Assembly: GCA_964443975.1 (NCBI GenBank)
Contig: CAYUFS010000023.1
Location: 1,953-65,952, forward strand
Length of the DNA: 64,000 nucleotides
DNA from: an uncultured Myxococcales bacterium
Lineage (GTDB): Bacteria > Myxococcota_A > Polyangia > Fen-1088
Reading direction: 5' to 3'
Part shown: positions 1 through 64,000 of the stretch, in pieces
How the letters are laid out: every line of letters begins with the position of its first letter
Position numbering within the stretch: position 1 is the stretch's first letter
Position numbers and translations under genes: made by a program
Notes under the pieces: model-generated
Told to the model about the DNA's origin: nothing
The model's database searches: none
Seen by the model: the letters and a program-made list of their open reading frames with translations, nothing else

Positions 1-699
1 CTGATCGTCGCCGACGTCCTCGACGTCCTCGAGGCCGCGGCGAAGCCGGGCGTTTCCACCTGGGAGCTCAACGAGATCGCGGACCGCCGCCTGAAGCAGC
101 TCAAGGGCGAGTCGGCCTTCCTCGGCTACCATGGGTATCCTGCCGTCCTCTGCACGTCGGTCAATCAGGTGGTCGTGCATGGCATCCCGCGTAAGGATGT
201 CGTCCTCAAGGAAGGTGACCTGCTGTCGGTGGACTTTGGGGCGTTCAAGGACGGGTGGTGCGGGGACTCCGCGCGGACGCTACCCATCGGGCCCATCTCG
301 GCCGAGGCCCGCCGCCTGGTCGATGCCACCCGGGAGTCGCTGGAGCAGGCCATCGCGGTTTGCCTCCCGGGGCAGCGCCTCGGTGACATCGGTCACGCGG
401 TCCAGTCCACGGTCGAGCCGCTCGGGTTTGGGGTCGTGCGCCAGTTCGTCGGCCACGGAATCGGGCGAAAGATGCACGAAGAGCCCCACGTGCCGAATTA
501 TGGGGTAAAAGGGCGTGGACTCCGGCTCTCGGTCGGTCTGGTGGTGGCGATCGAGCCGATGATCAACGCCGGCAGCGCCGAGGTCTTCACCGAAGAAGAC
601 GGCTGGACGGCTGTAACCAAAGATGGTAGCCTCTCGGCCCATTTTGAGCATTCCGTGGCCATCACTGAAAATGGCCCGTTTGTGCTTTCGAAGGCCTGA
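1..699 (+). CDS. map: Methionine aminopeptidase type I, 5' end truncated by the window edge
   Basis: Frame 1 reads from nt 1 without a stop ([26 protein letters not shown]...). The C-terminal 176 aa carry the MetAP motifs ([24 protein letters not shown]). It sits at the 3' end of the ribosomal protein gene cluster. Confidence 0.9.
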
Positions 700-739
700 G
701 AAATTGCCGTCGAGAAATCCCGCGCGGCAGGAGTGAGAC

Positions 740-853
740 ATGAAGGTCAGAGCGTCCGTGAAGAAGGTCTGTGAAAAATGCAAGGTCATCCGCCGTCGCG
801 GGGTCTTGCGCGTCATCTGCGACAATGCTCGCCACAAGCAGCGACAGGGTTAG
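740..853 (+). CDS. rpmJ: 50S ribosomal protein L36
   Basis: 37-aa [40 protein letters not shown] with the Cys/His zinc-ribbon pattern of L36. It is too short for the ORF track. It lies directly upstream of rpsM. Confidence 0.9.
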
Positions 854-868
854 GAAAGGATCCATCTG

Positions 869-1252
869 ATGGCACGTATCGCCGGCGTTGATCTCCCCCG
901 CAACAAGCGCATGGAGATCGCTCTCACCTATCTCTACGGAATCGGCAGGGTTCTGTCCCGCCAGATTCTCATCGCGGCCGACGTCCCGCTCGACAAGCGC
1001 ACGGACGATCTCGATGACAACGAGGCGCGCCGCATCCGCGAGACCATCGAACAGCGAGGGCTGAAGGTGGAGGGCGATCTGCGGCGTGAGGTCGGCCTCA
1101 GCATCAAGCGATTGATGGATCTCGGCTGCTACCGGGGTCTCCGCCACCGCAAGAATCTTCCGGCGCGCGGCCAGCGCACGCACACGAATGCGCGTACGCG
1201 CAAGGGGCCCCGCAAGGGCCAGGCCATCAAACGTAAGGAGACCGCCGTCTAG
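869..1252 (+). CDS. rpsM: 30S ribosomal protein S13
   Basis: 127-aa protein starting [27 protein letters not shown], the S13 signature. An AGGAAAGGA Shine-Dalgarno lies upstream. Confidence 0.97.
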
Positions 1253-1272
1253 GCGGTGTCGCGGAGACCACC

Positions 1273-1674
1273 ATGTCGACCCCTACCGAGAACAAGCCCA
1301 AGTCCAAGGCCAAGAAGGTCAAGAAGAACATCCAGAGCGGGATCGCCCACATCACGGCGTCGTTCAACAACACCATCGTCACGATCACGGACGTGTCGGG
1401 CAACGTGGTGTCGTGGTCATCGGCGGGCGTCAAGGGCTTCAAGGGCTCGCGCAAATCGACGCCGTTCGCGGCGCAGCTGGCGGCCGAGGATGCTGGTCAC
1501 AAGGCGATGGAGCACGGCATGCGCTCGTTGTCGGTGTTCGTGCGCGGCCCCGGGTCAGGGCGCGAGTCGGCGCTGCGCGCGCTGGCCGCGGCTGGCTTCA
1601 AGATCGCCCTCATCCGCGATCTCACCCCCATCCCGCACAACGGCTGCCGGCCGCCGAAGCGCCGCCGCGTCTGA
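1273..1674 (+). CDS. rpsK: 30S ribosomal protein S11
   Basis: 133-aa protein with [22 protein letters not shown] and [25 protein letters not shown], which are S11 motifs. Confidence 0.97.
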
Positions 1675-1733
1675 GCGGCGCTGCGTTCGACTCCCTGATG
1701 CTTGCGACGTATTCGAAAGGAACCTGAAGAGCG

Positions 1734-2363
1734 ATGGCGAATTACTCCGGACCGGTGTGCCGCCTTTGTCGGCGCGAAGACATGAAGCTGTTCCTGAAGG
1801 GCGACCGCTGCTACACGGACAAGTGCGGCTACGAGCGTCGCGCCTACGCCCCCGGACAGCACGGGCAGGCGCGCCGCCGGAAGGTGTCGAACTATGGGGC
1901 GCAGCTGCGTGAGAAGCAGAAGGTCAAGCGTATCTATGGTCTCGCCGAGCGTCAGTTCCGCGGCTACTACTACAAGGCCATCCGCATGAAGGGCGTGGCG
2001 GGCGAGAACCTGCTGCAGCTCCTCGAGCGTCGCCTGGATAACGTCGTTTACCGCATGGGGTTCGCCTCGGATCACGCCGAGGCCCGGCAGCTGGTGCGCC
2101 ACGGACACTTCCGCGTGAACGGCCAGAAGGTCAACATCCCGTCCTTTCTCTGCAAGGCCAATGACGCCATCGAGGTGAAGGACACGTCGAAGAAGGTCAC
2201 CCGCATCCTCGAGAGTTTGGGCGCCGTCGACCGCCGGGGCGTGCCCCGCTGGATGGAGCTCGACAAGGAAGGCTTCAAGGGTCGGTTGACCTCGCTGCCT
2301 TCGCGCGAGGACTTGACCCTGCCCATCCGCGAGCAGCTCATCGTCGAGTTGTACTCGCGCTGA
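1734..2363 (+). CDS. rpsD: 30S ribosomal protein S4
   Basis: 209-aa protein starting [31 protein letters not shown] (the S4 zinc-finger N-terminus) with a downstream S4 RNA-binding domain. Confidence 0.97.
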
Positions 2364-2441
2364 GCCGTCGTCCGTTTCTTTCACGGTTTGGTTAATGCGT
2401 CCACGAACCGTTTTTCGCTGCACACGTAAGAGGAGAGTTGA

Positions 2442-3491
2442 ATGGCTACCGCTGCAATGACCACCTCAAGTCAGGGCTCGCAGAACTCCTTTGTTTCCCG
2501 CAACTGGCGTGACCTGATTCGACCGCGAAAGCTCGAGGTCGATCCGGATTCCTTGACGCCCACTTACGGGCGATTCACCTGCGAGCCTCTCGAGAGGGGC
2601 TTCGGCACCACGCTCGGCAACGGGTTGCGCCGGATTCTGCTGTCGTCCTTGCAGGGGTCGGCCATCACGGCCCTCAAGATCGAGGGCGCCCTGCACGAGT
2701 TCACGTCGATTCCCAACGTCGTCGAGGACGTCACGGACATCGTTTTGAACCTGAAGGAAGTCCTGTTGAAGTCGGTCGACGCGAAGGCGCGCGTGCTGCG
2801 CCTCGAGAAGGACGGCGAGGGCAGCGTGACCGCGGGCGACATCGCCGTCACCGACGGCATCGAGGTGCTGAACCCTGATCACGTCATTTGCACGTGCGCG
2901 AAGGGCGCCAAGCTGCGCATGGAGCTGTACGTCGGCACCGGCCGCGGATACGTGCAGGCCGACCGCAACAAGTCGCCCACGACGCCGGTGGGCGTGGTGC
3001 CGATCGACTCGCTCTTCTCTCCGATTCGCAAGGTGAACTTCCAGGTCACCAACGCGCGCGTCGGGCAGCAGACGGACTACGATCGCCTGTCGCTCGACGT
3101 CTGGACGAACGGCGCCGTTCGGCCCGAGGACGCGGTGGCGTTCGCCGCCAAGATCCTGAAGGACCAGCTGTCGATCTTCATCAACTTCGAGGAAGGCTCG
3201 GAGCCGGCCCACGAGACCCCGGTCTCCGAGGAGCAGGCCAAGCTGAACGACAACCTGTGGAAGTCCGTCGACGAGCTGGAGCTGTCGGTGCGTTCGGCGA
3301 ACTGCCTGCAGAACGCCAACATTCGTCACATCGGCGAGCTGGTGCAGAAGACCGAGTCCGAGATGTTGAAGACGAAGAACTTCGGTCGCAAGTCGCTGAA
3401 GGAGATCAAGGAGATCCTGGCCGAGATGGGCCTGTCCCTGGGGATGAAGCTGGAAGGATGGCCGGGAGACGGACCGCCCAAGAAGGCATAA
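2442..3491 (+). CDS. rpoA: DNA-directed RNA polymerase alpha subunit
   Basis: 349-aa protein with an alpha N-terminal domain ([16 protein letters not shown]) and a C-terminal alpha-CTD ([24 protein letters not shown]). Confidence 0.97.
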
Positions 3492-3498
3492 AAAGGCG

Positions 3499-3523
3499 CG
3501 CAGGGGGGACTTCGTCCCCCCTG
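3499..3523 (+). terminator. Perfect 11-bp GC-rich stem-loop between rpoA and rplQ; a candidate attenuator or terminator with no T-tract
   Basis: gcaggggggac-ttc-gtcccccctgc read directly from the sequence, 8 nt after the rpoA stop. Confidence 0.35.
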
Positions 3524-3675
3524 CGAGACCCCCCGGGGAGGGATCCGTGCCCGGATCTGCTCGTCGGGCGGCGTCTCCGGCGGGCTGAGCCCGCCTCCGA
3601 TCCGCTGGAAACCGGGTCGGCGATAGGCTTGTAGAAGTGAGTTTTTCGGGACGATTTTAGAAAGAGACGGACGTT

Positions 3676-4284
3676 ATGAGACATCGTAGAGCCGGAGTTC
3701 ACCTTTCACGGCCTTCTGCCCACCGCAAGGCGCTGTTTTCGAACCTGGTGGCGGCCCTGTTGACCAACGAGCGCATTCGCACGACGGACGCCAAGGCGAA
3801 GGAGACGCGCCGTCTGGCCGAGCGGACCATCACCTGGGCGCGTCGCGTGGGCGACATCCTCGTGAAGAAGGCCGACCGCCGAACGCCGGACGAGTCTGCC
3901 CGCGTCGTTCATGCGGTTCGGATGGCCCGCCGCGTGGTGCGCGACCGTACCGCCGTGACGAAGCTGTTCGACGACATCGCGCCGCGCTTCCTGGCGCGCC
4001 GCGGGGGCTACACCCGCATCGTCAAGATCGGCCAGCGCCCCGGTGACGCGGCGCCGATGTCGTTCCTCGAGCTGATTCCGGACGATGCCCCGAAGGCGGC
4101 GCCCGCGAGCAAGACGGACAAGCCGGTCAAGTCGGCAAAGACCGACAAGCCGGCCGCCAAGACCGAAAAGGCCCCGAAGGCGAAGGCCGAGGGTGCCGGC
4201 GCCGGCAAGGAAGCCAAGGCCAAGAAGTCCCCGGACGCGAAGGCCGAGCCAGCCGCCAAGAAGAAGCCCAAGTCCTCCGAGTAA
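3676..4284 (+). CDS. rplQ: 50S ribosomal protein L17 with a Lys/Ala/Pro-rich C-terminal extension
   Basis: N-terminal RAGVHLSRPSAHRKALFSNLVAALLTNERIRTT is the L17 signature. The last ~70 aa are a KAAPASKTDKPVKSAKT... low-complexity tail. Confidence 0.95.
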   Translation: MRHRRAGVHLSRPSAHRKALFSNLVAALLTNERIRTTDAKAKETRRLAERTITWARRVGDILVKKADRRTPDESARVVHAVRMARRVVRDRTAVTKLFDDIAPRFLARRGGYTRIVKIGQRPGDAAPMSFLELIPDDAPKAAPASKTDKPVKSAKTDKPAAKTEKAPKAKAEGAGAGKEAKAKKSPDAKAEPAAKKKPKSSE

Positions 4285-4513
4285 GGCCGGGCGTCGGACC
4301 GTCCGGGCCGCGAAGCCGTCAAGCAGGGGGTCACCGGGAGCGTCGGGTTCCTCGGCAGCTTGGCGGGCGGGGCGGTGGCCGGGCTCGCGTGCGGACCGGG
4401 AGCGCCCATCTGTGTTGGCGTCGGGTGTTTGCAGGTGGCCTTGTATTCGCGTTGGGCTCGGATTTTGCCTTTGACGAGATCTGGGAATAGCGTCGCCCCG
4501 CGCAAGTGCCCGG

Positions 4514-4981
4514 TTGGCTATGGAAGCGGTGCAGACATTCGCCATTCAGCCCCACGAAGGGACCAGCGGAGATTCGCGCCTGCTCGCCGAAGGAACCGCG
4601 ATCGGGCGCGTCGAGGGCCTGGTGCTCGAGGCGCAGTTTCGTTGTGGTCCCGGATACCTCGTCGTCACGTCGGACGGCAATCCATTCGAGGAGGGTCTTC
4701 ACTTCTACCTTCTTGACACCTCGTACGCTGTGCTCGACGACGTGTCGCTGGGCCGCATGTACCACGCTGGAATGTATCGCAACGTGATCGTCGGGCCGGA
4801 TCGCGACGCACTGGAGTTCGAGTTCTTCGGCAATGACCGCTGGCGGCTCTCGATCGCCAGCCAGCCACGCCGGACCTGGTTTCGGCGGCCATTCTCCGCG
4901 GTGACGCGGACCAGGAAGTGGCTGGCGCCGCACCGCCTCGATCTGCGGAAGGTCGAGCACCAGAGCCGCGCGGCACCTTGA
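4514..4981 (+). CDS. Hypothetical protein
   Basis: 155-aa ORF with balanced, protein-like composition (F/Y/E/D present) and no recognisable motif. The competing minus-strand ORF is Arg-rich. Confidence 0.45.
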   Translation: MAMEAVQTFAIQPHEGTSGDSRLLAEGTAIGRVEGLVLEAQFRCGPGYLVVTSDGNPFEEGLHFYLLDTSYAVLDDVSLGRMYHAGMYRNVIVGPDRDALEFEFFGNDRWRLSIASQPRRTWFRRPFSAVTRTRKWLAPHRLDLRKVEHQSRAAP

Positions 4982-5138
4982 CATAAAGACACGTCCCCAT
5001 CGTCGGGTTGGCGACCAAGGCAAGGTAGCTCGCGGTGCGTCGCGGTGAGCCGCCTCCTTCGGCCTTCAGTTTTACCCCCGGGCCGCCGAAGACTCTCTCG
5101 GACCGACCTATCCTAAAGGTGTCGGTCGAGGAGACTTC

Positions 5139-5531
5139 ATGAACTCAGGTGCTGTAGCCAAAGCCCCGGTCGTCGAGCCCCAGCAGCGAGCCGCCGAACG
5201 ACACAACGTCGAGGTCTCGGTCGATCTGGAGAGCGATTCCAATTTCTACACGGGCCTCACCCAGAACATCAGCGCGGGCGGGCTGTTCATCGCCACCCAC
5301 CAGATCAAGCGGGTGGGGGATCGCGTCCATTTGAAGTTCAACTTGCCGGGATCGTCGCGGGCGATCGAATGCGATACGGAGGTGCGCTGGATCCGCGAGA
5401 ACTCGTCGCTCCACCGCACGGACGGCGCCTCCGGAATGGGCGTCCGATTCATCGACATGTCCCCTGCCGACGCCGAGGCGATCCAGGCCTTCATCGAGAG
5501 CCGCGAGTCCCTGTTCTACGACGACGAATGA
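5139..5531 (+). CDS. PilZ-domain protein, a putative c-di-GMP receptor
   Basis: RxxxR...D-S-G-G pattern (RAAERHNVEVSVDLESDSNFYTGLTQNISAGGLFIAT) typical of PilZ. It is 34 nt upstream of the export-gate genes. Confidence 0.7.
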   Translation: MNSGAVAKAPVVEPQQRAAERHNVEVSVDLESDSNFYTGLTQNISAGGLFIATHQIKRVGDRVHLKFNLPGSSRAIECDTEVRWIRENSSLHRTDGASGMGVRFIDMSPADAEAIQAFIESRESLFYDDE

Positions 5532-5564
5532 CGAGGCCGGCGACCGGCCGGTGACCCACCGCGG

Positions 5565-5969
5565 TTGACTCGACGCGGGCTCCTGACGGATAACGCCGTG
5601 ATGGACAGCACGGGTTCGTTACCGGGGGTGGGGGGCTCGCTCGCCGTGTCGCTGGTGTCGCTGGGGGTCGTCTGCCTGATCGCGTACCTGGCGCTCAGGT
5701 TTCTCGGCCGGCGCGGCCTCGGCCGGCCGAATGGACCGATCAAGATCAGGGCGCGCTGCCCGCTCGAGCCGCGGCGGTGCCTGTACGTCGTCGAGACGGC
5801 CGGTCGCTGCTTCCTCATCGGCGTGGGTGACGGCCCCATGACCATGCTCGCCGAGCTGGGCCCGGCCGAGGTCCAGGCATCCCTGGCGGCCCCGCTCGAG
5901 CCGGGCGCGAAGTTCAGCGAGGTGCTCACGCGCGTACTCGGTCGCGGCGCGCGGTCGGAGCGGACATGA
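5565..5969 (+). CDS. FliO-like small membrane protein
   Basis: Single N-terminal TM helix (VSLVSLGVVCLIAYLALRF) followed by a FliO-like C-terminal region (LYVVETAGRCFLIGVGDGPMTMLAEL). Its stop overlaps the SctR/FliP start (ATGA). The start may instead be the internal Met at 5601. Confidence 0.5.
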   Translation: MTRRGLLTDNAVMDSTGSLPGVGGSLAVSLVSLGVVCLIAYLALRFLGRRGLGRPNGPIKIRARCPLEPRRCLYVVETAGRCFLIGVGDGPMTMLAELGPAEVQASLAAPLEPGAKFSEVLTRVLGRGARSERT

Positions 5970-6742
5970 GGCGGCCCGCGTTCGCGGCCGCGCTGACGGG
6001 CGGCTTGCTGGCCCCCCTGTGCGCGCACGCCGCCCGGACGAGCGCCGCTGCCGCCGCGACCGCTGGCGATGGGCTCACGGCGCGGCCGTTGCTGCTGTTC
6101 ATCGTGATGAGCGGGGTGGCGCTGGTGCCGTTCGCGCTGCTGATGACCACCTGCTTCGTCAAGGTGGCGGTGGTGCTGTCCATCCTGCGCAGCGCGATCG
6201 GCGTTCCCCAGGTCCCACCGACGCAGGTCATCACCGGGCTGGCGCTGATCCTCACCGCCTACGTGATGGCCCCCACCGCCGAGCGGACCTACGACGCCGT
6301 GAAGCCGGTCATGTCGCTTGGCGCGGGCGCCGATCTCGCCAGCGCCGCGACGGTGGATGCCCTTCAGCAAGCCGGTGCGCGCGCCAGCGAGCCCTTGCGC
6401 GCGTTCCTGTTGAAGCAGGCAGACCCGCGCGATCGCGCGACGTTTCATGGCCTCGCGCTGCGCATGCGGACGCCTGACCAGCGCGCGACGATCTCGGATC
6501 GCGATCTGATGGTGATCATTCCCGCGTTCGTGACCTCGGAGCTGAAGCGCGCATTCGAGATCGGGTTCTTGCTCTTCATTCCATTCCTCGTGCTCGACCT
6601 GGTCATCTCGAACCTCCTGCTGGCGCTCGGGATGCACATGCTGGCGCCGACGACGGTGTCGCTGCCGTTCAAGCTGCTGCTCTTCGTGCTCGCCGACGGG
6701 TGGCACCTGGTGGCCCGCGGGCTGGTCGAGAGCTACCTGTGA
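5966..6742 (+). CDS. sctR: Type III secretion / flagellar export apparatus protein, SctR/FliP family
   Basis: FALLMTTCFVKVAVVLSILRSAIGVPQVPPTQVITGLALILT is the FliP/YscR family signature, and the 258-aa length fits. Confidence 0.9.
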   Translation: MRRPAFAAALTGGLLAPLCAHAARTSAAAAATAGDGLTARPLLLFIVMSGVALVPFALLMTTCFVKVAVVLSILRSAIGVPQVPPTQVITGLALILTAYVMAPTAERTYDAVKPVMSLGAGADLASAATVDALQQAGARASEPLRAFLLKQADPRDRATFHGLALRMRTPDQRATISDRDLMVIIPAFVTSELKRAFEIGFLLFIPFLVLDLVISNLLLALGMHMLAPTTVSLPFKLLLFVLADGWHLVARGLVESYL

Positions 6743-6746
6743 CGTC

Positions 6747-7028
6747 ATGACCACGGTCGCCACGTCGTCCGAGCTGGTCCTGCGCGCCATCCACGAGGGG
6801 CTGTTACTGGCGCTGCTGGTGTCGGGGCCGCCGCTGCTGGCCAGCCTGCTGGTAGGCTTCGTCGTCGGGATCGTGCAGGCAGCGACGCAGATCCAGGATC
6901 AAGCGCTGGCGTTCGTCCCGAAGCTCGTGGTCGTGGTGGTGACCTTGCTCTCCGTCGGCCCCGTGCTGGGCACGCAGCTGGTCCGGTTCACGCAGGCGCT
7001 GTTGCTCGTCTTCCCTTCCATCAGGTGA
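6747..7028 (+). CDS. sctS: Type III secretion / flagellar export apparatus protein, SctS/FliQ family
   Basis: 93-aa two-TM protein (LLLALLVSGPPLLASLLVGFVVGIVQAATQIQDQALAFVPKL) matching FliQ/YscS. It lies 5 nt after sctR. Confidence 0.85.
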   Translation: MTTVATSSELVLRAIHEGLLLALLVSGPPLLASLLVGFVVGIVQAATQIQDQALAFVPKLVVVVVTLLSVGPVLGTQLVRFTQALLLVFPSIR

Positions 7029-7086
7029 GTGGCGGGCAAATGGGTGGTCGCAAAATGATACTCCGGCCCCTGGGGGCCCGCCGCGC

Positions 7087-7899
7087 GTGATCTCGCCGGG
7101 AGGGGACCGGGAGCGTTGGCTCCTCGCGGTGGGCCTTGGCGCCGCGCGGACGGTGCCGCTTTGCTGGGCCGTCCCCGCGGTCGGCGGGCCGCGCGTCGCG
7201 CCCGAGGTGCGGGCGGGGCTGGGGATCGTGTTGGCCGTCCTCTGCTTGCCGGCGTTGCTCCCCGCGGTGGACACGTCCGTGAGCGCCGCGCCTGGCCCCG
7301 TCGGCTGGACGCTCGTGCTCGCGCGCGAGCTCCTCGTCGGCCTGACCGTCGGCCTCTGCGTTGGGGCGGGCTTTCGCGCCGCCGAGGCGGCGGGGCGGCT
7401 CGCCGATCTCGCCCGCGGCGCCAACCTGGCCGAGGTGTTGTCGCCGATGTCGGACGAGCGCACCAGTCCAACCGGCGATCTCTATCTGTTCGTCGCGGTG
7501 ATCGTGTTCCTCGAGCTGGGTGGGTTGCGAGTGTTCGCGCAAGCGCTCGGGCGGAGCTACGAGGCGGTGCCCGTGGGCGCGTCCTCCGCCCTGTTTCCGG
7601 GCGGCCTGCGGGCCGCCGTGGCGCTAGTCACGGCGGCGGTGGCCAAGCTCATGGAGGCGGCGCTCGGGCTGGCGGCGCCCGTGCTGGTCGCAGCGTTGCT
7701 GGCCGACGCGACGCTGGGCCTGGTGGCGCGCGCCGCACCCCAAATTCCAATCTATTTCGCCGCCATGCCAGCGAAGGCGCTGCTCGGACTCGGCGTGTCG
7801 TTGGTTGGCGTGGGCGCCATCGAGGCCGTGTTCGCCGGGGGCTTTCACGCCTGGGCCGCGATGTTCGACCAGGCCGTCGCCGCATGGCGGCCGAGATAG
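7087..7899 (+). CDS. sctT: Type III secretion / flagellar export apparatus protein, SctT/FliR family
   Basis: 270-aa polytopic membrane protein in the conserved R-S-T order. It probably starts at a GTG. The hydrophobic profile and length match FliR/YscT. Confidence 0.8.
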   Translation: MISPGGDRERWLLAVGLGAARTVPLCWAVPAVGGPRVAPEVRAGLGIVLAVLCLPALLPAVDTSVSAAPGPVGWTLVLARELLVGLTVGLCVGAGFRAAEAAGRLADLARGANLAEVLSPMSDERTSPTGDLYLFVAVIVFLELGGLRVFAQALGRSYEAVPVGASSALFPGGLRAAVALVTAAVAKLMEAALGLAAPVLVAALLADATLGLVARAAPQIPIYFAAMPAKALLGLGVSLVGVGAIEAVFAGGFHAWAAMFDQAVAAWRPR

Positions 7900-7978
7900 G
7901 CAGCGAGATAACGCCGGTGTTCTTCGACGCCCCGAACGGCGATCTTCAGGCCCGGGCGGCTCCTGTCGAAGGACAGCT

Positions 7979-9029
7979 CATGCCGATGGGGTGGCGCAGG
8001 CCCGCTGCTGGGCTGAGAGTCGGGGTGGCGATCGTCTTGATCGCCGGGGTGGTGGCGCGCGCGCGCGGCGCTTCGGCGGCGGGGGCGGCGACCGACCCCG
8101 ACGCCTTCGACGATCCCAAGCTCGCGCGCGAGCCGGCGCCGTTTGCCCCGTCCGCCCCCGCCGCGAAGGCGCCGGAGCCAACGGTCGCGCCAGGGCCCGT
8201 CCCGACGCCTGCTCCGCCGAAGGTCGCCCCTCCTGCGTCCGCGCCGGTCCAGGCGCTCTCGCCGTCGCCTCCCGCCCCGTTGCCTGCGCCGCCGCCGCCG
8301 CCGAAGCTCGCCACGCCGGCGCCAGGTCCCGTCGCCGTGCCAGCGTCGGGTGTCGCGCCGCCGCCGCCTGTCTCGGCGTCTCCGGTGGACAGACCGGCCG
8401 CGCCGTCGCCGCAACCCCAACCGCTTCCGGCCGCGCCGCCGCGGCCGTCGCCGGCCGCAAGCGGTTCCCCGTCAGCCGACCTCAGCGTGAAGGCGCCCCC
8501 TCCCGCAGAGCCAGCTCCCACCGGAGCCTGGCCTTACGCGCCTCGGCTGAAGCTCAGCTATCGACGGTTCTCGTTTTCACGTATGCCCGCGACGGGGACC
8601 TCGTCCACCGCGGCGCCCGTCCCCGAGTCGTTCGAGAGCTTCGGCCTCGATTTCTATCCCATGTCCTGGTACCTGCGCGTCGGTTTCTCGTCGCAGTTCG
8701 GCTGGGAGAGCGGACAGTTTCAACGAACCGGCGATTACTTTCTGGCCGAGTCGGCGTCCGCGGGATTTCAGATTCCAGGCCGATTCACGCCGTTCGCGGA
8801 GGCGTTCGCAGGCGCGGGCTACATGCGCCGCTTCCAGAACGGCGCCACGTCGCCCTCCGCGTACTGGCAGACGGGCGTGGACGCGGGGGTCGAGATCTAT
8901 TTCGCGAAACGCGCCTACGGCAGCGTCGCTCTCGGGTATCTCCACCCGGGTAACCTGTTCCTGCAACAGAAGAACCTGTCGTCGGTGAACGCCGATACGT
9001 GGTCCCTGAAGGTCGGCATCGGCATCTGA
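7979..9029 (+). CDS. Hypothetical membrane-anchored proline-rich protein with a beta-rich C-terminal domain
   Basis: ATG at 7979 gives an N-terminal TM helix (MPMGWRRPAAGLRVGVAIVLIAGVVA), then about 170 aa of Pro/Ala repeats (PAPPKVAPPASAP...), then a C-terminal ~170-aa domain of alternating hydrophobic residues (FGLDFYPMSWYLRVGFSSQFGW...SLKVGIGI). The part of ORF 7116..9029 upstream of 7979 is Arg-rich and presumably not translated. Confidence 0.55.
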
Positions 9030-9107
9030 CCGGGGCTCGCCCGGCTCGCCAGCCCCCAGGATCTGGGGCAATCTCCTCCCAACGTGGCGACGAAGGGGCA
9101 GGTTTGA

Positions 9108-10241
9108 TTGGCGCGGTCGGGCGCTGAACCCACCGAACGACCCACGCCGCGGCGGTTGCTGAAGGCGCGGCAGGGGGGACACGTGCCCATCAGCCGCGAT
9201 CTCTCCTCGGCGATTGTCTTCCTGGCGCTCGGTGGACTGCTGTGGGGTGGGGCGGCGACCGGGGTGGGCCGCCTGCTGGGCTTGTTCCGGGCGACGTTCG
9301 CCGCGCCCTTCGGGTCCTCGATGGCGACGGCGGCGCTGGCCGCGCGCGCGTTCGATGTCGCGATGGCGCTGGTGCTTCCTCCGGTCGTCGTGGCGTGCGC
9401 CGGCGCGCTGCTGGTAGGGGCGCTGCAAACGCGGGGGTTGTTTGCCTGGCGGGCCGTCGCGACCGACGTGACGCGTTTGTCGCCGGCCGTCGGAATGGCA
9501 CGCGTCTTCAGCCCGAAGACGGCCGGCGACATCGCGCAGGGCGTGGTGAAGGTCTTCGTCGTGGCGGCGGCGGCGGTCGTGGGTGTCGAAGCATTGCTGC
9601 GCGGGCTACCGGCTCTGGTCGGGGCGGCGCCCGGCGCGGTGCTGGCCGTGCTCGGTCTCGAGGCGCGGGATCTGGCGATCCGCGGGGCCATGGCGTTCCT
9701 GGCGCTGGGCATTCTCGATGGGGTGCTCGGGCACCGGCGGCACCGCCGGTCGTTGCTGATGACTCGCGAGGAGGTGAAGCGGGACTTGAAGGAGGCCGAG
9801 GGCGACCTGCGCCACAAAGCCGAGCGCCAGCGTCTGCACCGGCAGCTCGGCGAGCGACGACTGAACGAGGATGTCCGAAGCGCGACCGCTGTCGTGGTGA
9901 ACCCCGAGCACATCGCCGTGGCCATCCGCTACGACCGTGATGGGGATCAGGCGCCGGTGGTGCTGGCGAAGGGCGAGCGGCTGCTCGCCGAACGTATCAA
10001 GCAGGTCGCCCGCGAGGCAGGCGTGCCGATCTATCGCGACGTCGCGCTGGCGCGCGCGCTTCACCAGCTCGACGAGGGTGAGGAAATCCCCCAGCCCCTT
10101 TACGAGTCCGTCGCCGAGCTGCTGCGCATGCTGTGGGAGCTCGAGCGCAAGCCGGCGACTTCACCCGCCGTCGCGGTCACCGCGACGGTCACTGATCGAC
10201 CGGACGGCCCGCCCCCGGCAAGCGGCGGACGACGCGTCTGA
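9108..10241 (+). CDS. sctU: Type III secretion / flagellar export switch protein, SctU/FlhB family
   Basis: FlhB-like N-terminus (EPTERPTPRRLLKARQGGHVPISRDLSSAIVFLA) and an autocleavage site NPEHIAVAIRY (the NPTH-type motif). Probable TTG start. Confidence 0.88.
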   Translation: MARSGAEPTERPTPRRLLKARQGGHVPISRDLSSAIVFLALGGLLWGGAATGVGRLLGLFRATFAAPFGSSMATAALAARAFDVAMALVLPPVVVACAGALLVGALQTRGLFAWRAVATDVTRLSPAVGMARVFSPKTAGDIAQGVVKVFVVAAAAVVGVEALLRGLPALVGAAPGAVLAVLGLEARDLAIRGAMAFLALGILDGVLGHRRHRRSLLMTREEVKRDLKEAEGDLRHKAERQRLHRQLGERRLNEDVRSATAVVVNPEHIAVAIRYDRDGDQAPVVLAKGERLLAERIKQVAREAGVPIYRDVALARALHQLDEGEEIPQPLYESVAELLRMLWELERKPATSPAVAVTATVTDRPDGPPPASGGRRV

Positions 10242-10271
10242 GCCGACGACGACGACGAGGAGCGAAGTCAC

Positions 10272-11243
10272 GTGCGTCGACGACAAGCGAGGCTGGAAAA
10301 CCATCACGGGTTCGAGGGCCGGGTCGTCGCCTTCATCCGTCTGGGGCGTCCGCAGTTCCTGGTGGGCGGATTCCTGCTCTACGGGCTCGGCGCGGCGGTC
10401 GCTTGCGCTGCCGTGGCGGGGGTGACGCTCGACGCGCGAACGTACCTGCTCGGACAGGCGGGCATCACCGCCATCCAGCTCATGACCCACTACGCGAACG
10501 AATACTTCGATCTCGGCGCCGATCGAGCCAACCTCACGCCGACCGAATGGTCGGGTGGCAGCCGCGTCCTCGTCTCGGGGGCCCTGTCGCCTCAGGTGGC
10601 CCTGCGCGCGGCGCAGGTGCTGAGGGCTCTCGGGGTCCTGCTCGCCGCGGCCGTATTCTTCGCGGGCGGCCGCGGCGGAAGGGTGGCCGCCGGCGCGCTG
10701 GTCGGCGCGCTGATCCTTGCGTGGGCATACAGCGCGCCCCCGCTTCGGCTGCATTCGCGGGGACTCGGCGAGGTCACGACGGCGATCGTCGTGACGGGCC
10801 TGACGCCGCTCGTCGGATTCGTGCTGCAGTCGGGAGGTCTGGCCGGAGCAGGCGGTCTCGCGCGGGCGTTGCTGCCGCTCGCCGGATTGCAGCTGGCGAT
10901 GTTGCTGGCCATCGAATTTCCAGACGCCGCGGGCGATGCGGCGGCGGGCAAACGAACGCTGGTGGTGAAGCTTGGCGCACGCGTCGCCGCCGCCGTGTAC
11001 CGCGCGCTTCTGGTCGCGATCTATGGCGCGATCCCCCTGCTCCTCATTGGCGGGCTGCCGGGCGGCGCGGCGGGCGCGGCCGCGTCGCTCGCCCCTGTGG
11101 CCGCGTGGCAATTCTGGGTGCTCGGCCGCGGCGCCTGGGGTGATGCGCGGCAATGGGAAGGCATGGCGTTCCGGGCCGTGGCGATGCTGATCGGCACCAC
11201 CGCAGCCGAGCTGGCCGCGTTCCTCTGGATCATTTGGCGGTAG
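10272..11243 (+). CDS. UbiA-family aromatic prenyltransferase
   Basis: Polytopic membrane protein with an Asp-rich motif NEYFDLGADRAN (NDxxDxxxD-like) and a second Asp-rich region (FPDAAGDAAAG). The 323-aa length fits. GTG start 28 nt after sctU. Confidence 0.8.
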   Translation: MRRRQARLENHHGFEGRVVAFIRLGRPQFLVGGFLLYGLGAAVACAAVAGVTLDARTYLLGQAGITAIQLMTHYANEYFDLGADRANLTPTEWSGGSRVLVSGALSPQVALRAAQVLRALGVLLAAAVFFAGGRGGRVAAGALVGALILAWAYSAPPLRLHSRGLGEVTTAIVVTGLTPLVGFVLQSGGLAGAGGLARALLPLAGLQLAMLLAIEFPDAAGDAAAGKRTLVVKLGARVAAAVYRALLVAIYGAIPLLLIGGLPGGAAGAAASLAPVAAWQFWVLGRGAWGDARQWEGMAFRAVAMLIGTTAAELAAFLWIIWR

Positions 11244-11348
11244 GCGCCGACAGCCTCCCAGGCCGCCGGTTCGACGATGACGCGTTTCGAGGACGAAACG
11301 GGCGCCGGGTGATTGGAGCGTGACTTTCATTGAGCCTGGGTCCCCGAC

Positions 11349-12467
11349 GTGTCAGGTTGTCCCCGGGAGGACCTATTGCCTGTCATCACCAGCGTCGCCA
11401 CCGCGGTCCCGAGGTTCTCGGCGACGCAGGACGAGACCAAGGCGGCGTTCGGACCACTGTTCGGGCTCGAGGGCCGTCGATTCGAAGCGACGATGTCGCT
11501 GTTCGACAACGCGGAGGTGGGCACACGCTACAGCGTGTTGCCGCTCTCCGAGCTGGTCCTGACCCGCTCCCTCACGGAGACGATGCGCCTCTATGCGGAC
11601 CACGTGCGCCGCCTCGGCGAGAGCGTGGCCCGCGCCTGTCTCGCCCAGGTGGCGATGTCGCCGGAGGCGCTCGACCTGATCGTCTCGGTGTCTTGCACGG
11701 GCGTCATGATCCCCTCGGTCGACGCGTTCCTGATGGATGCCCTCGGGACGCGCCGGGACGTGGTGAGGCTGCCCATCACCGAGCTCGGGTGCGTGGGCGG
11801 CGCCGCCTCGGTGGCGCGGGCCAACGACTTCTTGCGGGCGCACCCCGACCGGCGCGCGCTGGTCCTGGCCATCGAGCTGCCCAGCCTCAGCCTGCAACGG
11901 CGCGACGTCTCCATGGACAACCTGGTCGCGTCCGCCTTGTTCGGCGACGGCGTCGCGGCCGTGCTGATGGTCGGTGACGCCACGCCCGAGGCGATCGCCG
12001 CGCAGGCGGGCGGGTCGGCGCGCACCGGGGCAATCCGGATCGTCGATACCCTGTGCCACACCCGGCCGAGCAGCACCGATGCCCTGGGGTTCGATCTACA
12101 CGAGGACGGCTTTCATGCGGTGCTGGCGAAGCAGGTCGCCGGCATCGTGCGCGCCGATCTGTACGCGCTCGTGCAGCGGTTGACCGAGCGGGCGAACATC
12201 GACCCTGGCAAGCTCGGCGCGTTCGTCCTGCATCCCGGTGGGAAGAAGATTCTCGGCGCGGCCGAGGAGGCGCTTGGCCTGACGCGCGAACAGACCCAAC
12301 CATCGTGGGATGTCCTGCGCGCGTATGGCAACCAGTCGAGCGCCTCGGTGCTGTTCGTGCTCGACCGCTGGATGACCGCACGTCGGCCGGCGCGCGGTAC
12401 GCAGGGCGTGATGGCGGCGTTCGGGCCGGGGCTGACCACGGAGCTTTCGCTGCTCGAATGGCTATGA
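11349..12467 (+). CDS. Type III polyketide synthase, chalcone/stilbene synthase superfamily (RppA/SrsA-like)
   Basis: Catalytic Cys context SVSCTGVMIPS, plus GCVGG, HPGGKKIL, YGNQSSASVLFVL and FGPGLT. It aligns well by eye with bacterial RppA/Srs-type enzymes. An alternative TTG start at 11376 is preceded by GGGAGG. Confidence 0.9.
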   Translation: MSGCPREDLLPVITSVATAVPRFSATQDETKAAFGPLFGLEGRRFEATMSLFDNAEVGTRYSVLPLSELVLTRSLTETMRLYADHVRRLGESVARACLAQVAMSPEALDLIVSVSCTGVMIPSVDAFLMDALGTRRDVVRLPITELGCVGGAASVARANDFLRAHPDRRALVLAIELPSLSLQRRDVSMDNLVASALFGDGVAAVLMVGDATPEAIAAQAGGSARTGAIRIVDTLCHTRPSSTDALGFDLHEDGFHAVLAKQVAGIVRADLYALVQRLTERANIDPGKLGAFVLHPGGKKILGAAEEALGLTREQTQPSWDVLRAYGNQSSASVLFVLDRWMTARRPARGTQGVMAAFGPGLTTELSLLEWL

Positions 12468-13072
12468 CACCCGAAGTGTGGTGGTTCGTGGGGTTGCTCT
12501 GCGCGGTGGGCGTGGGGCGGCTCGTCGAGATGCGTGTGTCGCGCCGACATCAGAAGCGTCTGGCAGCGGTGGGACTCAATCGCGCCCGCGAGCCGGCGTT
12601 CGGGCTGATGGTGTTGCTCCACGCGGGGGTGCTGGTGGGGGTGGCGCTAGAGGTCGTCATCGCGCGCCGCCCGTTGCTCCCGTGGCTGGCCCTGCCATCG
12701 CTGGCCGCGTTCGTGCTGGCGAATATGTTGCGGCTCTGGGTCATCCGCACCCTGGCGGAGCACTGGAACGTGAATGTCGTCAACTCCCTCGCGCTGGGGA
12801 TCGTGACCTCCGGGCCTTACCGGTGGGTGCGCCACCCCAACTACGTGGCTGTGTTCGTCGAGCTCGTGGCGCTGCCCCTCGTGCACACGGCGTACGTCAC
12901 GGCGCTCTTCGGGGCGGCTCTGCACCTCGTGGTCCTCGGTCGCCGGCTGGCGGTCGAGGACGGCATCTTGCTCGCCGATCCGGGTTACCGGGCGGCGATG
13001 GCGGGGAAGCCCCGGTTTCTGCCGCAGCTCGGGGAGCTGTTGTCGTCGTCGGCGCGGGTGCCACCCGCATGA
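12458..13072 (+). CDS. Isoprenylcysteine carboxyl methyltransferase (ICMT)-family membrane methyltransferase
   Basis: GPYRWVRHPNY motif with a C-terminal E...L in a multi-TM protein. The ATG overlaps the PKS stop by 10 nt, indicating translational coupling. The ORF-track entry 12053..13072 is an upstream extension. Confidence 0.8.
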   Translation: MAMTPEVWWFVGLLCAVGVGRLVEMRVSRRHQKRLAAVGLNRAREPAFGLMVLLHAGVLVGVALEVVIARRPLLPWLALPSLAAFVLANMLRLWVIRTLAEHWNVNVVNSLALGIVTSGPYRWVRHPNYVAVFVELVALPLVHTAYVTALFGAALHLVVLGRRLAVEDGILLADPGYRAAMAGKPRFLPQLGELLSSSARVPPA

Positions 13073-14220
13073 ACGCGGATGTGTTGATCGCGGGCGGGGG
13101 ACCGGCCGGGTCGGCGCTCGCGATCCTCGCGGGGCGGGCGGGCCACTCGGTCTCGCTGTTCGACGGCGCGCGGTTTCCGCGCGAGAAGCCTTGCGGAGAA
13201 GGCCTGATGCCCTCCGGGGTCGGCGCGCTCGAGCGCCTCGGGCTCGCGGCGGCCACCGGAGGCGTGCCAATCGGCGGCATTCGCTACCACGGATTTGGCC
13301 TCACCGCGGAGACGGCGTTTCCGGCTCCCCGCCCGGGGCGTGGCCGCGTTGGTCCAGCCGCGCACGGTCTCGGTCAGCGACGGATCGTCTTCGACGACGC
13401 GCTGTGGGCGGCGGCGCGGGCGACGCCGAATGTGCGCGTGTTCGAGGACGCCGCGGTGGAAGGGGTCGTGTGTCGGGCGGGCCGGGCCGTCGGGCTGCGG
13501 GTCGCGGGGCAGACTGTCTCGGGTGGACTGATGGTGGGCGCGGACGGCGCGCGGTCGGTGGTGCGGCGCGCGGTGGGGTTGGAAGGGCCGCGCACCGAAC
13601 GTCCCCGCTGGGGCCTGCGCATGCACTTCCGGCTGGCCGCCGATCGGCCGGCGCCCAATTTCGTCGAGGTGTTCGTCGGTGACGGCCACGAGCTCTACCT
13701 GACGCCTTTGCCCGCGGGCGAGGTGCTGGTCGCGGTGCTGAGCGCGCACGGGCACCACGAGGATCGCCCGGCGCAGACCTTGCGGGCGTTCATCGACCGG
13801 CACCCGGCGCTCGTCGAGCGCCTGCGCGGGGCCGAGGCGGTGTCGGCGCCCCGGGGCCGCTCGCCGCTCGCCTCGACGGCGCGCGCGGGCGTTGCCCCGG
13901 GGGTGGTGCTGCTCGGCGACGCGGCCGGGTTCACCGATCCGCTCACCGGCGGCGGGATGGCGCAGGCGTTGCTGTCCGCCGAGCTGCTCGCTCCCTACCT
14001 GGGGCGGGCGCTCGGGGAGCGCGACGACGAATGGTTGTGGCGCTTCGATCGGCGGCGGCGCGCGATGCTGCGCGACTATGTCTGGCTCACGCGGTTGATG
14101 GTGCGCGCGGCCGGGCGTCCGCTGCTGGCGCGCGGCACTCTGAAGGCGATGCGGGCCTCCCCGGCGCTGATGCGGCACCTGGTCGGCGTGGCGGCGGGCC
14201 TGCGCCGCATCATCTTCTAA
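13069..14220 (+). CDS. FAD-dependent oxidoreductase, a flavin monooxygenase / geranylgeranyl-reductase-like fold
   Basis: N-terminal dinucleotide fold MNADVLIAGGGPAGSALAILAGRAGHSVSLFD, plus GADGARSVVRR and GDAAGFTDPLTGGGM motifs. ATGA overlap with the methyltransferase stop. Confidence 0.8.
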   Translation: MNADVLIAGGGPAGSALAILAGRAGHSVSLFDGARFPREKPCGEGLMPSGVGALERLGLAAATGGVPIGGIRYHGFGLTAETAFPAPRPGRGRVGPAAHGLGQRRIVFDDALWAAARATPNVRVFEDAAVEGVVCRAGRAVGLRVAGQTVSGGLMVGADGARSVVRRAVGLEGPRTERPRWGLRMHFRLAADRPAPNFVEVFVGDGHELYLTPLPAGEVLVAVLSAHGHHEDRPAQTLRAFIDRHPALVERLRGAEAVSAPRGRSPLASTARAGVAPGVVLLGDAAGFTDPLTGGGMAQALLSAELLAPYLGRALGERDDEWLWRFDRRRRAMLRDYVWLTRLMVRAAGRPLLARGTLKAMRASPALMRHLVGVAAGLRRIIF

Positions 14221-14312
14221 ACTCGCCCGCGCCAACGCGACTTCTGAACCTGATCGCCAACGCGTTGGCGTGCGGCGCTGGGGGCCGTACAATCGCTCCC
14301 GTGAGGACAAAG

Positions 14313-15220
14313 ATGCGCGTGCGTAAAGCGGTGATGCCGGTGGCGGGGCTGGGAACGCGGTTTCTTCCCGCGACGAAGGCGGTGCCCAAGGAGATGCTGC
14401 CCATCGTGGACGTCCCGACGGTGCAGTTGAACGTCGAGGAGTGCGTGGCGAGCGGCATCGAAGAGATCATCTTCGTGACCGCGCGGGGCAAGGGCGCCAT
14501 CGAGGACCACTTCGATCGGGCCGCCGAGCTGGAGGCGTTGCTCGAGCGCAAGGGCCGCAAGAGCGAGCTCGAGACGATCCGGAAGCTCACGACGATGGCG
14601 AAGTTCGTTTCGGTCCGCCAGGGCGAGGCGCGCGGTCTCGGTCACGCGGTGCTGTGCGCGCGCGAGGCCATCGGCGACGAGCCGTTCGCGGTGCTGCTCG
14701 GTGATGACCTGTTCGTGGGCCAACCGCCGGGACTGGCGCAGCTCCTGGCCGTCTACGATCGCCAGGGCGTGGGCGTGGTCGGGCTGCAAGAGGTACCCGC
14801 CGGGCAAGAACACCTCTACGGTATCGTGGGCGGGGAGCGGATCGACGACGGGGCCACCGGGGACCGCAATGGGTTGAAGCCGACGCTGCGTCTCTCGAAG
14901 CTGGTCGAGAAGCCGGCGCCAGGGACAGCGCCGTCGCGACTGGCGATCATCGGTCGATACGTGCTGCCTCCCGAGATCTTTCCCATCCTCGAACGCACGC
15001 CGCCGGGCCGCGGGGACGAGATCCAGCTGACCGATGCGATGGCGACCCTCTGCGCCGAGCAGGGAATGTGTGGCGTCGAGCTCGCGGGCCGGCGCTTCGA
15101 CGCCGGGGATCGGTCGGGCTACGTGCTGGCGGTGCTGTATCACGCGCTTCGACGGGCGGACATCGGCGCCGAGGTGCAAGCGGGAGCCGAGCGCCTGCTG
15201 GCCGAGCTGCGCGCCAGCCA

Positions 15221-15224
<4 letters not shown>
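14313..15224 (+). CDS. galU: UTP--glucose-1-phosphate uridylyltransferase
   Basis: VMPVAGLGTRFLPATKAVPKEMLPIVD N-terminal signature and VEKP motif. 304 aa. Confidence 0.9.
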
Positions 15225-17782
<2,558 letters not shown>

Positions 17783-17863
17783 GCGCCGCTCGGGCCGGCC
17801 TGGCCGCGGGACAGCGGCCAGGGAGAGTGTGACCAAAACCACGATTCTTGCTAAAAATCGGCC

Positions 17864-18781
17864 ATGGCGACCTTCAAGCGATCCCTTCCCCTGGTGTGGT
17901 GCGCGGCCCTCGCCTGGCTGGCGGCGCCGTCGTGCGGCTCGAGCGGTAGCTCGAGCGGGGGCAGCGGCGGCGTCTCCGCGAGCGGCGGCCGTGTCGGCAC
18001 GGGTGGCGGCACCAGCAGCGGTGGTTCTCCTGCGGGCGTCGGTTCGGGAGGCGCGGGCGTTGGTTCGGGGGGATCGGGATCGGGCGGCCTCGCATCGACG
18101 GGCGGGGTGACGACTCCTCCTGGAAGCGGCGGGGCCTCGGCAACGGGAGGCAACGTCGCGACGGGCGGCGTCGCGCCGACGGGTGGTGTCGGAGGTGGCA
18201 GCCTGGCGGCGGGCGGAGCGGGAGGCGGCAGTGGTGGCAACGCCGCTGGTGGAGGGCCGGCTTCGGGTGGCCGCGGCAGCGGGGCTGGGGGCGGACCCAG
18301 CGCAGCGGGTGGGTCAGCCGGCTTCGCGCTCACCAGCCCCACGCTCACCGAGGGCGGCATGTTTCCCGCCGTGAACACATGCGCCGGCGCTGACACGTCT
18401 CCGGAGCTCGATTGGACGGCGGGCCCCGCGACCGCGAAGGCTTACGCGCTCGTCCTCACCGACATGGCCAACAACCTGGTTCATTGGGTTCTGTGGGACA
18501 TCCCGGTCGCCACGCAGTCTCTCCCCGCCATGCTGCCCAACACACCGATGCTCACCACTCCCGCGGGTGCACGCCAGGTCGCGGTCCAGGGCACCGGCTA
18601 CACAGGCCCTTGCCCGAGTGGAAACGTTCACACCTATCAGTTCGACCTGCACGCGGTCGACGTCGCCATGCTTCCCGGCGTCGCCGCCAACGCGACCTCA
18701 GCGCAGGTGAAGGCGCTGGTGATGATGCACTCGCTCGGGAAGGCGTCCCTCAGCGCGATGTCGAACGCCAAGCGCCCGTGA
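17864..18781 (+). CDS. Lipoprotein with a Gly/Ser-rich linker and a C-terminal PEBP (YbhB/YbcL, Raf-kinase-inhibitor-like) domain
   Basis: Signal peptide with lipobox LAAPSCG, about 130 aa of GGSGG-type linker, then the PEBP signature (ELDW...YALVLTDMANNLVHWVLWDIP...GPCPSGNVHTYQFDLHAVD). Confidence 0.75.
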   Translation: MATFKRSLPLVWCAALAWLAAPSCGSSGSSSGGSGGVSASGGRVGTGGGTSSGGSPAGVGSGGAGVGSGGSGSGGLASTGGVTTPPGSGGASATGGNVATGGVAPTGGVGGGSLAAGGAGGGSGGNAAGGGPASGGRGSGAGGGPSAAGGSAGFALTSPTLTEGGMFPAVNTCAGADTSPELDWTAGPATAKAYALVLTDMANNLVHWVLWDIPVATQSLPAMLPNTPMLTTPAGARQVAVQGTGYTGPCPSGNVHTYQFDLHAVDVAMLPGVAANATSAQVKALVMMHSLGKASLSAMSNAKRP

Positions 18782-18827
18782 GACACCGCGGCGCCGACGC
18801 TATCCCGTGTTAACTTCCCGCTCCCAA

Positions 18828-18899
18828 AGGCGGGTAGCTCAGTGGTAGAGCGGGGTCTTTACACGGCCCGGGTCGCAGGTTCAATCCCTGTCCCGCCTA
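18828..18899 (+). tRNA. tRNA-Val (anticodon TAC)
   Basis: Folded by hand: acceptor AGGCGGG/CCCGCCT, D-arm GCTC-AGTGGTA-GAGC, anticodon stem GGGTC/GGCCC with loop TTTACAC, variable loop GGGTC, T-arm GCAGG-TTCAATC-CCTGT, discriminator A. No encoded CCA. Confidence 0.85.
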
Positions 18900-19016
18900 C
18901 TGGTTAAGTGGTTGATTCCACTATGGATAGGTAACCAGAGATGCTTCCGGTTGCCACGACTTTCGCCATTTCAGTCGCTCCGCTCCGGTGAGGCAGAACG
19001 CGAGCCAGCTTGCCCC

Positions 19017-19259
19017 ATGGTACCCTTTCCCGGCATGCAGGCGCACCGGATGATGATAGAGACGGACGATCAGGGTCGGCTCAAGAATGTGCCCGCGCTG
19101 CCGCCGCACGCGAAGGTCGAAGCGATTTTTCTCGTGCTCGACGAGGCCACGGCGCCCGCTGCGGATCGTCGGCCGCCCGCCTCGCTGGCGAAGCTCGAGA
19201 TCGTCGGCGACATCGTTACTCCTGCGATTGATGAGGCCGACTGGGCAATGACTTCGTGA
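19017..19259 (+). CDS. Putative VapB-type antitoxin
   Basis: Roughly 80-aa ORF whose stop overlaps the PIN-domain gene start (ATGA). No sequence signature was recognised; the call rests on position and size. The ORF track shows a longer form from 18912. Confidence 0.45.
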   Translation: MVPFPGMQAHRMMIETDDQGRLKNVPALPPHAKVEAIFLVLDEATAPAADRRPPASLAKLEIVGDIVTPAIDEADWAMTS

Positions 19260-19645
19260 TCCTTCTTGATTCCCACGCCTGGCTCTGGTGGGTTCAGGGC
19301 TCGATATCGCTGCCGCAGAAGGCAGTTGAGCGCATTCGGACAGCAGATATCGTCGCGGTCGCGTCCGTGTCGTGCCTTGAAGTCGCGTGGCTCGCAAAGA
19401 AGGGTCGGATCGTTCTGCCGGGCACCGTCGAGGAGTTTTTCGAAGAAGCACTCGACCGCGCCGGTCTGCAGTTGCTTCCCCTCACGCCTCAAATAGCCGC
19501 GAGGTCGGCGGTGTTGCCAGACATTCACCGCGATCCGATCGACCGGGTGATCGTCGCGACGGCGATCGAGCACACCGCCAATTTGCTGTCCAGGGACGGG
19601 ATGATCGCGAAGTATCCAGGCGTCGACGTTCGCTGGGACGTGTGA
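19256..19645 (+). CDS. vapC: PIN-domain ribonuclease toxin (VapC family)
   Basis: 129 aa with ILLDSHAWLWW at the N-terminus and acidic residues in DPIDRVIVATAIEHTANLLSRD, consistent with a PIN fold. Confidence 0.8.
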   Translation: MILLDSHAWLWWVQGSISLPQKAVERIRTADIVAVASVSCLEVAWLAKKGRIVLPGTVEEFFEEALDRAGLQLLPLTPQIAARSAVLPDIHRDPIDRVIVATAIEHTANLLSRDGMIAKYPGVDVRWDV

Positions 19646-19988
19646 CCAAGGCGGCACGACGCATGATCTGAGAGTCCGAGGGGCTCCTGCGCCACCAGTG
19701 GGCTCCGAGGAAACCTGCGAGGAAAACCTCGCCAGGCTCCGAGGAAAGGGTCACGCGGTTAGGCGTCCAGGTGTGTTGCGAGGGGGTTGGCGGGGAGGCG
19801 ACCCGACGCGGTGGGGCGCCACCAATCGGATTCCTGCTACCTGGTCGCGCGGGTGGCGGGGTGACACGCGCGGGGCGTCGCCGAATGAATCGTGATCGGG
19901 CACCTGACGATGTCGTGGGGGTACGGTGCCACCGGCTGCGGCCGACCGATACTATGCTGGAGGTGATGACGACCAATAGCGGCGGACC

Positions 19989-20387
19989 GTGCAAGTAGCT
20001 AGCGCAACCGCCGCAGTTTGGCGCATAGCCGTGGCTTGCACTGTGGTCAGTGGAATCGTTGGGTGCCGGCATTCCGATCGACCGCGCATTGCGATTCAGG
20101 TTGATGACACGGGTGGCGGAACGCCAATCTTCAGTTTCCGATCTCGGTCGGGTCAAGCGCCGCTCGTCTACGTTGTAGGAATCGAAGCCTCCCAGGGTCG
20201 CCAAGTGTGCACTCTGTCTGTGCCATCGATGTCGTCCGCCAGTAGTGGACCTTCTCGGTGGCGTTACGGAACTATGATCGCAGGTTATGACTTGGATGGA
20301 TGTTCGCCACTGCCGCCCGGTGAGTATTTGGTGTACGTCGATGCCACCGGCGGTAAAGGGTTTACGAGATTTGTTATCGATGAGTGA
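19989..20387 (+). CDS. Hypothetical small secreted or lipoprotein-like protein
   Basis: 132-aa ORF with a hydrophobic N-terminus ending in a Cys (AVACTVVSGIVGC) in a local region of about 58 % GC. No homology was recognised. Confidence 0.4.
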   Translation: MQVASATAAVWRIAVACTVVSGIVGCRHSDRPRIAIQVDDTGGGTPIFSFRSRSGQAPLVYVVGIEASQGRQVCTLSVPSMSSASSGPSRWRYGTMIAGYDLDGCSPLPPGEYLVYVDATGGKGFTRFVIDE

Positions 20388-20441
20388 CAACCTCCAGCGC
20401 CGCCATTCGGCGATCAACGACGTCATCGATGCTCTCGGCGT

Positions 20442-21017
20442 TCAGCCCTCCAAGTCTTCCCCGCGTACCGATCGCCAGAGCTCTTCGAGGCCCAGGTCGG
20501 CCACCCACCGTTCGATGTATGCGATATCCAGATCGTCTCCCCGGAGCTGGAGGATGCCCGAAACGTCTCGCAGCTGGAGCTGGCTGCCGCCCCCTTGCTT
20601 CGCCCACTCCAGTTTCGAGAGCAGCGTGTCTTCGGGCGAGGCGACGAAGACGCGCGCGCCCAGCAGATCGGCTTCGACGCGGCGGCGCATCTCCTCCACG
20701 GAAAATGGCCGCGCCTTCCGCACGATCAGGTCGGCCTTCCAGGCGGTCGCCATGTCGATGACATTGAACAGCCCACGACGACGAAGCGCATCGAACGCTG
20801 CCTCGGCATCGACGTAGTAGTCCTCGGGCGGGAGATCGGAGAGAAAGCGGCGAAGCGATTCGGCCTGTGGATCGATGACGAGATCGAGGTCCTGGCTGCT
20901 GCGTGGCACGCCATGGAACGAGCTGGCGAAGGATCCGACCACCATGCTCGGCACGCCAGCAGCGGCCAGCTTGGCCGTCAAGCGCGACAGGAAGGCGCCA
21001 GCGCCCCCATCGGTCAT
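20442..21017 (-). CDS. Minimal nucleotidyltransferase-fold protein (Pol-beta superfamily)
   Basis: hG[GS]-x(9-13)-DhD pattern in VGSFASSFHGVPRSSQDLDLVID. The start at the internal ATG 21017 forms an ATGA overlap with the upstream gene's stop. The ORF-track form extends to 21044. Confidence 0.5.
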   Translation of the reverse strand: MTDGGAGAFLSRLTAKLAAAGVPSMVVGSFASSFHGVPRSSQDLDLVIDPQAESLRRFLSDLPPEDYYVDAEAAFDALRRRGLFNVIDMATAWKADLIVRKARPFSVEEMRRRVEADLLGARVFVASPEDTLLSKLEWAKQGGGSQLQLRDVSGILQLRGDDLDIAYIERWVADLGLEELWRSVRGEDLEG

Positions 21018-21373
21018 GGCGCCAGCAGCGAATGCGCCGGCCATGCGCGACGAAACAGCTCGTCGCCTAGCCAGAGTCGGCGAAGCGCGCGCTCGACCTC
21101 TTCATCGGTGTAGTCGGGATGGCGTGCACGAATCCCTCCGCGCGCGAGCTCCCTCGTGTCGGCCGACAACCTCGCCGCTATGTTCGCTCGACCCGCTGAC
21201 CCCAAGCGCCGATAGGCCTGCAGCTGGGCCTCGTGGCTCTCCGATGTCGTGTCTCGCGACCGCACTTCACAGGAATATACCTCGGCTGCGCAGGTCAATG
21301 GGATCTCGAACCGCTGCGGCAAGTGCGCGGGCCGTGCGCCCGGCGTGCCACGGCCGATCTCTTCGGCTACCAT
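21014..21373 (-). CDS. Hypothetical 120-aa protein coupled to the nucleotidyltransferase
   Basis: The internal Met at 21373 gives MVAEEIGRGTPG...HPDYTDEEVERALRRLWLGDELF. Only this downstream part has protein-like composition; the 5' 100 codons of ORF 21014..21673 are Arg/Gly-rich. Confidence 0.4.
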   Translation of the reverse strand: MVAEEIGRGTPGARPAHLPQRFEIPLTCAAEVYSCEVRSRDTTSESHEAQLQAYRRLGSAGRANIAARLSADTRELARGGIRARHPDYTDEEVERALRRLWLGDELFRRAWPAHSLLAP

Positions 21374-21379
21374 CGAGAG

Positions 21380-22360
21380 ATGCGCAGGCACGTGGACTGG
21401 CGTTGGGTCGTGGGTGGGTTGAGCGCCGCGATGACTGCTGCGGGGGCGCCCTCGGCGGCAGAAGCGTGCGGCGGCCCACCGCCGTATATGCCGATCGGGC
21501 TGCCGCGACCGGCCGCGACCGCTGTTTCCACCGCGACGTCGATCGTCGTGATCTGGCAGGGCCAGCCCGCCGGTCTCGCCTTGCAGGCCGCGGGGCAGGA
21601 CGTGCCACTCGCCGAGGCCTTCGGTCTCGGTCTGGGCGCCGAGGGATTCAACCGAGCGCTTTCGTTCTGGCAAGTCCGTCCTGCGACGGCCAGCGGGCTG
21701 CTAGCACCGAGCGCGGAGCACGTGCTGACGGCGACGTACCAGGGCAGCACTGTCGAGGTCACGCGCTTCACGACCGCCGCCGGCTACGACAAGGCCGAGG
21801 GCGTCGCGCCGATCGTGCGCGCCCTTCAGCTCTGGCGTGTCCGCTACCCCCTGTCGGACATCGGCTCGGGGAACTGCGTGTTCGCCGAGTATCACGGCTT
21901 CCTGACCGTCGACTACGATCCCGCCACGGTCCCGAACACCCCGCCGGCATCGGTGGTGCAAACGTTCCGCCTGGCCCCGAAGACCGGCGGCGGTGCGCAG
22001 GTGTTCAACTACGTCGGCGACGCGCCGTTCGCCGGTCTGGCGCCGAGCGGCGACCACCCGCTGCCGCTCGGTCTCTGGCAGCCCGAGCTCGATCCGACGC
22101 TCGAGTATTGCCTGACCATCTCGGCCTCCGGCGACGGCGACATTGCGCGTCTGCGGCTCGAAAGCCAGCCGGTTTGCGCGACGGTGGCGCAGCTCTCGGC
22201 GTCGGGCGCGCCACCCTCGCCCGTGATCAGCGGCGCTGGCGGCGCAGGCGGAAGCGGCGGTTGTAGCGTGGCCGGAGATGCCGGTGCCGTTCCGGCGCTG
22301 GTCGTGGCATCGCTCGCGTTCGTGCGCGCGCTCCGGCGTCGGCCCCGATCAGCGTCGTGA
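21380..22360 (+). CDS. Secreted protein with a MYXO-CTERM-type C-terminal sorting signal
   Basis: The start at the internal Met gives signal peptide MRRHVDWRWVVGGLSAAMTAAGAPSAAEA. The C-terminus GAGGAGGSGGCSVAGDAGAVPALVVASLAFVRALRRRPRSAS has a Gly-rich stretch, a Cys, a TM helix and a basic tail. Confidence 0.6.
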   Translation: MRRHVDWRWVVGGLSAAMTAAGAPSAAEACGGPPPYMPIGLPRPAATAVSTATSIVVIWQGQPAGLALQAAGQDVPLAEAFGLGLGAEGFNRALSFWQVRPATASGLLAPSAEHVLTATYQGSTVEVTRFTTAAGYDKAEGVAPIVRALQLWRVRYPLSDIGSGNCVFAEYHGFLTVDYDPATVPNTPPASVVQTFRLAPKTGGGAQVFNYVGDAPFAGLAPSGDHPLPLGLWQPELDPTLEYCLTISASGDGDIARLRLESQPVCATVAQLSASGAPPSPVISGAGGAGGSGGCSVAGDAGAVPALVVASLAFVRALRRRPRSAS

Positions 22361-22373
22361 CGGAGCTGCCGCT

Positions 22374-22961
22374 GTGATTCTTGGCTCGACGCGCGAGGGC
22401 CGCTTCGGCGACAAGCCCGCCCACTGGATCCTCGGCGAGGCGAGCCGGCAGCCCGGAGTCGTGGCCGAGCTGCTCGACCTGCGCGACTTCCCGCTGCCGT
22501 TCTTCGACCGGCCCCAGTCACCCATCCGCGAGGGCGGCGTCTACCGCGACCCCGCCGTCACCCGCTGGGCCGCGCAGATCGCCCCGGCCGACGCCTACAT
22601 CGTCGTCGGGCCCGAGTACAACCACGGCTACTCGGCGGTGCTCAAGAACGCGCTCGATCACCTCTATCCCGAGTGGGTGCGCAAGCCGGTCGGGTTCGTG
22701 AGCTACGGCAACGCCGGCGGGGCGCGCGCCGTCGAGCAGCTTCGCCTCGTCGCCGTCGAGCTGCAGATGTGGCCGATCAGGACGGCCCTCCACCTCCCCC
22801 TCGAGGTCTACCTCGCGGCGATGAAGGAGCCCGTGCCGCCCAACCCGCAGGTCTTCGAGCCGCTCAAGAAGGGCATCGGCGGCGACCGCGTCGCGCAATT
22901 CTTCGGCGATCTGCTCTGGGCGGCGCGCGCGCTCAAGGCCGCGCGTCACGCCGCGACGTGA
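22374..22961 (+). CDS. NAD(P)H-dependent FMN reductase family protein
   Basis: VILGSTREGRFGDKPAHWI...VVGPEYNHGYSAVLKNALDHL...VGFVSYGNAGG, a flavodoxin-like FMN-reductase pattern. GTG start chosen to avoid an 80-nt overlap with the upstream gene. Confidence 0.75.
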   Translation: MILGSTREGRFGDKPAHWILGEASRQPGVVAELLDLRDFPLPFFDRPQSPIREGGVYRDPAVTRWAAQIAPADAYIVVGPEYNHGYSAVLKNALDHLYPEWVRKPVGFVSYGNAGGARAVEQLRLVAVELQMWPIRTALHLPLEVYLAAMKEPVPPNPQVFEPLKKGIGGDRVAQFFGDLLWAARALKAARHAAT

Positions 22962-22988
22962 CAGCCTGGGGGGCGCGCCTCGCCCGCC

Positions 22989-24098
22989 TCAGCAGAGCAT
23001 GAGGCGGGCGAGCAGGCGCTCGAGGCGCAGCGCCAGCCAGGTGTCGGAGCTCGTGTGCGCGTGGTCCATCGCCGCGAACAGGTGCGTCTGCTCAAGATCG
23101 AGGCGCTCGGGGTGGCGCTCGAGCAGGCGCACGAAGTGGCCCACCGCACGACGCTGGTCGAAGCGGGTCCGCGCGACCACGGCGTGCTTGACCGTCGCGT
23201 GCAGGGCGAAGCGTCCTTCGAGGGGCTCCTGGACGAGATGCCACCGCCGCAAGAGGGCCAGCGCCCGCGAAGCGGCTACGGTGGCCTTGCCGCTGCCGCC
23301 GGTGCTCGCGCCCGCCAGTGATGCCAGCGAGGCGACGTCGATGTGGTCGCCTTGCATGTGGGCGAGGACCGCCAGCAACCGGCGCCCCGTCGCCCCGAGG
23401 CGGGGCCAGACCCAGGCCACGAGGAGTCGAAGCTCCGGGAGATCGTCCTCGTGGGCGATCACCGAGACCTCACCCACGCCGCTCTTCACCAGCCAACCAC
23501 CGAGCGCTGTGACGGACACGGCGCCGCTGCCGACGAGCGCGTTGCTGATGTCGAGGGCGAGCGGGTTCCAGCGCAGGAGCGCCGTCAGCGCCGCGACGGC
23601 CGGGAAGGGACTGCGGCCGCTCGTCACGAGCGGGGGGACCACCGGGAACACGGACACGCCCGCGAGCAGGCACCGGCGCGCCGTCAGCACCCAGGTGACC
23701 GGCAGTCCCGCCAGCGCGTTCAGAAACCGGGCCATGGCCCGATCGTCCTCGTGGTTGTCGAGCACGATGAGCGTGCGCCCGCGTCGTTCGAGGCCCCGGC
23801 GCAGCTCGGTGACACGGCGGTCGCGCTCCTGGAACCCGCCGAGCGGGATCTTCATGCGAATCGCCAGCATGTCGAGCAACGTCAGCGCGTCCCACGCGCC
23901 GACGCGGAACCACTCGATGCCGCCGGGGTGCTCGGCGCGCACGCGATGCCCCAGGGCAGCCGCCAGGGTCGACTTGCCACCGCCGCCCGGACCGACGAGC
24001 GCCAGCCGCGGCGTCAGGCCGGCGCGACACACTGCCACCAGCGTCCTCAGCTCCGCCGTGCGGCCACGAAACGGTTCGGGTCTAGGAGGGAACGCCAC
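22989..24098 (-). CDS. P-loop NTPase of the NB-ARC/STAND-like type with no recognisable effector domain
   Basis: Walker A LALVGPGGGGKSTLAAALG and Walker B TLIVLDNHED in 369 aa. It is the last gene of an ECF-sigma operon. Confidence 0.6.
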   Translation of the reverse strand: MAFPPRPEPFRGRTAELRTLVAVCRAGLTPRLALVGPGGGGKSTLAAALGHRVRAEHPGGIEWFRVGAWDALTLLDMLAIRMKIPLGGFQERDRRVTELRRGLERRGRTLIVLDNHEDDRAMARFLNALAGLPVTWVLTARRCLLAGVSVFPVVPPLVTSGRSPFPAVAALTALLRWNPLALDISNALVGSGAVSVTALGGWLVKSGVGEVSVIAHEDDLPELRLLVAWVWPRLGATGRRLLAVLAHMQGDHIDVASLASLAGASTGGSGKATVAASRALALLRRWHLVQEPLEGRFALHATVKHAVVARTRFDQRRAVGHFVRLLERHPERLDLEQTHLFAAMDHAHTSSDTWLALRLERLLARLMLC

Positions 24099-24134
24099 GC
24101 AAGGGATGTATCACGTTTGCGCGGGCGGCGGGGC

Positions 24135-24926
24135 TCACGGCGCGCCGTCCAGGTGGGCGATCTCGGGGGCGCTCAGGGCCCGCTGATAGATCCGGATCTC
24201 GTCGACCGCGCCCTGAAAGGGCCAGATCAAGCCGTCGACGGCTTGCTCGATGCCGATGTGCAGGATGGTGTTTCCGGGCATGATCACCGATGGAATCGAC
24301 GTCTGGGACTGCATCACGGCGCCCTGGTAAAGGGACATCGTGAGGGCCCGGCTGTCGACGACCGCCGTCACATGCATCCACAGGTCGGGCTGGATCTGGC
24401 AGCACAGCAGCGCGCTGTAGTGTCCGGTGGAATCCCTGAAGCTGAATTCGAGCTCGGACGTCATGTTGCTCGCGGGCCCCTGCAGCTCCCAGCCGCCCGG
24501 GGTGACGACGATGCTCGGATCGCCGTGTGCGCTCGGGACCTCGGTAGTGACGATGCTGGCGAGATCGGTCCCGATGTCGGCCTGGGCGTAACGGACCCAC
24601 GCCGAGACTGTCCAGTCCGCCGTGGCCGCTGGGAAGCTCGGGACGGTCACGTAGTCACCGCGGGTGAGGTAGAGCGCACCGGCGAATTGCCCATCGGCGA
24701 TCCACAGGCCGCCGGTCAGCGCGCCGGCGAGCCCATTTCCCGAGCTGTCGAGCACGGTGGCGCCCTGGCCGTCATCGAACCGCCAGTGGGCGACGAGGCC
24801 GACGTCGATTGTGGGCGCATCGACGGCGTCGAGCGTGCCGGCGCCGCACGCGGTCGCGAGCGCGCACGTCACCGCGAGCGCGAGCGCTGGCAGCCCGGGC
24901 ACGGCGGCACGCGACGACCCCATCAA
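24135..24926 (-). CDS. LamG-like (concanavalin A-like jellyroll) lipoprotein
   Basis: Lipobox LATACG, then LVAHWRFDDGQGATVLDSSGNGLAGAL...GDYVTVPS...WTVSAWV, which is typical of the LamG-like jellyroll family. ATGA overlap with the upstream gene. Confidence 0.7.
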   Translation of the reverse strand: MMGSSRAAVPGLPALALAVTCALATACGAGTLDAVDAPTIDVGLVAHWRFDDGQGATVLDSSGNGLAGALTGGLWIADGQFAGALYLTRGDYVTVPSFPAATADWTVSAWVRYAQADIGTDLASIVTTEVPSAHGDPSIVVTPGGWELQGPASNMTSELEFSFRDSTGHYSALLCCQIQPDLWMHVTAVVDSRALTMSLYQGAVMQSQTSIPSVIMPGNTILHIGIEQAVDGLIWPFQGAVDEIRIYQRALSAPEIAHLDGAP

Positions 24927-26086
24927 AATCGCGCCTTCATCGTCACGGTGGCGGAGAGCCCGGGCCGACCCGTTCGGCCGCCGTCCAGCCCCGCGATCCG
25001 CACCTGTGGTTCGGGGAAGAGAAGGAATGGGCCGCCCTCTGCCTCGAGGGCCAGCCGCGGGGTCAGCGTCATTCCTGCTCCGGCCGAGAGGCTGACCGCC
25101 GCCGACACCCGGCTCGCCGTCCGGGCCGTGTAAGGGGCGGTCGCGGTTCCCTGCGCGCGCACGTCGTGGATGCCCACGCCTATCGCGAAGATCGGATGCA
25201 CCCGGGTGCTCGTCGGCGTGACGACGAGCTCACCCTCTGCCAAGCTCTCGGTGAACGTGGCGCTGCCGTTCATCCCGTCCAGCCGCGCGCCCGTTCCGAA
25301 GCCAGCCACCACGATTCGCAACGAGGACCACGGGGAAAGCTCGTGAGCGGCGCGCAGCACCGGGGCGACAGTCGTGCCGAGTCCCTGCAAGCTCTTGAAG
25401 GCGACGACGCCGAGCGACAGCGCCCAACCATAGGAATCGACCGAGGCCACGGCCGTCGCCGGAGGCAGCGTGTCCGCTGGCGTCGAGGTCGTGGCCGTCC
25501 CGGTTGCCGCTGCCGTCGGGCTCGCGGGTGCGGTCGCGGTCGTCGCGGGGGTGGCTGGCTCCGTAGCCGGGGCGAGGCTGGCGGGAGCCGTCTGTCCGTC
25601 GGCCATCGCGGCGGGCCGGGCGACCAGGAAGTCGAACATGCGCGCGCGTAGAAAATCGACAGCCTTCACCGCCAGCACGACCGACGCGCGATCGCCGGCT
25701 TGGTTCTCGACAGCCACGTGACCGAGCACGGTCTTGCCGGTGAGTCGATCGGTGAACCACACGTCGAAGGCGTGGGGGTCACCCCCGTTCACGAACGCCA
25801 CCGTCGCGACGGCGGATGCCGCGCGCGCGGCCTCCTCCATCTGCGCCAACGGCGTGCCCGAGGCGGAGCCCGCCACCACGGTGACCTCGAAACCGACGGA
25901 CGCCGCCTCGCCCTTGAAGCGACTCAGGGCCTCGGTGACCGCGGGATCGCCTCCCGGGGGCGCTACCACCGCGATCACGGGAATGGGCGCGCGCGCCGCG
26001 GGTGCCCGAGTCGCTGGTATTCGCGCCGCGGGTGCCGTGGCGGCTGCGAGCATCGCGGCCCACAACGCGGGACCGAGGGCGTTCAC
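24923..26086 (-). CDS. Secreted protein with a Thr/Ala/Pro-rich linker and a C-terminal beta-rich domain ending in Phe (outer-membrane-protein-like)
   Basis: A GTG at 26086 gives signal peptide VNALGPALWAAMLAAATAPAA and forms a GTGA overlap with the anti-sigma stop. The C-terminus ...LSATVTMKARF ends in an aromatic residue as outer-membrane barrels do. The ORF-track form (start 26551) is Arg-rich upstream. Confidence 0.5.
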   Translation of the reverse strand: MNALGPALWAAMLAAATAPAARIPATRAPAARAPIPVIAVVAPPGGDPAVTEALSRFKGEAASVGFEVTVVAGSASGTPLAQMEEAARAASAVATVAFVNGGDPHAFDVWFTDRLTGKTVLGHVAVENQAGDRASVVLAVKAVDFLRARMFDFLVARPAAMADGQTAPASLAPATEPATPATTATAPASPTAAATGTATTSTPADTLPPATAVASVDSYGWALSLGVVAFKSLQGLGTTVAPVLRAAHELSPWSSLRIVVAGFGTGARLDGMNGSATFTESLAEGELVVTPTSTRVHPIFAIGVGIHDVRAQGTATAPYTARTASRVSAAVSLSAGAGMTLTPRLALEAEGGPFLLFPEPQVRIAGLDGGRTGRPGLSATVTMKARF

Positions 26087-27456
26087 GGCCCCGTGTGGTC
26101 GACGAGCACCTGGGTCGCTTCGTGGACATAAACCCCGCGGGGATAGGACGCAAGGTACCGCTTCGCGACGTCGCGGGCCGCGGAGAGTTGCTGGTCTCGC
26201 CGCAACAGGATCAACTGGCGGCCGAGGGCCTCCTCGGCGTAGGAGCCATGGGTCGCCTCGCGCAGGTAGCGATCGTACCAGGTCAGCGCCTCGCGGCCGT
26301 CCCCGTTCCCGGTCTCGCTGAGGCGCCCGAGGAAGAAGGCTGCGTCTCGCGCGCGCTCGCCCGACGCAAACCGCGTGCGCAGCGCCATCAGGGACCGCCG
26401 CGCGAGCTCGCGGCGGTGGGTGTAGCGGGCGGCGTCCGCCAGCGCGGCGAGGTTCTGCTCGGTCTCGAAGCCGAGGCACGCGTCGACTCCCCTCCGCGTG
26501 GCCTGGTCGACGATGGCGTCGAAATCTCCGTGGGTCAAGAGCTGCGTCCACGCCGGATGCGCGGGCAGCGACCGCGCCACATGATGGCTCTGGGTTCTCC
26601 GGTTCTTGTCGTCACGAAGCGCCGGCGCGGCGACGAAGGCCGCGCGCGTCGAGGGAGAAGGCGCGGGCGCCTCTGCGGGTGCGCTTGCCCCGACCTCTCG
26701 CGCCAGCGGACGACCCAAATCGTCCAGGAATACGGATGCGCCCGCCGCGACCATCCGGGGCGCCCGATCGCCCGGGCCGACAAGCGCCACCTCGCCCGTG
26801 TGCATCGTGAGCTGGAAGCGGTGGCTCGCTGCCTGCCAACCGAGCGCGAACGACGTGCCCTTGACATGGACCACGAACGGTCCCGCCGCGAACGTCCATG
26901 TCGCGCCCGGTCGATGTCGCACGTCGACCTCGACGAAGCCATCGAGCAGCCGCACGGCCGAGCCGGTGGCCGCAAGCGAACCCACCGTCACGCGGGTCTC
27001 CGGGCGCAGCCACACCCGCGAACCATCCGTGAAGCGAACCGTGACCGGGCCCTTCGACGACGACACCTCGGCGCCGGTTGCACCGGGGTCGGCGTGGCCG
27101 TCGCCGTCGCCGCTGACGCTGAACTGCAGCGGCGCGGGCGGCGTGGTCCGGGTGAGGCGCCACGCGACGGGAATCAGGATGGCGGTGACGGCGAACGCCA
27201 CGGCCAGGCGCGGGCCGCTTCGGAGCCACAGCCTCGCCCACCACGCGGGCACAGGCTCCTCGGGGGCCGCTTGCCCGGCGAGAAGGCTCCGCTGCAGGCG
27301 CTGCCAGCCCATCGCGCGTTGCCAGGGCGCCAGGGTCGCTGCCGGAAATTGCCGCGCCACCTCGGCGAATGCTTCGAGGCGATCTCGCCGATCGGCGGGG
27401 AGCTCATCGCCGCGAACGTCGCCAGCTCGGTCGAGTGGTTGCGAATCGCGCGTCAT
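26083..27456 (-). CDS. Anti-sigma factor, FecR-like with a single TM helix
   Basis: The start at the internal Met (MTRDSQPLDRAG...) overlaps the ECF sigma stop. TM helix LAVAFAVTAILIPVAW, then a FecR-like periplasmic region (VRLLDGFVEVDVRHRPGATWTF..GPFVVHVKGTSFAL). Confidence 0.7.
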   Translation of the reverse strand: MTRDSQPLDRAGDVRGDELPADRRDRLEAFAEVARQFPAATLAPWQRAMGWQRLQRSLLAGQAAPEEPVPAWWARLWLRSGPRLAVAFAVTAILIPVAWRLTRTTPPAPLQFSVSGDGDGHADPGATGAEVSSSKGPVTVRFTDGSRVWLRPETRVTVGSLAATGSAVRLLDGFVEVDVRHRPGATWTFAAGPFVVHVKGTSFALGWQAASHRFQLTMHTGEVALVGPGDRAPRMVAAGASVFLDDLGRPLAREVGASAPAEAPAPSPSTRAAFVAAPALRDDKNRRTQSHHVARSLPAHPAWTQLLTHGDFDAIVDQATRRGVDACLGFETEQNLAALADAARYTHRRELARRSLMALRTRFASGERARDAAFFLGRLSETGNGDGREALTWYDRYLREATHGSYAEEALGRQLILLRRDQQLSAARDVAKRYLASYPRGVYVHEATQVLVDHTGP

Positions 27457-28058
27457 CGAATGGGGCTCCCCTTCGGCCGCAAGAGCCGGTTCAGGCGTGG
27501 ATCGCCCTCGATTCCTGCTTCGACGAGGCGGACCCCGCGCTTCAGCCAGCGTTTTGTGGTGCTGAGCGAGATCCCGAGCCCGTCGGCGATCTCGGCAAGT
27601 TCCTGGTCCTCGATGTAGCGCAGCACGAACACCGCCCGGACCTTCTTGGGCATCTTGTCGAGGATCAACTGGACGCGCGCCAGCAGATCGCGCACCTCGG
27701 GATTGCTCGAGACGACCTCCGGACCGTCGCTGTGCAACAGGGCTTCCTGGCTCCGGCGACGGGATTGCGCGCGCCGGATTTCCCAGCGTACGACGCGAAT
27801 GGTGATCGAGTAGATGAAGCTCCGCAGGGCGCTGAGATCGCGGAGGCCAATGACGCGATGAAAGACGCGAAGGAACACATCCTGGAGGAGATCGTCGAAG
27901 TCGTGCCCGGGACCGAGCGCACGCCGCAGAACTCCATTCACCATGGGTGCGTACAGGTCCCACACCTTCCGTTGGGCCCATGGCTCGCGCGCCACGACGG
28001 CGCGCGCGAGCGCTTCGTCGGTACCGTCCGGCCGTCCGTCGTCGGTTACAGCACCCAT
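27453..28058 (-). CDS. ECF (group IV) RNA polymerase sigma factor
   Basis: Region 2 (DLLQDVFLRVFHRV) and a region 4 helix-turn-helix (LAEIADGLGISLSTTKRWLKRG). The start is taken at the internal Met 28058; the ORF-track start is 28157. Confidence 0.85.
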   Translation of the reverse strand: MGAVTDDGRPDGTDEALARAVVAREPWAQRKVWDLYAPMVNGVLRRALGPGHDFDDLLQDVFLRVFHRVIGLRDLSALRSFIYSITIRVVRWEIRRAQSRRRSQEALLHSDGPEVVSSNPEVRDLLARVQLILDKMPKKVRAVFVLRYIEDQELAEIADGLGISLSTTKRWLKRGVRLVEAGIEGDPRLNRLLRPKGSPIR

Positions 28059-28202
28059 CGAGTCACGAGACCCGTCGGCCGAGTCGTCGCAAACCATGAG
28101 GATAGCGAGGCTTCGGGCGGGTTCCAACAACAAAGATGCTGTTGCGGCGTGATTCACCCTGCCGTCCGCTCTTCCCGGGCGCTTGCCGGGCTGTTGCCGC
28201 GC

Positions 28203-29357
28203 TCAATCAAGACAACCCACGCGCTTCGTATCGAGGACGATGTCATCGTAGTACACGTCGAACGCGTACGTCGCCGGGTGCCAAGCGTAGTAGCCGAACC
28301 CGAACGCGGCGAATCCGCCCACCAGCCCGGTGGTCGCGCCGCCGAACGTGAACGCCTTTTGTGAGAAGTCGGCGACGCCGTCGACGTAGACGGTGGCCTG
28401 GTCGGGCGCGTCGTCGAACTCCCATTCGAGGCAAAACCACCTTCCGGTGGGGACGTGGCCGCCCGAGTGATAGTCCTCGCCGTTCGCCGGCGGAACGAGG
28501 TCGACGTAGGTCAGCTGCCAGGCGAGGGGCGCCGCGCTCGCGACCTCGAGGTATTTGTATTGCGGGAAGCCCACCGTGCCGGCGTACACGTATTCGGTGT
28601 GATTCGTGGGCGGCATCGGCGTGATCATGAAGTACGCGCGCCCGAAATGGTGACCCGCGAGGGCCGCGGGCGGCTTCTTGGTGATGATGAAGTCATAGCT
28701 GACGGCGTTCGGGTTCGCGTGGAAGTGCGCGGCGAACTTGCCGTGGCCCACCATGCCCGCTTGCGAAACGACGGCAGGGGGGGGCTGGCCCCCGTTGGTC
28801 TTGACGTCCCAGACCGCGGGATCGATCGCGCCGCTCTCGAAATCCTCGCAAAACAGGCCCTTGCATCCGGTGGTTCCGCCGTCCGGGGTCGCCCCGCCGG
28901 GCGAGCCGGCGTCCGCCGGGGACGCCGCCCCGCCCGTCGCTCCGCCCGCGGCTCCTGCACCGGCGTTCCCGCCCCCGCCTGCGCTCGCCGGTCCACCGGC
29001 AGCGCCACCCCCGGTGCTGGCTGGGTCGCTGGCGCCGGCTGTTCCGCCCGTGCCTGGGCGACCCCCCGTCGCGGCGACGGCGCCGCCGGTCCCCACTTCC
29101 GGCTCGACGCCACCCCCGCCGCCCGACCCGCTCGCGCCGCCGGTTGCTGTCACGGTGAGGCCCCCGGTGCCCTGGCGCCCCCCCGAGCCCGCGGGCGCGC
29201 CGCCCCCTGTCCCTCCGCCACTCGACGCGTCGAGCGAGCCGCCAGTGCCGCCGCCACCACCACCCGCCGTCTGCCGGGACGCGCACGCGGCCGGCCCCAC
29301 CAACGCCAAGAGCATGGGAACGAGCGTGAGGGCCGTCGGGCGCGCATGGAGCCGCAT
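28203..29357 (-). CDS. Lipoprotein with a Gly-rich linker and an unknown C-terminal domain
   Basis: Lipobox LVGPAAC, about 140 aa of GGTGG repeats, then a C-terminal domain starting GCKGLFCEDFESGAIDPAVWDV with aromatic-rich beta-type sequence. Confidence 0.6.
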   Translation of the reverse strand: MRLHARPTALTLVPMLLALVGPAACASRQTAGGGGGGTGGSLDASSGGGTGGGAPAGSGGRQGTGGLTVTATGGASGSGGGGGVEPEVGTGGAVAATGGRPGTGGTAGASDPASTGGGAAGGPASAGGGGNAGAGAAGGATGGAASPADAGSPGGATPDGGTTGCKGLFCEDFESGAIDPAVWDVKTNGGQPPPAVVSQAGMVGHGKFAAHFHANPNAVSYDFIITKKPPAALAGHHFGRAYFMITPMPPTNHTEYVYAGTVGFPQYKYLEVASAAPLAWQLTYVDLVPPANGEDYHSGGHVPTGRWFCLEWEFDDAPDQATVYVDGVADFSQKAFTFGGATTGLVGGFAAFGFGYYAWHPATYAFDVYYDDIVLDTKRVGCLD

Positions 29358-29364
29358 CCTCGCG

Positions 29365-30723
29365 TCAGGCGAGCATGGAGGTGATGACCCCCGACTGGCC
29401 GCCCATGCTGGTGGTGACGCCCACCGCCTTGGCCAGCGTGTTCAACATGGTGGCGGTCGAGGCGCTGCCCGCGTCGACGTATTGACCCTTCTTCAAGAAG
29501 CCGCTCGCGGTTCCGGCCATGAGGAACGGCAACGGCCCGAAGCCGTGGTCGGGGCCAGTCGACAGCTGATTCGTGTTGACGGCGACCCCTTGATCGAGGA
29601 GCGGGCCCGTCGCCGTCTGCACCGCCGAGAGCTGGTCGAGAAAGTACTTGAAGTGGTTGATCTGAATCCGGTCGATGGCCTGGCATAGCGTGTACGAGTT
29701 GGGGAGCGTCCGGTGCGAGGCCGTGTGGAACTGCACGCTGGTCCCGTTGACCGTGTACACATGGTCGTCCTCTCGGTCTCCCACCTGCAACACGGCGACG
29801 CGTGTGTATCCCGACGACAGCGCGAACACCATCAGATCCATGTGGAGGGTCTGGATGAGCTCGTGGTTTTCGCCTGCGTAGGGCGACGCATCGACGGTGG
29901 TCATCTGGGAAATCTTGTCCGCCGACAGCGTGGCGTTGGTGATCTTGATCTCCATGTCGCGAATGGTCGAAAAGTGCTGGTCCAGTCGCTGCTGGTCGTC
30001 GGCGGTGAGCTCGGGGCGCGCGCGCAGCGCGGTGATTTGCGCGCGCAGGAGGTCGTTGACGCTCTTGCGCCGGAGCGCGAGCGGATCCGCGGCGCCGCCC
30101 GTGGTGGTGCCGAGGGTGCCGATCATTCTCTGATACGCCTTCAGGGGCGAATCGATCGCGGGTCGCTGCTGCCCGCCCGCGATGTAGGAGATATAGGACG
30201 GCACGTTGAAGCCGGAGCCCCCCGCCGAGTACATGCCCGCGTGCAGGAACAGCGGATCGACGCCGGGGGGATTGATGGCCTTGGCGATCACGGTGTCGAC
30301 GGACACGCTCGAAGACACGGCCTGGTTCGAGTTGCCGCTGACCGTCGGGGTGCCGGTGAGGATCTGCGCGCACGCCGAGGCGTGGTTGCAGCCCGTCGCC
30401 GACGCGGAATGGGACACGCCGCGGACGAGCAGCAGCCGGTCCGCGTACACCGCGAGCTCGCCCGTCGCGCGCGTCGGGTTGTCGGCCAGCATGCCCGCCT
30501 GGGTCAGGGCGCCGAGCTTCGTGGGCCACCAGGCCTCGGCCTCGCCGGTCTTGGCCTGCACCACGCCGTTGGCGCTGCAGACGATCCCGAGGAACGGCGG
30601 CGTGGCAGCCCACGCCCTCCTGGGCAGAGAGGCCTCGAGGATCGGCAGGCCGAGGGTCACGGCCCCGGCTCCCACGAGGAACTGGCGGCGACCGAACCGG
30701 CGCTGCTCGCGAATGGGGTTCAT
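29365..30723 (-). CDS. DUF1552-family protein with a twin-arginine signal
   Basis: An internal Met gives MNPIREQRRFGRRQFLVGAGAVTLGLPILEASLPRRAWA (RRQFL Tat motif). The family assignment comes from length and the conserved partner gene. The ORF-track form extends to 31212 through Arg-rich sequence. Confidence 0.65.
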   Translation of the reverse strand: MNPIREQRRFGRRQFLVGAGAVTLGLPILEASLPRRAWAATPPFLGIVCSANGVVQAKTGEAEAWWPTKLGALTQAGMLADNPTRATGELAVYADRLLLVRGVSHSASATGCNHASACAQILTGTPTVSGNSNQAVSSSVSVDTVIAKAINPPGVDPLFLHAGMYSAGGSGFNVPSYISYIAGGQQRPAIDSPLKAYQRMIGTLGTTTGGAADPLALRRKSVNDLLRAQITALRARPELTADDQQRLDQHFSTIRDMEIKITNATLSADKISQMTTVDASPYAGENHELIQTLHMDLMVFALSSGYTRVAVLQVGDREDDHVYTVNGTSVQFHTASHRTLPNSYTLCQAIDRIQINHFKYFLDQLSAVQTATGPLLDQGVAVNTNQLSTGPDHGFGPLPFLMAGTASGFLKKGQYVDAGSASTATMLNTLAKAVGVTTSMGGQSGVITSMLA

Positions 30724-32594
30724 CAGGGCGCCTCCACGCGGGTCACGAACGCGTCGTCCGACACCAAGGCCACCATCAGATCGACGCTGGAGATATTCTG
30801 GCCGAGCGATCGTTGCGCAGCGGCGGCCGCCGCGGTCAGGTCGCCCGCGCGCGGGATGCGCGAATAGAGATCGGCGGTCCAGCTGGTGGCGTAGCATGAG
30901 TGGAGTTGCTGGCTCTCCGCGAGCGCGTTGCTGAAGTCCACTTCGTTCGTGAACGACTTCGTTCCGTCGGTGAAGGGATAGCTGCCCGATGTGTCGATGG
31001 GCTGGCCGTTCTCCGTCGTCCGATAGACTCCCAGGCCGTTGAAGTTCTCGAAGGCGAATCCGGCGGGGTTGATGAACACGCCGTGACAGCTGGCGCCGCA
31101 CGTCCCGGGGCCGGTTATGCCGTTCACGATCTGGCGATTGGTCTGGTTCGTTCCGATCGGCGAGGGGATCGTCGGCAGGACGACCCCGGGCGGGGTCGAC
31201 ATCTCCTTGCACAGGAGGCGGCGGTTGATGTACACGCCCCGGTGGATCGAGTCCTGGGTGCTGCCGTCGTGGCCGTAGTAGGCGAGAAATCCGAGGCGCG
31301 TCAGGACGCCGGGGCGCTGTGTAGGATCGAGCTGAACCTGGGTCCAGGTGTTCGCCGAAAAGCTGCCGGTGAGACCGTAAAGGCTGGCGACGGTGCTGTT
31401 CACGAACGTGACCGGCGACGTGAAGATGTCTCGCAGGGTGCCGTTCTGGGCGAAGAGGTACTGGAGGAACTGCTGCGTCTCGGTGTGTAGCAGGGGACCC
31501 ACGGCGGCCGTGAAGGCGGGCGCGACCGCGGGATCCTTCTCGAGCGTGTCGTACTGGCCGAGCCCGAAGAACTGGAAATAGAAGCGATCCACCGCCGACT
31601 TCCCCGCGGCCGTGGCGATCAAGCGCCGCGCGTGCGCGGCGATCGCGTCTGTCCCAGCCAGCGCCGCCTGATCGGCGGCAGCCGCCAGCGTCGCATCGGG
31701 CAGGGAGTTCGTGAGCGCGTAGGACAGATTCGCCGCGATCTCGTAGTCGGTGAGGCGGGCGCGCCCCTGGACGGCGGTGTCGCCGAAGCCCGTTCGATAA
31801 AGAAAATAGGGCGATTGCAGCACGGCCTCGAGGGTGACCTTCACTCCCGCGGCAAACGTCGTCAGGCCTGTCGTCAGGCTCGGAGCCTGGTTGAACAACG
31901 TCAGGTACGCTTGCGTCTCGTCCGAGGTCAGGGGTCGCCGGAACGCGCGCCGCCCGAAGGATTGAATGAAGGACGTGGCCTTACCGGTGGCGTCGGTGGG
32001 GGCGTTGCTCGGCACCAGACGGGCGATGGCGGTGGCGTCGCCGGCGACTTGCCCGGCGAGGCTCTCCGCCGCGGATTGCAGATCGTCGTGCAAGGCCTGA
32101 TTCACGAACAGCGAGTCCGCCTCGTTGTCGAGCCGCACGACGGCGTCGGCGGTCGGCAAGGTCAAAGGCCCCGGATTCGGCAGCATCAGGAGGTCACGCA
32201 CGCTGTTCGCCCATTGGAGCTGACTGAGGCGCGAGATGGTCGGTGTGGCGACGATGGCCGCCACGCCCGGGTCGCTCCCCCCCGAGCCGGTCGCGGCTCC
32301 CGTCCCGCCGATCGCATTGCCCGTTCCGCCGCCCGTCACGCTACCGGTCCCGCCGCCGGTTCCGGGACCAGCGCCACCCGAGGCTGCGGACGTCGCGTTG
32401 CCGCCGGACCCCGGCGAAGCGCCGCCGCCAGTCCCCGAGGTCGGTGTGGCGCCGCCGCTTGCGGACGTGGCGCTCTGGCCACCTGATTGCCCGCCCCCGT
32501 CCGGGGCCGCTTGACCGCTGCCAACGACGCCCGTGCAAGCCCCCATCCCGACGAGGCAGGCCATGAAGCAGCAGGTTCCAGCGCGAGATTTCAC
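30723..32594 (-). CDS. DUF1592/DUF1588/DUF1585-type large secreted protein, partner of DUF1552
   Basis: About 620 aa with an N-terminal hydrophobic Cys-containing signal, a Gly/Ser linker and a C-terminal region (HGVFINPAGFAFENFNGLGVYR). Its stop shares a base with the DUF1552 ATG. The GTG start at 32594 is uncertain; the alternative ATG is 32564. Confidence 0.6.
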   Translation of the reverse strand: MKSRAGTCCFMACLVGMGACTGVVGSGQAAPDGGGQSGGQSATSASGGATPTSGTGGGASPGSGGNATSAASGGAGPGTGGGTGSVTGGGTGNAIGGTGAATGSGGSDPGVAAIVATPTISRLSQLQWANSVRDLLMLPNPGPLTLPTADAVVRLDNEADSLFVNQALHDDLQSAAESLAGQVAGDATAIARLVPSNAPTDATGKATSFIQSFGRRAFRRPLTSDETQAYLTLFNQAPSLTTGLTTFAAGVKVTLEAVLQSPYFLYRTGFGDTAVQGRARLTDYEIAANLSYALTNSLPDATLAAAADQAALAGTDAIAAHARRLIATAAGKSAVDRFYFQFFGLGQYDTLEKDPAVAPAFTAAVGPLLHTETQQFLQYLFAQNGTLRDIFTSPVTFVNSTVASLYGLTGSFSANTWTQVQLDPTQRPGVLTRLGFLAYYGHDGSTQDSIHRGVYINRRLLCKEMSTPPGVVLPTIPSPIGTNQTNRQIVNGITGPGTCGASCHGVFINPAGFAFENFNGLGVYRTTENGQPIDTSGSYPFTDGTKSFTNEVDFSNALAESQQLHSCYATSWTADLYSRIPRAGDLTAAAAAAQRSLGQNISSVDLMVALVSDDAFVTRVEAP

Positions 32595-32786
32595 CAAAAG
32601 GGTCCTTTCACGCCCGCTGGGCTGGCGGCAGGTGGCCAGATCGGCGGGTAAGAAGTTCGGCCTCCCGCAGTGCCGGCAGCGGGGCAGAAGGTCCACCCGC
32701 TTTGCAGAATCTCCCCATTTGAACGGGGTGCACATGCACCTACACGCAGGCCGAGGGGGAGCGGCCCGGTGCGGGCCGCATCCGCC

Positions 32787-34103
32787 TCATTCCAGATCGC
32801 GCGAGGCGTGGCGGACGGCGGTCGCGAAGCGGCCGGTCGGGAACCGAGCCAGGTAGTCCCGCAGGTCGGCGCGAGCCAGGGTTTGATTCCCGGAGGCCAG
32901 GTGACAGGCGGCGCGGCCATAGAGCGCGCGCTCCGCGACCGCCGCCGCTGGATTCGCCTCGAGCAGTCGCGTGAAGTCGGCGGTGGCTTCTGCGCACCGC
33001 TTGGCGCCGGCGCGAAGCTCGCCGCGCAGGAGCGTCAGCTCCAGGCCGCGCGCGGTAGTGGGGATCCGCATGCGCTCCAGCACGGCCAGCGCGGCGGGGC
33101 GTCGGTCCAACGCCAGGAGGGCATCCACGCGCGTGACATCGGCCTCGAGCGTCAGCGCGCTGTTGGGAAATCGCAGCGTGTGCTCGTCGAGGGCCGCCAA
33201 GGCGGCACGGGGATCGTGGTCGCGGCGCAGGCTCCGCAACGCGAGACCGAGGAGCCGCGCTTCCTGCGCGATGCCGGGCAGTGCTGGGGGCGTGGCCTCG
33301 AGCCAGTACGGGGCCGCGTGGCCCCGGGACGTCGGCGGCGTCGGCGCGGCTGGATTGACCGGATGAGTGGCCGGATCGGCGATCGCCACGACGCGGGTCG
33401 CCGGGGGCGGGATGGGCGGGGGCTCCGTCGGGAGGGGAGCCGCGGCAACGGGCGCCGAAGGTCGAGCCTCGCTGGCCGCCGCCGCCGCGACGACCGGCGG
33501 GGCAATTCGGCTCGGGAATCGGCGCGGTGGCACGGCGGTTGGAGTCGGGGCGTGGGTCGTGACGGGAGCCGACGACGGTCCTCCGCCCGCGACGGGACCA
33601 AGCAGGGGTCGCTGCTCGTTGCCCGAAGGCGATACCGCCGAAGCCGACACGACCGAAGGCACTTCGGTCGGCGGATCGGCCCCGACACCTGTCGCCGGGC
33701 GGGTGTCGGGGAGGGCTTCCGGGCGGGGCGACGGGGGCCTGACCCCGCGCACACGCGATCGGAGCTTCCGCAGCGCCTCGAAGGGCGCCGCCGAGGTGAT
33801 GGGCCTCCCGTTCCGGAGCTGAGGCATGGCGACCCACACGCCCGCGGCCGTGACCCCTCCGATGCCGACGCTGAGGGCCACCAAGGCGATGATCGTCTTC
33901 CAACGCAGGCGCGGAGGCGCCATCGGCGAGGGTGACGTGATCCGGTACGCCAGCCGCTGTTGAACGCGCGCGAGCGCGGCGGGGCTGGGGGGCTTCCGAT
34001 TGGCGGCGCTCCGAAGCAGGGTGGCGGCGGCGTCCTCGAGGGTGCCCGCCCGCTGGGGCGAGCCGAGGAGCCTGTCGACCGACGAGGTTCGAGGCGCCCT
34101 CAC
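32787..34103 (-). CDS. Anti-sigma factor with a TM helix, a Pro-rich spacer and C-terminal TPR-like repeats
   Basis: A GTG start at 34103 forms GTGA with the sigma stop. TM helix TIIALVALSVGIGGVTAAGVWVA, a Pro-rich stretch, and C-terminal helical repeats (ALAVLERM...AERALYGRAACHLASGNQTLARADLRDYLARFP). Confidence 0.6.
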   Translation of the reverse strand: MRAPRTSSVDRLLGSPQRAGTLEDAAATLLRSAANRKPPSPAALARVQQRLAYRITSPSPMAPPRLRWKTIIALVALSVGIGGVTAAGVWVAMPQLRNGRPITSAAPFEALRKLRSRVRGVRPPSPRPEALPDTRPATGVGADPPTEVPSVVSASAVSPSGNEQRPLLGPVAGGGPSSAPVTTHAPTPTAVPPRRFPSRIAPPVVAAAAASEARPSAPVAAAPLPTEPPPIPPPATRVVAIADPATHPVNPAAPTPPTSRGHAAPYWLEATPPALPGIAQEARLLGLALRSLRRDHDPRAALAALDEHTLRFPNSALTLEADVTRVDALLALDRRPAALAVLERMRIPTTARGLELTLLRGELRAGAKRCAEATADFTRLLEANPAAAVAERALYGRAACHLASGNQTLARADLRDYLARFPTGRFATAVRHASRDLE

Positions 34104-34675
34104 GGCTGGTCCTCGTCGCGTGGGCTGGTCGCTCGAATCCGCTGGAGGAAAAGCGCGCGCGCGCGATGCAGACGCACCCAGACGGTGGCCGTCTTCAGCC
34201 CCGTTAGCGACGCAATCTGCTCGCCCGAGAGCCCCTCGAGCTCGAAGAGAACCAGCACCATCCGGTACTTCTCGCCGAGGCTGTCGAGGATCCGGTAAAC
34301 CTGCGCTGCTCGCTGCCTGTCGATCAGCACATCGACGGGTGTCAGCGCGGAAGCCCCCAGATCGATGGTCGCCCCGTCGTCGGCCACCGAGCGCGTCAGC
34401 CACGCGCGCAGGCGCGACTTCCGCCGATGAGCGCGCACGATCAAATCCGTGGTCCGGAACAACCACGTGGCAGGCTTCGCGTCGCCCCGAAACTCTCCCA
34501 GTCGTCGGTGAGCGACCAGGAAGACCTCGTGCACGACGTCCTCCGCGTCGACAGCCGGTCCGCCGAGCCGCGTGGCCCATCGCGCCACGGTTGGAGCGTG
34601 GGCTCGGTAGAGCTCCCCGATATCGGGGCGCTCGGCGAGCAACGGGCCGCGGACGCTGAGCTCAGGTCGGTTCAC
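34100..34675 (-). CDS. ECF (group IV) RNA polymerase sigma factor
   Basis: 192 aa from the GTG at 34675. Region 2 (VHEVFLVAHRRLGEF) and region 4 (GLSGEQIASLTGLKTATVWVRLHRAR). Confidence 0.85.
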   Translation of the reverse strand: MNRPELSVRGPLLAERPDIGELYRAHAPTVARWATRLGGPAVDAEDVVHEVFLVAHRRLGEFRGDAKPATWLFRTTDLIVRAHRRKSRLRAWLTRSVADDGATIDLGASALTPVDVLIDRQRAAQVYRILDSLGEKYRMVLVLFELEGLSGEQIASLTGLKTATVWVRLHRARALFLQRIRATSPRDEDQP

Positions 34676-34713
34676 GACTGCCTGGCCTCGTGTCCTGCTC
34701 CGGCCAAGACCTT

Positions 34714-35664
34714 TCACCGAAAACGCCCCAGGCTGACGCCGGCCGACAGCTGGAGCTCGAAGCGGGGCAAAGAGGCCTCGAACCCCGTGCCGCTGGCTAT
34801 CACCGCCTGGCGGCCCGGCCAGGTCCAGGCGTCGAACGCCACAAACGGGGCGAGGCGCCCTTGCGGCCACGCCAACCTGCCCCCGAGCCCGATGCCCACG
34901 TCGACACCTGTCTGGTCGTAGTTCGTGCCGAAACCATCGCCCTGCAACCGAATCACGGCCGCCTCGACGTGCGCCCGGGCGTCGAAGGCGAGCCCTCCGA
35001 GCCAGACCCGCTCCTTCAATCCGGCGTCGAGCGCCGCGCGCGACCAGCGCGCGCGCCCTGGCGCCGGGCCCAGGGCAACGGCGTGCGACCCTTCCACGAG
35101 CAGGGCCGCTCGCGCGCCCAAGCTCGACCGGGCGCGCCCGACCTGCACGTCGACGACCGCGCCGGCGGCGACATCCCCAGCTTGCGCGCCGAGCACGGCC
35201 GCGCCCACTTCCCACGGGCGGTCGGACACGGGGGGAATGGGAGGCGGCTGCGGGGACGCGGTGATCGTCGCCGCCACGGACGAGCGTTCCGGTGCGCTGC
35301 GGGTACGCCGGGGACTGGGCGACGACGGCAACTCCGGCCCGAGGTCGGCGCGCATTTCGCCCTCCCAGGTCGTGATGATCACCGCGGCCGCCGCCGCCAG
35401 ATCCGCGCAGGAGCCCGAGCGCACCAGAGTTCGCTGCGCCAGCAACTCGCCCGTCTGGTTCCGCAGGGAGATGGCGAGGCCCCCATCGCCCAGCACAACG
35501 TCCGCGCTGAGCCGGGGCCCCAGCGACGCCCGTGGCGGGGAGTCGCCCGTCCCGGCGAGTCGGTCGAGCTCGAACGACACCTCGGCGCGCGACGGGCAGT
35601 CCGTGTGGACCTGGAGGTCCACGCCGGCAGCGAGCCACAAGGACACGACGAGGAGCCCTGACAT
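34714..35664 (-). CDS. Hypothetical secreted protein
   Basis: N-terminal signal-like MSGLLVVSLWLAAGVDLQ. No known motif. It lies upstream of the ECF sigma on the same strand. Confidence 0.4.
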   Translation of the reverse strand: MSGLLVVSLWLAAGVDLQVHTDCPSRAEVSFELDRLAGTGDSPPRASLGPRLSADVVLGDGGLAISLRNQTGELLAQRTLVRSGSCADLAAAAAVIITTWEGEMRADLGPELPSSPSPRRTRSAPERSSVAATITASPQPPPIPPVSDRPWEVGAAVLGAQAGDVAAGAVVDVQVGRARSSLGARAALLVEGSHAVALGPAPGRARWSRAALDAGLKERVWLGGLAFDARAHVEAAVIRLQGDGFGTNYDQTGVDVGIGLGGRLAWPQGRLAPFVAFDAWTWPGRQAVIASGTGFEASLPRFELQLSAGVSLGRFR

Positions 35665-35794
35665 GGCTCTAGCTTGCGCTTTCCACGCGTGCCGCCGGTC
35701 TAACCGCGAGCGCGCCGACGCGCGCGGGCTTCGCTCGCAGGCGCCATCCCGCGGGGGATGAAAAGGACCCTCTCAGGGTCCTTTTCATAGTAGG

Positions 35795-38700
35795 TCACGG
35801 GGCCATGAAGACATAGTTGCCAGAGCCCGCGACCAGCTGAAGGGTGGATGTGCCGGTCGTGTTCGCGGTGATCCCCGGCGCGCTCGTCGCGGGCATGCCG
35901 CCTTCGGTGACGCCCGCCGGATTGGCGGTGGGCAGCGTGATGGTGGCGGTCGTGTTCGGGGGAATGCTGACGGTGTAAGTCACGGCTGTGCCGGCTCCGC
36001 GTTGCCAGGCGCTGGTGATCGGTCCCTGGATCGAGTGGTACTGAACGTTCACCGAAGCGACCCCGGTTTGCGGTTGCGGTCGCACGATGAACTTCTTCCA
36101 GCCGGGGGCGGCGGGGTCGGTGCTGATGCCGCCGAGCCCGCTGTAGAGCCACTCCTCTGCGTGGCCCAGCATGGCGTGGTTCTGGGAGTCTGCCGGGTTC
36201 GCGTCCCACGCCTCGGTCAGCGCGGTCGCGCCGCGGTTCACTTGATAGAGATATCCCGGACCGGCCGACTGCTTGACCATCGAGAACATGACGTCGTCCC
36301 GCCCCGCCTGCGACAGCGCGTGGACGAGATAGCGGAAGCCGACGTCTCCGGCGGTGACGCGGTTCTGGGCGCCCGTGACGCTCGAAACCAGGCGCGTGAT
36401 CACGTTCGCGCGCTGGGCGTCCGGCACCAGGCCGAGCGCGATCGGCATGGCCTGGCCGGTCTGGCTGCCGCGATCGAAGGTTCCGTTCGCGGCGAGGAAC
36501 TTCGCGTTGAACGCGTTCGTGACGGTGGCGATCGTCGACTGATACTGGGTGGCGTCGGCCGTGTTGCCGAGCAGCGTCGCCGCCTGTTGCATGACTTGCA
36601 TGTCTTCCAGCCAGATCGCCGTCGCCGTGACACCAGCGGTCGTGAGCTGCGAGGCGCCGGGGGCGGCCGGGCCAACGTCGTACCAGTCCCCGAGGCCGTA
36701 GGCGACAATGTTGCCCGTGGCCTTGCCGGCGAGATAGGTCACGTAGCGCTTCATGTTCGCGTAGTGCTCGCCGAGCGGTTGGCGATCGCCGTACATCTGG
36801 TAGACGCGCCAGGGAGCGAGGATGTACGCGCTCCCCCACTCGGGGGAATCGCGAAAGGCGCCGGCGAACACCGTCATTTCGGGCGCTATGTCGGGGATCA
36901 GGCCGTCGGCGCCCTGCCCGTCCCGCATGTCGCGGATGATCTTCTCGTAGAACGTCGCGACGTCGAAGTTGAACATGATCCCGGTCGCCAGCAAGTGGGA
37001 GGTCTCGAGCCACCCGAGCTTCTCGCGATGTGGGCAGTCGGTGAGGACGTTCTGCAGGTTGCTACGAAAGGCGGCCAGGATGAGCGCGTGGATACGGTTC
37101 AGGTCCGCGTCCGACGACGTGAACTGGCCGACGCTCTCCGCCGAAGCGTAGATGGCCTCGCCCGAGAGGGCCGTGATCTGCGGCCGCGTCGGAAAGCTCG
37201 CGGCCTGCGCGGCGGGAACCGCGGCGTCGACCTGAATGTAACGGAAGCCCGTGTACGAGAAACGCGGGTGCCAGGTCTCCGGGGCGCCACCCTTCAGGGT
37301 GTACGAGAACCAGACGGGCGCGCCCATGCTGGCCTGGTTCACCACCCCGGTCGCGTCGAGAAGCTCACCAGGAGTGAGCTTCACGGCCACGCCGGCGGTT
37401 CCCTGCAGGGTGACCTCGGGCCAACCGGCAAAGTTCTGGCCGAAGTCGTAAACGAACACACCTGGCTGCGGCTGGGTGATCTTCGGCGTCGCGTACTGTT
37501 GTTGGACCTTCACCGGCGGCGCCAAGCGGCCTGTCAGCGTCGGGCCCGCGCCCGCCACCACCGTCGGCCGGGCCCAGGCGGTGTCGACGAAGCCGGCCTT
37601 GTCCCAGCCCGCGGGCTCGGCGCGCGCGTCGAAGTCCTCGCCGCCAAAGATGTTCGAGAAAGTGATGGGGCCCGGCGTCGTCCGCCACGTCGTGGCGTCG
37701 CTGACCACCGCGTCCTTGGTGCCGTCCGCGTACTCGATCTGCAGCCGAAGGATCAGCTTCGGCGGGCCGAAGGATCCGGTGAACTTCGCGTAGCGGGCGC
37801 TGGCCGGAACGTTGTACATGCCGTTGCCTAGGAGTATTGCGACCGCGTTCTGTCCCTGGGTGACGAGGCTCGTCACGTCGTAGGCGGCGTAGTGACACGT
37901 CTTCGCGTAGGTGGTCCAGCTCGGCTCCATCACTGCGTCGCTGACGTTCGTCCCGTTGATGCGCAGCTCGTATTGACCCAGCCCGCAAATGAAGGCCAGC
38001 GCGCGCTGCACGGGCTTGGAGACGGCGACCTCGCGACGGAAGATCGGCAGCGTGCCCGTGGTCCCGCCCCCGGTTATCCATTGCCCGCCCCAATCACCAG
38101 GCGCGAGCAGGCCGATCGTCAGCTCGGCAGGGGCGCTCCACGCGGACAGCCGCCCGGCCTCGTCGTGCACGCGCACCTTCCAGACGACGTGGGCCGCGGA
38201 GGCGAGGGGGCCACCCGCGTAGGTCACGCTCGTGTCGTTTCCGCTGACGACGCCCGTCGCCCAGAGATCGCCCTGGTCGGCGGCGAGCTTGTTGGCCGAC
38301 GTCGCCACGAGGAGCTCGTACGACGCCTGCGCCTGCCCTCGCGCCTTGGCATCGGAGGACTGCAGCTCCCACCCGAGGCGCGGCGTCGCGGTTTGCAGGC
38401 CGATGGGCGTGTCACGAAGCTCCGCGCGCAGGCGGACGGGAAGCAGCGAGCTCGGTTGCCCCGAGGCGCCACCGGCCGAGCCACCCGTGTCTCCCGCGCC
38501 GCCCGAGCCCGTCGGTGATCCGCCGGAGGCCGCGCCGCCCACTCCGTTGACGCCGCCCGTGCCAGCCGGCTGTCCGCCCGCGCCGCCCGAGCCCATCGGC
38601 GATCCGCCCGAAGCCGTGCCGCCGCCGGTGCCGGTCGGAGAACCGCCCGCCATGCCGCCCGAACCAACGCCCGTCCGACCTCCGGTGCCGTTGTTCGCGC

Positions 38701-38893
38701 CGCCTGTCCCGCCAACATGGTTCCCGCCGGTGCCGCTCGAGGATCCACCGGTGCCGGACGCGCCGCCGCTATCTCCGCCGCCCCCGCTGCCCGTGGTGGG
38801 TGTTCCCCCCGATTGCGACGCAGAGCAGGCGGTCCCCAGCGAGGCCAGCAGCAGCAAGGGGAGCACTCCATTCGACTGCGGGGATATCTTCAT
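35795..38893 (-). CDS. Alpha-L-rhamnosidase (glycoside hydrolase family 78) lipoprotein
   Basis: The start at Met 38893 gives lipobox LGTAC, followed by about 150 aa of Gly-rich linker. The GH78 six-hairpin catalytic region (NVLTDCPHREKLGWLETSHLLATGIMFNFD, EAWDANPADSQNHAMLGHAEEWLYSGLGGI) and the overall ~1000-aa architecture fit bacterial rhamnosidases. Confidence 0.8.
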   Translation of the reverse strand: MKISPQSNGVLPLLLLASLGTACSASQSGGTPTTGSGGGGDSGGASGTGGSSSGTGGNHVGGTGGANNGTGGRTGVGSGGMAGGSPTGTGGGTASGGSPMGSGGAGGQPAGTGGVNGVGGAASGGSPTGSGGAGDTGGSAGGASGQPSSLLPVRLRAELRDTPIGLQTATPRLGWELQSSDAKARGQAQASYELLVATSANKLAADQGDLWATGVVSGNDTSVTYAGGPLASAAHVVWKVRVHDEAGRLSAWSAPAELTIGLLAPGDWGGQWITGGGTTGTLPIFRREVAVSKPVQRALAFICGLGQYELRINGTNVSDAVMEPSWTTYAKTCHYAAYDVTSLVTQGQNAVAILLGNGMYNVPASARYAKFTGSFGPPKLILRLQIEYADGTKDAVVSDATTWRTTPGPITFSNIFGGEDFDARAEPAGWDKAGFVDTAWARPTVVAGAGPTLTGRLAPPVKVQQQYATPKITQPQPGVFVYDFGQNFAGWPEVTLQGTAGVAVKLTPGELLDATGVVNQASMGAPVWFSYTLKGGAPETWHPRFSYTGFRYIQVDAAVPAAQAASFPTRPQITALSGEAIYASAESVGQFTSSDADLNRIHALILAAFRSNLQNVLTDCPHREKLGWLETSHLLATGIMFNFDVATFYEKIIRDMRDGQGADGLIPDIAPEMTVFAGAFRDSPEWGSAYILAPWRVYQMYGDRQPLGEHYANMKRYVTYLAGKATGNIVAYGLGDWYDVGPAAPGASQLTTAGVTATAIWLEDMQVMQQAATLLGNTADATQYQSTIATVTNAFNAKFLAANGTFDRGSQTGQAMPIALGLVPDAQRANVITRLVSSVTGAQNRVTAGDVGFRYLVHALSQAGRDDVMFSMVKQSAGPGYLYQVNRGATALTEAWDANPADSQNHAMLGHAEEWLYSGLGGISTDPAAPGWKKFIVRPQPQTGVASVNVQYHSIQGPITSAWQRGAGTAVTYTVSIPPNTTATITLPTANPAGVTEGGMPATSAPGITANTTGTSTLQLVAGSGNYVFMAP

Positions 38894-38987
38894 CGACCCA
38901 CCTCGTCTCTCATCATAACAGGCCGCCGGGCAGGTCTCATTGCGCATACGCCGGCGATCGCCGCGCAAGCGGCGACGACGACGATGA

Positions 38988-39944
38988 CTACTGCGTGACC
39001 GCGGTCAGTGACTCGAGGCAGAAGTCGAAGGGATTGGCGGCAGTGGCCAAACCCGGAATCTGGATCTCGATGAGCGCGATCAGGGTCGGATCCCAGGTTT
39101 CCACGGTCTCCCACGAACCCTGCCCGAGCGGTGGAACGGACGCCAAGACCGTATTCGCGCCGAGCGTGGTGACGGTGGCGAAGAACACGTTGTCGTCGCC
39201 TTTCTTCCCGTAGGCAAACCGAACTCCGCCGGAGGGGAGCGTCCCCGACAGCACAAAGCTGAATCCCTTGACGCCGTTCTTGGTCAGGTTGAAGGGCTGC
39301 TGCCCCCCCGTGTCATTCAGCTCGAAGCCGATGCCTCCATAGGAGCTCGAGGCGGCAAGGAGGGTTCCCTTCGTGCACATCTTGCCGCCGACGTTCGTGA
39401 AGCTTCCCTTGCCGGGAGAAATTGTCGATGCGGTGTCGGAGTAAGCGAACCAGTTGCCGTTGATTCCGAGGGAGTTGCTCGCGGCATCGACATGCCCGGT
39501 GGCGTCCGGCGTGATCAGAACACCAGGGCCGGCCCCCATGGAACCACCGTTGCCCGAGGAGCCACCGCTGGCCGAGGAGCCACCGCTGGGCGAGGAGCCG
39601 CCGCTGGCCGAGGATCCACCGCTGGCCGAGGAGCCACCGCTGGCCGAGGATCCACCGCTGGCCGAGGATCCACCGCTGGCCGAGGATCCACCGCTGGCCG
39701 AGGATCCGCCGCTGGCCGAGGATCCGCCGCTGGCGGACGAGCCGCCGCTGGCGGACGAGCCGCCACTCGCGGACGAGCCGCCACTCGCGGACGAGCCGCC
39801 GCTGCCCGAGCCGCCTGACGAGGTTCCGCCGCCCGAACCGGACGATGAGCCGCCACCGCCAGCGGAGCAGGCCATCGCCATCAGAGGAGCAGCCATGATT
39901 GCAATCAACGAAGAGTGGGGCCGACCGAGCTTCATTGACCTCAC
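38988..39944 (-). CDS. Lipoprotein with a (GGSSAS)n tandem-repeat linker and an unknown C-terminal domain
   Basis: Lipobox LMAMACSAG, about 15 exact SGGSSA repeats, and a C-terminal ~170-aa domain (GINGNWFAYSDTAS...CTKGTLLAASSSYGGIGFELND...). Confidence 0.65.
   Translation of the reverse strand: MRSMKLGRPHSSLIAIMAAPLMAMACSAGGGGSSSGSGGGTSSGGSGSGGSSASGGSSASGGSSASGGSSASGGSSASGGSSASGGSSASGGSSASGGSSASGGSSASGGSSASGGSSPSGGSSASGGSSGNGGSMGAGPGVLITPDATGHVDAASNSLGINGNWFAYSDTASTISPGKGSFTNVGGKMCTKGTLLAASSSYGGIGFELNDTGGQQPFNLTKNGVKGFSFVLSGTLPSGGVRFAYGKKGDDNVFFATVTTLGANTVLASVPPLGQGSWETVETWDPTLIALIEIQIPGLATAANPFDFCLESLTAVTQ
39541..39830 (-). repeat. Near-perfect 18-nt tandem repeat (about 15 units) encoding the GGSSAS linker
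   Basis: Units gccgaggatccaccgctg / gccgaggagccaccgctg are read directly on the plus strand. The period is 18 nt and the array stays in frame. Confidence 0.85.
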
Positions 39945-40031
39945 ACTAGTACCTCAGGCCCGAAATGGCCATCCAGCAGACGGCAAGTTGGCCCCGTCCC
40001 GCGGCGCGCGAGGCGTTTCGGGCCGGCGTCT

Positions 40032-41126
40032 TCAGCCAGCCGCCCTGACGTGTCGCGGCGCCGTCGAGGCGAGGTGGAACCGCCCGGACGCGGCGGACTG
40101 GCTCGCAAGGTACGCCTGGAACCGCGGCGTGCAAGCCTCGGCGTCGAGCTCGATCCGGCCGTAGTTTTGACCAAAGAGACTGTTCGTGAACTCGAGTTGC
40201 AAGAGCAAGCGCTCTCCGGCCTCGGGGGCCTTGCCCTTGTGGAAGCCGCGCGTGTCGACCGCGAAGATGCTGCCGCGCGGAGCGGTCAGCTCGACGAGAT
40301 CTCCTGGCGGAAAATGTCGGGCGATCTCGTCATCGGGGATCCTGCCGTCGCGAAGCAACTCACGAGGCTTGCGCCGGCACGAGCCCCGGACGTAGCAGTG
40401 GGGCGAGCTCACGGACGTCACGTCCGAAAGATAGATGAAGAACTTGAGAAACTTCAGGCGGTCCATGTCGAAGTGATAGAGCTGGGCGGCCTTCGAAAGC
40501 GCCTCCACGGAGTTGCTGAACGGCGCGACCCACCACATCGACACGAAGTCGAGGATGGGCGTGCAGCCGAGGTAGGCGGTCGCGACCGCGCGAATGGATT
40601 CGTCGAGCAGCAAGGCCTGGACGTCCGCGTTCGCGGCGACCACGGCCTCGGGCAGATCGTACCGGTTGGCGACGAGGCGCGCGCGATCATAGAGCTGGGG
40701 GCCCCCGGCCACGCCGCCGATGCCGCCAAGCTTGCACGGCGTTCGCAGCGCCAGCCCGCGCAAACCATCGCACACCTCCTCGGGCAGCCGCTGCTCGAAG
40801 ACGTAAAAGCCGTCCCGTCCGATGGCCTCGACGATGGTGTCGAGGCGCGCGTCGTCCGTGGCGCCGAGCACTCCGCTCGCCGCCGCGGGACGGGCACCCC
40901 CGCCAGTGTTCTTCGAGAGAAGCTGGTGAACGAGATCGTTGAACTCGCCGTTCGTGGCGCAGAACAATCGCCGCATGGCCAGGTAGGCGGGAACCGGGGT
41001 CTCACCCGTGCGCTCGAATTCGCGGTACCCGGCGATGAAGGTCGCGATGAGCTCGGAGAACGGGGACGGGCCCGCGGACAGGACAGGCCCGAAGGCCGCG
41101 TCGAGGACATTGCTGAATGACGTCAT
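40032..41126 (-). CDS. Putative phytanoyl-CoA dioxygenase (PhyH)-like Fe(II)/2-oxoglutarate oxygenase
   Basis: Start at the internal Met (MTSFSNVLDAAFGP...). An HxD...H arrangement (LYHFDMD ... TRGFHKG) fits the PhyH double-stranded beta-helix fold. The call is weak. Confidence 0.4.
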   Translation of the reverse strand: MTSFSNVLDAAFGPVLSAGPSPFSELIATFIAGYREFERTGETPVPAYLAMRRLFCATNGEFNDLVHQLLSKNTGGGARPAAASGVLGATDDARLDTIVEAIGRDGFYVFEQRLPEEVCDGLRGLALRTPCKLGGIGGVAGGPQLYDRARLVANRYDLPEAVVAANADVQALLLDESIRAVATAYLGCTPILDFVSMWWVAPFSNSVEALSKAAQLYHFDMDRLKFLKFFIYLSDVTSVSSPHCYVRGSCRRKPRELLRDGRIPDDEIARHFPPGDLVELTAPRGSIFAVDTRGFHKGKAPEAGERLLLQLEFTNSLFGQNYGRIELDAEACTPRFQAYLASQSAASGRFHLASTAPRHVRAAG

Positions 41127-41367
41127 GGCGGCTGTGCCGCTGCAAACGGGCGTCCAGGCACGGCGCTCCCCAAGAGGCTCGATGAGTGGGGCTCCCCGGG
41201 CCCAGGGTTGACCTCGCGGGCGCGGCCCAGCGTCGCCAGCGTCAAAATCGTGACGCTGGGGTGCCGCGCTCGCGCCATGATTTTGACCCCCGCGGAGCTC
41301 GGGGAGCCGCCACGCGCGAGCTTGCGCGACCGGACCCGTGGCCGTTGGCTTGCAGACCCGACGACTC

Positions 41368-42639
41368 ATGTCCAATCCAGCCGCCGCAGCGACGACCCCG
41401 ATCCTCCTCGACGAGCTCGAGAACTGGAGCGCCGCGCAGGCCGATCCGTTCCTCGAAGCCATCGTTCACGACCCGGAGATGAAGGCGTTCATCCGCCGAT
41501 TGATGCGGGCGCCGAACGCGCCCATCACCTCGTTGGCGACGCTGGTGACGGCGCTGTGGCAGGGGATGCTGAGCCGTCTCAAGGACATGCCCGAGCCCGA
41601 TCCCAAGCTGACCGAGTCACTCGCGGACGTGGCCCGCTACCTGGCGACGATGCGCGCGACGACGGACGCGTACAACGCCAAGACCAAACCCAATCCCGGC
41701 GCCGTGTTCTGGCCCAATCCCCAGCGCGGCACGTCGCTCTTCGACACGTTGCCCACCGTCAGCAACCTCGGGCTGGTCTCGAAGACGACGCCGGTCGGCT
41801 CCGCGGGGAGCTGCTTCGCCTTCGAGATCGCTTACAGCCTGCAGCGCCGCGGCTTCAACTACGTGGTCACGGAGAGGGGGCACCAGCCCGAGGCGGGCGT
41901 GTTCCTCGACAGCCACAAGCCGGACGACGTCCACGAAAGGTTCACGGCCGGGTACGGGATCCTCTTCAACACCCCGAGCTTCCGCCAGCTCGCCGAGAAG
42001 GCCTTCCATGAGCGTGAGCTGCCGCGTCTCCTGACCCGGCGCCGCGCGGACGACGGCCGCTGGATGTACGCCGATCCATACCGCGAGAACGTGTACTTCT
42101 CGTCGGCCGAGGCCTACGCCGAGGACTACGAGAAGCACCGAACGGCGGTGCGCGAAGGATTTCTCAAGTCGGAGGTCTTCATCATCACACTGGGGCTCAA
42201 CGAGTGCTGGGAGTACATGCCTGACGGCTCCGTCATCTCACGCAACCCGAGCAGCTCCAAGGCGTTGAATGCCCTGCTGCGCCACAAGGTGCTGACCGTC
42301 GAAGAGAACGTCGCCAACGTCCAGCGATTCATCGACGTCATCCGCGCCCACAACCCGAACTTCAAGCTGATCGTCAGCGTGTCTCCCATCCCTTTCCTCG
42401 CCACCGGTCTGGCGCGAACCACGCATGTGGTCACCGCCAATGGTCACTCCAAGGCCGTGCTCCGCGTCGCAGCCGAGGAGCTGGTCAAGCGCAACAAGGA
42501 CGTTCATTACCTGCCGAGCTTCGAGCTCGTCACGTCCTGCATCAAGGACGCGTGGGAAGACGACCAGCGGCACGTGAAGCGATCGTCCGTCGATCGGGTG
42601 ATGACCCTGTTCGACGCCATGTTCGTTGCCGGCTCGTAG
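41368..42639 (+). CDS. GSCFA-family protein
   Basis: Contains the literal family-defining motif GSCFAFEIA. About 420 aa. It is divergent from the PhyH-like gene. Confidence 0.65.
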   Translation: MSNPAAAATTPILLDELENWSAAQADPFLEAIVHDPEMKAFIRRLMRAPNAPITSLATLVTALWQGMLSRLKDMPEPDPKLTESLADVARYLATMRATTDAYNAKTKPNPGAVFWPNPQRGTSLFDTLPTVSNLGLVSKTTPVGSAGSCFAFEIAYSLQRRGFNYVVTERGHQPEAGVFLDSHKPDDVHERFTAGYGILFNTPSFRQLAEKAFHERELPRLLTRRRADDGRWMYADPYRENVYFSSAEAYAEDYEKHRTAVREGFLKSEVFIITLGLNECWEYMPDGSVISRNPSSSKALNALLRHKVLTVEENVANVQRFIDVIRAHNPNFKLIVSVSPIPFLATGLARTTHVVTANGHSKAVLRVAAEELVKRNKDVHYLPSFELVTSCIKDAWEDDQRHVKRSSVDRVMTLFDAMFVAGS

Positions 42640-42949
42640 GCAGATCTCCGCGGCCTTCGGGCCGCTCTCTCAAGTCCCGCCCCCACGACCACCGAGATCG
42701 GACGCAACGTCGCCGAGGCCGCCATGCGCGCCTCAGAGATCGCCAGCAGCATTGCGGGCGTCGCCGCCGCGGCGGGCAGCACCCGAACGGGGGCGACGGA
42801 TACCGAGGAGGCGTCGGCAGGCCTGGCCAAGATGGCGGCCGAGATGCAAACGCTGATCGCGCGATTCAAATACTGACGCCGGTCCGCCCGATGACTTCCC
42901 GGGCGGGGGCGTAGGCCGCCCGGGCTCAATGGCGTAGTCAATTGTCGAC

Positions 42950-44545
42950 TCATTCTCGGCGCGCAGGCGGCCGATCCAGCGCCCCGGCGGGCGGCGGGGC
43001 GTCGGAGTCCCACCCCTTCGCTTCCAGGAAACGCCGGAGGCCGGCGTGGTCCAGAGACAGCGGCGGCAGCCACTCGGCCAACCGGGTGCGTGTCCACCAG
43101 ACCTTGGCGGGCGGCGTTGCCATCTCGTAGCGGTAGAGCTCGACTCGCACGAAGTGGGGGGGCGTGCCGGCGAACGGATCGCCCGCCAGCAACTCGACGG
43201 TCGCCGGATCGCCGCGCAGGAGCTTCCAGACGAAGTGAGCGACGAAGGGGTAGTCGCCCGGGCCACGCATGGCGGCGAACCACATCAGCCAGTCGAGCCG
43301 ATAGTGATAGGGGCTCATCCAGCACGGCCGGCGTGCCGGATCGCCTGGTTTGCACTTGAAGGCGTAGGGGGTCCAGCGGGTGGACGGGGTCACGGTCGCA
43401 TCGGAGGTTCCCTCGAACACCAGCTCGTTGCGTTCGCGTCCGACGCTGCCGAACGCGCCGTAGGTGTTTACGAGCGGCAGGCGCGTGAAGGAGGTGTTCA
43501 TGGCTTGCTCTCCGGAAGCCAGGTTGATCATCACCGGCACACTCAGGACGGCGACGACGATCGCGGCCGCCTGGGCGAGCCGAGACTGCGCCCGTGACGG
43601 CGTCGCAACCGCTGCGGCGCGACGCGCGTGGGCCACCAGGCGCCGAGGCAGGATTCGGCTCCAGACGCCGTCGTCGAAGCACGCCAGGATGGGCACCAGC
43701 GTCAGCCAGTTGAGGAACGACAGATTTCCGCTGGCGAGCAGCACCAGTTGCAGCGTCGCCATGACCGCGCCGGCGACGTGCCGGACCCTTCTGGGTCCGA
43801 ACACGAAGAACGGGGCCAGCAGCTCGGCGACGTGATTGAACAAAACCCCGGCCCTGTGCGCCGCTGCGGGCAACCCGTGAAACCAGGGGCTGAGCGGGTT
43901 CGGGACGGGCTGGGTCTGGAAATGGAAGTCGAGGCAGGTCAGGTCGCGCCAGCACGGATCGCCGCGCAGCTTGATCAGCCCGGCGCCCCACATGATGCGG
44001 ACGATGAGCCAGCGAAACAGCCAGATCGCGACGAGCGAGGGCGGGCGGCGCGGAAACGGCCGGCCGTCGAGCAATGGCACGAGGAACAGCGCGAGAAACC
44101 CGGTCTCGACGAGCTGGAGCTCCCACCCGAAGCTGTAGAAGGTCTGGCCCGCGGGCAGGACCGACACCTGCAGCACCAGGAGCACGAGCAACGCGAGCGC
44201 GTTGCCGTAGCCTGCCAGCAAGAGGATCGAAATGCCGACGCCGAGCCACCCGGCGCCGAACAGGAACCGATCGCCGTCGGCGAGCCAGAACAGCGACGGC
44301 TCCTGCCAGAACGCCGCCCTCCGCGAGCCGAGGGCATCCTCGACCCGTTCGAAGGCGGATGCCGCGGGGAGCAGCCCGTGGCTGCCGAACAGCGCGGGGC
44401 CCTGATTCACCCAGGTGAGGAACGCCATCAAGTACACGAGCCCCAGCAAGCGCAAGATCAAGAACCGCGTCAGCCAGTGTCCGGGTCGGGCGGGCGGCGG
44501 CGGCGAATCCGGCTCGACGGCCCCCAACGCATCGACGGAGCCCAT
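42950..44545 (-). CDS. Lipase maturation factor (LMF1/DUF1222)-family polytopic membrane protein
   Basis: Multiple TM helices, then a C-terminal soluble region with ACFDDGVW, TYGAFGSVGRERNELVFEGT and CWMSPYHYRLDWLMWFAAM blocks characteristic of the LMF family. The start could be 44545, 44611 or 44629. Confidence 0.65.
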   Translation of the reverse strand: MGSVDALGAVEPDSPPPPARPGHWLTRFLILRLLGLVYLMAFLTWVNQGPALFGSHGLLPAASAFERVEDALGSRRAAFWQEPSLFWLADGDRFLFGAGWLGVGISILLLAGYGNALALLVLLVLQVSVLPAGQTFYSFGWELQLVETGFLALFLVPLLDGRPFPRRPPSLVAIWLFRWLIVRIMWGAGLIKLRGDPCWRDLTCLDFHFQTQPVPNPLSPWFHGLPAAAHRAGVLFNHVAELLAPFFVFGPRRVRHVAGAVMATLQLVLLASGNLSFLNWLTLVPILACFDDGVWSRILPRRLVAHARRAAAVATPSRAQSRLAQAAAIVVAVLSVPVMINLASGEQAMNTSFTRLPLVNTYGAFGSVGRERNELVFEGTSDATVTPSTRWTPYAFKCKPGDPARRPCWMSPYHYRLDWLMWFAAMRGPGDYPFVAHFVWKLLRGDPATVELLAGDPFAGTPPHFVRVELYRYEMATPPAKVWWTRTRLAEWLPPLSLDHAGLRRFLEAKGWDSDAPPPAGALDRPPARRE

Positions 44546-44662
44546 GCCGGGCGCGCCGTCGCGGCCAGGTCGCGTGCAACCGAGCTTCCAGAACCTCACC
44601 CGCCGAATCATGGACCTCGACTGGGCCACGCGTCAGGGGGCGGCCATGGTAAGGGTTGGGCC

Positions 44663-45220
44663 ATGCCAGCCGAGAGCCAGAGCCAGCACGACGACATTCG
44701 CGAGCTGATTCGTTCGATCCACGAGGACCGGGTCGCCGCCAAGCAAAAGGAAAAGCGGGAGAGCTGGACGCGCTACGTTTCGCTCATGATCGTGGCGCTT
44801 GCCGTCGCGACGGCGATCGGCTCGCTCAAGTCGGGGGGATTCGGCGGCAAGGTCATGCTGTTTCAGTCGCAGGCCTCGGACACCTGGGCCTTCTACCAGG
44901 CCAAGAGCATCAAGCAGCGCATCGCCGAGATGGAGGCGCACAGCGCGGACGCGGCGTTGGCGGCGAAGGCCGCGTCCGACGTGGCGCGCTACCAGGCCGA
45001 CGAGGGCGAGCTGCTGGGCAAAGCGCAGAAGCTAGAGGCCAACCGCGACGCCATGGCCAAGCATGGTCCTCCGCTGGGGTTCGCCATCGCCAGCTTGCAG
45101 ATCGCGATCGCGCTGGCTTCGGTGTGCCTGATCACCAAGCGCAAGATCCTCTGGGGCGCCTCCGCGCTGCTCGGGGTCATCGGAATCACCTACCTCGTGA
45201 TCGGCCTGTACTTCGTGTGA
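44663..45220 (+). CDS. DUF4337-like small membrane protein
   Basis: Only the last 185 aa of ORF 43628..45220 are plausible; upstream it is antisense to the LMF gene. There is a TM helix near each end, and the QASDTWAFYQAKSIKQ motif resembles DUF4337. Confidence 0.45.
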   Translation: MPAESQSQHDDIRELIRSIHEDRVAAKQKEKRESWTRYVSLMIVALAVATAIGSLKSGGFGGKVMLFQSQASDTWAFYQAKSIKQRIAEMEAHSADAALAAKAASDVARYQADEGELLGKAQKLEANRDAMAKHGPPLGFAIASLQIAIALASVCLITKRKILWGASALLGVIGITYLVIGLYFV

Positions 45221-45459
45221 AGCTCCGGTCGAGAGCTCGGGATCGCCAGGGAGAGGGAAGCCCCGGCTGTCCGGAGCCCGTTACCTGTGTTCCGGGATCG
45301 TTTCCCCGCGGTGCCTCCGGGACCGCCACGCGAGCGCCAGACGCCCGTGGCAACTGGCGTTCGATTTTGGTACAAGCCTTGAAAGTGCCGGGACGGTCTT
45401 CCCCCCTGAACCGCCAATCCGCGATAACCATGCCCAGATTCGAATCCGAGGAGACGCCC

Positions 45460-46752
45460 ATGAGCAAACGCCGCAGTAACGCTTCGAGCCCTGTTGGAAC
45501 GACCATTTCGAGGAAGCTGCTCCTGTTGTCCTGCGTTGGCGCCATGGCTGCGCTCGGCGCTTGCGGCTCGAGCGGGTCGTCACCCGACGGGGGCGTCGGC
45601 GGAGGACAGGGCGGCGCGACGGGCGGCGCTGGGGTCGGCGGGCACGGCGGGTCGGGCGTCGGCGGCCACGCCGCTGGAGGGAAAGGTGGTTCGGCGGCCG
45701 GGGGATCGGCCGTGGGCGGTGGCAACGGCGGCGCCCCGGTCGGCGTCGGCGGTTCGCTCGGAGCCGGAGGTTCGGCCGGCACGCCGGGGGCCGCTGGGAG
45801 CCCGGGCACCGCGGGAGGAACCGCAGGTGGGCCCGGAACGGGTGGCGCCGGCGGGAGCGGTGGCACCGCTGGACACGGCGCGGGGGGCACCGCCGGTCGT
45901 GGCGAGATGGGCGGCAACGCGGGCGGTCCGGCCTCTGGCGGTGGGCGCGGAGGTCGCGGTGGCGCTGGTGGTGGTCGCGGTGGCGCAGGCGGCGCCGGCG
46001 GCGCGAGCTGCGGCGCCGAAACCGAAACGTGCTGCGCGAACCAGACCTGCGACAGCGGCCTCGGGTGCGCGAACCCGGCCGGGCCGGGGCAAGACATCTG
46101 TATGGCGTGCGGAGCGGTGGGCACCGCCTGTTGCGCCGGCGACCGGTGTCAGCCGCACGGGCTCTGCGCAGCGCAGATGTGCGTCGCGTGCGGCGGCGTC
46201 GGTCAGCCTTGCTGCACCACCACCATCGGTGGGCAGACCGAGTGCGGCGCCAACCTCCTCTGTAACACCCAGCTCTTCGGGGCGGGGACGTGCACGCCCT
46301 GTGGCGCCGCCTCCCAGGTGTGTTGCGCAGGAAATACGTGCGGAACCGGGCTCGGCTGCGCCAATCCGGGCGGCGGCGCGCCGCGGACCTGCATGATGTG
46401 CGGAACCGTCGGTGGCGCCTGCTGCCCCGGGGACATTTGCCAGACCGGAAGTGCGTGCGTCGCGAGCGGCGGCGCCGGGGGCGCGGGCGGCGCGCCGGCG
46501 GCAAACAAGTGCGAAGCGTGCGGCGGCGCGAATCAGGCTTGCTGCCCGGGCCAGGGACAGGGCAACGGCACCTGCGGCGCCAACTTCAACTGCACGGCGG
46601 TCGGCGGTGGCGCGCCGGCGATGTGCACCGCTTGTGGAGCCATGAGCCAGCCTTGCTGCGGCACCGGGAACAACCGGACGTGCAGCGGCGGGCTCATGTG
46701 TCTGCAGCCCGTCGGTGGGATGGCAGCGGACGCCCGCTGCAGCTCGCTGTAG
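45460..46752 (+). CDS. Lipoprotein with a Gly-rich linker and about seven Cys-rich repeats
   Basis: Lipobox LGACG, about 170 aa of Gly-rich linker, then repeated CxxCG(x)GxxCCxGxxCxxGxxC modules roughly 35-40 aa long (for example CMACGAVGTACCAGDRCQPHGLC). Confidence 0.7.
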   Translation: MSKRRSNASSPVGTTISRKLLLLSCVGAMAALGACGSSGSSPDGGVGGGQGGATGGAGVGGHGGSGVGGHAAGGKGGSAAGGSAVGGGNGGAPVGVGGSLGAGGSAGTPGAAGSPGTAGGTAGGPGTGGAGGSGGTAGHGAGGTAGRGEMGGNAGGPASGGGRGGRGGAGGGRGGAGGAGGASCGAETETCCANQTCDSGLGCANPAGPGQDICMACGAVGTACCAGDRCQPHGLCAAQMCVACGGVGQPCCTTTIGGQTECGANLLCNTQLFGAGTCTPCGAASQVCCAGNTCGTGLGCANPGGGAPRTCMMCGTVGGACCPGDICQTGSACVASGGAGGAGGAPAANKCEACGGANQACCPGQGQGNGTCGANFNCTAVGGGAPAMCTACGAMSQPCCGTGNNRTCSGGLMCLQPVGGMAADARCSSL

Positions 46753-47032
46753 CAACGCAGGGAGGCCGGGACCAATTTCGCGGGGCCCTGGGGGCTCGGG
46801 GCGGGGCAGGGGCCTCGCGCCTCGGGCTGCCTGGGGCATTCGGACGTCGGGCCTTTGGGGCCTCGGGGGCGTTCAGCGAGCTGAGACAGTTGCGATTGCC
46901 GATCGCGCGTCTGCATAGCCGCTTCCTTCCCGAAGCCAGAAGGCAGAGGCCCGAGGTCACGTCCGGGCGTTCCCGATTCGTAACCAAGAAAATCGTTGAC
47001 GGGGGACGAGTTTGGATTGACACTGCCAAAAT

Positions 47033-47674
47033 ATGAATCGCCGTTCAATTTCTGAACTCCCTCATCAAACCCTGAGGGAGCGCAACCGTTCGACCACGAT
47101 CGAGACGGTGCTGGCGGCGGCCGAGGAGGTTTTCGCCGATCAGGGCCTGCACGCGGCGCACATGGGAGAGATCGCGGCGCGGGCCGGGGTCTCGGTGGGG
47201 ACCCTGTACAATCACTTCAAGGATCGCGAGGATCTGCTGGCGGGCCTGCTCGAGGCGCGGCGCGCGGAGCTGCTCTCCCACCTGGACGAGGCCTTGAAGG
47301 ACGCGGCGGGGCGGCCTGCCATCGACCGCCTGCGGGTGGCGATCGAGACGATGCTGGCCCACAAGAGCCGGCACCGAAAGTTCATGCAGATCCTCCTGCA
47401 GGGCGAGATCGGGCGCTACGAGAACACGTTCCCGTCCGCGTGTCACATGCCGGGCGCGACCCTGCGCGAGATTTACGGGCGGGTCGAAAAGGTGGTGCGC
47501 CAGGGCGTCCGCGATGGAACGCTGCGCGCGGACATCGAGGCCACGGCGCCGATGTTCTTGATGGGGATGGTGCGGTCGCTCGCGATCCGGGATGCGCTGC
47601 GAAAGTCTCAGGGCGATCCCGTCGCGGACGCAGCGGAGCTGTTCGATTTCTTCTTGAAGGGAGCCGCAGCGTGA
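47033..47674 (+). CDS. TetR-family transcriptional regulator
   Basis: N-terminal helix-turn-helix (ETVLAAAEEVFADQGLHAAHMGEIAARAGVSVGTLYNHFKDREDL). Confidence 0.85.
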   Translation: MNRRSISELPHQTLRERNRSTTIETVLAAAEEVFADQGLHAAHMGEIAARAGVSVGTLYNHFKDREDLLAGLLEARRAELLSHLDEALKDAAGRPAIDRLRVAIETMLAHKSRHRKFMQILLQGEIGRYENTFPSACHMPGATLREIYGRVEKVVRQGVRDGTLRADIEATAPMFLMGMVRSLAIRDALRKSQGDPVADAAELFDFFLKGAAA

Positions 47675-49284
47675 GCGCCGCCGTCGTTCCGTTTTCGCCG
47701 CCCGCCTCCTCGGCGCGACCGCCCGTCAACAAGTGGCTCGTCACGCTCTCCGTCACGTTCGGCACCCTGATGGGCGCGCTCGACACCTCCATCGTCGCCG
47801 TCGCGACTCCGCACCTGCGCGGCGCCCTCGGCTCGACTGTCGAGGAGATGACCTGGGTCACGACCGGCTTCGTCATTGCCACCGTCATCGTCATGCCGCT
47901 CACCGCGTTCCTCGGGCGCACCTTCGGCCAGAAGCGCGTGTACATGTTTTCCCTGGCCCTATTCGTGGTCGGATCGGCGTTGTGCGGCCTCGCGCGCTCG
48001 TTGCCGATGATGGTGGCGTTCCGCGCCCTCCAGGGCCTCGGCGCCGGCGCGCTGCAACCGACCGAGCAAGCCATCTTGCGCCAGACGTTCCCGCCCGAGG
48101 AGCAGGGCATGGCCATGGCGCTGTTCGGGCTGGCTGTGGTCGTCGGTCCGGCGGCCGGACCGGCGCTCGGCGGCATCATCGTCGACAACTACAGCTGGCC
48201 GTGGATCTTCTACATCAACTTGCCGATCGGCATCCTGGCGCTGTTCATGGTCAGCCGCTTCGTGCACGAGCCGGAGGATATTCGGCGGGCAAACCTCGAG
48301 CGGGCACGACGCGAGCGCGGTGACCTCGACTGGATTGGCATCGTCCTCATGACCATCGGCCTCGCGTGTCTTCAGTACGTGCTCGAGGAAGGCAGCCGGA
48401 ACGATTGGTTTCAGTCGAAGGCGATCGCCACCTGCGCGTTCCTGGCGATCGCCATCCTGGCGGCGTTCGTCCTCCGCGAGCTGACGGCCCCCCATCCCGC
48501 CGTCGATCTATCCCTGTTTCGCGATCCGGTGTTTCTGACCGGCACGGTGATCGGCGGGATCATGTTCGCGATCCTGATGTCGATCACGTTCCTGTTGCCG
48601 GTCTTCATGCAAGAGCTGCTGGGATTCACAGCCACGCAATCGGGCGAGGCCCTGATGCCGCGGGCGCTGGCCATGATGGTCGGCATCCCGATCATCGGGC
48701 GACTCTACAACGTCGTGCAGCCGCGCATCCTCGTCTCCGTGGGTGTCTGTCTGGTCGCCTTCAGTACGTATTTGATGGCGCACTACACCCTCGACACGAG
48801 CGCGCGGACGGTGGCGGGCGCCATCATCATCCAGGGGTTCGGCTTCGCGGCGCTGTTCGTTCCCCTGACCACCGTCGCGCTCATGGGGATCCCACGCTAT
48901 CGATTGGCCGACGCGACCGGCCTCAACTCGCTGGTGCGGCAGATCGGCGGATCGCTTGGCCTGGCCGCGTTCGCCACGTTGTTGCCGCACTTCGTGGTCA
49001 CGGCGCGCACCGGCCTCGTGGCCCACGTCGTCGCGGGCCGCGCCGACGTCACCGCGCGACTGGGCCGGATCCAGCAGGGGCTGGTCGGTCGTGGCCTCGA
49101 CCCGGGGGACGCGCCAGGCGCGGCGCGCAGGATGCTGGCCGGCTTGATCGAGCGCCAAGCGAACGTGCTGGCCTTCGAGCGCATGTTCCTGCTCGCAGGC
49201 ATGGCGTTCCTCTTCGTCCTGCCGCTGGGGATGTTCCTCAAGGCCCCGCGCGGGGCGCGACGGTCGAAGCCCGACCTTCACTAG
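47671..49284 (+). CDS. MFS drug:H+ antiporter, DHA2 (EmrB/QacA) family
   Basis: A GTG start overlaps the TetR stop (GTGA). 14-TMS profile with motif A (ALQGLGAGAL) and DHA2-type blocks (WIFYINLPIG). Confidence 0.9.
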   Translation: MSAAVVPFSPPASSARPPVNKWLVTLSVTFGTLMGALDTSIVAVATPHLRGALGSTVEEMTWVTTGFVIATVIVMPLTAFLGRTFGQKRVYMFSLALFVVGSALCGLARSLPMMVAFRALQGLGAGALQPTEQAILRQTFPPEEQGMAMALFGLAVVVGPAAGPALGGIIVDNYSWPWIFYINLPIGILALFMVSRFVHEPEDIRRANLERARRERGDLDWIGIVLMTIGLACLQYVLEEGSRNDWFQSKAIATCAFLAIAILAAFVLRELTAPHPAVDLSLFRDPVFLTGTVIGGIMFAILMSITFLLPVFMQELLGFTATQSGEALMPRALAMMVGIPIIGRLYNVVQPRILVSVGVCLVAFSTYLMAHYTLDTSARTVAGAIIIQGFGFAALFVPLTTVALMGIPRYRLADATGLNSLVRQIGGSLGLAAFATLLPHFVVTARTGLVAHVVAGRADVTARLGRIQQGLVGRGLDPGDAPGAARRMLAGLIERQANVLAFERMFLLAGMAFLFVLPLGMFLKAPRGARRSKPDLH

Positions 49285-49335
49285 TCAATAGCGAGATCCT
49301 GGAAAGCCAATCTTTCATCAGAAAAGAAGGACGAT

Positions 49336-50652
49336 ATGGAGACCGCACGAAATCAGAAGTCAGCAACCGGGACCGCCAACCCAGTCGGGGTGGGTGGGCC
49401 GGTGCCCGGAGCGGTAGGTGACGCGGCGGCCGTGCCGGCACCGACCACCAGCGCCGCGCCAGCCCAAGCTCCGACCGCCGCGAAGCCGGCGCGGTCGCGC
49501 CGCCCGTTCGCCATCCTGGCCACGCTCGTTCTCGTGGGACTGGCCGGCGTGGGCGTTTACCGCCACCTCACCGCCGGCCAGGAGACCACCGACGACGCGC
49601 AGGTCGGGGCGGACACCGTCCCCGTCGGGACGCGCGTCGGCGGCATCCTGGCGCACGTCGCCGTCCGCGAGGATCAGCCGGTGAAGAAGGGCGACCTCCT
49701 GGCGCAGATCGACGACGCCGACTATGCCGCCCGCGTGCAGCAGGCGGAGGCCGATCTGGCGATCGCCCAGGCGCAGGCGGCCAGCGCCGAGGCGGAGTCA
49801 GAGATCGTCGAGGCGACTTCCAAGGGCGGCCTCGACGCCGCGCGCGCCGCCCTGCGTGGCTCGAGCGTGGGCGTGAGCAGCGCGTCGGCCCAGGTCGACG
49901 CCGCCCGCGCCGCGCTCGACCGCGCCCATGCCGACGCGCGCAAGGCGGAGATCGACCTGACCCGCGCCCGCGAGCTGCGCGCCGCGAACGCAATCCCGGC
50001 GGAGCGCCTGGACGCCGCGCAGATCGCCTTCGAATCGGCCCGCGCCGGGCTGGCGCAGGCAAAGGCCCAGGTGGCCCTGGCGGTCGAGGCGAAGAGCGCA
50101 GCCCAGAGCCACGTGGGCGAGGCGCGCGGCCACCTCTCGCAGAGCGCGCCGATCGCGCCCCAGATCGCCGCGGCTCACGCCGGGGTCGAGCTCGCCCACG
50201 CACGCGTCCGGAGCATGCAGGCCGCCGTGACGCTGGCGCGCCTGCAGCTCGGCTACACGCGCATCGTGGCGCCGGCCGATGGCGTGGCGTCGAAGTTGAT
50301 GGTCCACGACGGGCAGCTGGTCACCGTGGGCCAACCGGTGATCGATCTGGTCCCGAGCGGGACGTACCTGATCGCGAACTTCAAGGAAACGCAGATCGGG
50401 AAGATGCGCATCGGGCAGCGTGCCGAGATCGAGCTCGACGCGTTCCCCGGCCAGAAGTTCGAGGGTCAGGTGACGAGTCTGTCGGGTGGCACGGGCGCCA
50501 GCTTCTCGCTGTTGCCCGCCGACAATGCCACCGGGAACTTCGTGAAGGTGGTGCAGCGGGTTCCCGTCCGCATCGCCTGGACCTCGCCGCCGCGGGACGC
50601 CGCCATGCGCGCGGGCCTCTCCGCGGACGTCACCGTCTTCGTGGAGAAGTAG
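49336..50652 (+). CDS. HlyD/EmrA-family membrane fusion protein
   Basis: Single N-terminal TM helix, a coiled-coil (ADYAARVQQAEADLAIAQAQAASAEAE...) and a beta-barrel/lipoyl region (ANFKETQIGKMRIGQRAEIELDAFPG). Confidence 0.85.
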   Translation: METARNQKSATGTANPVGVGGPVPGAVGDAAAVPAPTTSAAPAQAPTAAKPARSRRPFAILATLVLVGLAGVGVYRHLTAGQETTDDAQVGADTVPVGTRVGGILAHVAVREDQPVKKGDLLAQIDDADYAARVQQAEADLAIAQAQAASAEAESEIVEATSKGGLDAARAALRGSSVGVSSASAQVDAARAALDRAHADARKAEIDLTRARELRAANAIPAERLDAAQIAFESARAGLAQAKAQVALAVEAKSAAQSHVGEARGHLSQSAPIAPQIAAAHAGVELAHARVRSMQAAVTLARLQLGYTRIVAPADGVASKLMVHDGQLVTVGQPVIDLVPSGTYLIANFKETQIGKMRIGQRAEIELDAFPGQKFEGQVTSLSGGTGASFSLLPADNATGNFVKVVQRVPVRIAWTSPPRDAAMRAGLSADVTVFVEK

Positions 50653-50654
50653 CC

Positions 50655-51977
50655 ATGCCCCTGATCTCGTGGGCGACCCTCGCCGCGATCCTGGTGGCGG
50701 CCGGTGCCGCGCCGTCCCTCGCGTGGGCCGCGTCGCCGTCGCCGGCACAGACCTTGACCATCGAGGAGGCGGTGGCGCGGGCGCTGCGGGACAATCCCCG
50801 CCTCGGCGCCGCCCGCCGTCGGCTCGAGGGTCGAACGGAAGCGACGACGGCGGCCGGGCGACGAATGTTGCCCTCCGTCCACCTGAGCGAGGAGTTGCAG
50901 TATTACGACCGGCCGTTCAGCGTCACCTTCGGCCCCAGCGCCCTGACGGTCCGCGACCAGACGACGAACGCGTTCGCGGCGTCGGCGAACCAGCCGGTGC
51001 TGGGGCTGTTGCGCCTCGACAGCGAGCGGGAGGCGCTGGCGGAGGGCCGGGTGGCCGCCGAAGCGCAGCTGGCGGCAGCCGAGGCCGACCTGCGCGAGGC
51101 CATCAAGATAGAGTTCCTGCGCACGTTCGAGGCGCAGGCGATGAAGCACATCGCCGAGACGTCCGCCGCCGAGCTGTCCGACCAGGTCACGGTGGCGCGC
51201 GCGCGGCTGGCGACCGGCGTCATCACCGAGGCCGACCTGCTGCGTCTGCAGGTCGCGGTGGCCAACGCGCGCCAGCAGGCGCTGCAGGCGGAGGGCCAGG
51301 CGCGCGCGTCGCGGGCGACGCTGTTCGCGGCGATGGGCGTAGAGCCCGCGGACGGCAACGCTGTCACGCTGATCGAACCGCAGGCCTTCCTCGATGCGGC
51401 GCGCGTCGCGGCGACTGCGTCCGCCGAGGCGCTGTTGTCCGGCGCGCACGCTCGCCGCCCCGAGGTCGTTCAGCAGACGCACCTCGTGTCGTCGCTGGAC
51501 CTCGACGCGCGGGCGCGCGGCTATGCGATGCTGCCCGAGATCGATCTCGAGGCGGCGTATGTGCGCATCGATGGCCAGCAGTTCGCGCCGAAGAACTCGG
51601 CCTATGTCGGGGTCAAGGCGGAGTGGGGAATCTGGGAGTGGGGGACGACCGAGCATCGGCGGCGGGCGGCGCTGGCCGAGGCGGCGGCGGCGCGCCAGGA
51701 CGCGGAGGGCGTCGATCGCCAGATCGAGGCGGAGGTGGTGGGCGCCGTCTCGGAGGGCGACGCCGCTCGCGGGGCCGTTCAGGCGGCCGAGGAGGCCATC
51801 GCGAGCGCGGAGGAGGCCTTCCGCGTGACCGAGGCGCAAACGAAGGCCGGCACGGCCACGACGACGGATCTGCTGGAGGCGCAGTCCGCGCTGACGCAGG
51901 CGCGCCTCAACCTGACCCGCGCGGAATACGAGCTCGCGCTCGCGCAGGTGCGGCTCACGCGCGCGTCGGGCGGGTGA
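50655..51977 (+). CDS. Outer-membrane efflux protein (TolC/OMF family)
   Basis: Signal peptide, then two repeats of coiled-coil/beta segments (LTIEEAVARALRDNPRL ... TATTTDLLEAQSALTQARLNLTRAEYELALAQVRL). Confidence 0.8.
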   Translation: MPLISWATLAAILVAAGAAPSLAWAASPSPAQTLTIEEAVARALRDNPRLGAARRRLEGRTEATTAAGRRMLPSVHLSEELQYYDRPFSVTFGPSALTVRDQTTNAFAASANQPVLGLLRLDSEREALAEGRVAAEAQLAAAEADLREAIKIEFLRTFEAQAMKHIAETSAAELSDQVTVARARLATGVITEADLLRLQVAVANARQQALQAEGQARASRATLFAAMGVEPADGNAVTLIEPQAFLDAARVAATASAEALLSGAHARRPEVVQQTHLVSSLDLDARARGYAMLPEIDLEAAYVRIDGQQFAPKNSAYVGVKAEWGIWEWGTTEHRRRAALAEAAAARQDAEGVDRQIEAEVVGAVSEGDAARGAVQAAEEAIASAEEAFRVTEAQTKAGTATTTDLLEAQSALTQARLNLTRAEYELALAQVRLTRASGG

Positions 51978-52423
51978 CGCCCGCGGCGGTCGGGGGCGGC
52001 CGCGTGCGGCCTCAAGGGCGTCGACCGTTCCGCCGATGGTCCTGCCGATGAACGGAACGTCCGCTTGCTCGGGGGCCAGCGACCCTCAGTCCGACAGCTC
52101 GGCCATCTACCAGGCGGCGATGGCGAAGCGCGCGCAAGACAGCAGCCGGATCGATGGCGCGAACGCGCTTCGCCTGATCGAAGCGGCGAGCGCCCCGGCT
52201 CCCGCGCCGCGTCCCTTGCCCGACGGGGCGACGATCAGCGTCCGCGCGTAGCCAGCGGCATCAGCGTCCCGGAGCCCGATCTCACGGCGCTTGCCGCGGT
52301 GGCGGGCGTCCCCCGTCATCTTGCGGCGCGCAGGTCCGATCGCGGGACGCCGAAGACGCGCCACTGGCGGTCGGCCCCGGAGAAATTCCCCCGGCGCCGA
52401 CCGGGCGTGGAGAGCCGCCGCGG

Positions 52424-53407
52424 TCAGCGCGCGGGAGAAATGGTGACGTGGACGAGGGTCTGATTGAGCAACTGGAAGGCAATCTCGCCGAACGTCATGG
52501 GACCAAGGAGTGACCCCGTTCGGTGGTTTTCGAGCTCGCCGTAGAGGTAATTGAGCACGCAATTGCAGGTGAACACGGGCGCCCCGACGTCCGAGGGGAT
52601 CGAGGCGAGGAAACGTTGCGGATAGCTCTCGATGGGGCGGGCGAATCGATACGACACGCCCTCGAACACGGGGGCGTAGAGCTTGACGGTCGCGCTTTGC
52701 GCGTCGAGCGCCTGAATGCTGACGTTGATCAGCGCGCCGCAAAAATTGGCGACCAGGGGCAGGCGGGTGTCGAGGCGCTTGCCCACTACGTAGTCGTGGA
52801 AGTTCCGACGCTCACCGTTGATCGTGCAGTCCTTCACCCCGAAGCCCGAGGCAGGGAAGGTGATCTCATCTCCGTCCGCGGCGGGCTCGAAGATGTTGAC
52901 GATACCGATCTGCGCGCGGTGGGATTCGGGCAAGTCGACGTGAAGCGCCACCCCGCGATCCGACAGCACCTCGCCGGTCATGCCGTTGAAGACCTTCGGG
53001 GTTTTCTTGCCGAGATCATCGAGGTGAATCCCCGAGATCCACCCGGCCACCGTCTTCAGGAACAGGTCCTTGTAGAGCGGCGCCTCGAGCGCGTATTGCT
53101 GGTGGATGGGCGTGAAGGCAGGGAGGATCAGGATGGTGTAGCCGTTCTCCGGGGAGTCCTCGCCAATCTTGGCGATGGTGCTCACGTCGTAGACCGTGGC
53201 GGTCCGCGGGTGCGCGAACGGCGGGGCCACCTCCACGAAGATGCCCGTGCGAGATGTCTTGCCGCCCTCCTCGGTCATGAAGTAAGGGATGGTGCCTCCG
53301 ATCCAACTGCCGCGAGGCACGGCGCGCAGCACATCCTCCTCCGCGGCGAGGACGAGGGTCTTGCCGGCCGCCAAAAGTTCCTTCACTTGGTCGATGGTCG
53401 CGAACAT
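52424..53407 (-). CDS. Possible FIST-domain sensor protein
   Basis: The C-terminal block LGPMTFGEIAFQLLNQTLVHV resembles the FIST_C consensus (GEI...NqT) as I recall it. About 327 aa. Confidence 0.35.
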   Translation of the reverse strand: MFATIDQVKELLAAGKTLVLAAEEDVLRAVPRGSWIGGTIPYFMTEEGGKTSRTGIFVEVAPPFAHPRTATVYDVSTIAKIGEDSPENGYTILILPAFTPIHQQYALEAPLYKDLFLKTVAGWISGIHLDDLGKKTPKVFNGMTGEVLSDRGVALHVDLPESHRAQIGIVNIFEPAADGDEITFPASGFGVKDCTINGERRNFHDYVVGKRLDTRLPLVANFCGALINVSIQALDAQSATVKLYAPVFEGVSYRFARPIESYPQRFLASIPSDVGAPVFTCNCVLNYLYGELENHRTGSLLGPMTFGEIAFQLLNQTLVHVTISPAR

Positions 53408-53417
53408 GCGCTTCTCC

Positions 53418-53636
53418 TTAGCCGAACAGCCGCTTGATATCGTCGCCGAGGATGGCCTCGTATTTGAGGAAGAACTTCCGCGCTTCTTCCGCGAGCGCGT
53501 CGAACTGCGAGTGGTCCTTCTGGTACTTGCTGCGCAGGTTGAACATCAGCATGCTGGCGGAGGCCAACTTGAATTGGTGGTTCGTGCTGCCCTTGATCAG
53601 TGCTGCCCACGCGGGGTGCGTCTTTGCAGGAATCAT
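53418..53636 (-). CDS. Hypothetical 72-aa protein
   Basis: Small ORF 10 nt upstream of the FIST-like gene on the same strand. The codon pattern looks coding. No motif recognised. Confidence 0.3.
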   Translation of the reverse strand: MIPAKTHPAWAALIKGSTNHQFKLASASMLMFNLRSKYQKDHSQFDALAEEARKFFLKYEAILGDDIKRLFG

Positions 53637-54043
53637 TTCGCTTTGTCCCTCTCGCAGGGGCCATCGGTGAGGGGGGAGCGAACTTGAGAGGGCGCGCGAA
53701 GAGGCCGGATCCCCGCGGCCGGGACGGCTCGGGCGACGCGGGTCTACGATTGTCGGCGAGTCGGCGATCGTCGGGCCGATCCTTCATTCGATGCGCAATC
53801 TGCGCAGGCCGATCCGCGTGAGCGACCGTCGCTTTCCCTAATTGAGCAACCCCGCGACCCGCGCTCCGGAAGCGCTCGTGTGGGGCGCCGGCCGCCCTGC
53901 CCATCAGTTTGGTTCGATCCCTGCAGGTGCGGGCGGCCACGATGCTCCAGCCCGCGACCTCCGTGACACGCCAAGGCGCGGGGACGATGAAATCGGCGCT
54001 TGCCTGCCCGCGGGTCTCCGTGCCAGGACTGGTTAGGCCCACG

Positions 54044-55225
54044 ATGGGAAGCGGCTTCCGGATCGACGCGTACCTTCAGGACTGTCGCCGGTTGACGCTT
54101 GAGGAAATCAAGAGACACGTCCCGCGCGACACCCGAAACACCGCGGGCCTGTACGACCTCATCCTCGACTATCCGATGCGTCCCGCCAAGGCGCTGCGTC
54201 CCGCGCTCTGCATTGGTGTCTGCCTGGGTCTAGGAGGCCACCTCGATGCGGCGCTGCCCTCGGCGGCCGCATTCGAATTGTTTCACAACGCGTTCCTGGT
54301 CCACGACGACGTCGAGGACGCGTCGCTGCTGCGTCGCCACGGGCCGACGCTGCACTCCACTCATGGCGTCCCGATCGCGGTCAACGTAGGTGACGCGATG
54401 TTGGCGGTCGCCTTCGCTCCGTTGCTCGACAACGTTCGCGTCGTCGGGCTGGGCCCGGCGCTGAAGATCCTGCAGTCGTTCGCACGGATGGCACGTGAAT
54501 CCGCTGAGGGACAGATGCTGGAGCTCGACTGGATCCGAAACCGTCGCTGGGATTTGGAGGACCGTGACTACCTGCGCATGGTCCACAAGAAGACAGGGTG
54601 GTATTCGTTCATAGCGCCGATACAGGTGGGCGCGATCGCCGCCGGCGCGGATCGCCGGACCATCGATACGCTGGGGCGGTTCGCCGTGACCCTGGGCATC
54701 GCGTTCCAGATTCAAGACGACTTGCTGAGCTTGGAGGGAGGGGAGGGCACGATCGGGAAGGACGCACTGGGCGACCTCTGGGAGGGGAAGTACACGCTCG
54801 CGCTGCTGCACGCGCTGCGCTCGTTGCCCGAGCCCGAGCGCCGCGAGGCGTTCGCGATTCTGGCGCTGTCGCGCGCGACGCCGCCGGATGACGGAGCGCC
54901 TCCCGACGATTCGACGGACCGGGCCCGGCTGTTCGCAAGGCTCGTGAATGGGGCCGTCCCGCTTTCCGTGGGCGAGCGGGCCATCCTCGAGAAGGCGCTC
55001 CTCGGCGCGCCCGCCGACAACCGAACCGCCGCCGACGTCCGCAGGCTCCACGAGCTCGTCACGGGTCGCGGAGGAGAGAGTCTCCTGCACGCGCGGCGAA
55101 TCGCCCGCCGGCTGGCGGGTCGATCCATGGCGGTGCTGGACCGCGGCCTGAAGGAGTTGCCCGATTCCATACACAAACTGTTTCTGAAAGAACTGGTCGA
55201 GTTTGTGATACACAGATCCCGCTGA
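54044..55225 (+). CDS. Polyprenyl (trans-isoprenyl) diphosphate synthase, FPP/GGPP synthase family
   Basis: First Asp-rich motif FLVHDDVED and second FQIQDDLLS. The start is placed at Met 54044 (alternative 53987). Confidence 0.85.
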   Translation: MGSGFRIDAYLQDCRRLTLEEIKRHVPRDTRNTAGLYDLILDYPMRPAKALRPALCIGVCLGLGGHLDAALPSAAAFELFHNAFLVHDDVEDASLLRRHGPTLHSTHGVPIAVNVGDAMLAVAFAPLLDNVRVVGLGPALKILQSFARMARESAEGQMLELDWIRNRRWDLEDRDYLRMVHKKTGWYSFIAPIQVGAIAAGADRRTIDTLGRFAVTLGIAFQIQDDLLSLEGGEGTIGKDALGDLWEGKYTLALLHALRSLPEPERREAFAILALSRATPPDDGAPPDDSTDRARLFARLVNGAVPLSVGERAILEKALLGAPADNRTAADVRRLHELVTGRGGESLLHARRIARRLAGRSMAVLDRGLKELPDSIHKLFLKELVEFVIHRSR

Positions 55226-55243
55226 GGCGGGGGAGGGAGACGA

Positions 55244-55819
55244 ATGACGAGGTCTGGCTCGGGGGGCGAATCGGCGGGTGAAGAGGATGCGCTGCTCGCT
55301 GCGCTGCTAAGAATCCACCGAACGAAGCGGCAGCGGCAGAGAGAGCGCGAGGGAGCGCCGAACGCTTCGTATGAGCGAATCCTCGGTCATTTCGCCCAGA
55401 GGGGAGACAGACTGCGCGGCGAGAAGCTGGTCACGGCCGAGCTGATCGAGCGACTGTTCGAGGCCGGACGCGTGATTCCGGCGCGTCGGGTTCAACAGGA
55501 GCTCAACATCGTCGGCGGCGCTGGCTCCCGGGCGGCGGGGCGATTGAGGCTCGCTAACCGTTCGGCCACACGAGCGCGCTTCGAGTTCGTCGTTGGTGAT
55601 CCCCTTGAAGGCGGCAGCCCTCCACGGGTCGTCTTCGAGCCCCACGGGGGCGAGCTCGATCCAGGCGAGACGCGGCTGGTCAGGGTCGAGGCGGACCTCG
55701 GAGGTTGGCGCGAGGGGGACGCGATGACGATCCCGGTGGAATGTCGATGGGACAAGGGCCGTGATCGTCTTTGGCTCGATGTCTCCGCCCTGCCCCTCGC
55801 TCGTGAGGGCGATCGATGA
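55244..55819 (+). CDS. Hypothetical protein
   Basis: 191-aa ORF 19 nt after the prenyl synthase. Its stop overlaps the next start (ATGA). Confidence 0.45.
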   Translation: MTRSGSGGESAGEEDALLAALLRIHRTKRQRQREREGAPNASYERILGHFAQRGDRLRGEKLVTAELIERLFEAGRVIPARRVQQELNIVGGAGSRAAGRLRLANRSATRARFEFVVGDPLEGGSPPRVVFEPHGGELDPGETRLVRVEADLGGWREGDAMTIPVECRWDKGRDRLWLDVSALPLAREGDR

Positions 55820-56199
55820 CCGCTCCGGACGACGATCTGCTGCCCGAGGTCGTGATTGGCGATCAGGAGGACGCCGTCCTCGATCTGCTGCGTGAAATGC
55901 AGAGCGCCGCGCTCGTGCACTCGGAGGCGACTCGGGCCCTGTACCGGAGCCTCATACAGGAAGGCAGGCTATTCGCGCAGACCGCCATCGGCAGGCGATG
56001 GAAGGACCGGATCCTTCGGTCGACGCTGCTCGAGCGGGCCGTGTTGATTTGGCAGAACGCCACGCTGTGGATAACGGAGGAGCCAGCAGACACCGCGACG
56101 CCCTCGGCGCTGATCGACGCGGTCGCGGCGGCCGCCACGTCGCCGCGCCGAGACGAGTTGCTGGATCGCCTCTTCAAAGACCTGGACGACGGAGCGTGA
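55816..56199 (+). CDS. Hypothetical protein
   Basis: 127-aa ORF, translationally coupled on both sides. Confidence 0.45.
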   Translation: MTAPDDDLLPEVVIGDQEDAVLDLLREMQSAALVHSEATRALYRSLIQEGRLFAQTAIGRRWKDRILRSTLLERAVLIWQNATLWITEEPADTATPSALIDAVAAAATSPRRDELLDRLFKDLDDGA

Positions 56200-56200
56200 C

Positions 56201-56500
56201 ATGCTGGAAGAACAGCTCGAGCAATTCTCCGGCCGTGATGGATTCGCTCACATGCTGCTCGGGATCGTGGGATTCACCGAGCGCTTGGCGGCGGTCACCG
56301 CCATTCCCCGTCCGGACGGGGGCGTCTGTGCTGACGGACCTTTGGCTCACCTCCTGATGGGGGTGATCTCCGCGGGGCTGACCCTGCGGGCTGCCCTGCT
56401 GTGCGATCAGGCCCGCGCGGCGGCGGAATCGAAGCCCGAGGGGGGCGGCGCTGCCAACGAGCCGGGGCCCATCGATGCGTCCAAGGGGATGCTGCGATGA
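56201..56500 (+). CDS. Hypothetical protein
   Basis: 99-aa ORF with hydrophobic stretches (HMLLGIVGFTERLAAVTAI, LLMGVISAGLTL). Its stop overlaps the next start. Confidence 0.4.
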   Translation: MLEEQLEQFSGRDGFAHMLLGIVGFTERLAAVTAIPRPDGGVCADGPLAHLLMGVISAGLTLRAALLCDQARAAAESKPEGGGAANEPGPIDASKGMLR

Positions 56501-57561
56501 CCGTCACGGGTCGTCTGGACCCCGCGATCGCACGTTCCGTGACGCGCGTGGACGCCTGGCGCCAATCAGCGAAGAGCGCCGCCAGCGACAGTGGCTCGTA
56601 CAAGGAGTGGATGCACTTCTGCGTCTGCCTCGCGGATCGCACCCACCCAACGGGACACCTGCTGGTGAACCTCAACGTCACTGACAGCCTCCTGGCGGGA
56701 GCTCGAACGCGCAATCCCCGGCTGATTGCGCTCGGCTACCTCGGCGATTGGACGGGAACGCTGGAGACCTTCGGGGACGATGCGGTTTCGGGCGGCGCGG
56801 GCGGATTGGATCTGTTCCTCGGGCGAAATGGCGTGAGCTGGAGGGACGGCGCGTATGTCCTCGTCCTCGACGCCGCAGAGATCGCCGCCGACCTCCGGCT
56901 CCGGCCCCTCGTGCCGCCCACGGTACCGAGTCAGGTGTCGTTCGGCGGCCGGCACTCGATAGCGTGGGTGGTCGTCCCGCGCCTCGAGGCCACGGGCTGG
57001 GTGCGGATCGGCGGCCGCACGTTACGTCTCGAGCGGGCGTCCGCCTATCACGATCACAACTGGGGACACTTCCGATGGGGCGGCGACCTCGCCTGGGAGT
57101 GGGGCTTCGTCAACCCGGCCGATGCGCGCTGCCCGTTCAGCGTCGTCTTCGCGCGGGTGTCCGATCGCGGTCGTCATTGCACGTTCAGCCAAAGCGTGCT
57201 GCTGTGGCGCCGGGACAGCCTCATCCGCACCTTCCAGGACCGAGAGGTGCGGATGACCATGGAGGGTGCCCACCCGGGCCCCCGTCCGTTCACCCTGCCC
57301 CGGGTGGCGTCGCTCCTGCTGCCCGGCACCAGCTCCGGCGTGCCGTCGCGGGTCCTCGTCGAAGCGCGGGGCAGGGACGAGCAAGTGACGATAGACCTCG
57401 TCACGAGCTCGAAGGCTCGCATCGGAATCCCGAGCGACACGGACCCCTTTCGGCTTGTCGTGCTCAACGAGACCTGCGGCGAAGCCCGCGTGAAGGGCTC
57501 CACCCGCGCGGCCGACCTCGACTTCGCCGGCCCCGCTGTCATGGAGTTCGTACGTGGCTGA
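56497..57561 (+). CDS. Hypothetical 354-aa protein; weak resemblance to a carotenoid-hydratase (CrtC)/AttH-like beta-sandwich
   Basis: Start at the internal Met (MTVTGRLDPAIAR). Contains AYHDHNWGHFRWGGDLAWEWGF. The family call is unverified. Confidence 0.45.
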   Translation: MTVTGRLDPAIARSVTRVDAWRQSAKSAASDSGSYKEWMHFCVCLADRTHPTGHLLVNLNVTDSLLAGARTRNPRLIALGYLGDWTGTLETFGDDAVSGGAGGLDLFLGRNGVSWRDGAYVLVLDAAEIAADLRLRPLVPPTVPSQVSFGGRHSIAWVVVPRLEATGWVRIGGRTLRLERASAYHDHNWGHFRWGGDLAWEWGFVNPADARCPFSVVFARVSDRGRHCTFSQSVLLWRRDSLIRTFQDREVRMTMEGAHPGPRPFTLPRVASLLLPGTSSGVPSRVLVEARGRDEQVTIDLVTSSKARIGIPSDTDPFRLVVLNETCGEARVKGSTRAADLDFAGPAVMEFVRG

Positions 57562-58000
57562 GACGCGCGCGGAGGCGCTGCCGCGGTTTCTCGAAGCCGC
57601 CATGTCGAGTCTCTCACATGAATCGCCCGCGCATCTGAGCGCCATGCAGCAGACGCTGCGCGACCTGCGCGCGGTTGTCCGCGTCGATGGCGCACCTCCC
57701 TTCAGCGTCTGCGTCGGCGCTGGACACGCATGGGTCGACCGGCGTCTCGCTCAAGGCGACGTTGAAGTTACGATGGAGGAATCGGCACTTACTGACCTCC
57801 TCCTAGGTCGCCTCACCATGGAGGAAGGCGTCCTCAACGACCGGGTCTTCGTTCGGGGCTCGCTGGATACCCTCCTGAAATTCTTGGAGGGCTGGGCTGA
57901 ATGGCTTCATGGCGCCTTGCGCTGCCCTTCGATGCCGGCTGTCCACCGGCAACTCCTGGCCATGGAAGTTGGCCGCCCAGTGAACCACCGTCCGGAATAG
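57554..58000 (+). CDS. SCP2 sterol-carrier-like domain protein
   Basis: A GTG start overlaps the upstream stop. TMEESALTDLLLGRLTMEEGVLNDRVFVRGSLDTLLKFLEGW resembles the SCP2 lipid-binding fold pattern. Confidence 0.5.
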   Translation: MAETRAEALPRFLEAAMSSLSHESPAHLSAMQQTLRDLRAVVRVDGAPPFSVCVGAGHAWVDRRLAQGDVEVTMEESALTDLLLGRLTMEEGVLNDRVFVRGSLDTLLKFLEGWAEWLHGALRCPSMPAVHRQLLAMEVGRPVNHRPE

Positions 58001-58017
58001 AGAACAGGGAGGCCATC

Positions 58018-61000
58018 ATGTTCAATCAGGGAAAAAAGTCGCAGAGGCTGAGCTTTGGACCGCGGGCGAGGGACTTTCTTCCTCCGGAACCGTCTGACCC
58101 GACAAGCGTGGCTGCGGATTCAGCCGCCGGGCCAGCTCGCCCGGGGGCCAAGCAGAACGCAGGCGCGAGCGCCGTTGTTACCGCCCAAGCTGCCGCACGA
58201 CAGGAATCGAAGCTGCTCGAGAAGCTGCGGGCGGACGGGCGCAGTCGCCGGCCGGAGCCGAGGCTGCCCGGCAAACACGCGCTGAACCCGCCGATCGTGA
58301 CTATCTTTGGCGCGGGAGTGGCGGGGCTGACGGCGGCTCATGAGTTGGTCGATCGTGGATTCCTCGTCCAGGTAGTGGAAGCCAGCGAAGATTTGTCTTG
58401 CCCGGGTCGCCCGATTGTCGGCGGCCTGGCCGCCAATCAGCCGGCCAGGGTCAGAGCCAACATCGAGGACCTTCACCGAGACATCATGATCGCTGCCCTG
58501 ACACCCCAAGTTGACGGCGAGCCGCAGGCGCTCAGCTCCACGAGGCGAGTCGCGGCGTGGCTCTTGAATTTGTTCGCGTTCAATCGTAGCCGATGGATTC
58601 AGACCGAGGAGCCCCAGAGAATCAATGGGTGCATCTTTTCCTCTCCAACCGATCCCGCTGCAAAGATATACAAGGAGCATCTTCTGCGCGACCTGGCAAA
58701 TGCCCGCCACCACTACAGAAACCGCTGGTTGTGGGACCTCATTGTCCGACCAGCAATGTTGGGCGCTATCAAGCCAAGAACGCCGGACGTCGACGTCAAC
58801 GCCGACTGCAAGAAGCTCTACGACAAGCTCATGGGGGCTGATGTCGCGGTGACGTCCATCTCAAAGGAGCTCCTTACCCATTTCGAGGGAACGGACGTCA
58901 CGACCGAGTTGCCGAGCTCCACGCAGATCCACTCCTGCCCGTCCCTGGTCACCCTGGGCATGGAACGGGAGTTCCTTTCGTTTCGCTTGATCCCTTTCGC
59001 CCGCCAAGGCTTCGAAGACGCCCCTAGGCTGGCGCGCGCCCTCTACCAGGAGTGGCTCCACGTGTTCGAGAGTCACGATATCTTCAAGTACTCTTGCGTC
59101 TCTTGCCCTCCGCCGGAAATGGAACAGGCTCTCAATGAAGGTACCAAGCACACGAGGTCGACACGAGAAAACCTAGTTCCGCTTGATGGTGACGGCGTTC
59201 CAATCGCGGTCGAAGTCGCAGAGGCACCGCCGGAATTCCCATTTCAAGCGTGGCTTCAGCTCGAGATTGTCGAGCAACGTCTGCCCGGAGAGCACGGGTA
59301 TCGCTTTTTCCCGTCATTTTATCGGCATCTCGACGACACCATGGCCCGCATCCCCCTTTATCAAAATGGCCAGACCACTGGACGAACGGTTCTCGACAAT
59401 CTCAAGCCCACGGTCTTCCAGGGCATCGGGCTATCCGACGAGGATCGTAAGACGATCGTGTCGCTCAGGCAGAGTAGCCGCCGACCCAATCTGGAAGCGC
59501 AGGATCCGAACCAAAGGGACGACAGATATCCAAACTACGACGACCCGATGCTTTCGCCGTGCCGTGACGAAGCGAGCGGCGCGGTCGTAGAACTGCACCG
59601 CGAGAAGCCTCGCAGTATCGAGGCGTTCCGGGACTGCACGGATCGATTCGTCAAACGTCTGGGCGGGACGAGGCGAGATGCGGTGATCCTACTGTCCAAG
59701 CTGATTCGTTTCATGACATCGAGTCCAGAGCGGCGGAGGGCCAAGTACGAGGACCTGACCTGGGCAGAGTTCCTGGACGTGTCGAAGTTTTCAAAACCGA
59801 TGCAAAAGCAGATTCAATCGGCTGCTCAGGCGCTGTTGGCATTTTCGGCTTCAGAGGCGGACGCCAGAACCTACGGAAACATAGCGGTCCAAATGCTGCT
59901 CGACGAGTTGCGGGATGGCACACGGGTCGATCGAACCCTCAACGGACCAACGAGCGATGCGTGGCTGGAGCCGTGGCGAGAGCACCTTGAGCGCCAAGGC
60001 GTCAGATTCTTTCTCGGAAGGCTCAGCGCGCTGGAGCTCAAGAACGATGAGATCATTCCAAGAATCGACTTTAGTTCAGCGCAGGATCGGGTGTCCCAGG
60101 ACGCCCACGAGATTTTGACTGCGTCATTGGCCAACGAAGGGTTGCGGCCGGATTTTTATGTGTTGGCTCTGAATATCGAGCAGAGCCAGCGGTTGATTGA
60201 GCAGATTGTGATCGATCCGGGAGCCGACGCGGCCGCGCCTGTCACCGCTGGAGTGGTCGTCGAAAAGCATAAAGATCTGGCGCCGGATTTCGCGACCTTC
60301 CTCGACTTCGGGAAGGAGGTGCAAGATCGAAAGGCGATGAAGACCATGACGGGCGTGCAGTATTTTTTTGATGCCAAGACCGACGTTGGAAGAGGGCACA
60401 TGTACTTCCCATTCTCGAGTTGGGGTTTGTCATCCATTTCCCAGTCTCAATTTTGGTCCCGGCGCGGGAGCTTCTCCGATGGATACTTCGGGCTCCTTTC
60501 AGTGGACGTATGCACCACCGGGATAGGACCTGATGGCCCTCCCGAGCCAGGATCGTTCGCCGATGCTCTCAGACCCGGGGAGCAGAAGGATGGGTACGAC
60601 GTACAGAGGCGTGTTCTCGAAACAGGCCAGCAGACCCTAAAGCAAATTGCGGACAGGATCGGGGGAGGACGGCAACTCGGAGATCCCAGATGTCTTCACA
60701 TCGATCGGAATCTGTCTCGGCCGGCGAAGGAGAAGACAGAGTTCCTCGCGTCCATGGCGGGGATGAAGAAGCCCCGCGCTGGTCTGAGACCGGTTGGCCC
60801 CGATGGGCATGTGTGTGTGGGTGTCAAAGAGATCGAATACGATCTGAACTTCAAAAGATGGGTGTTATGCGGGACGTTCATGGCGACCCGCACCCGCATG
60901 ACGACTATGGAGTCAGCCAATGAATCGGGCCGACATGCCGTCGCCGCAATTCTGAGACGCCTGTCGATGGACGACGCGTCTGACAGCGTCAAGGCAGAAT

Positions 61001-61443
61001 ACCTCGACCACGGCTACCAGATCGAGAACCTGTCAAACAGGACCTACAATTGGGCGTCGAAGTTTAGAACGTACGAGGCGCCGCCCACTTGGAATCCTGA
61101 AGACGAGGAGTTGGAGGATCTGGACTTCTTCCGCCGGGTGGACCGGCGCTTGATGAACCTGAACCTTCCTCACCTCATGGATATCGTTGACTTTGATGAC
61201 AAGGTCGAGCATGCGGTTCAGGCGATCGAGCTGTACGGGAGAGAGAAGCCGCTGTCGAACCTCTTTGGGGCGTCAATGGCGGGGCTCGACGCCGGATTGG
61301 TCAAGGAGTTGGGGGATGGGTATGCGAAGCTCGAAACGGCTCGGTGGGACGAGGCGACGCGAGCGGCGGCCGGGCCACCATTCGGCGATATGGTGCAGAT
61401 AAACGAACGGTGGAAGAAGGTTCTTGGGCTCTTCAGGCTTTAG
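58018..61443 (+). CDS. Giant (1141 aa) flavin amine-oxidase-fold protein with about 900 aa of inserted sequence
   Basis: AGGGAGG Shine-Dalgarno before the ATG at 58018. Beta-alpha-beta FAD fold PIVTIFGAGVAGLTAAHELVDRGFLVQVVEAS about 110 aa in. C-terminal amine-oxidase motif VLCGTFMATRTRMTTMESANESGRHAVAAIL. The local GC content is markedly lower. Confidence 0.7.
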   Translation: MFNQGKKSQRLSFGPRARDFLPPEPSDPTSVAADSAAGPARPGAKQNAGASAVVTAQAAARQESKLLEKLRADGRSRRPEPRLPGKHALNPPIVTIFGAGVAGLTAAHELVDRGFLVQVVEASEDLSCPGRPIVGGLAANQPARVRANIEDLHRDIMIAALTPQVDGEPQALSSTRRVAAWLLNLFAFNRSRWIQTEEPQRINGCIFSSPTDPAAKIYKEHLLRDLANARHHYRNRWLWDLIVRPAMLGAIKPRTPDVDVNADCKKLYDKLMGADVAVTSISKELLTHFEGTDVTTELPSSTQIHSCPSLVTLGMEREFLSFRLIPFARQGFEDAPRLARALYQEWLHVFESHDIFKYSCVSCPPPEMEQALNEGTKHTRSTRENLVPLDGDGVPIAVEVAEAPPEFPFQAWLQLEIVEQRLPGEHGYRFFPSFYRHLDDTMARIPLYQNGQTTGRTVLDNLKPTVFQGIGLSDEDRKTIVSLRQSSRRPNLEAQDPNQRDDRYPNYDDPMLSPCRDEASGAVVELHREKPRSIEAFRDCTDRFVKRLGGTRRDAVILLSKLIRFMTSSPERRRAKYEDLTWAEFLDVSKFSKPMQKQIQSAAQALLAFSASEADARTYGNIAVQMLLDELRDGTRVDRTLNGPTSDAWLEPWREHLERQGVRFFLGRLSALELKNDEIIPRIDFSSAQDRVSQDAHEILTASLANEGLRPDFYVLALNIEQSQRLIEQIVIDPGADAAAPVTAGVVVEKHKDLAPDFATFLDFGKEVQDRKAMKTMTGVQYFFDAKTDVGRGHMYFPFSSWGLSSISQSQFWSRRGSFSDGYFGLLSVDVCTTGIGPDGPPEPGSFADALRPGEQKDGYDVQRRVLETGQQTLKQIADRIGGGRQLGDPRCLHIDRNLSRPAKEKTEFLASMAGMKKPRAGLRPVGPDGHVCVGVKEIEYDLNFKRWVLCGTFMATRTRMTTMESANESGRHAVAAILRRLSMDDASDSVKAEYLDHGYQIENLSNRTYNWASKFRTYEAPPTWNPEDEELEDLDFFRRVDRRLMNLNLPHLMDIVDFDDKVEHAVQAIELYGREKPLSNLFGASMAGLDAGLVKELGDGYAKLETARWDEATRAAAGPPFGDMVQINERWKKVLGLFRL

Positions 61444-61455
61444 AATCCGCTGCCG

Positions 61456-64000
61456 CTATGGCGCGCGCGGAGACACCCTGAGCTGGTCAGAAATGAGCCG
61501 TTCGACGCGCGCGAGATCGTGGCGCGCACCAATTCTACGAAAGAGCTCTGCCGCCTCTCCGAGGTAGCGCGCGCGGTCAGGAGGGCTGATCGCGTGTTCT
61601 CCCAGGGCGGCCAGCGCCATCCCTTCATCATGCGCCATCGAGAGACTGCGGGCGCGCTTCAGACTCGCTTGAAAATGACGCCTGGCGCGCTTCACGTTTC
61701 CGTCCACGTTGGCGGCCTCGATGCCCTGCCAGAGGGAAGCCCGTGGCGAAGCGATCACCATCACCCGGCTCACCGCCCTTATTCGCTTCACGGCATGTCG
61801 TACGAGCTGTTCTAGGTCGTGCTTGTCTTGGCGGTTCGTCGACAGGGTCCACAAACGGAAGTGGACCTCGGCAACGGCGCCGTAAGCGAAGATGTTGTAG
61901 AAGACCGGAGCCGTCCCCTTGCTATCCCATGCCGAGCAGCGTCGCGCGGCGTCTTGGGCCGCCTGAGCGTCGCCGGACCTCAAATAAGCGAGAGCCAGAG
62001 CGCCAAGCGCATAGATCCACTCGGCACGGCCGAGGGCGTTGCGGCAAAGTCGTTCTCCTTCTCTCGCGTCCGTGACGGCAGCGGTCGCTTCGCCGCCCAT
62101 CAAATGTAGCTCCGCCCGCTTGACCACGGCCCAGCATTTGCTCTGGGGATCTGCCCGTTCCGTCGTTCCGAGGAGCCGTTCATTGACATCGTGGGCCTCG
62201 CGGAATCGTCCTGCAAGGAATAGGGCGGTGCCGAGTTGTGCAGTGGATTCCTCCCACCTCCGACTAAAGCCCATCCGCAATGACATGAGTCCGACCTGCT
62301 GGAGGGTTGATTGAGTCTGGTCCCAGCGACCCGCCTGGAGATGGACGAGCGCCACGTTCATTAGGACCCACGTCTCCGCGAGCTCGTCTCCGCTCTCCTT
62401 GGCCACCTGCGTGGCCCGTTGGCAGTAGGATTGGGCAATACCATCGAGGTTGGCGAGCGAACACATCGCCGCGAACGTGGCATACCCGAGTGCGCGCTCT
62501 GCTGAGGCGCCGCCCGCCTGTTCTGCGAGATCCATGTTTGTCAGGCCGGCGAGGGTCACCGCCAGCATGTTGCCGGTGACAAAGTAGTGCACGACCAACA
62601 GCCGTTCGTAGGCACGGGCCGCTTCCAGCAGCAATTCGCGAGCAACACCTTCCGGTTGCAGAAGGGGCAGTGATGACGGCAGCGAACGCCGAATGAGCTC
62701 TCGGGCGAGTGAAAGGACGCAGCGAGCGGCCATTCCCGCCCGGGAGCGAGGCCAGCGTTTCCCCGCGATCCCAGCGGCCTCGACCAGACTCGACGAAGCC
62801 AGGTCCATGTTCCCCAGAGCCAGGGCATTGAGACCGAGGAGTCGTTCTCTTCGGGCGCGGGCGAGCACCGAGGCCTTCGCAGAAACCAACATCTCCAGCG
62901 ACTTGGCTCTCTCCAGCAAGCCGATCGCCTCGGCATTCGCGTGCATCGCATGGGCGGCCTCACCGGCCTTGTCCAGGTACTCCAGGGCTTTTGCGAAGTC
63001 CTTTGCTTTCTCGAAGTGATGGGCCAGGGTGGCGTAGACGCTGTCCAAGGTCCCTGCCTCCGCGTGCCGGCGCTCTAGCAGGACCGCCGCTGCCGCATGG
63101 AGCCTCGCCTGTCGCTCGGCGGATAGCCCCTCGTAGGCGATCTCCCGGAGCTTGTCGTGTACGAACCTCACCGATCCCGGCAGTGAGGGCTCGAGGATCT
63201 GCCGCACCAGGAGGTTTCGCAGCGTCTGCCCGAACGCTGTCTCATCGGCGACTCCGACGGCGAGGGCCAGCGCGGACAACACCTCGATCTGCACTTCGCG
63301 GCCCAGGACCGCCGCGACCTCGGTCAGGCGTCGCGAGGTATCGAGGAGGCCGTCGAGTCGGCGCGTCACCAGCGCCTGCAAGGTGTGCGGCAGGCCGAGG
63401 CCATCGAGCGCCATTCCCCCGCCGGACTGTTGCCATCTCCCGCGGTCGTCCCGGAAAAGCAGGCCAGCGTCGACCGCGGCCCTCAGGTATTCAGCGACAA
63501 AGAACGGGTTTCCGGACGACTCCTCGGTCAGGAAAGCCGCCAGCGTGTCCGGAACTTGCCTCTGCCCGAGCATGTCCGCCGACATGGCGCCGATCGTCGC
63601 GGCGTCGAGCCTGTCCAGGCGAAAGTGGGTTGAATGCGAAAGCCCGGCCAGTCGGTCGAGGTCGGGGGTCGACTCCTCGGCGCGATAGGTCGCGACGACG
63701 AGGACCGGGTTCTCTCCGTAGTAGCGTTCCGTCAACGAGGACAGGAAGGCCAGGGTGAGATCGTCCGCCCACTGCAGGTCATCCAGCACCAACAGGGTCG
63801 GTCTGTCCGAGGCGAAGCTCGCCAGGGTTTCGGCCATTGCATCGATCAGCCGCCGTCGGGAGGCTTCGCCGGGTATCTCGGCCGGCTCTGGATAGGATTC
63901 GACCCCCGGCAGGTTTCGTAGCGTGGGCTCGCATGCGGCCAAGACCTTGGCGCGCTCACCGAGCATCCGTCGCGTGAGCGTCTCTCCCCCCGCGACGCAG
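61456..64000 (-). CDS. STAND-type P-loop NTPase with C-terminal TPR-like repeats (partial; its 5' end lies beyond the window)
   Basis: The frame is open to the window edge upstream of the first Met. LLVLDDLQWADD (Walker B / hhhhDD), a GNPFFV helical domain, then about 500 aa of helical repeats. It converges on the flavoprotein gene. Confidence 0.7.
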   Translation of the reverse strand, partial: CVAGGETLTRRMLGERAKVLAACEPTLRNLPGVESYPEPAEIPGEASRRRLIDAMAETLASFASDRPTLLVLDDLQWADDLTLAFLSSLTERYYGENPVLVVATYRAEESTPDLDRLAGLSHSTHFRLDRLDAATIGAMSADMLGQRQVPDTLAAFLTEESSGNPFFVAEYLRAAVDAGLLFRDDRGRWQQSGGGMALDGLGLPHTLQALVTRRLDGLLDTSRRLTEVAAVLGREVQIEVLSALALAVGVADETAFGQTLRNLLVRQILEPSLPGSVRFVHDKLREIAYEGLSAERQARLHAAAAVLLERRHAEAGTLDSVYATLAHHFEKAKDFAKALEYLDKAGEAAHAMHANAEAIGLLERAKSLEMLVSAKASVLARARRERLLGLNALALGNMDLASSSLVEAAGIAGKRWPRSRAGMAARCVLSLARELIRRSLPSSLPLLQPEGVARELLLEAARAYERLLVVHYFVTGNMLAVTLAGLTNMDLAEQAGGASAERALGYATFAAMCSLANLDGIAQSYCQRATQVAKESGDELAETWVLMNVALVHLQAGRWDQTQSTLQQVGLMSLRMGFSRRWEESTAQLGTALFLAGRFREAHDVNERLLGTTERADPQSKCWAVVKRAELHLMGGEATAAVTDAREGERLCRNALGRAEWIYALGALALAYLRSGDAQAAQDAARRCSAWDSKGTAPVFYNIFAYGAVAEVHFRLWTLSTNRQDKHDLEQLVRHAVKRIRAVSRVMVIASPRASLWQGIEAANVDGNVKRARRHFQASLKRARSLSMAHDEGMALAALGEHAISPPDRARYLGEAAELFRRIGARHDLARVERLISDQLRVSPRAP

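What the first reader, a model, noticed from the sequence alone, without database searches (positions are those of the whole stretch)
5139..10241. Isolated export-gate module of a type III secretion / flagellar-type system joined to the ribosomal alpha operon
PilZ, a FliO-like protein, SctR/FliP, SctS/FliQ, SctT/FliR, a proline-rich membrane protein and SctU/FlhB form one compact co-directional unit directly downstream of rpoA-rplQ.

Within at least 10 kb on either side there is no SctV/FlhA, ATPase, SctJ, SctQ or secretin gene. Upstream is the ribosomal operon and downstream a polyketide operon. The lineage is presumably non-flagellated, so a FliO-like gene, which non-flagellar injectisomes usually lack, suggests a relic or repurposed flagellar-type gate.

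The PilZ gene 34 nt upstream suggests c-di-GMP control.
Basis: partly seen in the sequence, partly recalled or inferred. Interest (0 to 1): 0.75.

Follow-up and report, generated by a model that had tools for sequence, protein, structure and literature searches.

The report
Stand-alone type III export-gate operon
An uncultured soil myxobacterium (class Polyangia) keeps only the inner-membrane core of a type III secretion machine, as an intact operon beside its ribosomal genes, with the large partner protein SctV apparently encoded alone elsewhere, so it looks like a naturally pared-down, scattered secretion core and not a dead relic.

Summary
Window 5139-10241 encodes PilZ, FliO, SctR/FliP, SctS/FliQ, SctT/FliR, a proline-rich protein and SctU/FlhB, all full length (Pfam E 1e-12 to 4e-85). 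No SctV, ATPase, ring, needle or secretin gene occurs in the 64-kb window.

The order rpoA-rplQ-[PilZ]-FliOPQR-[0-3 secreted proteins]-FlhB-...-priA recurs in at least 25 Polyangia/Myxococcales MAGs (FlhB 42-64% identical). None has SctV/N/L/Q within 10 kb.

All genes are under purifying selection (dN/dS 0.11-0.37), so this is not a relic.

FliP groups with the needle-less Myxococcus T3SS gate (100% bootstrap), not with flagellar or Ysc/Spa proteins. FliO in Myxococcota T3SS is already published.

The "proline-rich membrane protein" is a secreted protein. It has a Pro-rich tether and a C-terminal 8-stranded outer-membrane beta-barrel (AF2 pLDDT 89.6; NspA/OmpX/OmpA-like).

The PilZ c-di-GMP motifs are invariant, but PilZ occurs in only one subclade.

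Related Polyangia carry lone, shortened SctV (FHIPEP) genes among housekeeping genes. One such contig, from the same study, matches the window's tetranucleotide signature.

Best reading: a dispersed, core-only export apparatus. This is a new variant of a known kind. A whole-genome check for the ATPase and ring genes is still needed.

The parts
3676..4284 (+). rplQ (ribosomal protein L17), last gene of the alpha operon. It is the conserved upstream anchor of the module.
   Evidence: PF01196 E=2e-31. rpoA-rplQ lies directly upstream of the module in all class A loci that are long enough to show it.
4520..4981 (+). Contig-specific ORF of 153 codons in the rplQ-PilZ spacer. Function unknown; probably not part of the module.
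   Evidence: No Pfam hit. No homologue in any related locus. In the relatives L005 and L008 the spacer is only about 200-270 nt.
5139..5531 (+). PilZ-domain protein of 130 aa, a putative cytoplasmic c-di-GMP receptor. Accessory gene of the PilZ-bearing subclade.
   Evidence: PF07238 E=1e-18 and TIGR02266 85 bits, above its cut-off. RxxxR and NxSxGG are invariant in 13 orthologues. dN/dS 0.15-0.19. A GAGGAG ribosome-binding site precedes the ATG.
5601..5969 (+). FliO homologue with a single TM helix plus the FliO domain. By analogy with Salmonella and Bacillus it is an assembly scaffold for the SctR/FliP pentamer. An alternative upstream TTG start lies at 5565.
   Evidence: PF04347 E=4e-12; TIGR03500 50 bits, just below its cut-off. 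The ATG at 5601 and the ARCPLEPRR...GVGDGPM core are conserved in 19 orthologues. Its stop overlaps the fliP start (5966-5969). dN/dS 0.15-0.18.
5966..6742 (+). SctR/FliP, the main subunit of the export-gate core.
   Evidence: PF00813 E=3e-65; NF009438 (SctR subfamily) 247 bits, above its cut-off; the fliP equivalog falls below its cut-off. Best PDB match is Salmonella FliP 6f2d, E=4e-45. The gasket region reads GMHM where Salmonella has GMMM. In the NJ tree it forms a clade with the Myxococcia T3SS gates at 100% bootstrap. dN/dS 0.17-0.19.
6747..7028 (+). SctS/FliQ.
   Evidence: PF01313 E=5e-25. fliQ 78.6 bits against sctS 64.8 bits, both below their cut-offs. dN/dS 0.19-0.23.
7087..7899 (+). 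SctT/FliR.
   Evidence: PF01311 E=2e-45. sctT 139 bits against fliR 118 bits, both below their cut-offs. dN/dS 0.21.
7980..9029 (+). 'Xb', a secreted accessory protein. It has a signal peptide, a conserved DDPK(L/V)AR motif, a proline-rich linker of about 200 aa, and a C-terminal domain of about 165 aa predicted to be an 8-stranded outer-membrane beta-barrel.
   Evidence: No Pfam or NCBIfam hit. The family has only 60 members among 5.8 billion proteins; three listed hits have the same longest-contig length as a call-20 FlhB hit, and one looked up lies inside a module. AF2 on a 41-sequence alignment gave pLDDT 89.6 and pTM 0.81, all beta. Top Foldseek PDB hits are NspA, OpcA, OprF-N, OmpW, OmpX, OmpA and Ail. 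dN/dS 0.11-0.20. The start at 7980 is preceded by GAAGGA.
9108..10241 (+). SctU/FlhB, the gate-associated switch protein, with an N-terminal TM domain and a cytoplasmic autocleavage domain (NPEH).
   Evidence: PF01312 E=4e-85 across the full model. NP(D/E)H is present in 14 of the 15 aligned clade members (P0017 reads GLEH) and also occurs in the solved Vibrio FlhB 8z5s. Class A forms a 97%-bootstrap clade. dN/dS 0.34-0.37, the least constrained gene of the set.
10272..14220 (+). UbiA prenyltransferase, type III polyketide synthase and FAD monooxygenase. This is a lineage-specific insertion between flhB and priA, not part of the secretion module.
   Evidence: PF01040, PF00195/PF02797 and PF01494. 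Present only in the window, L005 and L008. Other class A loci have an NTP-transferase gene in that slot.
15068..17782 (+). priA (primosomal helicase), the conserved downstream anchor of the module.
   Evidence: PriA_3primeBD, DEAD, Zn_ribbon_PriA and PriA_C domains. priA follows flhB in class A loci and in many class B loci.

Best explanation
The locus is a working, vertically inherited operon for the inner-membrane core of a type III secretion export apparatus. It belongs to the Myxococcota-specific lineage whose best-known member is the needle-less T3SS* of Myxococcus xanthus.

Proposed mechanism:
- FliO scaffolds assembly of an SctR5-SctS4-SctT1 helical gate, and one SctU wraps its base. 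This is inferred from the solved Salmonella, Vibrio and Shigella complexes.
- The large subunit SctV is not linked. It is encoded alone at another housekeeping locus.
- The organism therefore carries a dispersed, 'core-only' apparatus (O, R, S, T, U plus V). No needle, secretin, ring or ATPase gene lies near either part.
- Such a core could move proteins across the inner membrane using the proton-motive force.

In the window's subclade two accessories were added:
- A PilZ protein, which would couple activity or assembly to c-di-GMP.
- An outer-membrane 8-stranded barrel whose long proline-rich N-terminal arm could reach back across the periplasm towards the gate.

Shown here: gene identities, intactness, purifying selection, conserved synteny, phylogenetic placement, the barrel fold, and the existence of lone SctV genes in relatives.

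Inferred: complex stoichiometry, partnership with the lone SctV, the energy source, what PilZ and the barrel protein do, and the substrates.
For: - Full-length family matches for all five gate genes and for PilZ.
- The FliP gasket region and the FlhB NPEH cleavage site are conserved; NPEH is also present in the solved Vibrio FlhB.
- The fliO stop overlaps the fliP start, and only 4 nt separate fliP from fliQ.
- Synteny rpoA-rplQ-[PilZ]-fliOPQR-[X]-flhB-...-priA holds in at least 25 MAGs with FlhB 42-64% identical.
- dN/dS is 0.11-0.37 for every gene.
- FliP clusters with the Myxococcia T3SS gates at 100% bootstrap.
- No SctV/N/L/O/P/Q lies within 10 kb in any class A locus, nor anywhere in the 64-kb window.
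- Short FHIPEP proteins (about 600-663 aa) carry the source names Labilithrix, Polyangiaceae and Myxococcota.
- All four of these looked up are lone genes among housekeeping genes. Many more high-GC lone copies turned up in metagenomes.
- Contig L173 comes from the same JGI study series as the window and carries a lone FHIPEP gene between DoxX and DUF1415-accA-miaA-mutL.
- L173's tetranucleotide distance to the window is 0.0124. That equals the same-genome median and is below all 40 pieces from class A relatives and below all other SctV loci.
- The L173 synteny is kept in a relative, L123.
- ATPase-independent, PMF-driven type III export is documented in Salmonella (PMC4230889, listed).
- The CORE concept (FliOPQR-FlhB-FlhA acting apart from the rest of the flagellum) and the existence of orphan CORE genes are published (PMC6456723).
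Against: - The link between the lone SctV contig and the window's genome rests only on composition and a shared study series. It is not a shared scaffold or bin.
- Absence of the ATPase, SctJ/D rings, SctQ or flagellar genes from the rest of the genome was not tested. Only about 64 kb plus about 12 kb of a genome that could be on the order of 10 Mb (a guess from typical myxobacterial genome sizes; not measured here) was seen.
- No expression or protein data exist.
- The trees are neighbour-joining on modest alignments. In the FlhB tree the Polyangia clade does not group with the Myxococcia T3SS.
- dS may be distorted by the strong GC3 bias.
- No type III gate is known to work without a surrounding MS or SctJ/D ring.
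Confidence: 0.6

Rival explanations
1. This is one piece of a complete but scattered machine. The same genome would also encode the ATPase complex, SctJ/D or FliF rings, a C-ring and perhaps rod or needle parts at other loci, as Chlamydia does. The module would then be just the R-S-T-U operon of an otherwise ordinary needle-less T3SS* or flagellum.
For: - Scattered but complete T3SSs are known (PMC3459982).
- SctV evidently lies elsewhere, so other parts could too.
- One paper reports multiple V and R copies in Polyangia genomes (PMC11509652).
- Only a small fraction of the genome was inspected.
Against: - The four lone SctV genes looked up individually, L173 and its syntenic relative L123 have no ATPase, ring or C-ring gene within 10 kb.
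- No flagellum-specific or ring gene lies near any of about 25 module loci.
- Two surveys of Myxococcota MAGs report T3SS gene sets as largely confined to Myxococcia/Myxococcaceae.
- FliP does not group with the flagellar proteins.
Confidence: 0.2
2. This is a stand-alone, repurposed gate. FliOPQR-FlhB would work without SctV or an ATPase in some non-secretory or novel role, for example as an envelope-spanning scaffold together with the outer-membrane barrel protein, or as a platform for membrane protrusions.
For: - The module carries its own envelope accessories: Xa lipoprotein, Xb outer-membrane barrel with tether, Xc periplasmic protein, plus PilZ. These form a compact unit.
- Some Polyangia keep only FlhB next to priA, which hints at functions outside a full apparatus.
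- CORE-dependent nanotube formation has been proposed (PMC6456723).
Against: - In all studied systems export needs FlhA/SctV (established knowledge).
- Lone SctV genes exist in the same class of bacteria, and probably in this population.
- The cytoplasmic FlhB domain is the most conserved part of the protein, as expected if it still docks substrates or partners.
- To my own knowledge, the nanotube role of CORE is disputed in the field.
Confidence: 0.15
3. This is a decaying relic of an ancestral flagellar or T3SS cluster, retained by chance next to essential genes.
For: - Most partner genes are missing locally.
- Earlier literature called the Myxococcus systems degenerate.
- FlhB is evolving faster than the other genes, and the window copy lacks the clade's C-terminal W[KR]R[AV] motif.
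Against: - All frames are intact with full-length domain coverage.
- dN/dS is 0.11-0.37.
- The same gene order is kept in at least 25 genomes across deep divergence.
- Key motifs are conserved.
- New accessory genes have been gained inside the operon.
Confidence: 0.03

Closest known systems
Needle-less T3SS* (MXAN_2434-2464) and T3SS(2) of Myxococcus xanthus; the 'Myxo' NF-T3SS family of Abby & Rocha 2012
   Same: - Same phylum.
- The gate includes a FliO homologue followed by R-S-T-U in the same order.
- No secretin or needle genes.
- FliP is 54-58% identical and forms one 100%-bootstrap clade with these gates.
   Different: - The Myxo loci carry SctV, SctN, SctL, SctO/P, SctQ and SctJ/I in one cluster. 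Here none of these is linked.
- This module sits at a fixed housekeeping position (rplQ...priA).
- It carries PilZ and an outer-membrane barrel protein instead of TPR chaperones.
- It lacks the separate small FlhB_C-like gene seen in the Myxococcia loci.
- FlhB is only about 34% identical and does not group with the Myxo clade.
CORE complex (FliO, FliP, FliQ, FliR, FlhB, FlhA) as a functional unit apart from the flagellum, and 'orphan CORE' genes (Bhattacharya et al. 2019, PMC6456723)
   Same: - The gene set matches the CORE definition exactly once the lone SctV is counted.
- The paper already notes bacteria, Myxococci included, that keep CORE genes while lacking much of the rest.
   Different: - There CORE is part of a full flagellar operon and was studied in flagellated species.
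- Here it is split across two housekeeping loci in a presumably non-flagellated lineage.
- It comes with lineage-specific envelope and c-di-GMP accessories.
- No functional data exist for this system.
Residual flagellar T3SS of the non-flagellated predator Lysobacter enzymogenes OH11 (PMC7277350, PMC7688988)
   Same: A type III export apparatus retained and used for other purposes (toxin export, control of twitching) in a non-flagellated, predatory soil bacterium.
   Different: OH11 retains clearly flagellar genes, including the ATPase FliI and hook-related substrates. The present module is of the Myxococcota NF-type and has no linked ATPase.
Bacterial flagellar fliOPQR-flhB(-flhA) operon (for example the Bacillus fla/che operon, and Salmonella)
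   Same: - Gene order O-P-Q-R-FlhB.
- The best solved-structure matches are flagellar FliP and FlhB (157 and 150 bits, against 131 and 97 bits for SpaP and SpaS).
   Different: - No flhA follows flhB.
- No flagellum-specific genes are nearby.
- All four NCBIfam flagellar equivalogs score below their cut-offs.
- FliP does not cluster with the flagellar references.
Small 8-stranded outer-membrane barrels (NspA, OmpX, Ail, the OmpA and OprF N-domains, OmpW), for the proline-rich protein
   Same: The predicted fold of the C-terminal 165 aa matches these barrels at Foldseek probability 1.0, TM up to 0.73.
   Different: - No sequence-family hit.
- The domain order is the reverse of OmpA: short conserved N-terminal motif, then a long Pro-rich linker, then the barrel.
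- The last residue is I or L, not the usual aromatic.
- The family is confined to this operon.

Membership tests
T3SS core export gate (SctRST/FliPQR + SctU/FlhB) | Full-length SctR/FliP, SctS/FliQ and SctT/FliR homologues encoded together | tested here: met
   PF00813 3e-65, PF01313 5e-25 and PF01311 2e-45, each covering nearly the whole model. PDB hits to the FliPQR and SpaPQR complexes.
T3SS core export gate (SctRST/FliPQR + SctU/FlhB) | SctU/FlhB with four N-terminal TM helices and a cytoplasmic NPxH autocleavage domain | tested here: met
   PF01312 4e-85, model positions 2-334 of 335. NPEH is present, as in the solved Vibrio FlhB. Cleavage itself cannot be tested here.
Complete T3SS export apparatus | SctV/FlhA (FHIPEP) belonging to the same system | tested here: inconclusive
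   Absent from the window and from within 10 kb in about 25 homologous loci. Lone FHIPEP genes exist in related Polyangia, and on a compositionally matching contig from the same study.
Complete T3SS (injectisome or flagellum) | ATPase complex (SctN/L/O), inner-membrane rings (SctJ/D or FliF) and cytoplasmic ring (SctQ or FliM/N) | tested here: not met
   None in the 64-kb window, none near any class A locus, and none near the lone SctV genes examined individually. Genome-wide presence cannot be tested with these tools.
'Myxo' NF-T3SS / T3SS* family | Gate proteins fall in the Myxococcota-specific clade | tested here: met
   FliP: class A plus Myxococcia T3SS gates form a clade at 100% bootstrap, excluding the Ysc, Spa and flagellar references. 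FlhB is inconclusive: the Polyangia clade stands apart.
'Myxo' NF-T3SS / T3SS* family | One locus holding R, S, T, U, V plus the ATPase, SctJ and SctI (short form), or additionally SctD, Q and L (long form) | tested here: not met
   Definition from PMC3459982 and PMC10433427. The Myxococcia loci L031, L036 and L046 show the full set of seed homologues (SctL/N/O/P/Q/V), and L040 and L069 most of it, whereas class A loci show none.
'Myxo' NF-T3SS / T3SS* family | FliO homologue in the locus; no secretin or needle genes | tested here: met
   PF04347 hit. FliO is reported for both M. xanthus systems. No secretin or needle family was found in the window.
Flagellar T3SS | Proteins reach the curated flagellar equivalog thresholds, and flagellum-specific genes (FlgB/C, FliE/F/G, MotAB) are present | tested here: not met
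   TIGR01103 fliP scores 201.7 (cut-off 217). TIGR01402 fliQ scores 78.6 (cut-off 88.9). TIGR01400 fliR scores 118 (cut-off 168.6). TIGR00328 flhB scores 237.6 (cut-off 349). No flagellar families occur in the window.
PilZ c-di-GMP receptors | PilZ domain with the RxxxR and (D/N)xSxxG binding motifs | tested here: met
   PF07238 1e-18. RAAER and NISAGG are present, and both motifs are invariant in 13 orthologues. Ligand binding cannot be tested here.
8-stranded outer-membrane beta-barrels (OmpX/NspA/OmpA-N type) | Signal peptide; antiparallel 8-stranded barrel fold; C-terminal beta-signal ending in an aromatic residue | tested here: inconclusive
   The fold criterion is met: pLDDT 89.6, with top hits NspA, OprF-N, OmpW and OmpX. 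A signal-peptide-like N-terminus is visible by eye. There is no Pfam OMP hit, and the family ends in GIGI or GIGL, not an aromatic.

The most novel reading that the evidence does not exclude
Uncultured Polyangia may run a natural minimal type III export machine made only of the CORE proteins. These would be FliO-SctRST-SctU beside the ribosomal operon and a shortened SctV at a second housekeeping locus. The machine would have no ATPase, no MS or SctJ/D ring, no C-ring, no needle and no secretin. In one subclade it would be wired to c-di-GMP through a dedicated PilZ protein. It would be joined to the outer membrane by a private barrel-plus-proline-tether protein, together with the Xa lipoprotein and the Xc periplasmic protein. 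That would be a living example of the stripped-down export core that models of flagellum and injectisome evolution postulate.
Probability: 0.3. Interest if true: 0.8.

Novelty: new variant of a known kind. Interest (0 to 1): 0.55.

Why it matters
Two questions in type III secretion remain open: what is the smallest set of parts that can still export protein, and what did the machine look like between the flagellum and the injectisome?

The Myxococcus needle-less T3SS* is already treated as an intermediate form. This Polyangia system goes further:
- Only the membrane core is kept.
- The core is split over two housekeeping loci.
- It is conserved and under selection in dozens of genomes.
- It is decorated with its own outer-membrane tether and a c-di-GMP receptor.

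If whole-genome scans confirm that the ATPase and rings are absent, these organisms, or the genes expressed in a host, would give a natural test bed for PMF-only, ring-less type III export and for c-di-GMP control of it.

If the missing parts turn up elsewhere, the finding shrinks to an unusual case of operon scattering. Even then it would extend the known range of Myxococcota-type T3SS to Polyangia.

Tried and rejected
**Searches for SctV that failed or gave little**
- A homologue search with a Myxococcia SctV query was saturated by Myxococcia proteins at 83% identity or more, so it said nothing about Polyangia.
- Cluster names for the top ten SctV representatives gave no Polyangia link. The later batches did.
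- P0241 (63% identical SctV) was tested as a possible missing partner. It lies in its own full T3SS*-like cluster with R-S-T-U, so it was rejected.
- I looked for homologues of Xa, Xb or Xc, or of any gate gene, next to the lone SctV genes. None were found.

**Annotation attempts on the accessory proteins**
- Pfam, NCBIfam and PDB-sequence searches on Xa, Xb, Xc and ORF 4520-4981 found nothing.
- The afdb50 fold library was not available.

**Regulatory signals**
- The promoter and terminator scan of 3400-11500 gave nothing above shuffled expectation. No + strand terminator was seen between rplQ and PilZ.
- The Rfam scan of 1-20000 found only a tRNA, with no riboswitch or leader near the module.

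**Literature**
- Supplement searches for per-genome T3SS gene tables found no entry for Sorangium or Haliangium and no KO table.

**Technical**
- The first tree attempt timed out. It was redone with a faster distance method.

**Ideas considered and dropped**
- That NPEH in place of NPTH marks a dead FlhB. Rejected because the solved Vibrio FlhB has NPEH.
- That the Sutterella and Desulfovibrio loci were flagellar references. Their FlhB/SctU groups at 100% bootstrap with a plasmid-borne SctU of Nitratidesulfovibrio; I take this group to be the 'Desulfo' NF-T3SS family of Abby & Rocha, so they were treated as non-flagellar.

Full report
**1. The observation**

The window is about 70% G+C. Its + strand carries, in order:
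- map, rpsM, rpsK, rpsD, rpoA, rplQ;
- an 855-nt spacer;
- PilZ (5139-5531), FliO (5601-5969), SctR/FliP (5966-6742), SctS/FliQ (6747-7028) and SctT/FliR (7087-7899);
- a proline-rich ORF (7980-9029);
- SctU/FlhB (9108-10241).

Every family match covers essentially the whole model, with E-values from 4e-12 to 4e-85, so the gene identifications are secure.

Downstream lie UbiA, a type III polyketide synthase, an FAD monooxygenase and PriA.

Pfam scans of all sizeable ORFs in the rest of the 64 kb found no SctV, ATPase, ring, needle or secretin. tblastn with Myxococcia SctL/N/O/P/Q/V seeds found none either.

**2. Source organism and recurrence of the arrangement**

The FlhB protein is identical to one on JGI contigs of up to 91 kb. 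One of them is Ga0265320_10000069 (90,253 bp) in metagenome 3300031240. Its relatives are named only as Polyangia, Myxococcales or Proteobacteria MAGs. No cultured species appears above about 42% FlhB identity.

I looked up the contigs that encode homologues. I also scanned 185,579 species genomes and mapped all loci locally. The same layout recurs in at least 25 genomes: rpoA-rplQ-[PilZ]-fliO-fliP-fliQ-fliR-[0-3 ORFs]-flhB-(NTP-transferase or the UbiA/PKS insert)-priA-fmt-rsmB. I call these class A. Their FlhB is 42-64% identical to the window's.

None of these loci has an SctV/N/L/O/P/Q homologue within 10 kb. The Myxococcia T3SS loci fetched in the same scan show SctL-N-O-P-Q-FliO-R-S-T-U...SctV together.

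**3. Relic or functional?**

Against the two closest relatives (L008, L005), dN/dS values are:

| Gene | dN/dS |
|---|---|
| PilZ | 0.15-0.19 |
| FliO | 0.15-0.18 |
| FliP | 0.17-0.19 |
| FliQ | 0.19-0.23 |
| FliR | 0.21 |
| Barrel domain (Xb) | 0.11-0.20 |
| FlhB | 0.34-0.37 |

These values lie in the range of the neighbouring rplQ and PKS genes.

Functional landmarks are kept:
- The FliP TSELK...IGF...FIPFL...DL core and the gasket region are present (GMHM where Salmonella has GMMM).
- The FlhB cleavage motif reads NP(D/E)H in 14 of the 15 aligned clade members. The solved Vibrio FlhB also has NPEH, so this motif does not indicate decay.
- The fliO stop overlaps the fliP start (5966-5969), which suggests translational coupling.

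The relic reading is rejected.

**4. Which kind of type III system?**

The curated NCBI models place the proteins between the two worlds. SctR passes the SctR-subfamily cut-off while the fliP equivalog does not. FliQ scores slightly higher as fliQ. SctT and SctU score slightly higher as the NF types. All flagellar equivalogs fall below their cut-offs.

Against solved structures, the flagellar FliP and FlhB score above SpaP and SpaS.

Neighbour-joining trees with 100 bootstraps give more resolution:
- **FliP.** Class A plus the Myxococcia T3SS gates form one clade at 100%. This clade excludes YscR, Spa24 and the flagellar-type references. Inside class A, the PilZ-bearing subclade has 93% support and the PilZ-less subclade 94%.
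- **FlhB.** Class A is a 97% clade. It joins a wider Polyangia FlhB clade at 78% that stands apart from the Myxococcia T3SS clade.

The gate therefore belongs to the Myxococcota-specific T3SS lineage that Abby & Rocha placed at the base of the non-flagellar systems. It is a separate Polyangia branch of that lineage.

FliO is already documented in both M. xanthus non-flagellar systems (PMC12403147).

**5. The accessories**

Loci with PilZ always have a 0.76-2.9 kb insert between fliR and flhB. Loci without PilZ have fliR abutting flhB. The insert encodes up to three conserved secreted proteins:
- Xa, a lipoprotein;
- Xb, the window's proline-rich protein;
- Xc, a Met-rich periplasmic protein.

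The window, L005 and L008 keep only Xb. None of the three has a Pfam, NCBIfam or PDB-sequence match.

Xb has only 60 relatives among 5.8 billion proteins. Three listed hits have the same longest-contig length as a call-20 FlhB hit, and the one looked up lies inside a complete module. An AlphaFold2 model of its C-terminal 177 residues, built from a 41-sequence alignment, is confident (pLDDT 89.6, pTM 0.81) and all beta. Its best PDB matches are NspA, OpcA, the OprF N-domain, OmpW, OmpX, OmpA and Ail.

Xb is therefore predicted to have a signal peptide, a conserved DDPK(L/V)AR motif, a proline-rich linker of roughly 70-300 residues and an 8-stranded outer-membrane barrel. This is OmpA-like in logic but reversed in domain order. 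By inference only, its N-terminal arm could span the periplasm towards the gate.

The PilZ protein has RxxxR and NxSxGG invariant in all 13 orthologues. c-di-GMP input is therefore plausible, but only for this subclade.

**6. Where is SctV?**

A direct homologue search was swamped by Myxococcia proteins.

A search of the 50%-identity representative library with a Myxococcia SctV brought up many shortened FHIPEP proteins of roughly 540-700 aa at 44-54% identity. Most members of the four named clusters are 606-663 aa. Source names for their clusters include Labilithrix sp., Polyangiaceae bacterium and Myxococcota bacterium.

One of these proteins matches injectisome SctV better than FlhA in the PDB. 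It keeps the TM domain and the C-terminal subdomains.

All four of these proteins that I looked up are lone genes among housekeeping genes: uvrB/tsaD, ddl, purA, and an OPT transporter. They sit on contigs of 63-72% G+C with no R/S/T/U/N nearby.

A metagenome scan with their alignment found many more lone high-GC copies.

One of them, L173, is contig Ga0265313_10000036, from the same JGI series as the window. It carries a lone FHIPEP gene (E=2.7e-203) between DoxX and DUF1415-accA-miaA-mutL. Its tetranucleotide distance to the window compares as follows:

| Comparison with the window | Tetranucleotide distance |
|---|---|
| L173 | 0.0124 |
| 12.7-kb pieces of the window itself | median 0.0125, range 0.010-0.026 |
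| 40 pieces from class A relatives | minimum 0.0136 |
| Next-best other SctV locus | 0.0233 |

A relative, L123 (SctV 72% identical), keeps the same DoxX-V-DUF1415-accA...miaA-mutL synteny.

This is circumstantial evidence. It does make it likely that the window's own population encodes SctV alone at a second housekeeping locus.

**7. Synthesis**

The best-supported picture is a dispersed, core-only export apparatus, with O-R-S-T-U at rplQ...priA and SctV elsewhere. It has no linked ATPase, rings, needle or secretin.

Published work shows two relevant points:
- Type III export can run on the proton-motive force without the ATPase (PMC4230889, listed).
- The six 'CORE' proteins have been proposed to act as a unit outside the flagellum, and orphan CORE genes have been noted (PMC6456723).

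Non-flagellated predatory Lysobacter also reuses a residual flagellar T3SS.

What the Polyangia system exports is unknown. Whether it truly lacks rings and an ATPase genome-wide is also unknown. Two MAG surveys report T3SS gene sets as mainly confined to Myxococcia. One paper mentions V and R copies in Polyangia.

**8. Limits**

- Only about 64 kb plus one 12.7-kb candidate contig of this genome were seen.
- All relatives are MAGs.
- The trees are distance-based.
- dS is affected by GC3 bias.
- Gene starts are inferred from conservation.
- No expression data were available.

**9. Verdict**

The module is isolated, and its placement immediately downstream of the ribosomal alpha operon is conserved (co-transcription untested); both points hold. 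It is not a relic, FliO is not diagnostic, and SctV is probably encoded elsewhere.

It is a new variant of a known kind: a Polyangia branch of the Myxococcota-type T3SS reduced to its membrane core, with private accessories. Interest is moderate to good, and would be high if the minimal, ring-less, ATPase-less reading is borne out.

Noticed in passing
window 4520-4981 (+): A 153-codon ORF sits in the rplQ-PilZ spacer. It has no Pfam hit and no homologue in any related locus. It looks like a contig-specific insertion that lengthens the spacer from about 200-270 nt in relatives to 855 nt here.
   Followed up: partly
window 10272-14220 (+): UbiA prenyltransferase, a type III PKS and an FAD monooxygenase are inserted between flhB and priA, only in the window, L005 and L008. 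L005 also has a methyltransferase. From memory (not tested here) the gene set resembles alkylresorcinol/alkylquinone (srs-type) phenolic-lipid clusters. Only 30 nt separate the flhB stop from the UbiA start.
   Followed up: partly
window 18828-21044: A tRNA gene (18828-18899; Rfam 63 bits) is followed by a PIN-domain toxin gene (19256-19645) and, on the opposite strand, a weak, sub-threshold AbiEii-like match (18.3 bits, cut-off 22.5) at 20442-21044. G+C drops to about 0.66 over this stretch. It may be a small integrated island.
   Followed up: no
L030, L068, L057, L049, L061, L037, L081, L085 (Polyangiaceae, Labilithrix and Sandaracinaceae MAGs): These genomes carry a lone FlhB (37-44% identical to the window's). 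The three ORFs inspected (L030, L068, L057) are full length at 342-370 aa. In several of these genomes, such as L030, L068 and L081, it lies directly upstream of priA. No fliOPQR is nearby. Together with class A they form a Polyangia FlhB clade (78% bootstrap). The flhB-priA linkage seems older than the rplQ linkage.
   Followed up: partly
L094, L095, L096/L097, L100/L101, L173, L123, and many of L102-L181: A family of shortened SctV/FHIPEP proteins occurs as single genes among housekeeping genes on high-GC, Myxococcota-like contigs. The named clusters are mostly about 600-663 aa, and the L173 copy about 660-680 aa. In the NJ tree they form a poorly resolved, long-branched group, distinct from Myxococcia SctV and from the flagellar-type FlhA references.
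   Followed up: partly
L035 (Myxococcales MAG SMAG_U4749), with L073 and L076: This is a second V-less gate lineage, sister to the Myxococcia T3SS* gates. Its order is peptidase M16 - prmA - rsmE - C39-like peptidase (887 aa) - fliO-P-Q-R-flhB - three unknown ORFs - an FlhB_C-like protein. No SctV or ATPase lies within 10 kb. It is again next to translation-related housekeeping genes.
   Followed up: partly
L001 7837-9982; L091 9237-11506; L018, L021: Two further operon-private secreted proteins with no known family occur here. Xa is a lipoprotein of about 190 aa. Xc is a Met-rich periplasmic protein of about 240-250 aa, 50-83% identical between genomes. Xc is the most widespread of the three accessories but is absent from the window.
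   Followed up: partly
L046 10259-10549; L031, L036, L040, L069; L092 4110-4391: Myxococcia-type T3SS loci carry a separate small gene of about 93-97 aa homologous to the C-terminal FlhB domain, just downstream of the full-length sctU. Class A modules lack it.
   Followed up: no
window 10230-10241, and alignment A1: Most of the 14 aligned homologues (12 of 14) end in W[KR]R[AV]; P0115 ends WTRV and P0017 stops before this region. The window copy ends GGRRV. The window's subclade also shows faster FlhB evolution (61% identity to L008, against 83% for FliP).
   Followed up: no
L039, L041, L048, L058, L071 (Sutterella); L047, L050, L052, L070, L074 (Desulfovibrio and relatives): The FlhB/SctU of the gut Sutterella and Desulfovibrionaceae loci included in the tree (L039, L048, L047, L050) groups at 100% bootstrap with the plasmid-borne SctU of Nitratidesulfovibrio vulgaris. 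I take this to be the 'Desulfo' non-flagellar T3SS family, not flagella.
   Followed up: no
window 30723-32786 (-): A 687-aa protein carries the full DUF1587/1595/1592/1588/1585 (PSD/PSCyt) domain series. It is unrelated to the finding.
   Followed up: no

Follow-up and report, generated by a model that had tools for sequence, protein, structure and literature searches.

It is still an open matter how myxobacterial type III systems that lack secretin and needle get their cargo past the periplasm (PMC3459982, PMC12075869). The window analyzed here, a 64-kb stretch of DNA, contains an export-gate gene set in which one additional gene, designated X, interrupts the otherwise contiguous sctRSTU genes. 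The question raised by this locus is what a protein encoded at that position could contribute to the gate. Its predicted fold and its gene order make X a candidate for the outer-membrane partner so far missing from a type III core devoid of secretin and needle. All genes and sequence elements given below with a coordinate range are located on the + strand, and their coordinates refer to the window.

The export-gate module

The gate module adjoins rpoA-rplQ and comprises only genes for PilZ, FliO, SctRSTU and X. It opens with a PilZ-domain protein (5139..5531; PF07238, E 1e-18, with RxxxR and NxSxxG motifs), which was also found 5' of FliO in 21 of the fetched loci, followed by a FliO-like export-gate assembly protein (5565..5969; PF04347, E 4e-12) that scored 50 bits against TIGR03500, under the cut-off of this model. 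The gate components are SctR/FliP (5966..6742; PF00813, E 3e-65), SctS/FliQ (6747..7028; PF01313, E 5e-25), SctT/FliR (7087..7899; PF01311, E 2e-45) and SctU/FlhB (9108..10241; PF01312, E 4e-85). SctR passed the NCBIfam yscR cut-off (221.7 vs 208.6) and failed that of fliP (201.7 vs 217.45), which assigns it to the injectisome type. In SctU, the sequence NPEH (9900-9911) replaces NPTH, and the true start of this protein lies possibly about 25 codons further downstream, an identical 352-aa protein (P0284) beginning later. No terminator-like site was detected between the genes of the module, the single one being located upstream of it at 4622, and promoter-like sites were not found.

A scan of the larger ORFs in the 64-kb window found no further type III secretion parts, and genes for SctV/FlhA, SctN/FliI, SctJ, SctQ and a secretin were found neither there nor, by precomputed Pfam lists, within 10 kb of gene X in the related loci. 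Segments of Salmonella FlhA and FliI, used as tblastn queries without a positive control, gave no match either in the window or in 31 loci. As it stands, the gate module itself looks incomplete.

Coding evidence for gene X

Gene X (7980..9029, stop codon included) is flanked by sctT (7087-7899) and sctU (9108-10241) and codes for a 349-aa precursor. Its preferred start is the ATG at 7980, which has a Shine-Dalgarno-like GAAGGA (7968..7973, read from the sequence) 6 nt before it, and the nearest homologues open with MP(K/Q)GW(Q/R)R. In a preliminary description of this DNA the gene had been given 350 aa from position 7979, and its existence is confirmed with this slight correction. A start at 7884, corresponding to the 381-aa protein P0001 of the gene caller, was rejected because the 32 residues that it adds lack conservation and would leave the signal peptide buried.

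The codon-position GC of the whole gene (0.69/0.65/0.82) is that of a coding sequence and resembles that of the adjoining genes; the values for the segment encoding the C-terminal domain were 0.56/0.55/0.81. In comparisons with four orthologues dN/dS was 0.11-0.21 for the barrel described below, and in comparisons with orthologues it was 0.33-0.71 for the linker. The open reading frame that ends at 9029 extends 5' to 7116, and its Arg-rich upstream part had been suspected of not being translated; this is supported by the GC3 of the extension 7116-7883, which was 0.54 in the frame of gene X vs 0.89 in the overlapping sctT frame, so that the extension is considered non-coding in the former. Neither significant tandem-repeat arrays nor Rfam matches were detected in the gene X region, and the linker contains no notable repeats. 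Judged from these coding signals, together with the homologues and the synteny, gene X is a real, translated gene under selection.

The C-terminal domain of X is a predicted outer-membrane beta-barrel

A beta-rich C-terminal domain ending in SLKVGIGI had been noticed before, and it was located at aa 189-349 (8544..9026). The AF2 model of this domain (pLDDT 87.8, pTM 0.82) contains eight strands forming a closed antiparallel barrel, which was recovered again in the model of the full-length protein. A Foldseek search of the PDB with the domain model returned outer-membrane proteins only (OpcA with 1e-6, NspA, OprF-N, OmpA, OmpW, Ail, OmpX and PagL), the top-ranked small barrels having a probability of 1.0, with TM values of 0.67/0.73 to NspA and 9-17% sequence identity between X and the solved barrels. 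The C-terminal domain of about 160 aa is therewith predicted, with high confidence, to be a small outer-membrane beta-barrel of the OmpX/NspA/OmpA-N type. Because the model matches outer-membrane proteins only, X would be anchored in the outer membrane, and because a barrel of this kind has its N- and C-terminus on the periplasmic side, its N-terminal part would be periplasmic.

Sequence models gave sub-threshold signals in the homologues, with OMP_b-brl PF13505 in 9/39 (best E 6.5e-4, in a scan that gave E-values without a curated cut-off), PagL in 7/39 and weak matches to the autotransporter model PF03797 in 2/39. Protein X itself had no match in a Pfam and NCBIfam scan, including OmpA_C (PF00691) and TonB_C (PF03544) in Pfam, and nothing is located C-terminal to the barrel. 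A profile search of PDB sequences gave chance-level matches only (E 0.05-0.08), and no significant match to a named Sct or Fli homologue was found in Pfam, NCBIfam or PDB sequences. Of the folds that had been named for comparison with this domain (OmpA, TonB C-terminal and secretin pilot), only OmpA was matched, by its N-terminal barrel; a TonB C-terminal, OmpA C-terminal or pilotin fold does not fit. The C-terminus follows a family pattern ...K-x-G-x-G-[ILFY], the close family having I or L as last residue and many remote homologues F or Y, as in classic outer-membrane proteins.

Three other functions were considered for the barrel and rejected. A PagL/PagP-type enzyme is discarded because the homologues seen carry either His or Arg at position 322 and so have no invariant catalytic His; a channel or secretin substitute, because an eight-stranded barrel is too small and has no pore; and an autotransporter, because there are eight strands instead of 12 and an unstructured linker instead of a folded passenger.

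Signal peptide, linker and tip motif

At the N-terminus of X, a basic n-region (RR, R13) precedes a hydrophobic core of 13 residues (aa 14-26), after which comes A-S-A. This segment had been described as a transmembrane helix serving as anchor. However, since the core has just 13 residues and is followed by A-S-A, and the homologues have classic A-x-A signals, it is most probably a Sec signal peptide that spans aa 1-33 (7980..8078) and is cleaved after A31-S32-A33, and no membrane anchor, an assignment made by inspection of the sequence and of homologue alignments. In these alignments the N-termini of the homologues are typical Sec signals with ARA|A or AHA|A ends, located immediately before the conserved motif described below. 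A Tat signal was rejected because the RR pair is not kept in homologues. Cysteine is absent from the whole protein, and there is no lipobox.

Shortly after the predicted cleavage site, the motif FDDPKLAR (aa 43-50, 8106..8129) is found, with the family consensus [F/I]DDPK[L/M]AR and with D44, D45, P46, K47 and R50 invariant in an alignment of 41 full-length homologues. In remote homologues (25-35% identity) the motif, or a variant such as DDPAFAR or DEPGI, occurs once or twice, and no second copy was found elsewhere in the 64-kb window. In the full-length monomer model of X the motif is unstructured and of low confidence, and the tool output predicted no packing or docking of it on the barrel of the same protein.

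The motif is followed by a Pro/Ala-rich linker (aa 51-188, 8130..8543), predicted to be periplasmic, that extends to the first strand and contains 38% Pro and 23% Ala. The PAPP-type spacer of about 170 aa that had been proposed does exist, with a shorter length of 138 aa. It is coil in the full-length model, its sequence is not conserved, and its length ranges from 66 to 252 aa across the 46 homologues measured, the shortest linker reaching about 20 nm when extended.

Family distribution and conserved gene order

Homologues of X were found in 57 clusters by protein search and in 129 by profile search, and X defines a family of about 130-150 sequence clusters, every one labelled hypothetical, for which there is no database model. 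Searches with X, with a broad-family profile and with SctU retrieved no cultured or named relatives, only hypothetical proteins from MAGs and metagenomes, and the X family was found only in uncultured Polyangia/Myxococcales MAGs. The order PilZ-FliO-SctR-S-T-X-SctU was observed in the window and in 24/24 fetched loci containing both SctT and SctU (from 17 of 22 GTDB species genomes and from 7 metagenome contigs), so that the conservation of X at this position, which the preliminary description had left to be checked, is borne out; the placement persists with X homologues of just 34-36% identity. Near-complete MAG contigs bearing the locus are CAVZEF010000006.1 (2.36 Mb), CAVZYM010000005.1 (2.99 Mb) and CAVZVU010000001.1 (1.84 Mb). 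In one lineage (L031, L032) an X-like gene lies between a Ser/Thr kinase gene and galU on a contig without gate genes, which indicates that the barrel family can occur away from the gate.

In sister lineages, the same interval between sctT and sctU contains two companion genes, coding for a lipoprotein (Y) upstream of X and a secreted protein (Z) downstream of it. Gene Y overlaps the start of X by 4 nt in several lineages, and an in-frame Y-X fusion occurs in one contig. Both Y and Z are absent from the lineage of the window.

Proposed role of X and alternative explanations

The interpretation towards which we lean, with somewhat better than even confidence, is that X is an outer-membrane anchor or tether that reaches, by means of a docking tip, a secretin-less and needle-less export gate. 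X would be exported by the Sec pathway with removal of its signal peptide, its C-terminal 160 residues or so would form a closed eight-stranded barrel within the outer membrane, and the N-terminal Pro/Ala stretch of about 138 aa would hang into the periplasm as a flexible tether with FDDPKLAR at its free end. With this motif X could dock to a partner in the periplasm or the inner membrane, the likeliest candidate being the periplasmic face of the SctR/S/T-SctU (FliPQR-FlhB) gate or a factor attached to it. In this way X, acting as anchor or tether and forming no pore, would physically couple to the outer membrane a gate that has no secretin, needle or rod genes nearby, and in sister lineages the same role is apparently split among X, the translationally coupled lipoprotein Y and the secreted protein Z. 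While the synteny was observed directly and the fold is that of the model, we infer the docking partner, and the tie between X and the gate is read from gene order alone. A spacer with a set geometry would not be expected to vary fourfold in length, as this linker does, which counts against the interpretation, as do the X-like gene away from the gate, the incomplete look of the module and the lack of Y and Z in the window lineage. The preliminary description had also suggested an adaptor spanning the periplasm and specific to this gate module, and this part finds support, the linker being long enough and the placement between sctT and sctU being found in all loci with both flanks; the alternative role as pilot that had been offered with it is dropped (see below).

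A bolder version, which we regard as possible but improbable, is that X is the outer-membrane half of an unrecognized trans-envelope machine of uncultured Polyangia, derived from a type III system and shared in sister lineages with Y and Z. In this machine a small barrel, joined by Y in sister lineages and tethered flexibly to a FliPQR-FlhB-type gate, would take the place of the secretin and the rod or needle, with the invariant DDPKLAR tip plugging into the periplasmic face of the gate or into a connector. If this were true, type III gates would have a third structural means of reaching the outer membrane, in addition to flagellar L/P rings and secretins.

[quoted passage not shown] Attachment could be covalent, via the mature N-terminal Ala or via Lys47 (Lpp is attached to peptidoglycan through a Lys), or non-covalent, via the acidic motif. 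A beta-barrel with a periplasmic N-terminal extension is what such a tether would look like, the X-like gene of L031 and L032 has no gate genes with it, and the predicted mature N-terminus of the homologues is Ala, frequently Ala-Asp, which resembles the N-terminal Ala/Gly linkage reported for beta-barrel outer-membrane proteins (PMC12274547). However, the strict placement between sctT and sctU across deep divergence is hard to put down to accident, the conserved element is the internal 8-residue motif and not the extreme N-terminus, the Lys of this motif is changed to Ala or Gly in remote family members, and a linker of 66-252 aa far exceeds the distance from the outer membrane to peptidoglycan.

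It is rather unlikely that X serves chiefly at the cell surface, as an Ail/OpcA/OmpX-type receptor or adhesin, with the long strands 5-6 protruding from the membrane and binding an external ligand, such as the surface of prey or kin cells, and the tail relaying to the gate or localizing the protein there. The adhesins OpcA, NspA and Ail are among the best fold matches, strands 5-7 have 18-21 residues each and are thus longer than a membrane span, and GYMRR...WQxGxD, the block with the strongest conservation among close family members, would lie in the distal half of hairpin 5-6 if the usual topology of outer-membrane proteins applies. Nevertheless, this block is not kept in the wider family, in which conserved positions (YPxS and GxQxPxRxTPF) gather at the turns predicted to face the periplasm, and the barrel topology was deduced from strand order, by which, and not in three dimensions, the conserved positions were placed.

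Very improbable, and already largely refuted, is the TonB-like architecture of the preliminary description, with X as an inner-membrane-anchored periplasm spanner whose C-terminal domain touches the outer membrane or pilots a secretin: X does have a hydrophobic segment at its N-terminus and a spacer rich in Pro, but a 13-residue core followed by A-x-A is as in cleaved signal peptides, the C-terminal domain is modelled as a closed eight-stranded outer-membrane barrel and not as a TonB_C, OmpA_C or pilotin fold, which reverses the polarity and leaves the free end toward the inner membrane, and X has neither a lipobox nor a secretin gene nearby.

The interpretation of X as a gate tether thus concerns a strongly selected protein, predicted to be in the outer membrane, that is encoded amid otherwise contiguous sctRSTU genes across a whole lineage, and it makes X a testable candidate for the envelope-spanning link; the DDPK[L/M]AR peptide is directly usable as bait. 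If the link to the gate were not real, X would be an ordinary small outer-membrane protein with an unusual tail, and the TonB-like architecture would still be dropped.

Comparison with known systems

X has in common with the small eight-stranded outer-membrane proteins (NspA, OmpX, Ail, OmpA-N, OprF-N, OmpW and PagL) the fold class and size, a Sec signal, which in X is predicted, and a hydrophobic C-terminal strand. Unlike X, none of these proteins has a Pro-rich N-terminal tail of 66-252 aa with a conserved tip motif or is encoded within a type III gate operon, and the close X family ends in I/L instead of an aromatic residue. OmpA also combines an eight-stranded outer-membrane barrel, a Pro-rich hinge and a periplasmic binding element, but in X the order is reversed, with the barrel at the C-terminus, and the putative binding element is an 8-residue motif, whereas that of OmpA is the folded OmpA_C. 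TonB shares with X a Pro-rich periplasm-spanning spacer that joins a membrane-embedded end to a binding end, with opposite polarity, X being anchored by the predicted outer-membrane barrel, with an N-terminal free end and no TonB_C.

Beta-barrel proteins of Brucella and Coxiella have an N-terminal Ala/Gly covalently linked to peptidoglycan, as stated in PMC12274547, which cites Sandoz 2021 and Godessart 2021. Brucella Omp25/Omp2b and Coxiella BbpA resemble X as outer-membrane barrels whose periplasmic N-terminus could reach the cell wall, but their N-terminal extensions are short and contain no internal conserved motif. In proteins of this class an L,D-transpeptidase joins the mature N-terminal Ala/Gly to mDAP, and the Ala predicted at the mature N-terminus of X homologues is compatible with such a bond. 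The secretin pilotins MxiM, YscW and InvH have an acylated lipobox Cys and a cognate secretin, whereas X has no Cys and no lipobox, and neither the scanned ORFs of the window nor the 10 kb around gene X in the related loci yielded a secretin gene, which speaks against a secretin pilot.

Myxobacterial gene sets derived from type III systems and lacking secretin, needle and translocon have been described, namely the 'Myxo' NF-T3SS and the needleless T3SS* of M. xanthus (PMC3459982, PMC12075869, PMC10849154), and the non-flagellar T3SS operons of Myxococcota include FliO (PMC12248157). The X module resembles them in having FliO and no secretin or needle, and its SctR scores as injectisome type. 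In contrast, the Myxo loci are reported from Cystobacterineae only and contain the ATPase, SctJ and SctI, the X module is found in uncultured Polyangia, and the cited descriptions of the Myxo systems mention no outer-membrane beta-barrel component.

The Glt gliding machine of Myxococcus xanthus, which crosses the envelope, has an outer-membrane platform without secretin, formed by the small beta-barrels GltA/B/H, the lipoprotein GltK and the periplasmic protein GltC (PMC11761067, PMC4488436), and the N-terminal periplasmic segments of GltA/GltB, disordered alone, were modelled as docking on the periplasmic connector GltC (PMC11761067). The partner of Glt is the Agl motor, whereas that proposed for X is a type III export gate, and the tail of X is much longer and Pro-rich. 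In layout, the arrangement of Glt is mirrored by the cassette of the sister lineages, with its lipoprotein Y, barrel X and periplasmic protein Z.

Locus and coding evidence of gene X

The window has a GC content of about 70%, and a ribosomal-protein/rpoA/rplQ block precedes an export gate module with all its genes on the + strand, encoding a PilZ protein (5139-5531), a FliO-like protein (5565-5969), SctR/FliP (5966-6742), SctS/FliQ (6747-7028), SctT/FliR (7087-7899), X (7980-9029, 349 aa) and SctU/FlhB (9108-10241). The gene of 350 aa claimed between sctT and sctU in the preliminary description was confirmed, with its start one base off. The ATG at 7980 is preceded by GAAGGA 6 nt upstream, and the closest homologues begin at the same residues. 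The start at ATG 7884 chosen by the gene caller (381-aa version P0001) was rejected because it adds 32 residues without conservation. X is a real gene under selection, with a GC3 of 0.82 in its frame from 7980 on, a GC content by codon position of 0.56/0.55/0.81 in the C-terminal domain and pairwise dN/dS values against four orthologues of 0.11-0.21 (C-domain) and 0.33-0.71 (linker). The 5' part of the ORF-track entry 7116-9029, already suspected to be untranslated, is a GC-content artefact, with a GC3 of 0.54 for 7116-7883 versus 0.89 in the overlapping sctT frame.

The PilZ-domain gene that opens the module, located 5' of FliO in 21 fetched loci, has intact RxxxR and NxSxxG c-di-GMP-binding motifs, which suggests that the gate may be under c-di-GMP control. 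The autocleavage motif of SctU (9900-9911) is NPEH, the canonical form being NPTH; homologous loci have NPDH (6), NPEH (3) or NPTH (2).

Family distribution and gene order

The X protein retrieved 57 clusters at 90% identity, a profile search 150 representatives at 50% identity (34 scoring below 1e-30) and a broader profile 129 clusters. No Pfam domain and no name beyond 'hypothetical protein' was found in these clusters, and X is a new unannotated protein family inside a known fold class. All sources were metagenomes or MAGs, labeled Polyangia, Myxococcales, Deltaproteobacteria, Proteobacteria or Pseudomonadota, and the 22 carriers detected by scanning one genome per GTDB species were all MAGs. 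Conservation at related loci, proposed earlier as a check, was complete: X lies between SctT and SctU in all 24 fetched loci holding both genes (17 GTDB species genomes and 7 metagenome contigs), and homologues with 34-36% identity (L027, L029) still sit between Bac_export_1 and Bac_export_2. X is strictly syntenic within the gate operon, the order being rpoA-rplQ-PilZ-FliO-SctR-SctS-SctT-X-SctU...GalU-PriA where both flanks are present. Across the window and all 33 fetched loci, the module is always flanked by the rpoA-rplQ end of the ribosomal protein cluster on one side and by galU-priA on the other. X-like barrels with 26-33% identity are encoded in L031 (4543-5424) and L032 (568-1329), after a Ser/Thr kinase gene in both and before galU in L031; no T3SS gate genes were found on these two contigs.

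Many sister lineages have further envelope genes in the sctT-sctU interval. Y, a lipoprotein of about 190 aa that carries a YHLxYxxPPW motif besides its lipobox, is encoded directly 5' of X, the two genes overlapping by 4 nt; Z, a secreted protein of about 250 aa, is encoded 3' of X (L003, 9441-10004 and 10894-11658; also L004, L010-L025, L027, L029 and L033). Both lack Pfam matches and are absent from the window, and in L029 Y and X are fused in frame in one ORF of 465 aa. Among L001-L026, the X linker has 113-169 aa in loci without Y (except L026, with 54) versus 61-111 aa in loci with Y, a split that tracks one clade and may reflect phylogenetic inertia.

Other genes vary around the module. 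Between sctU and galU the window (10272-14220) encodes a UbiA prenyltransferase, a type III polyketide synthase, an ICMT-like methyltransferase and an FAD oxidoreductase, a set that resembles an srsABC-type phenolic-lipid operon; it is limited to the clade of the window (L001, L005), and in L003 and others without it galU directly follows sctU. In L009 X is separated from sctU by a 3.8-kb insertion (10615-14225), which codes for a Cys-rich protein and for one of 720 aa that bears two CxxCH haem motifs. The remote lineage L027 (6218-7318, 9852-10811) also has a PEGA-domain protein in the T-U interval and, 3' of sctU, a small protein with faint TPR matches that gives the impression of a T3SS chaperone.

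Architecture of protein X

The last ~160 aa of X show 49-77% identity across the close family. AlphaFold2, run with a 39-sequence alignment, predicted an all-beta domain of eight strands (pLDDT 87.8, pTM 0.82), again confident in the full-length model. The fold comparison suggested earlier, against OmpA, TonB-CTD and secretin-pilot folds, was carried out with Foldseek against the PDB: every significant match was a beta-barrel protein, nearly all being natural outer-membrane barrels (OpcA, NspA with TM 0.67/0.73, OprF and OmpA N-domains, OmpW, Ail, OmpX and PagL). Homologues scanned one by one gave weak Pfam matches to OMP_b-brl (9/39) and PagL (7/39), and the C-terminal residue of remote relatives is often F or Y, classic for OMPs. 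The models show that X has an outer-membrane-barrel fold. Even-stranded outer-membrane barrels have both termini on the periplasmic side, so X would be anchored in the outer membrane with its linker and motif hanging into the periplasm; this tethered architecture is very probable.

The N-terminal hydrophobic segment of aligned homologues has the form of a Sec signal peptide (for example MMRASAFLLILASWSAVARA/ATP... and ...LLSAPWAHA/AAAEES...), and that of X, with a 13-residue core followed by A31-S32-A33, is from its sequence probably cleaved as such. A lipoprotein was discarded because the protein has no cysteine, and a Tat signal is unlikely because RR varies among homologues. A few residues past the predicted cleavage site, [F/I]DDPK[L/M]AR is the sole conserved element of the N-terminal half; D44, D45, P46, K47 and R50 are invariant in the full-length sequences (41/41), with DDPGIAR and DDPAFAR as variants in the X-like barrels of L031 and L032, respectively. 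It is followed by a Pro/Ala-rich linker, unconserved in sequence and variable in length (138 aa in the window; minimum 66, median about 98 and maximum 252 aa in 46 homologues). The full-length model gave a pLDDT of ~40-50 and no secondary structure for the motif region, and its output showed no sign of the motif packing on the barrel. The tail is long, unstructured and Pro-rich with a conserved motif at its tip, and is presumably periplasmic.

Proposed role and alternative explanations

X would act as an outer-membrane anchor and tether for the export gate, with no channel role, its tip motif being a putative docking peptide and a gate component the candidate partner. On balance we favor a functional tie of X to the gate; docking of the tip motif on the gate is proposed tentatively. 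The 66-aa minimum linker measures ~20 nm when extended, and therefore every measured family member could bridge most of the periplasm. Synteny between T and U and linker length sustain the previous idea of a module-specific protein able to span the periplasm; the polarity and domain identity it assumed were wrong.

A generic outer membrane-peptidoglycan tether, which could be covalently bound via the N-terminal Ala or via Lys47, is unlikely. Brucella and Coxiella barrels are covalently attached to peptidoglycan via an N-terminal Ala (PMC12274547), and the predicted mature N-termini (Ala or Ala-Asp) and the gate-less X-like gene of L031 would fit, but the operon position, the very long linker and the internal motif, in which the Lys is sometimes replaced, are left unexplained. 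An Ail/OpcA-like surface adhesin, in keeping with the Foldseek matches and the long strands, is improbable: wide-family conservation concentrates at the predicted periplasmic turns (YPxS, GxQxPxRxTPF), as mapped by strand order. By the same mapping, GYMRR...WQxGxD, a block conserved in the close family, lies distally in hairpin 5-6. The TonB-like or pilot protein first envisaged is very improbable, since the predicted signal peptide and outer-membrane barrel imply the opposite polarity and a different domain, X has no lipobox, and no secretin was found in the ORFs and related loci scanned.

Comparison with known systems

Neither the larger ORFs in the 64 kb of the window nor the stretches within 10 kb in related loci (precomputed Pfam lists, tblastn check) yielded SctV/FlhA, an ATPase, SctJ/FliF, SctQ/FliN, a rod, a needle or a secretin. 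Conservation of the intact gate genes extends across the lineage (SctR identity 51-83%), and SctR clears the NCBIfam injectisome (yscR) cut-off and misses that of fliP. FliO is known in Myxococcota non-flagellar systems (PMC12248157).

The genomic setting of X is unprecedented, and probably its functional setting too; X gives a specific entry point for asking how type III cores that lack a secretin are connected with the outer membrane. The closest working analogy is the Myxococcus Glt machine, whose outer platform consists of the OM barrels GltA/B/H and the lipoprotein GltK, the N-terminal periplasmic segments of the barrels being disordered alone and modelled as docking on the connector GltC (PMC11761067, PMC4488436); X is proposed in the role of the Glt barrels. 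Secretin-less and needle-less T3SS-like systems are known in Myxococcus and relatives, reported from Cystobacterineae only and including ATPase, SctJ and SctI, with no mention of an outer-membrane barrel in these accounts (PMC3459982, PMC12075869, PMC10849154). Compared with them, the Polyangia module is smaller and occupies a different genomic place.

Follow-up and report, generated by a model that had tools for sequence, protein, structure and literature searches.

A predicted phenolic lipid locus combining a coupled type III polyketide synthase trio with a UbiA-family prenyltransferase gene in an uncultured Myxococcales bacterium

Four neighbouring genes in the window, the whole 64-kb stretch of DNA from an uncultured Myxococcales bacterium that was analysed here, probably direct the synthesis of a long-chain phenolic membrane lipid or quinone of the srs/pkq/agq type that is methylated, hydroxylated and prenylated. 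All four open reading frames were found on the + strand where the preliminary description had placed them as co-directional genes, and their domains score above the curated Pfam cut-offs. The features of the locus are:

10272..11243, + strand: UbiA-superfamily membrane prenyltransferase, 323 aa (Pfam UbiA, 70 bits), accessory gene of the cluster
11330..11358, + strand: conserved promoter-like/regulatory element TTGAGC-N12-CGTGTCAGGTT, about 20 nt upstream of the PKS start
11376..12467, + strand: type III polyketide synthase (PKS), 363 aa from TTG (Pfam Chal_sti_synt_N/C, 68 and 64 bits)
12458..13072, + strand: ICMT-family integral-membrane methyltransferase, 204 aa (Pfam ICMT, 78 bits)
13069..14220, + strand: FAD-dependent oxidoreductase, 383 aa (Pfam FAD_binding_3, 67 bits)

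The pathway, which we infer in every chemical step and in the order of steps, would start with the type III PKS being primed by a long fatty acyl thioester, extending it by three malonyl or methylmalonyl units and cyclising the product, which gives an alkylresorcinol or alkylresorcylic acid. The ICMT-family membrane methyltransferase would O-methylate the PKS product, and ring hydroxylation by the flavoprotein would then give a methoxy-alkylhydroquinone in equilibrium with the quinone. In the last step the UbiA-family enzyme would put a prenyl group, O- or C-linked, on the hydroquinone.

Gene arrangement and a promoter-like element

Translational coupling covers three genes, those for the PKS, the methyltransferase and the flavoprotein, rather than four. 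The PKS stop codon (TGA, 12465-12467) is overlapped by the methyltransferase frame starting at ATG 12458, which makes a 10-nt overlap (an alternative start at ATG 12464 would give an ATGA overlap with the PKS stop), and the methyltransferase stop (TGA, 13070-13072) forms an ATGA overlap with the flavoprotein ATG at 13069. The same 10-nt and 4-nt overlaps are present in the related loci L013 and L015, while those in L009 are 1 and 4 nt long. The UbiA gene, which starts with GTG behind the ribosome-binding site GAGGAG, ends at 11243, leaving a 132-nt gap to the PKS start at TTG 11376. The latter is most likely the true start judging from the sequence, because the ribosome-binding site GGGAGG precedes it and the N-termini of homologues match (MPVITSV); with the alternative start, GTG 11349, the gap would be 105 nt. 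The overlapping stops and starts reported earlier hold for both junctions within the trio but not for the one between UbiA and the PKS.

The conserved element located in this gap can be read as a putative promoter (-35 TTGAGC, 17-nt spacer, -10 CAGGTT). It occurs once in the 64-kb window, where 0.01 matches would be expected. Its 11-mer is found exactly in three relatives (L001, L018, L027), each time just upstream of the PKS gene, and L009 and L013 have variants with one mismatch. Since the element precedes the PKS gene also in relatives where UbiA is not upstream (L018 and L027), transcription of the PKS trio probably starts from a separate promoter in the gap. UbiA, which starts 30 nt after flhB in the window and 4 nt after flhB in L013, would be transcribed from upstream with possible read-through into the trio; it may be transcribed with the secretion-gate genes instead of with the trio. 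As UbiA is uncoupled and the trio apparently has a promoter-like element of its own, a single obligatory four-gene operon is doubtful, and the translational coupling of the preliminary description holds for three of its four genes.

The flanking genes were identified correctly: an flhB/sctU-type secretion-gate gene (9108-10241) is located upstream, and galU (14322-15224) followed by priA downstream. What had been called an unusual housekeeping context is synteny kept only inside a single lineage of Polyangia; elsewhere these four gene families are also found in unrelated genomic surroundings.

Predicted functions of the trio

The PKS is predicted to be a long-chain alkylresorcinol or alkylresorcylic-acid synthase; an alkylpyrone synthase is possible. 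The triad Cys139/His286/Asn319 is invariant in the homologue alignment, and homologues carry the JGI name "alkylresorcinol/alkylpyrone synthase". The best solved relative is Pks11 of M. tuberculosis (182 bits, 35-40% pairwise identity), compared with 144 bits and 30-37% for tetrahydroxynaphthalene synthase (THNS). Phe239 occupies the position of ArsB-Trp281, Pks11-Trp230 and THNS-Tyr224, and Phe is found there in 119 of 119 homologues. Trp at this position was reported to be conserved in ArsB, SrsA, FtpA, PKS10 and PKS11 (PMC5916927). Because the PKS has Phe where characterised enzymes have Trp, resorcinol over pyrone cyclisation is not assured.

A different product had been put forward in case the PKS is RppA-like. 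Malonyl-CoA would then be converted to 1,3,6,8-tetrahydroxynaphthalene (THN), and this would go on to a naphthoquinone meroterpenoid through methylation, oxidation and prenylation. NJ trees are compatible with this possibility, although they give the PKS clade no firm sister group: it was placed beside THNS in 15-30% of bootstraps and beside the Pks11/SrsA-like group in 0-4%. Three features of the clade recur in THNS: the cysteine of SCTG (THNS Cys106), an aromatic side chain where THNS has Tyr224 (here Phe), and a GFH motif. A naphthoquinol substrate would also suit a MenA-like prenyltransferase. On the other hand, the PKS is closer to Pks11 by both score and identity, lacks THNS Cys168 and Cys171 and has Ser at the position of THNS Ala305. 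The gene context also speaks against THN, since the methyltransferase and the flavoprotein are homologous to those of Streptomyces trios with srsABC gene content. Identity is similar over all three proteins (PKS 36.5%, ICMT 45% and FAD 36.5% to the S. parvus trio; 40, 40 and 41%, respectively, to that of Streptomyces sp. NBC_00184), as expected for a trio inherited as a unit. To our knowledge, every PKS characterised together with an ICMT-type membrane methyltransferase (BpsAB, SrsAB, FtpAB) makes long-chain lipids, while the prenyltransferases of THN meroterpenoid clusters are soluble ABBA enzymes. We consider an RppA/THN product unlikely, the prenylated naphthoquinone very much so.

The methyltransferase contains 4-5 hydrophobic segments and an RHPNY motif. 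Its family and gene position make it the predicted counterpart of SrsB/PkqB, an O-methyltransferase of the phenolic lipid. A protein-prenylcysteine enzyme was considered and rejected (NCBIfam equivalog 35 bits, cut-off 160 bits).

The flavoprotein (motifs GGGPAG, DGARS and GDAAG) is likewise predicted from family and gene position to be the SrsC/PkqC counterpart, a ring hydroxylase giving the hydroquinone/quinone; the hydroxylase role is assigned by analogy with SrsC. In NCBIfam it matches the geranylgeranyl-reductase superfamily best (128 bits) and MenJ next (83 bits), and its PCGEGL motif aligns with CGEG of the archaeal DGGGPL reductase. These matches, and the co-occurrence of UbiA with FAD-containing loci only, would suit a geranylgeranyl-reductase-type enzyme instead of a ring hydroxylase, one saturating the prenyl group supplied by UbiA; the Agq products, for comparison, have a dihydrogeranyl chain. 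We regard such a function as most improbable. The score is under the family cut-off of 158.8, and YxWxFP, a characteristic motif of geranylgeranyl reductases, is not conserved in the alignment of the flavoprotein. The same flavoprotein family, CGEG motif included, is present in trios without any UbiA. Moreover, the flavoproteins of Streptomyces trios have the same below-threshold best match, and the published SrsC is reported to hydroxylate the ring (PMC9927152, PMC6669644).

The UbiA protein and its linkage to the trio

The UbiA protein has about eight hydrophobic segments and the motifs N76xxxD80xxxD84 and D218xxxD222. Its best NCBIfam matches are MenA at 46 bits against a cut-off of 264 bits, which rules out a bona fide MenA. 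Among PDB entries, a family profile matched chlorophyll synthase with 32 bits and UBIAD1 with 21 bits. Going by these similarities, the protein appears to belong to the MenA/ChlG/UBIAD1-like part of the superfamily.

Within the PKS clade of the window, this UbiA subfamily lies no more than 3.5 kb from the trio, and at least three arrangements occur: upstream, adjoining and co-directional (window, L001, L009, L013/L017), convergent directly after the FAD gene (L015, L027, L028, L067 and one JGI contig), and convergent with one gene between (L018). Among loci with adequate flanks, which are not phylogenetically independent, UbiA is present in 7 of the 12 containing the FAD gene and in none of the 15 without it (Fisher p ~9e-4). 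This distribution supports a functional link between UbiA and the flavoprotein-containing trio, and it fits prenylation of a hydroxylated ring. The link is facultative, since five trio loci (L002-L006) lack a UbiA gene within 8 kb and three homologues of UbiA (L008, L012, L014) stand without a trio.

Alternatively, the trio alone could constitute a SrsABC/PkqABC-like pathway to a non-prenylated methoxy-alkylquinone, with UbiA being separate, housekeeping or otherwise unrelated. The gap with its trio-specific element, the proximity of UbiA to flhB and the trios and UbiA homologues occurring without each other agree with such a separation. Nevertheless, we find it rather unlikely: the same subfamily stands by the trio in at least three unrelated arrangements and genomic contexts and only where the flavoprotein is present, actinobacterial trios have independently their own UbiA neighbour, the protein is not a bona fide MenA, and AgqD was proven to act in such a pathway (PMC3227686). 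We therefore prefer the prenylated lipid or quinone. The prenylation proposed in the preliminary description gains from this recurrent linkage, but the "added" UbiA has precedents in agqABCD and several actinobacterial clusters (PMC7692728, PMC3227686, PMC8779670, PMC13608877).

Comparison with known systems

srsABC of Streptomyces griseus (type III PKS, ICMT-type methyltransferase and monooxygenase) produces methylated, hydroxylated alkylresorcinols/alkylquinones, and pkqABC of Mycobacterium smegmatis polyketide quinones (PMC6669644, PMC9927152, PMC5916927). Both have the gene order of the window trio and are tightly coupled as well. The likeness to srsABC logic noted earlier is well founded, as each of the three proteins is homologous to its counterpart in a Streptomyces trio of that gene content (36-45% identity with the S. 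parvus trio as a proxy). Unlike the window, the published three-gene systems lack a prenyltransferase, and their PKSs have Trp, not Phe, at the cyclisation-determining position. The Streptomyces trios that we examined have nearby a divergent UbiA gene from another subfamily, whose 4-hydroxybenzoate-type proteins show no detectable similarity to the MenA/ChlG-like protein of the window.

bpsAB-type pairs share the coupled PKS and ICMT genes with the window but have neither flavoprotein nor prenyltransferase, and their products are methylated pyrones or resorcinols, not quinones. A large sub-clade that is sister to the window PKS, represented by 15 fully flanked loci, shows exactly this two-gene form. 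RppA/THNS shares the type III PKS fold, the catalytic triad, the Cys106-equivalent cysteine and the aromatic residue at 224; however, its similarity to the window PKS is below that of Pks11, its other active-site cysteines are missing here and the gene context is wholly different.

The ftp/"alkylpyrone" cluster of Myxococcus xanthus has genes for a fatty acyl-AMP ligase and an ACP and is not known to contain a UbiA gene; the scanned ORFs of the window include neither of these starter-activation genes. Like the window locus, it comes from the same phylum and combines a type III PKS for a phenolic lipid with a methyltransferase (PMC12766979, PMC10896814). It is among five BGCs reported to be conserved in Myxococcota, and was reported as not conserved in the Polyangiia genera analysed (PMC12766979).

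agqABCD of Actinoplanes missouriensis belongs to another phylum than the window locus. Its gene order (PKS, monooxygenase, methyltransferase, prenyltransferase) is also different. The biosynthesis of alkyl-O-dihydrogeranyl-methoxyhydroquinone by agqABCD was reportedly described by Awakawa and colleagues in ChemBioChem in 2011 (volume 12, page 439). Both loci code for a type III PKS, a flavin monooxygenase, a methyltransferase and a membrane UbiA-like prenyltransferase, and the long-chain phenolic lipid made by agqABCD is prenylated, methylated and hydroxylated (PMC7692728, PMC3227686, PMC10896814). In this characterised system the UbiA-like enzyme O-prenylates the alkyl-methoxyhydroquinone (PMC3227686, PMC7692728, PMC10896814). 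AgqD was reported to resemble the UbiA that acts in ubiquinone synthesis (PMC3227686), a description that sets it apart from the MenA/ChlG/UBIAD1-like enzyme of the window; Phe in place of the expected Trp in the window PKS clade is counted as another difference. With agqABCD characterised and a divergent UbiA gene present beside Streptomyces trios, the four-enzyme combination is already known from actinomycetes. What differs here is a prenyltransferase with no detectable similarity to the Streptomyces one and a distinct PKS lineage with an invariant Phe for Trp.

Gene layout and putative regulatory elements

All four genes of the cluster are packed into 3.95 kb of the window, which has a G+C content of about 70%, and their domain calls lie above the Pfam curated cut-offs. 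The nearest relatives of the window are metagenome-assembled Polyangia (Myxococcota); in one of them, locus L001, the gene order is the same and the PKS is 83% identical.

Genes of the cluster (coordinates in the window, strand, product, Pfam match)
10272-11243, plus strand, UbiA prenyltransferase (UbiA, 70 bits)
11349 or 11376 to 12467, plus strand, type III PKS (Chal_sti_synt_N/C)
12458-13072, plus strand, ICMT-family methyltransferase (ICMT, 78 bits)
13069-14220, plus strand, flavoprotein (FAD_binding_3, 67 bits)

The PKS most probably starts at TTG 11376, which matches the MPVITSV start of homologues and has a GGGAGG ribosome-binding site ahead of it. The PKS and methyltransferase genes overlap by 10 nt (with the second ATG as start, by ATGA), and the methyltransferase and flavoprotein genes by ATGA. 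The same 10-nt and 4-nt overlaps are found in the related loci L013 and L015, and those in L009 are 1 and 4 nt long. The UbiA stop (11243) is separated from the PKS start (11376) by a 132-nt gap, and translational coupling therefore covers three genes rather than four. The preliminary description had presented four overlapping genes: the reading frames and the junctions within the PKS-methyltransferase-flavoprotein trio stand, but the overlap of UbiA with the PKS does not.

Alignment of the gap with L001, L009 and L013 contains a conserved block TTGAGC-N12-CGTGTCAGGTT, readable as a -35 box (TTGAGC) and a -10 box (CAGGTT) with 17 nt between them. Conservation in L001 is limited to the downstream 11-mer, since the hexamer resembling a -35 box reads TTGAGT in that locus and is spaced 23 nt from the -10-like box. 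The element (11330-11358) occurs once in the 64-kb window, with a chance expectation of 0.01. The exact 11-mer is also located directly upstream of the PKS gene in two further loci, L018 and L027, where UbiA is downstream and convergent; since it precedes the PKS there without an upstream UbiA, the element belongs to the trio. It is best read as a putative own promoter or regulatory site of the trio, and its persistence where UbiA is elsewhere argues against the single four-gene operon proposed initially. A generic sigma-70 scan gave no site in the UbiA-PKS gap; the element emerged from the comparison of loci. UbiA itself starts 30 nt past the flhB/sctU-type gene (4 nt past it in L013) and, being so close behind, may be transcribed from the upstream side.

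Within 9000-15500, no Rfam match to a structured RNA was obtained at E ≤ 1 and no terminator-like site was found on the plus strand. A sigma-70-like site, TTGGCG-17-TACAAT, is located at 14265-14293, upstream of galU. At 15221-15224 the galU stop overlaps a GTG fitting the priA start (GTGA), which parallels the 4-nt galU/priA overlap in L013. Three loci carrying the trio without UbiA (L003, L004 and L019) have their own conserved block, GTGATCC(T/G)CGGCCTTGTGCGAAA...CCTTAGNTTCGC, some 40-100 nt ahead of the PKS, which suggests a distinct promoter or regulator site of that sub-lineage.

The polyketide synthase and its partner enzymes

The catalytic triad of the PKS, Cys139/His286/Asn319 (numbered from the TTG start), is invariant across 119 homologues. 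JGI labels many homologues "alkylresorcinol/alkylpyrone synthase". Among solved structures, the best match is Pks11 of M. tuberculosis (182 bits), followed by CylI (156), THNS (144), Steely1 (133) and Pks18 (128). Assignment as DpgA was rejected (166 bits against a cut-off of 425).

Cyclisation is reported to be steered by a position occupied by Trp281 in ArsB, Gly284 in ArsC and Leu266 in Pks18, the Trp being reported as conserved in ArsB, SrsA, FtpA, PKS10 and PKS11 (PMC6274091, PMC7064976, PMC5916927). In the window PKS this position (ArsB-281, Pks11-230) is Phe239; every one of the 119 clade members and all related loci likewise have Phe, and the Phe keeps the aromatic "steric wall" described for this site (PMC6274091). 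The PKSs of the Streptomyces trios have Trp here, unlike the window PKS. No characterised member of the Phe-type clade was identified in this analysis, and this large clade offers a direct test case for the residue rule on resorcinol versus pyrone cyclisation. Phe239 aligns with Trp230 of Pks11 and with tyrosine 232 of the 1u0m chain, which we take to be Tyr224 of THNS.

Neighbour-joining trees were built for the window clade, Pks11, THNS, Steely1, a Streptomyces trio PKS (the sole srs-like sequence), an RppA-like PKS encoded beside mvk, DpgA and others. Support for the window clade is high (92-100%). With this small reference set, only 15-30% of bootstraps joined it to THNS and 0-4% to the Pks11/SrsA-like set; pairwise identity is slightly higher to the Pks11/SrsA-like group (35-40% vs 30-37%). 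Phe-type PKSs also form a large sister sub-clade (42-45% identity, motif MGFDLRDSGF), whose members are encoded in PKS-methyltransferase pairs (L007, L033, L039, L045, L051, L058, L068, L074 and others) without a flavoprotein or UbiA gene within 8 kb.

The grouping with THNS is a point in favour of an RppA-like enzyme and a product derived from tetrahydroxynaphthalene (THN), which the preliminary description had offered as an alternative. Residues and gene partners disfavour it. The position of THNS Tyr224 is Phe and that of Ala305 is Ser in the window PKS, and of the THNS cysteines 106, 168 and 171 only the first has an equivalent, the other two positions being Pro and Ser. The methyltransferase and the flavoprotein are homologous to their counterparts in Streptomyces trios of srsABC gene content, and the level of identity to these trios is alike for all three proteins. 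In characterised systems, ICMT-type membrane methyltransferases work alongside long-chain phenolic lipid synthases. The THN reading is ranked low because of this context, and we prefer a phenolic lipid synthase.

The methyltransferase has an RHPNY motif and four to five hydrophobic segments. It belongs to the ICMT family at the Pfam domain level only; a true protein-S-isoprenylcysteine O-methyltransferase was rejected, the score being 35 bits against an NCBIfam equivalog cut-off of 160.

The flavoprotein carries the GxGxxG, DGxxS and GDAAG motifs. Its best NCBIfam match is the geranylgeranyl-reductase superfamily TIGR02032 (128 bits, below the cut-off of 158.8), with MenJ and UbiH-type hydroxylases ranking next. 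It has the CGEG motif (as PCGEGL), but YLTPLP stands where geranylgeranyl reductases have YxWxFP. The role of a prenyl reductase is unlikely: trios that lack UbiA have the same family with the CGEG/PCGEGL motif, and the flavoproteins of the Streptomyces trios give the same sub-threshold match to the reductase superfamily.

The UbiA protein has about eight hydrophobic segments and both Asp-rich motifs. Its family profile matches two proteins of solved structure and no others, chlorophyll synthase at 32 bits and UBIAD1 at 21 bits, and a true MenA (1,4-dihydroxy-2-naphthoate polyprenyltransferase) was rejected with 46 bits against 264 and 44 against 277 for the NCBIfam equivalogs. Right after the first Asp-rich motif, residues 87-98 (about 10530-10565) form a loop motif, N-x-T-P-T-x-W-S-G-G-S-R, which is invariant in the subfamily and was not seen in the aligned UBIAD1 sequence. 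This loop may be a substrate-specific cap.

Linkage of UbiA to the trio and the genomic surroundings

The order of the trio genes is conserved in loci labelled Myxococcales, Polyangia, "uncultured proteobacterium" (two loci) and Terriglobia (one locus) (L002-L006). In L007 (Candidatus Acidoferrum) the PKS and methyltransferase genes are present and the flavoprotein gave no match. UbiA of the window type stands beside the trio in relatives at 54-91% identity. It is upstream and co-directional in the window, L001, L009-L011 and L013/L017; these loci share the rpoA-rplQ-PilZ-fliOPQR-X-flhB ... galU-priA surroundings, L001 extending upstream to fliQ only. In L015/L016, L027, L028, L067 and one JGI contig, UbiA is convergent and directly follows the flavoprotein gene in unrelated contexts, and in L018 it is convergent with one gene in between. 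No UbiA was found within 8 kb of the trio in five loci, and homologues standing alone occur in L008, L012 and L014.

An HMM census covered 105 loci (80 found by scanning metagenomes with the clade alignment as seed, the rest previously collected) and the first 26 kb of the window. Among Phe-clade loci with adequate flanks, UbiA accompanies 7 of the 12 that bear the flavoprotein and none of the 15 with PKS and methyltransferase only (Fisher p ~9e-4, the loci not being phylogenetically independent). The existence of at least three distinct UbiA arrangements is a stronger argument for the link than the census counts. The pattern of co-occurrence is compatible with a prenyltransferase that would require a hydroxylated (hydroquinone) ring. 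The stand-alone UbiA of L012 (7179-8972) adjoins genes for an OMP-decarboxylase-family protein and Rieske, ferredoxin and pyridine-nucleotide oxidoreductase proteins, and that of L014 (8001-10234) overlaps a 414-aa ORF without a Pfam match; such neighbours hint at other substrates within the subfamily.

The position of the cluster between secretion-gate genes and galU/priA had been described as an unusual housekeeping context. Both flanks are indeed conserved in the nearest lineage (L001, L009, L013 and L017), and only there; a functional link to fliOPQR-flhB was rejected, the cluster being found in unrelated contexts in L015, L018, L027 and the JGI contig. We read this context as inherited synteny with no functional link.

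The export-gate set itself (5049-10241, plus strand) comprises PilZ, FliO, FliP, FliQ/Bac_export_3, FliR/Bac_export_1, an unannotated ORF and FlhB/Bac_export_2. Such a flagellar/T3SS set directly after rpoA-rplQ is also present in L009, L013 and L017, of the nearest Polyangia-like lineage. No flhA, fliI or structural genes were found among the window ORFs scanned. The ORF between fliR and flhB (7905-9029, plus strand, about 374 aa) has no Pfam match, is Pro/Ala-rich in its N-terminal half and Gly- and aromatic-rich in its C-terminal part; L009 and L013 have Pfam-less ORFs of 330-492 aa in the same position.

Elsewhere in the window, the region 57901-63966 has a G+C content of 0.59-0.60 against about 0.70 and may have been acquired. 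Two ORFs lie here on opposite strands, one of 1180 aa that matches nothing but a Rossmann/FAD motif at its N terminus, and an AAA_16/TPR (STAND-like) one of 836 aa. Genes for a lipase-maturation-factor (LMF1) homologue (42950-44632, minus strand), a PSD/PSCyt (DUF1592/1595/1588) protein (30723-32786, minus strand) and a Gly/Ser-rich PEBP-family protein (17864-18781, plus strand) are ordinary in such genomes and unrelated to the cluster.

Predicted pathway and comparison with actinobacterial systems

In the pathway that we propose, the PKS would extend a fatty acyl starter with three extender units to an alkylresorcinol or alkylresorcylic acid, which would be O-methylated by the methyltransferase. 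Flavin-dependent hydroxylation would then give a methoxy-alkylhydroquinone/quinone, and UbiA would prenylate the hydroquinone. No genes for a fatty acyl-AMP ligase, an ACP or a prenyl-diphosphate synthase were found near the cluster among the window ORFs scanned. The sole polyprenyl synthase, 40 kb from the PKS cluster, is a short-chain polyprenyl diphosphate synthase (53846-55225, plus strand) divergent to a DUF6976 protein (52424-53545, minus strand, 434 bits); its best NCBIfam match is "family 2 encapsulin cargo polyprenyl transferase" (172 bits, below the cut-off of 450).

For Myxococcota, the cluster is a specific candidate source of a polyketide-derived quinone, and it bears on the idea of polyketide-quinone respiration raised for mycobacteria and Streptomyces. 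If the proposed pathway operates, prenylated polyketide hydroquinones/quinones reach beyond actinomycetes as a recurrent membrane-lipid solution in soil bacteria, with at least two assemblies from the same PKS-methyltransferase-hydroxylase core and unrelated UbiA-superfamily prenyltransferases. A more specific version, in which a MenA/ChlG-like transferase would yield a C-prenylated methoxy-alkylbenzoquinol serving as a polyketide-derived, ubiquinone- or plastoquinone-like membrane electron carrier made without the shikimate pathway, seems improbable to us. Were it true, such a polyketide isoprenoid quinone would be a prenylated relative of the mycobacterial polyketide quinones, its pathway would occur widely among uncultured soil Myxococcota and neighbouring lineages, and Myxococcota and Actinomycetota would each have recruited prenyltransferases on their own. 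In practical terms the value is modest. The cluster is small, easily expressed and has a clear LC-MS readout.

Similar gene sets are known from actinomycetes. srsABC encodes a type III PKS, an ICMT-type methyltransferase (SrsB) and a monooxygenase (SrsC) producing methylated, hydroxylated alkylresorcinols/alkylquinones (PMC6669644, PMC9927152), and pkqABC of M. smegmatis yields polyketide quinones used as alternative electron carriers (PMC9927152, PMC5916927). agqABCD of Actinoplanes missouriensis directs the synthesis of 6-alkyl-4-O-dihydrogeranyl-2-methoxyhydroquinones, its UbiA-like prenyltransferase O-prenylating the alkyl-methoxyhydroquinone (PMC3569393, PMC3227686, PMC7692728, PMC10896814). 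UbiA genes are also reported beside srs-like trios in Gephyromycinifex (in the same order as in the window), Jiangella and Micromonospora (PMC8779670, PMC13608877, PMC7587189); the srs cluster of S. griseus reportedly lacks a counterpart of UbiA (PMC13608877).

Two Streptomyces loci, L021 (plasmid of Streptomyces sp. NBC_00184) and L106 (chromosome of S. parvus, CP159802.1, 403551-416477), carry a UbiA gene divergent to the trio. S. parvus belongs to the S. griseus clade. Homologues of this trio-linked UbiA are annotated in S. anulatus, S. globisporus, S. microflavus and others among the matches listed.

Identity of the window proteins to the Streptomyces trio proteins (L021 and L106 serve as proxies for the Srs and Agq proteins in these figures)
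PKS: 40% (L021), 36.5% (L106)
ICMT-family methyltransferase: 40% (L021), 45% (L106)
FAD flavoprotein: 41% (L021), 36.5% (L106)

The comparison largely supports the initial proposal of an srs-like prenylated phenolic lipid, an architecture already known from actinomycetes; what the window adds is a myxobacterial lineage, an unrelated prenyltransferase subfamily and a PKS clade of the Phe type. With srsABC/pkqABC-type operons the window shares the order PKS, ICMT methyltransferase, FAD monooxygenase, their tight coupling, and homology of all three proteins to the actinobacterial counterparts (Streptomyces proxies), but its PKS lacks the Trp that these PKSs have at the ArsB-281 position. With agqABCD it shares the clustering of the same four enzyme types, including a UbiA-like membrane prenyltransferase. 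AgqD was reported as UbiA-like (PMC3227686), whereas the window prenyltransferase is MenA/ChlG-like. JGI annotates the Streptomyces proteins as "4-hydroxybenzoate polyprenyltransferase" and those of the window type as "DHNA octaprenyltransferase", and BLASTP of the window UbiA against the trio-linked Streptomyces proteins (AgqD proxies) gave E=22, the best local match covering 24 aa at E=0.065. The core trio is thus common to the two phyla, and, given that BLASTP detects no relationship between the UbiA types, the prenyltransferases, with the Streptomyces loci as proxies, appear to have been taken from different branches of the UbiA superfamily.
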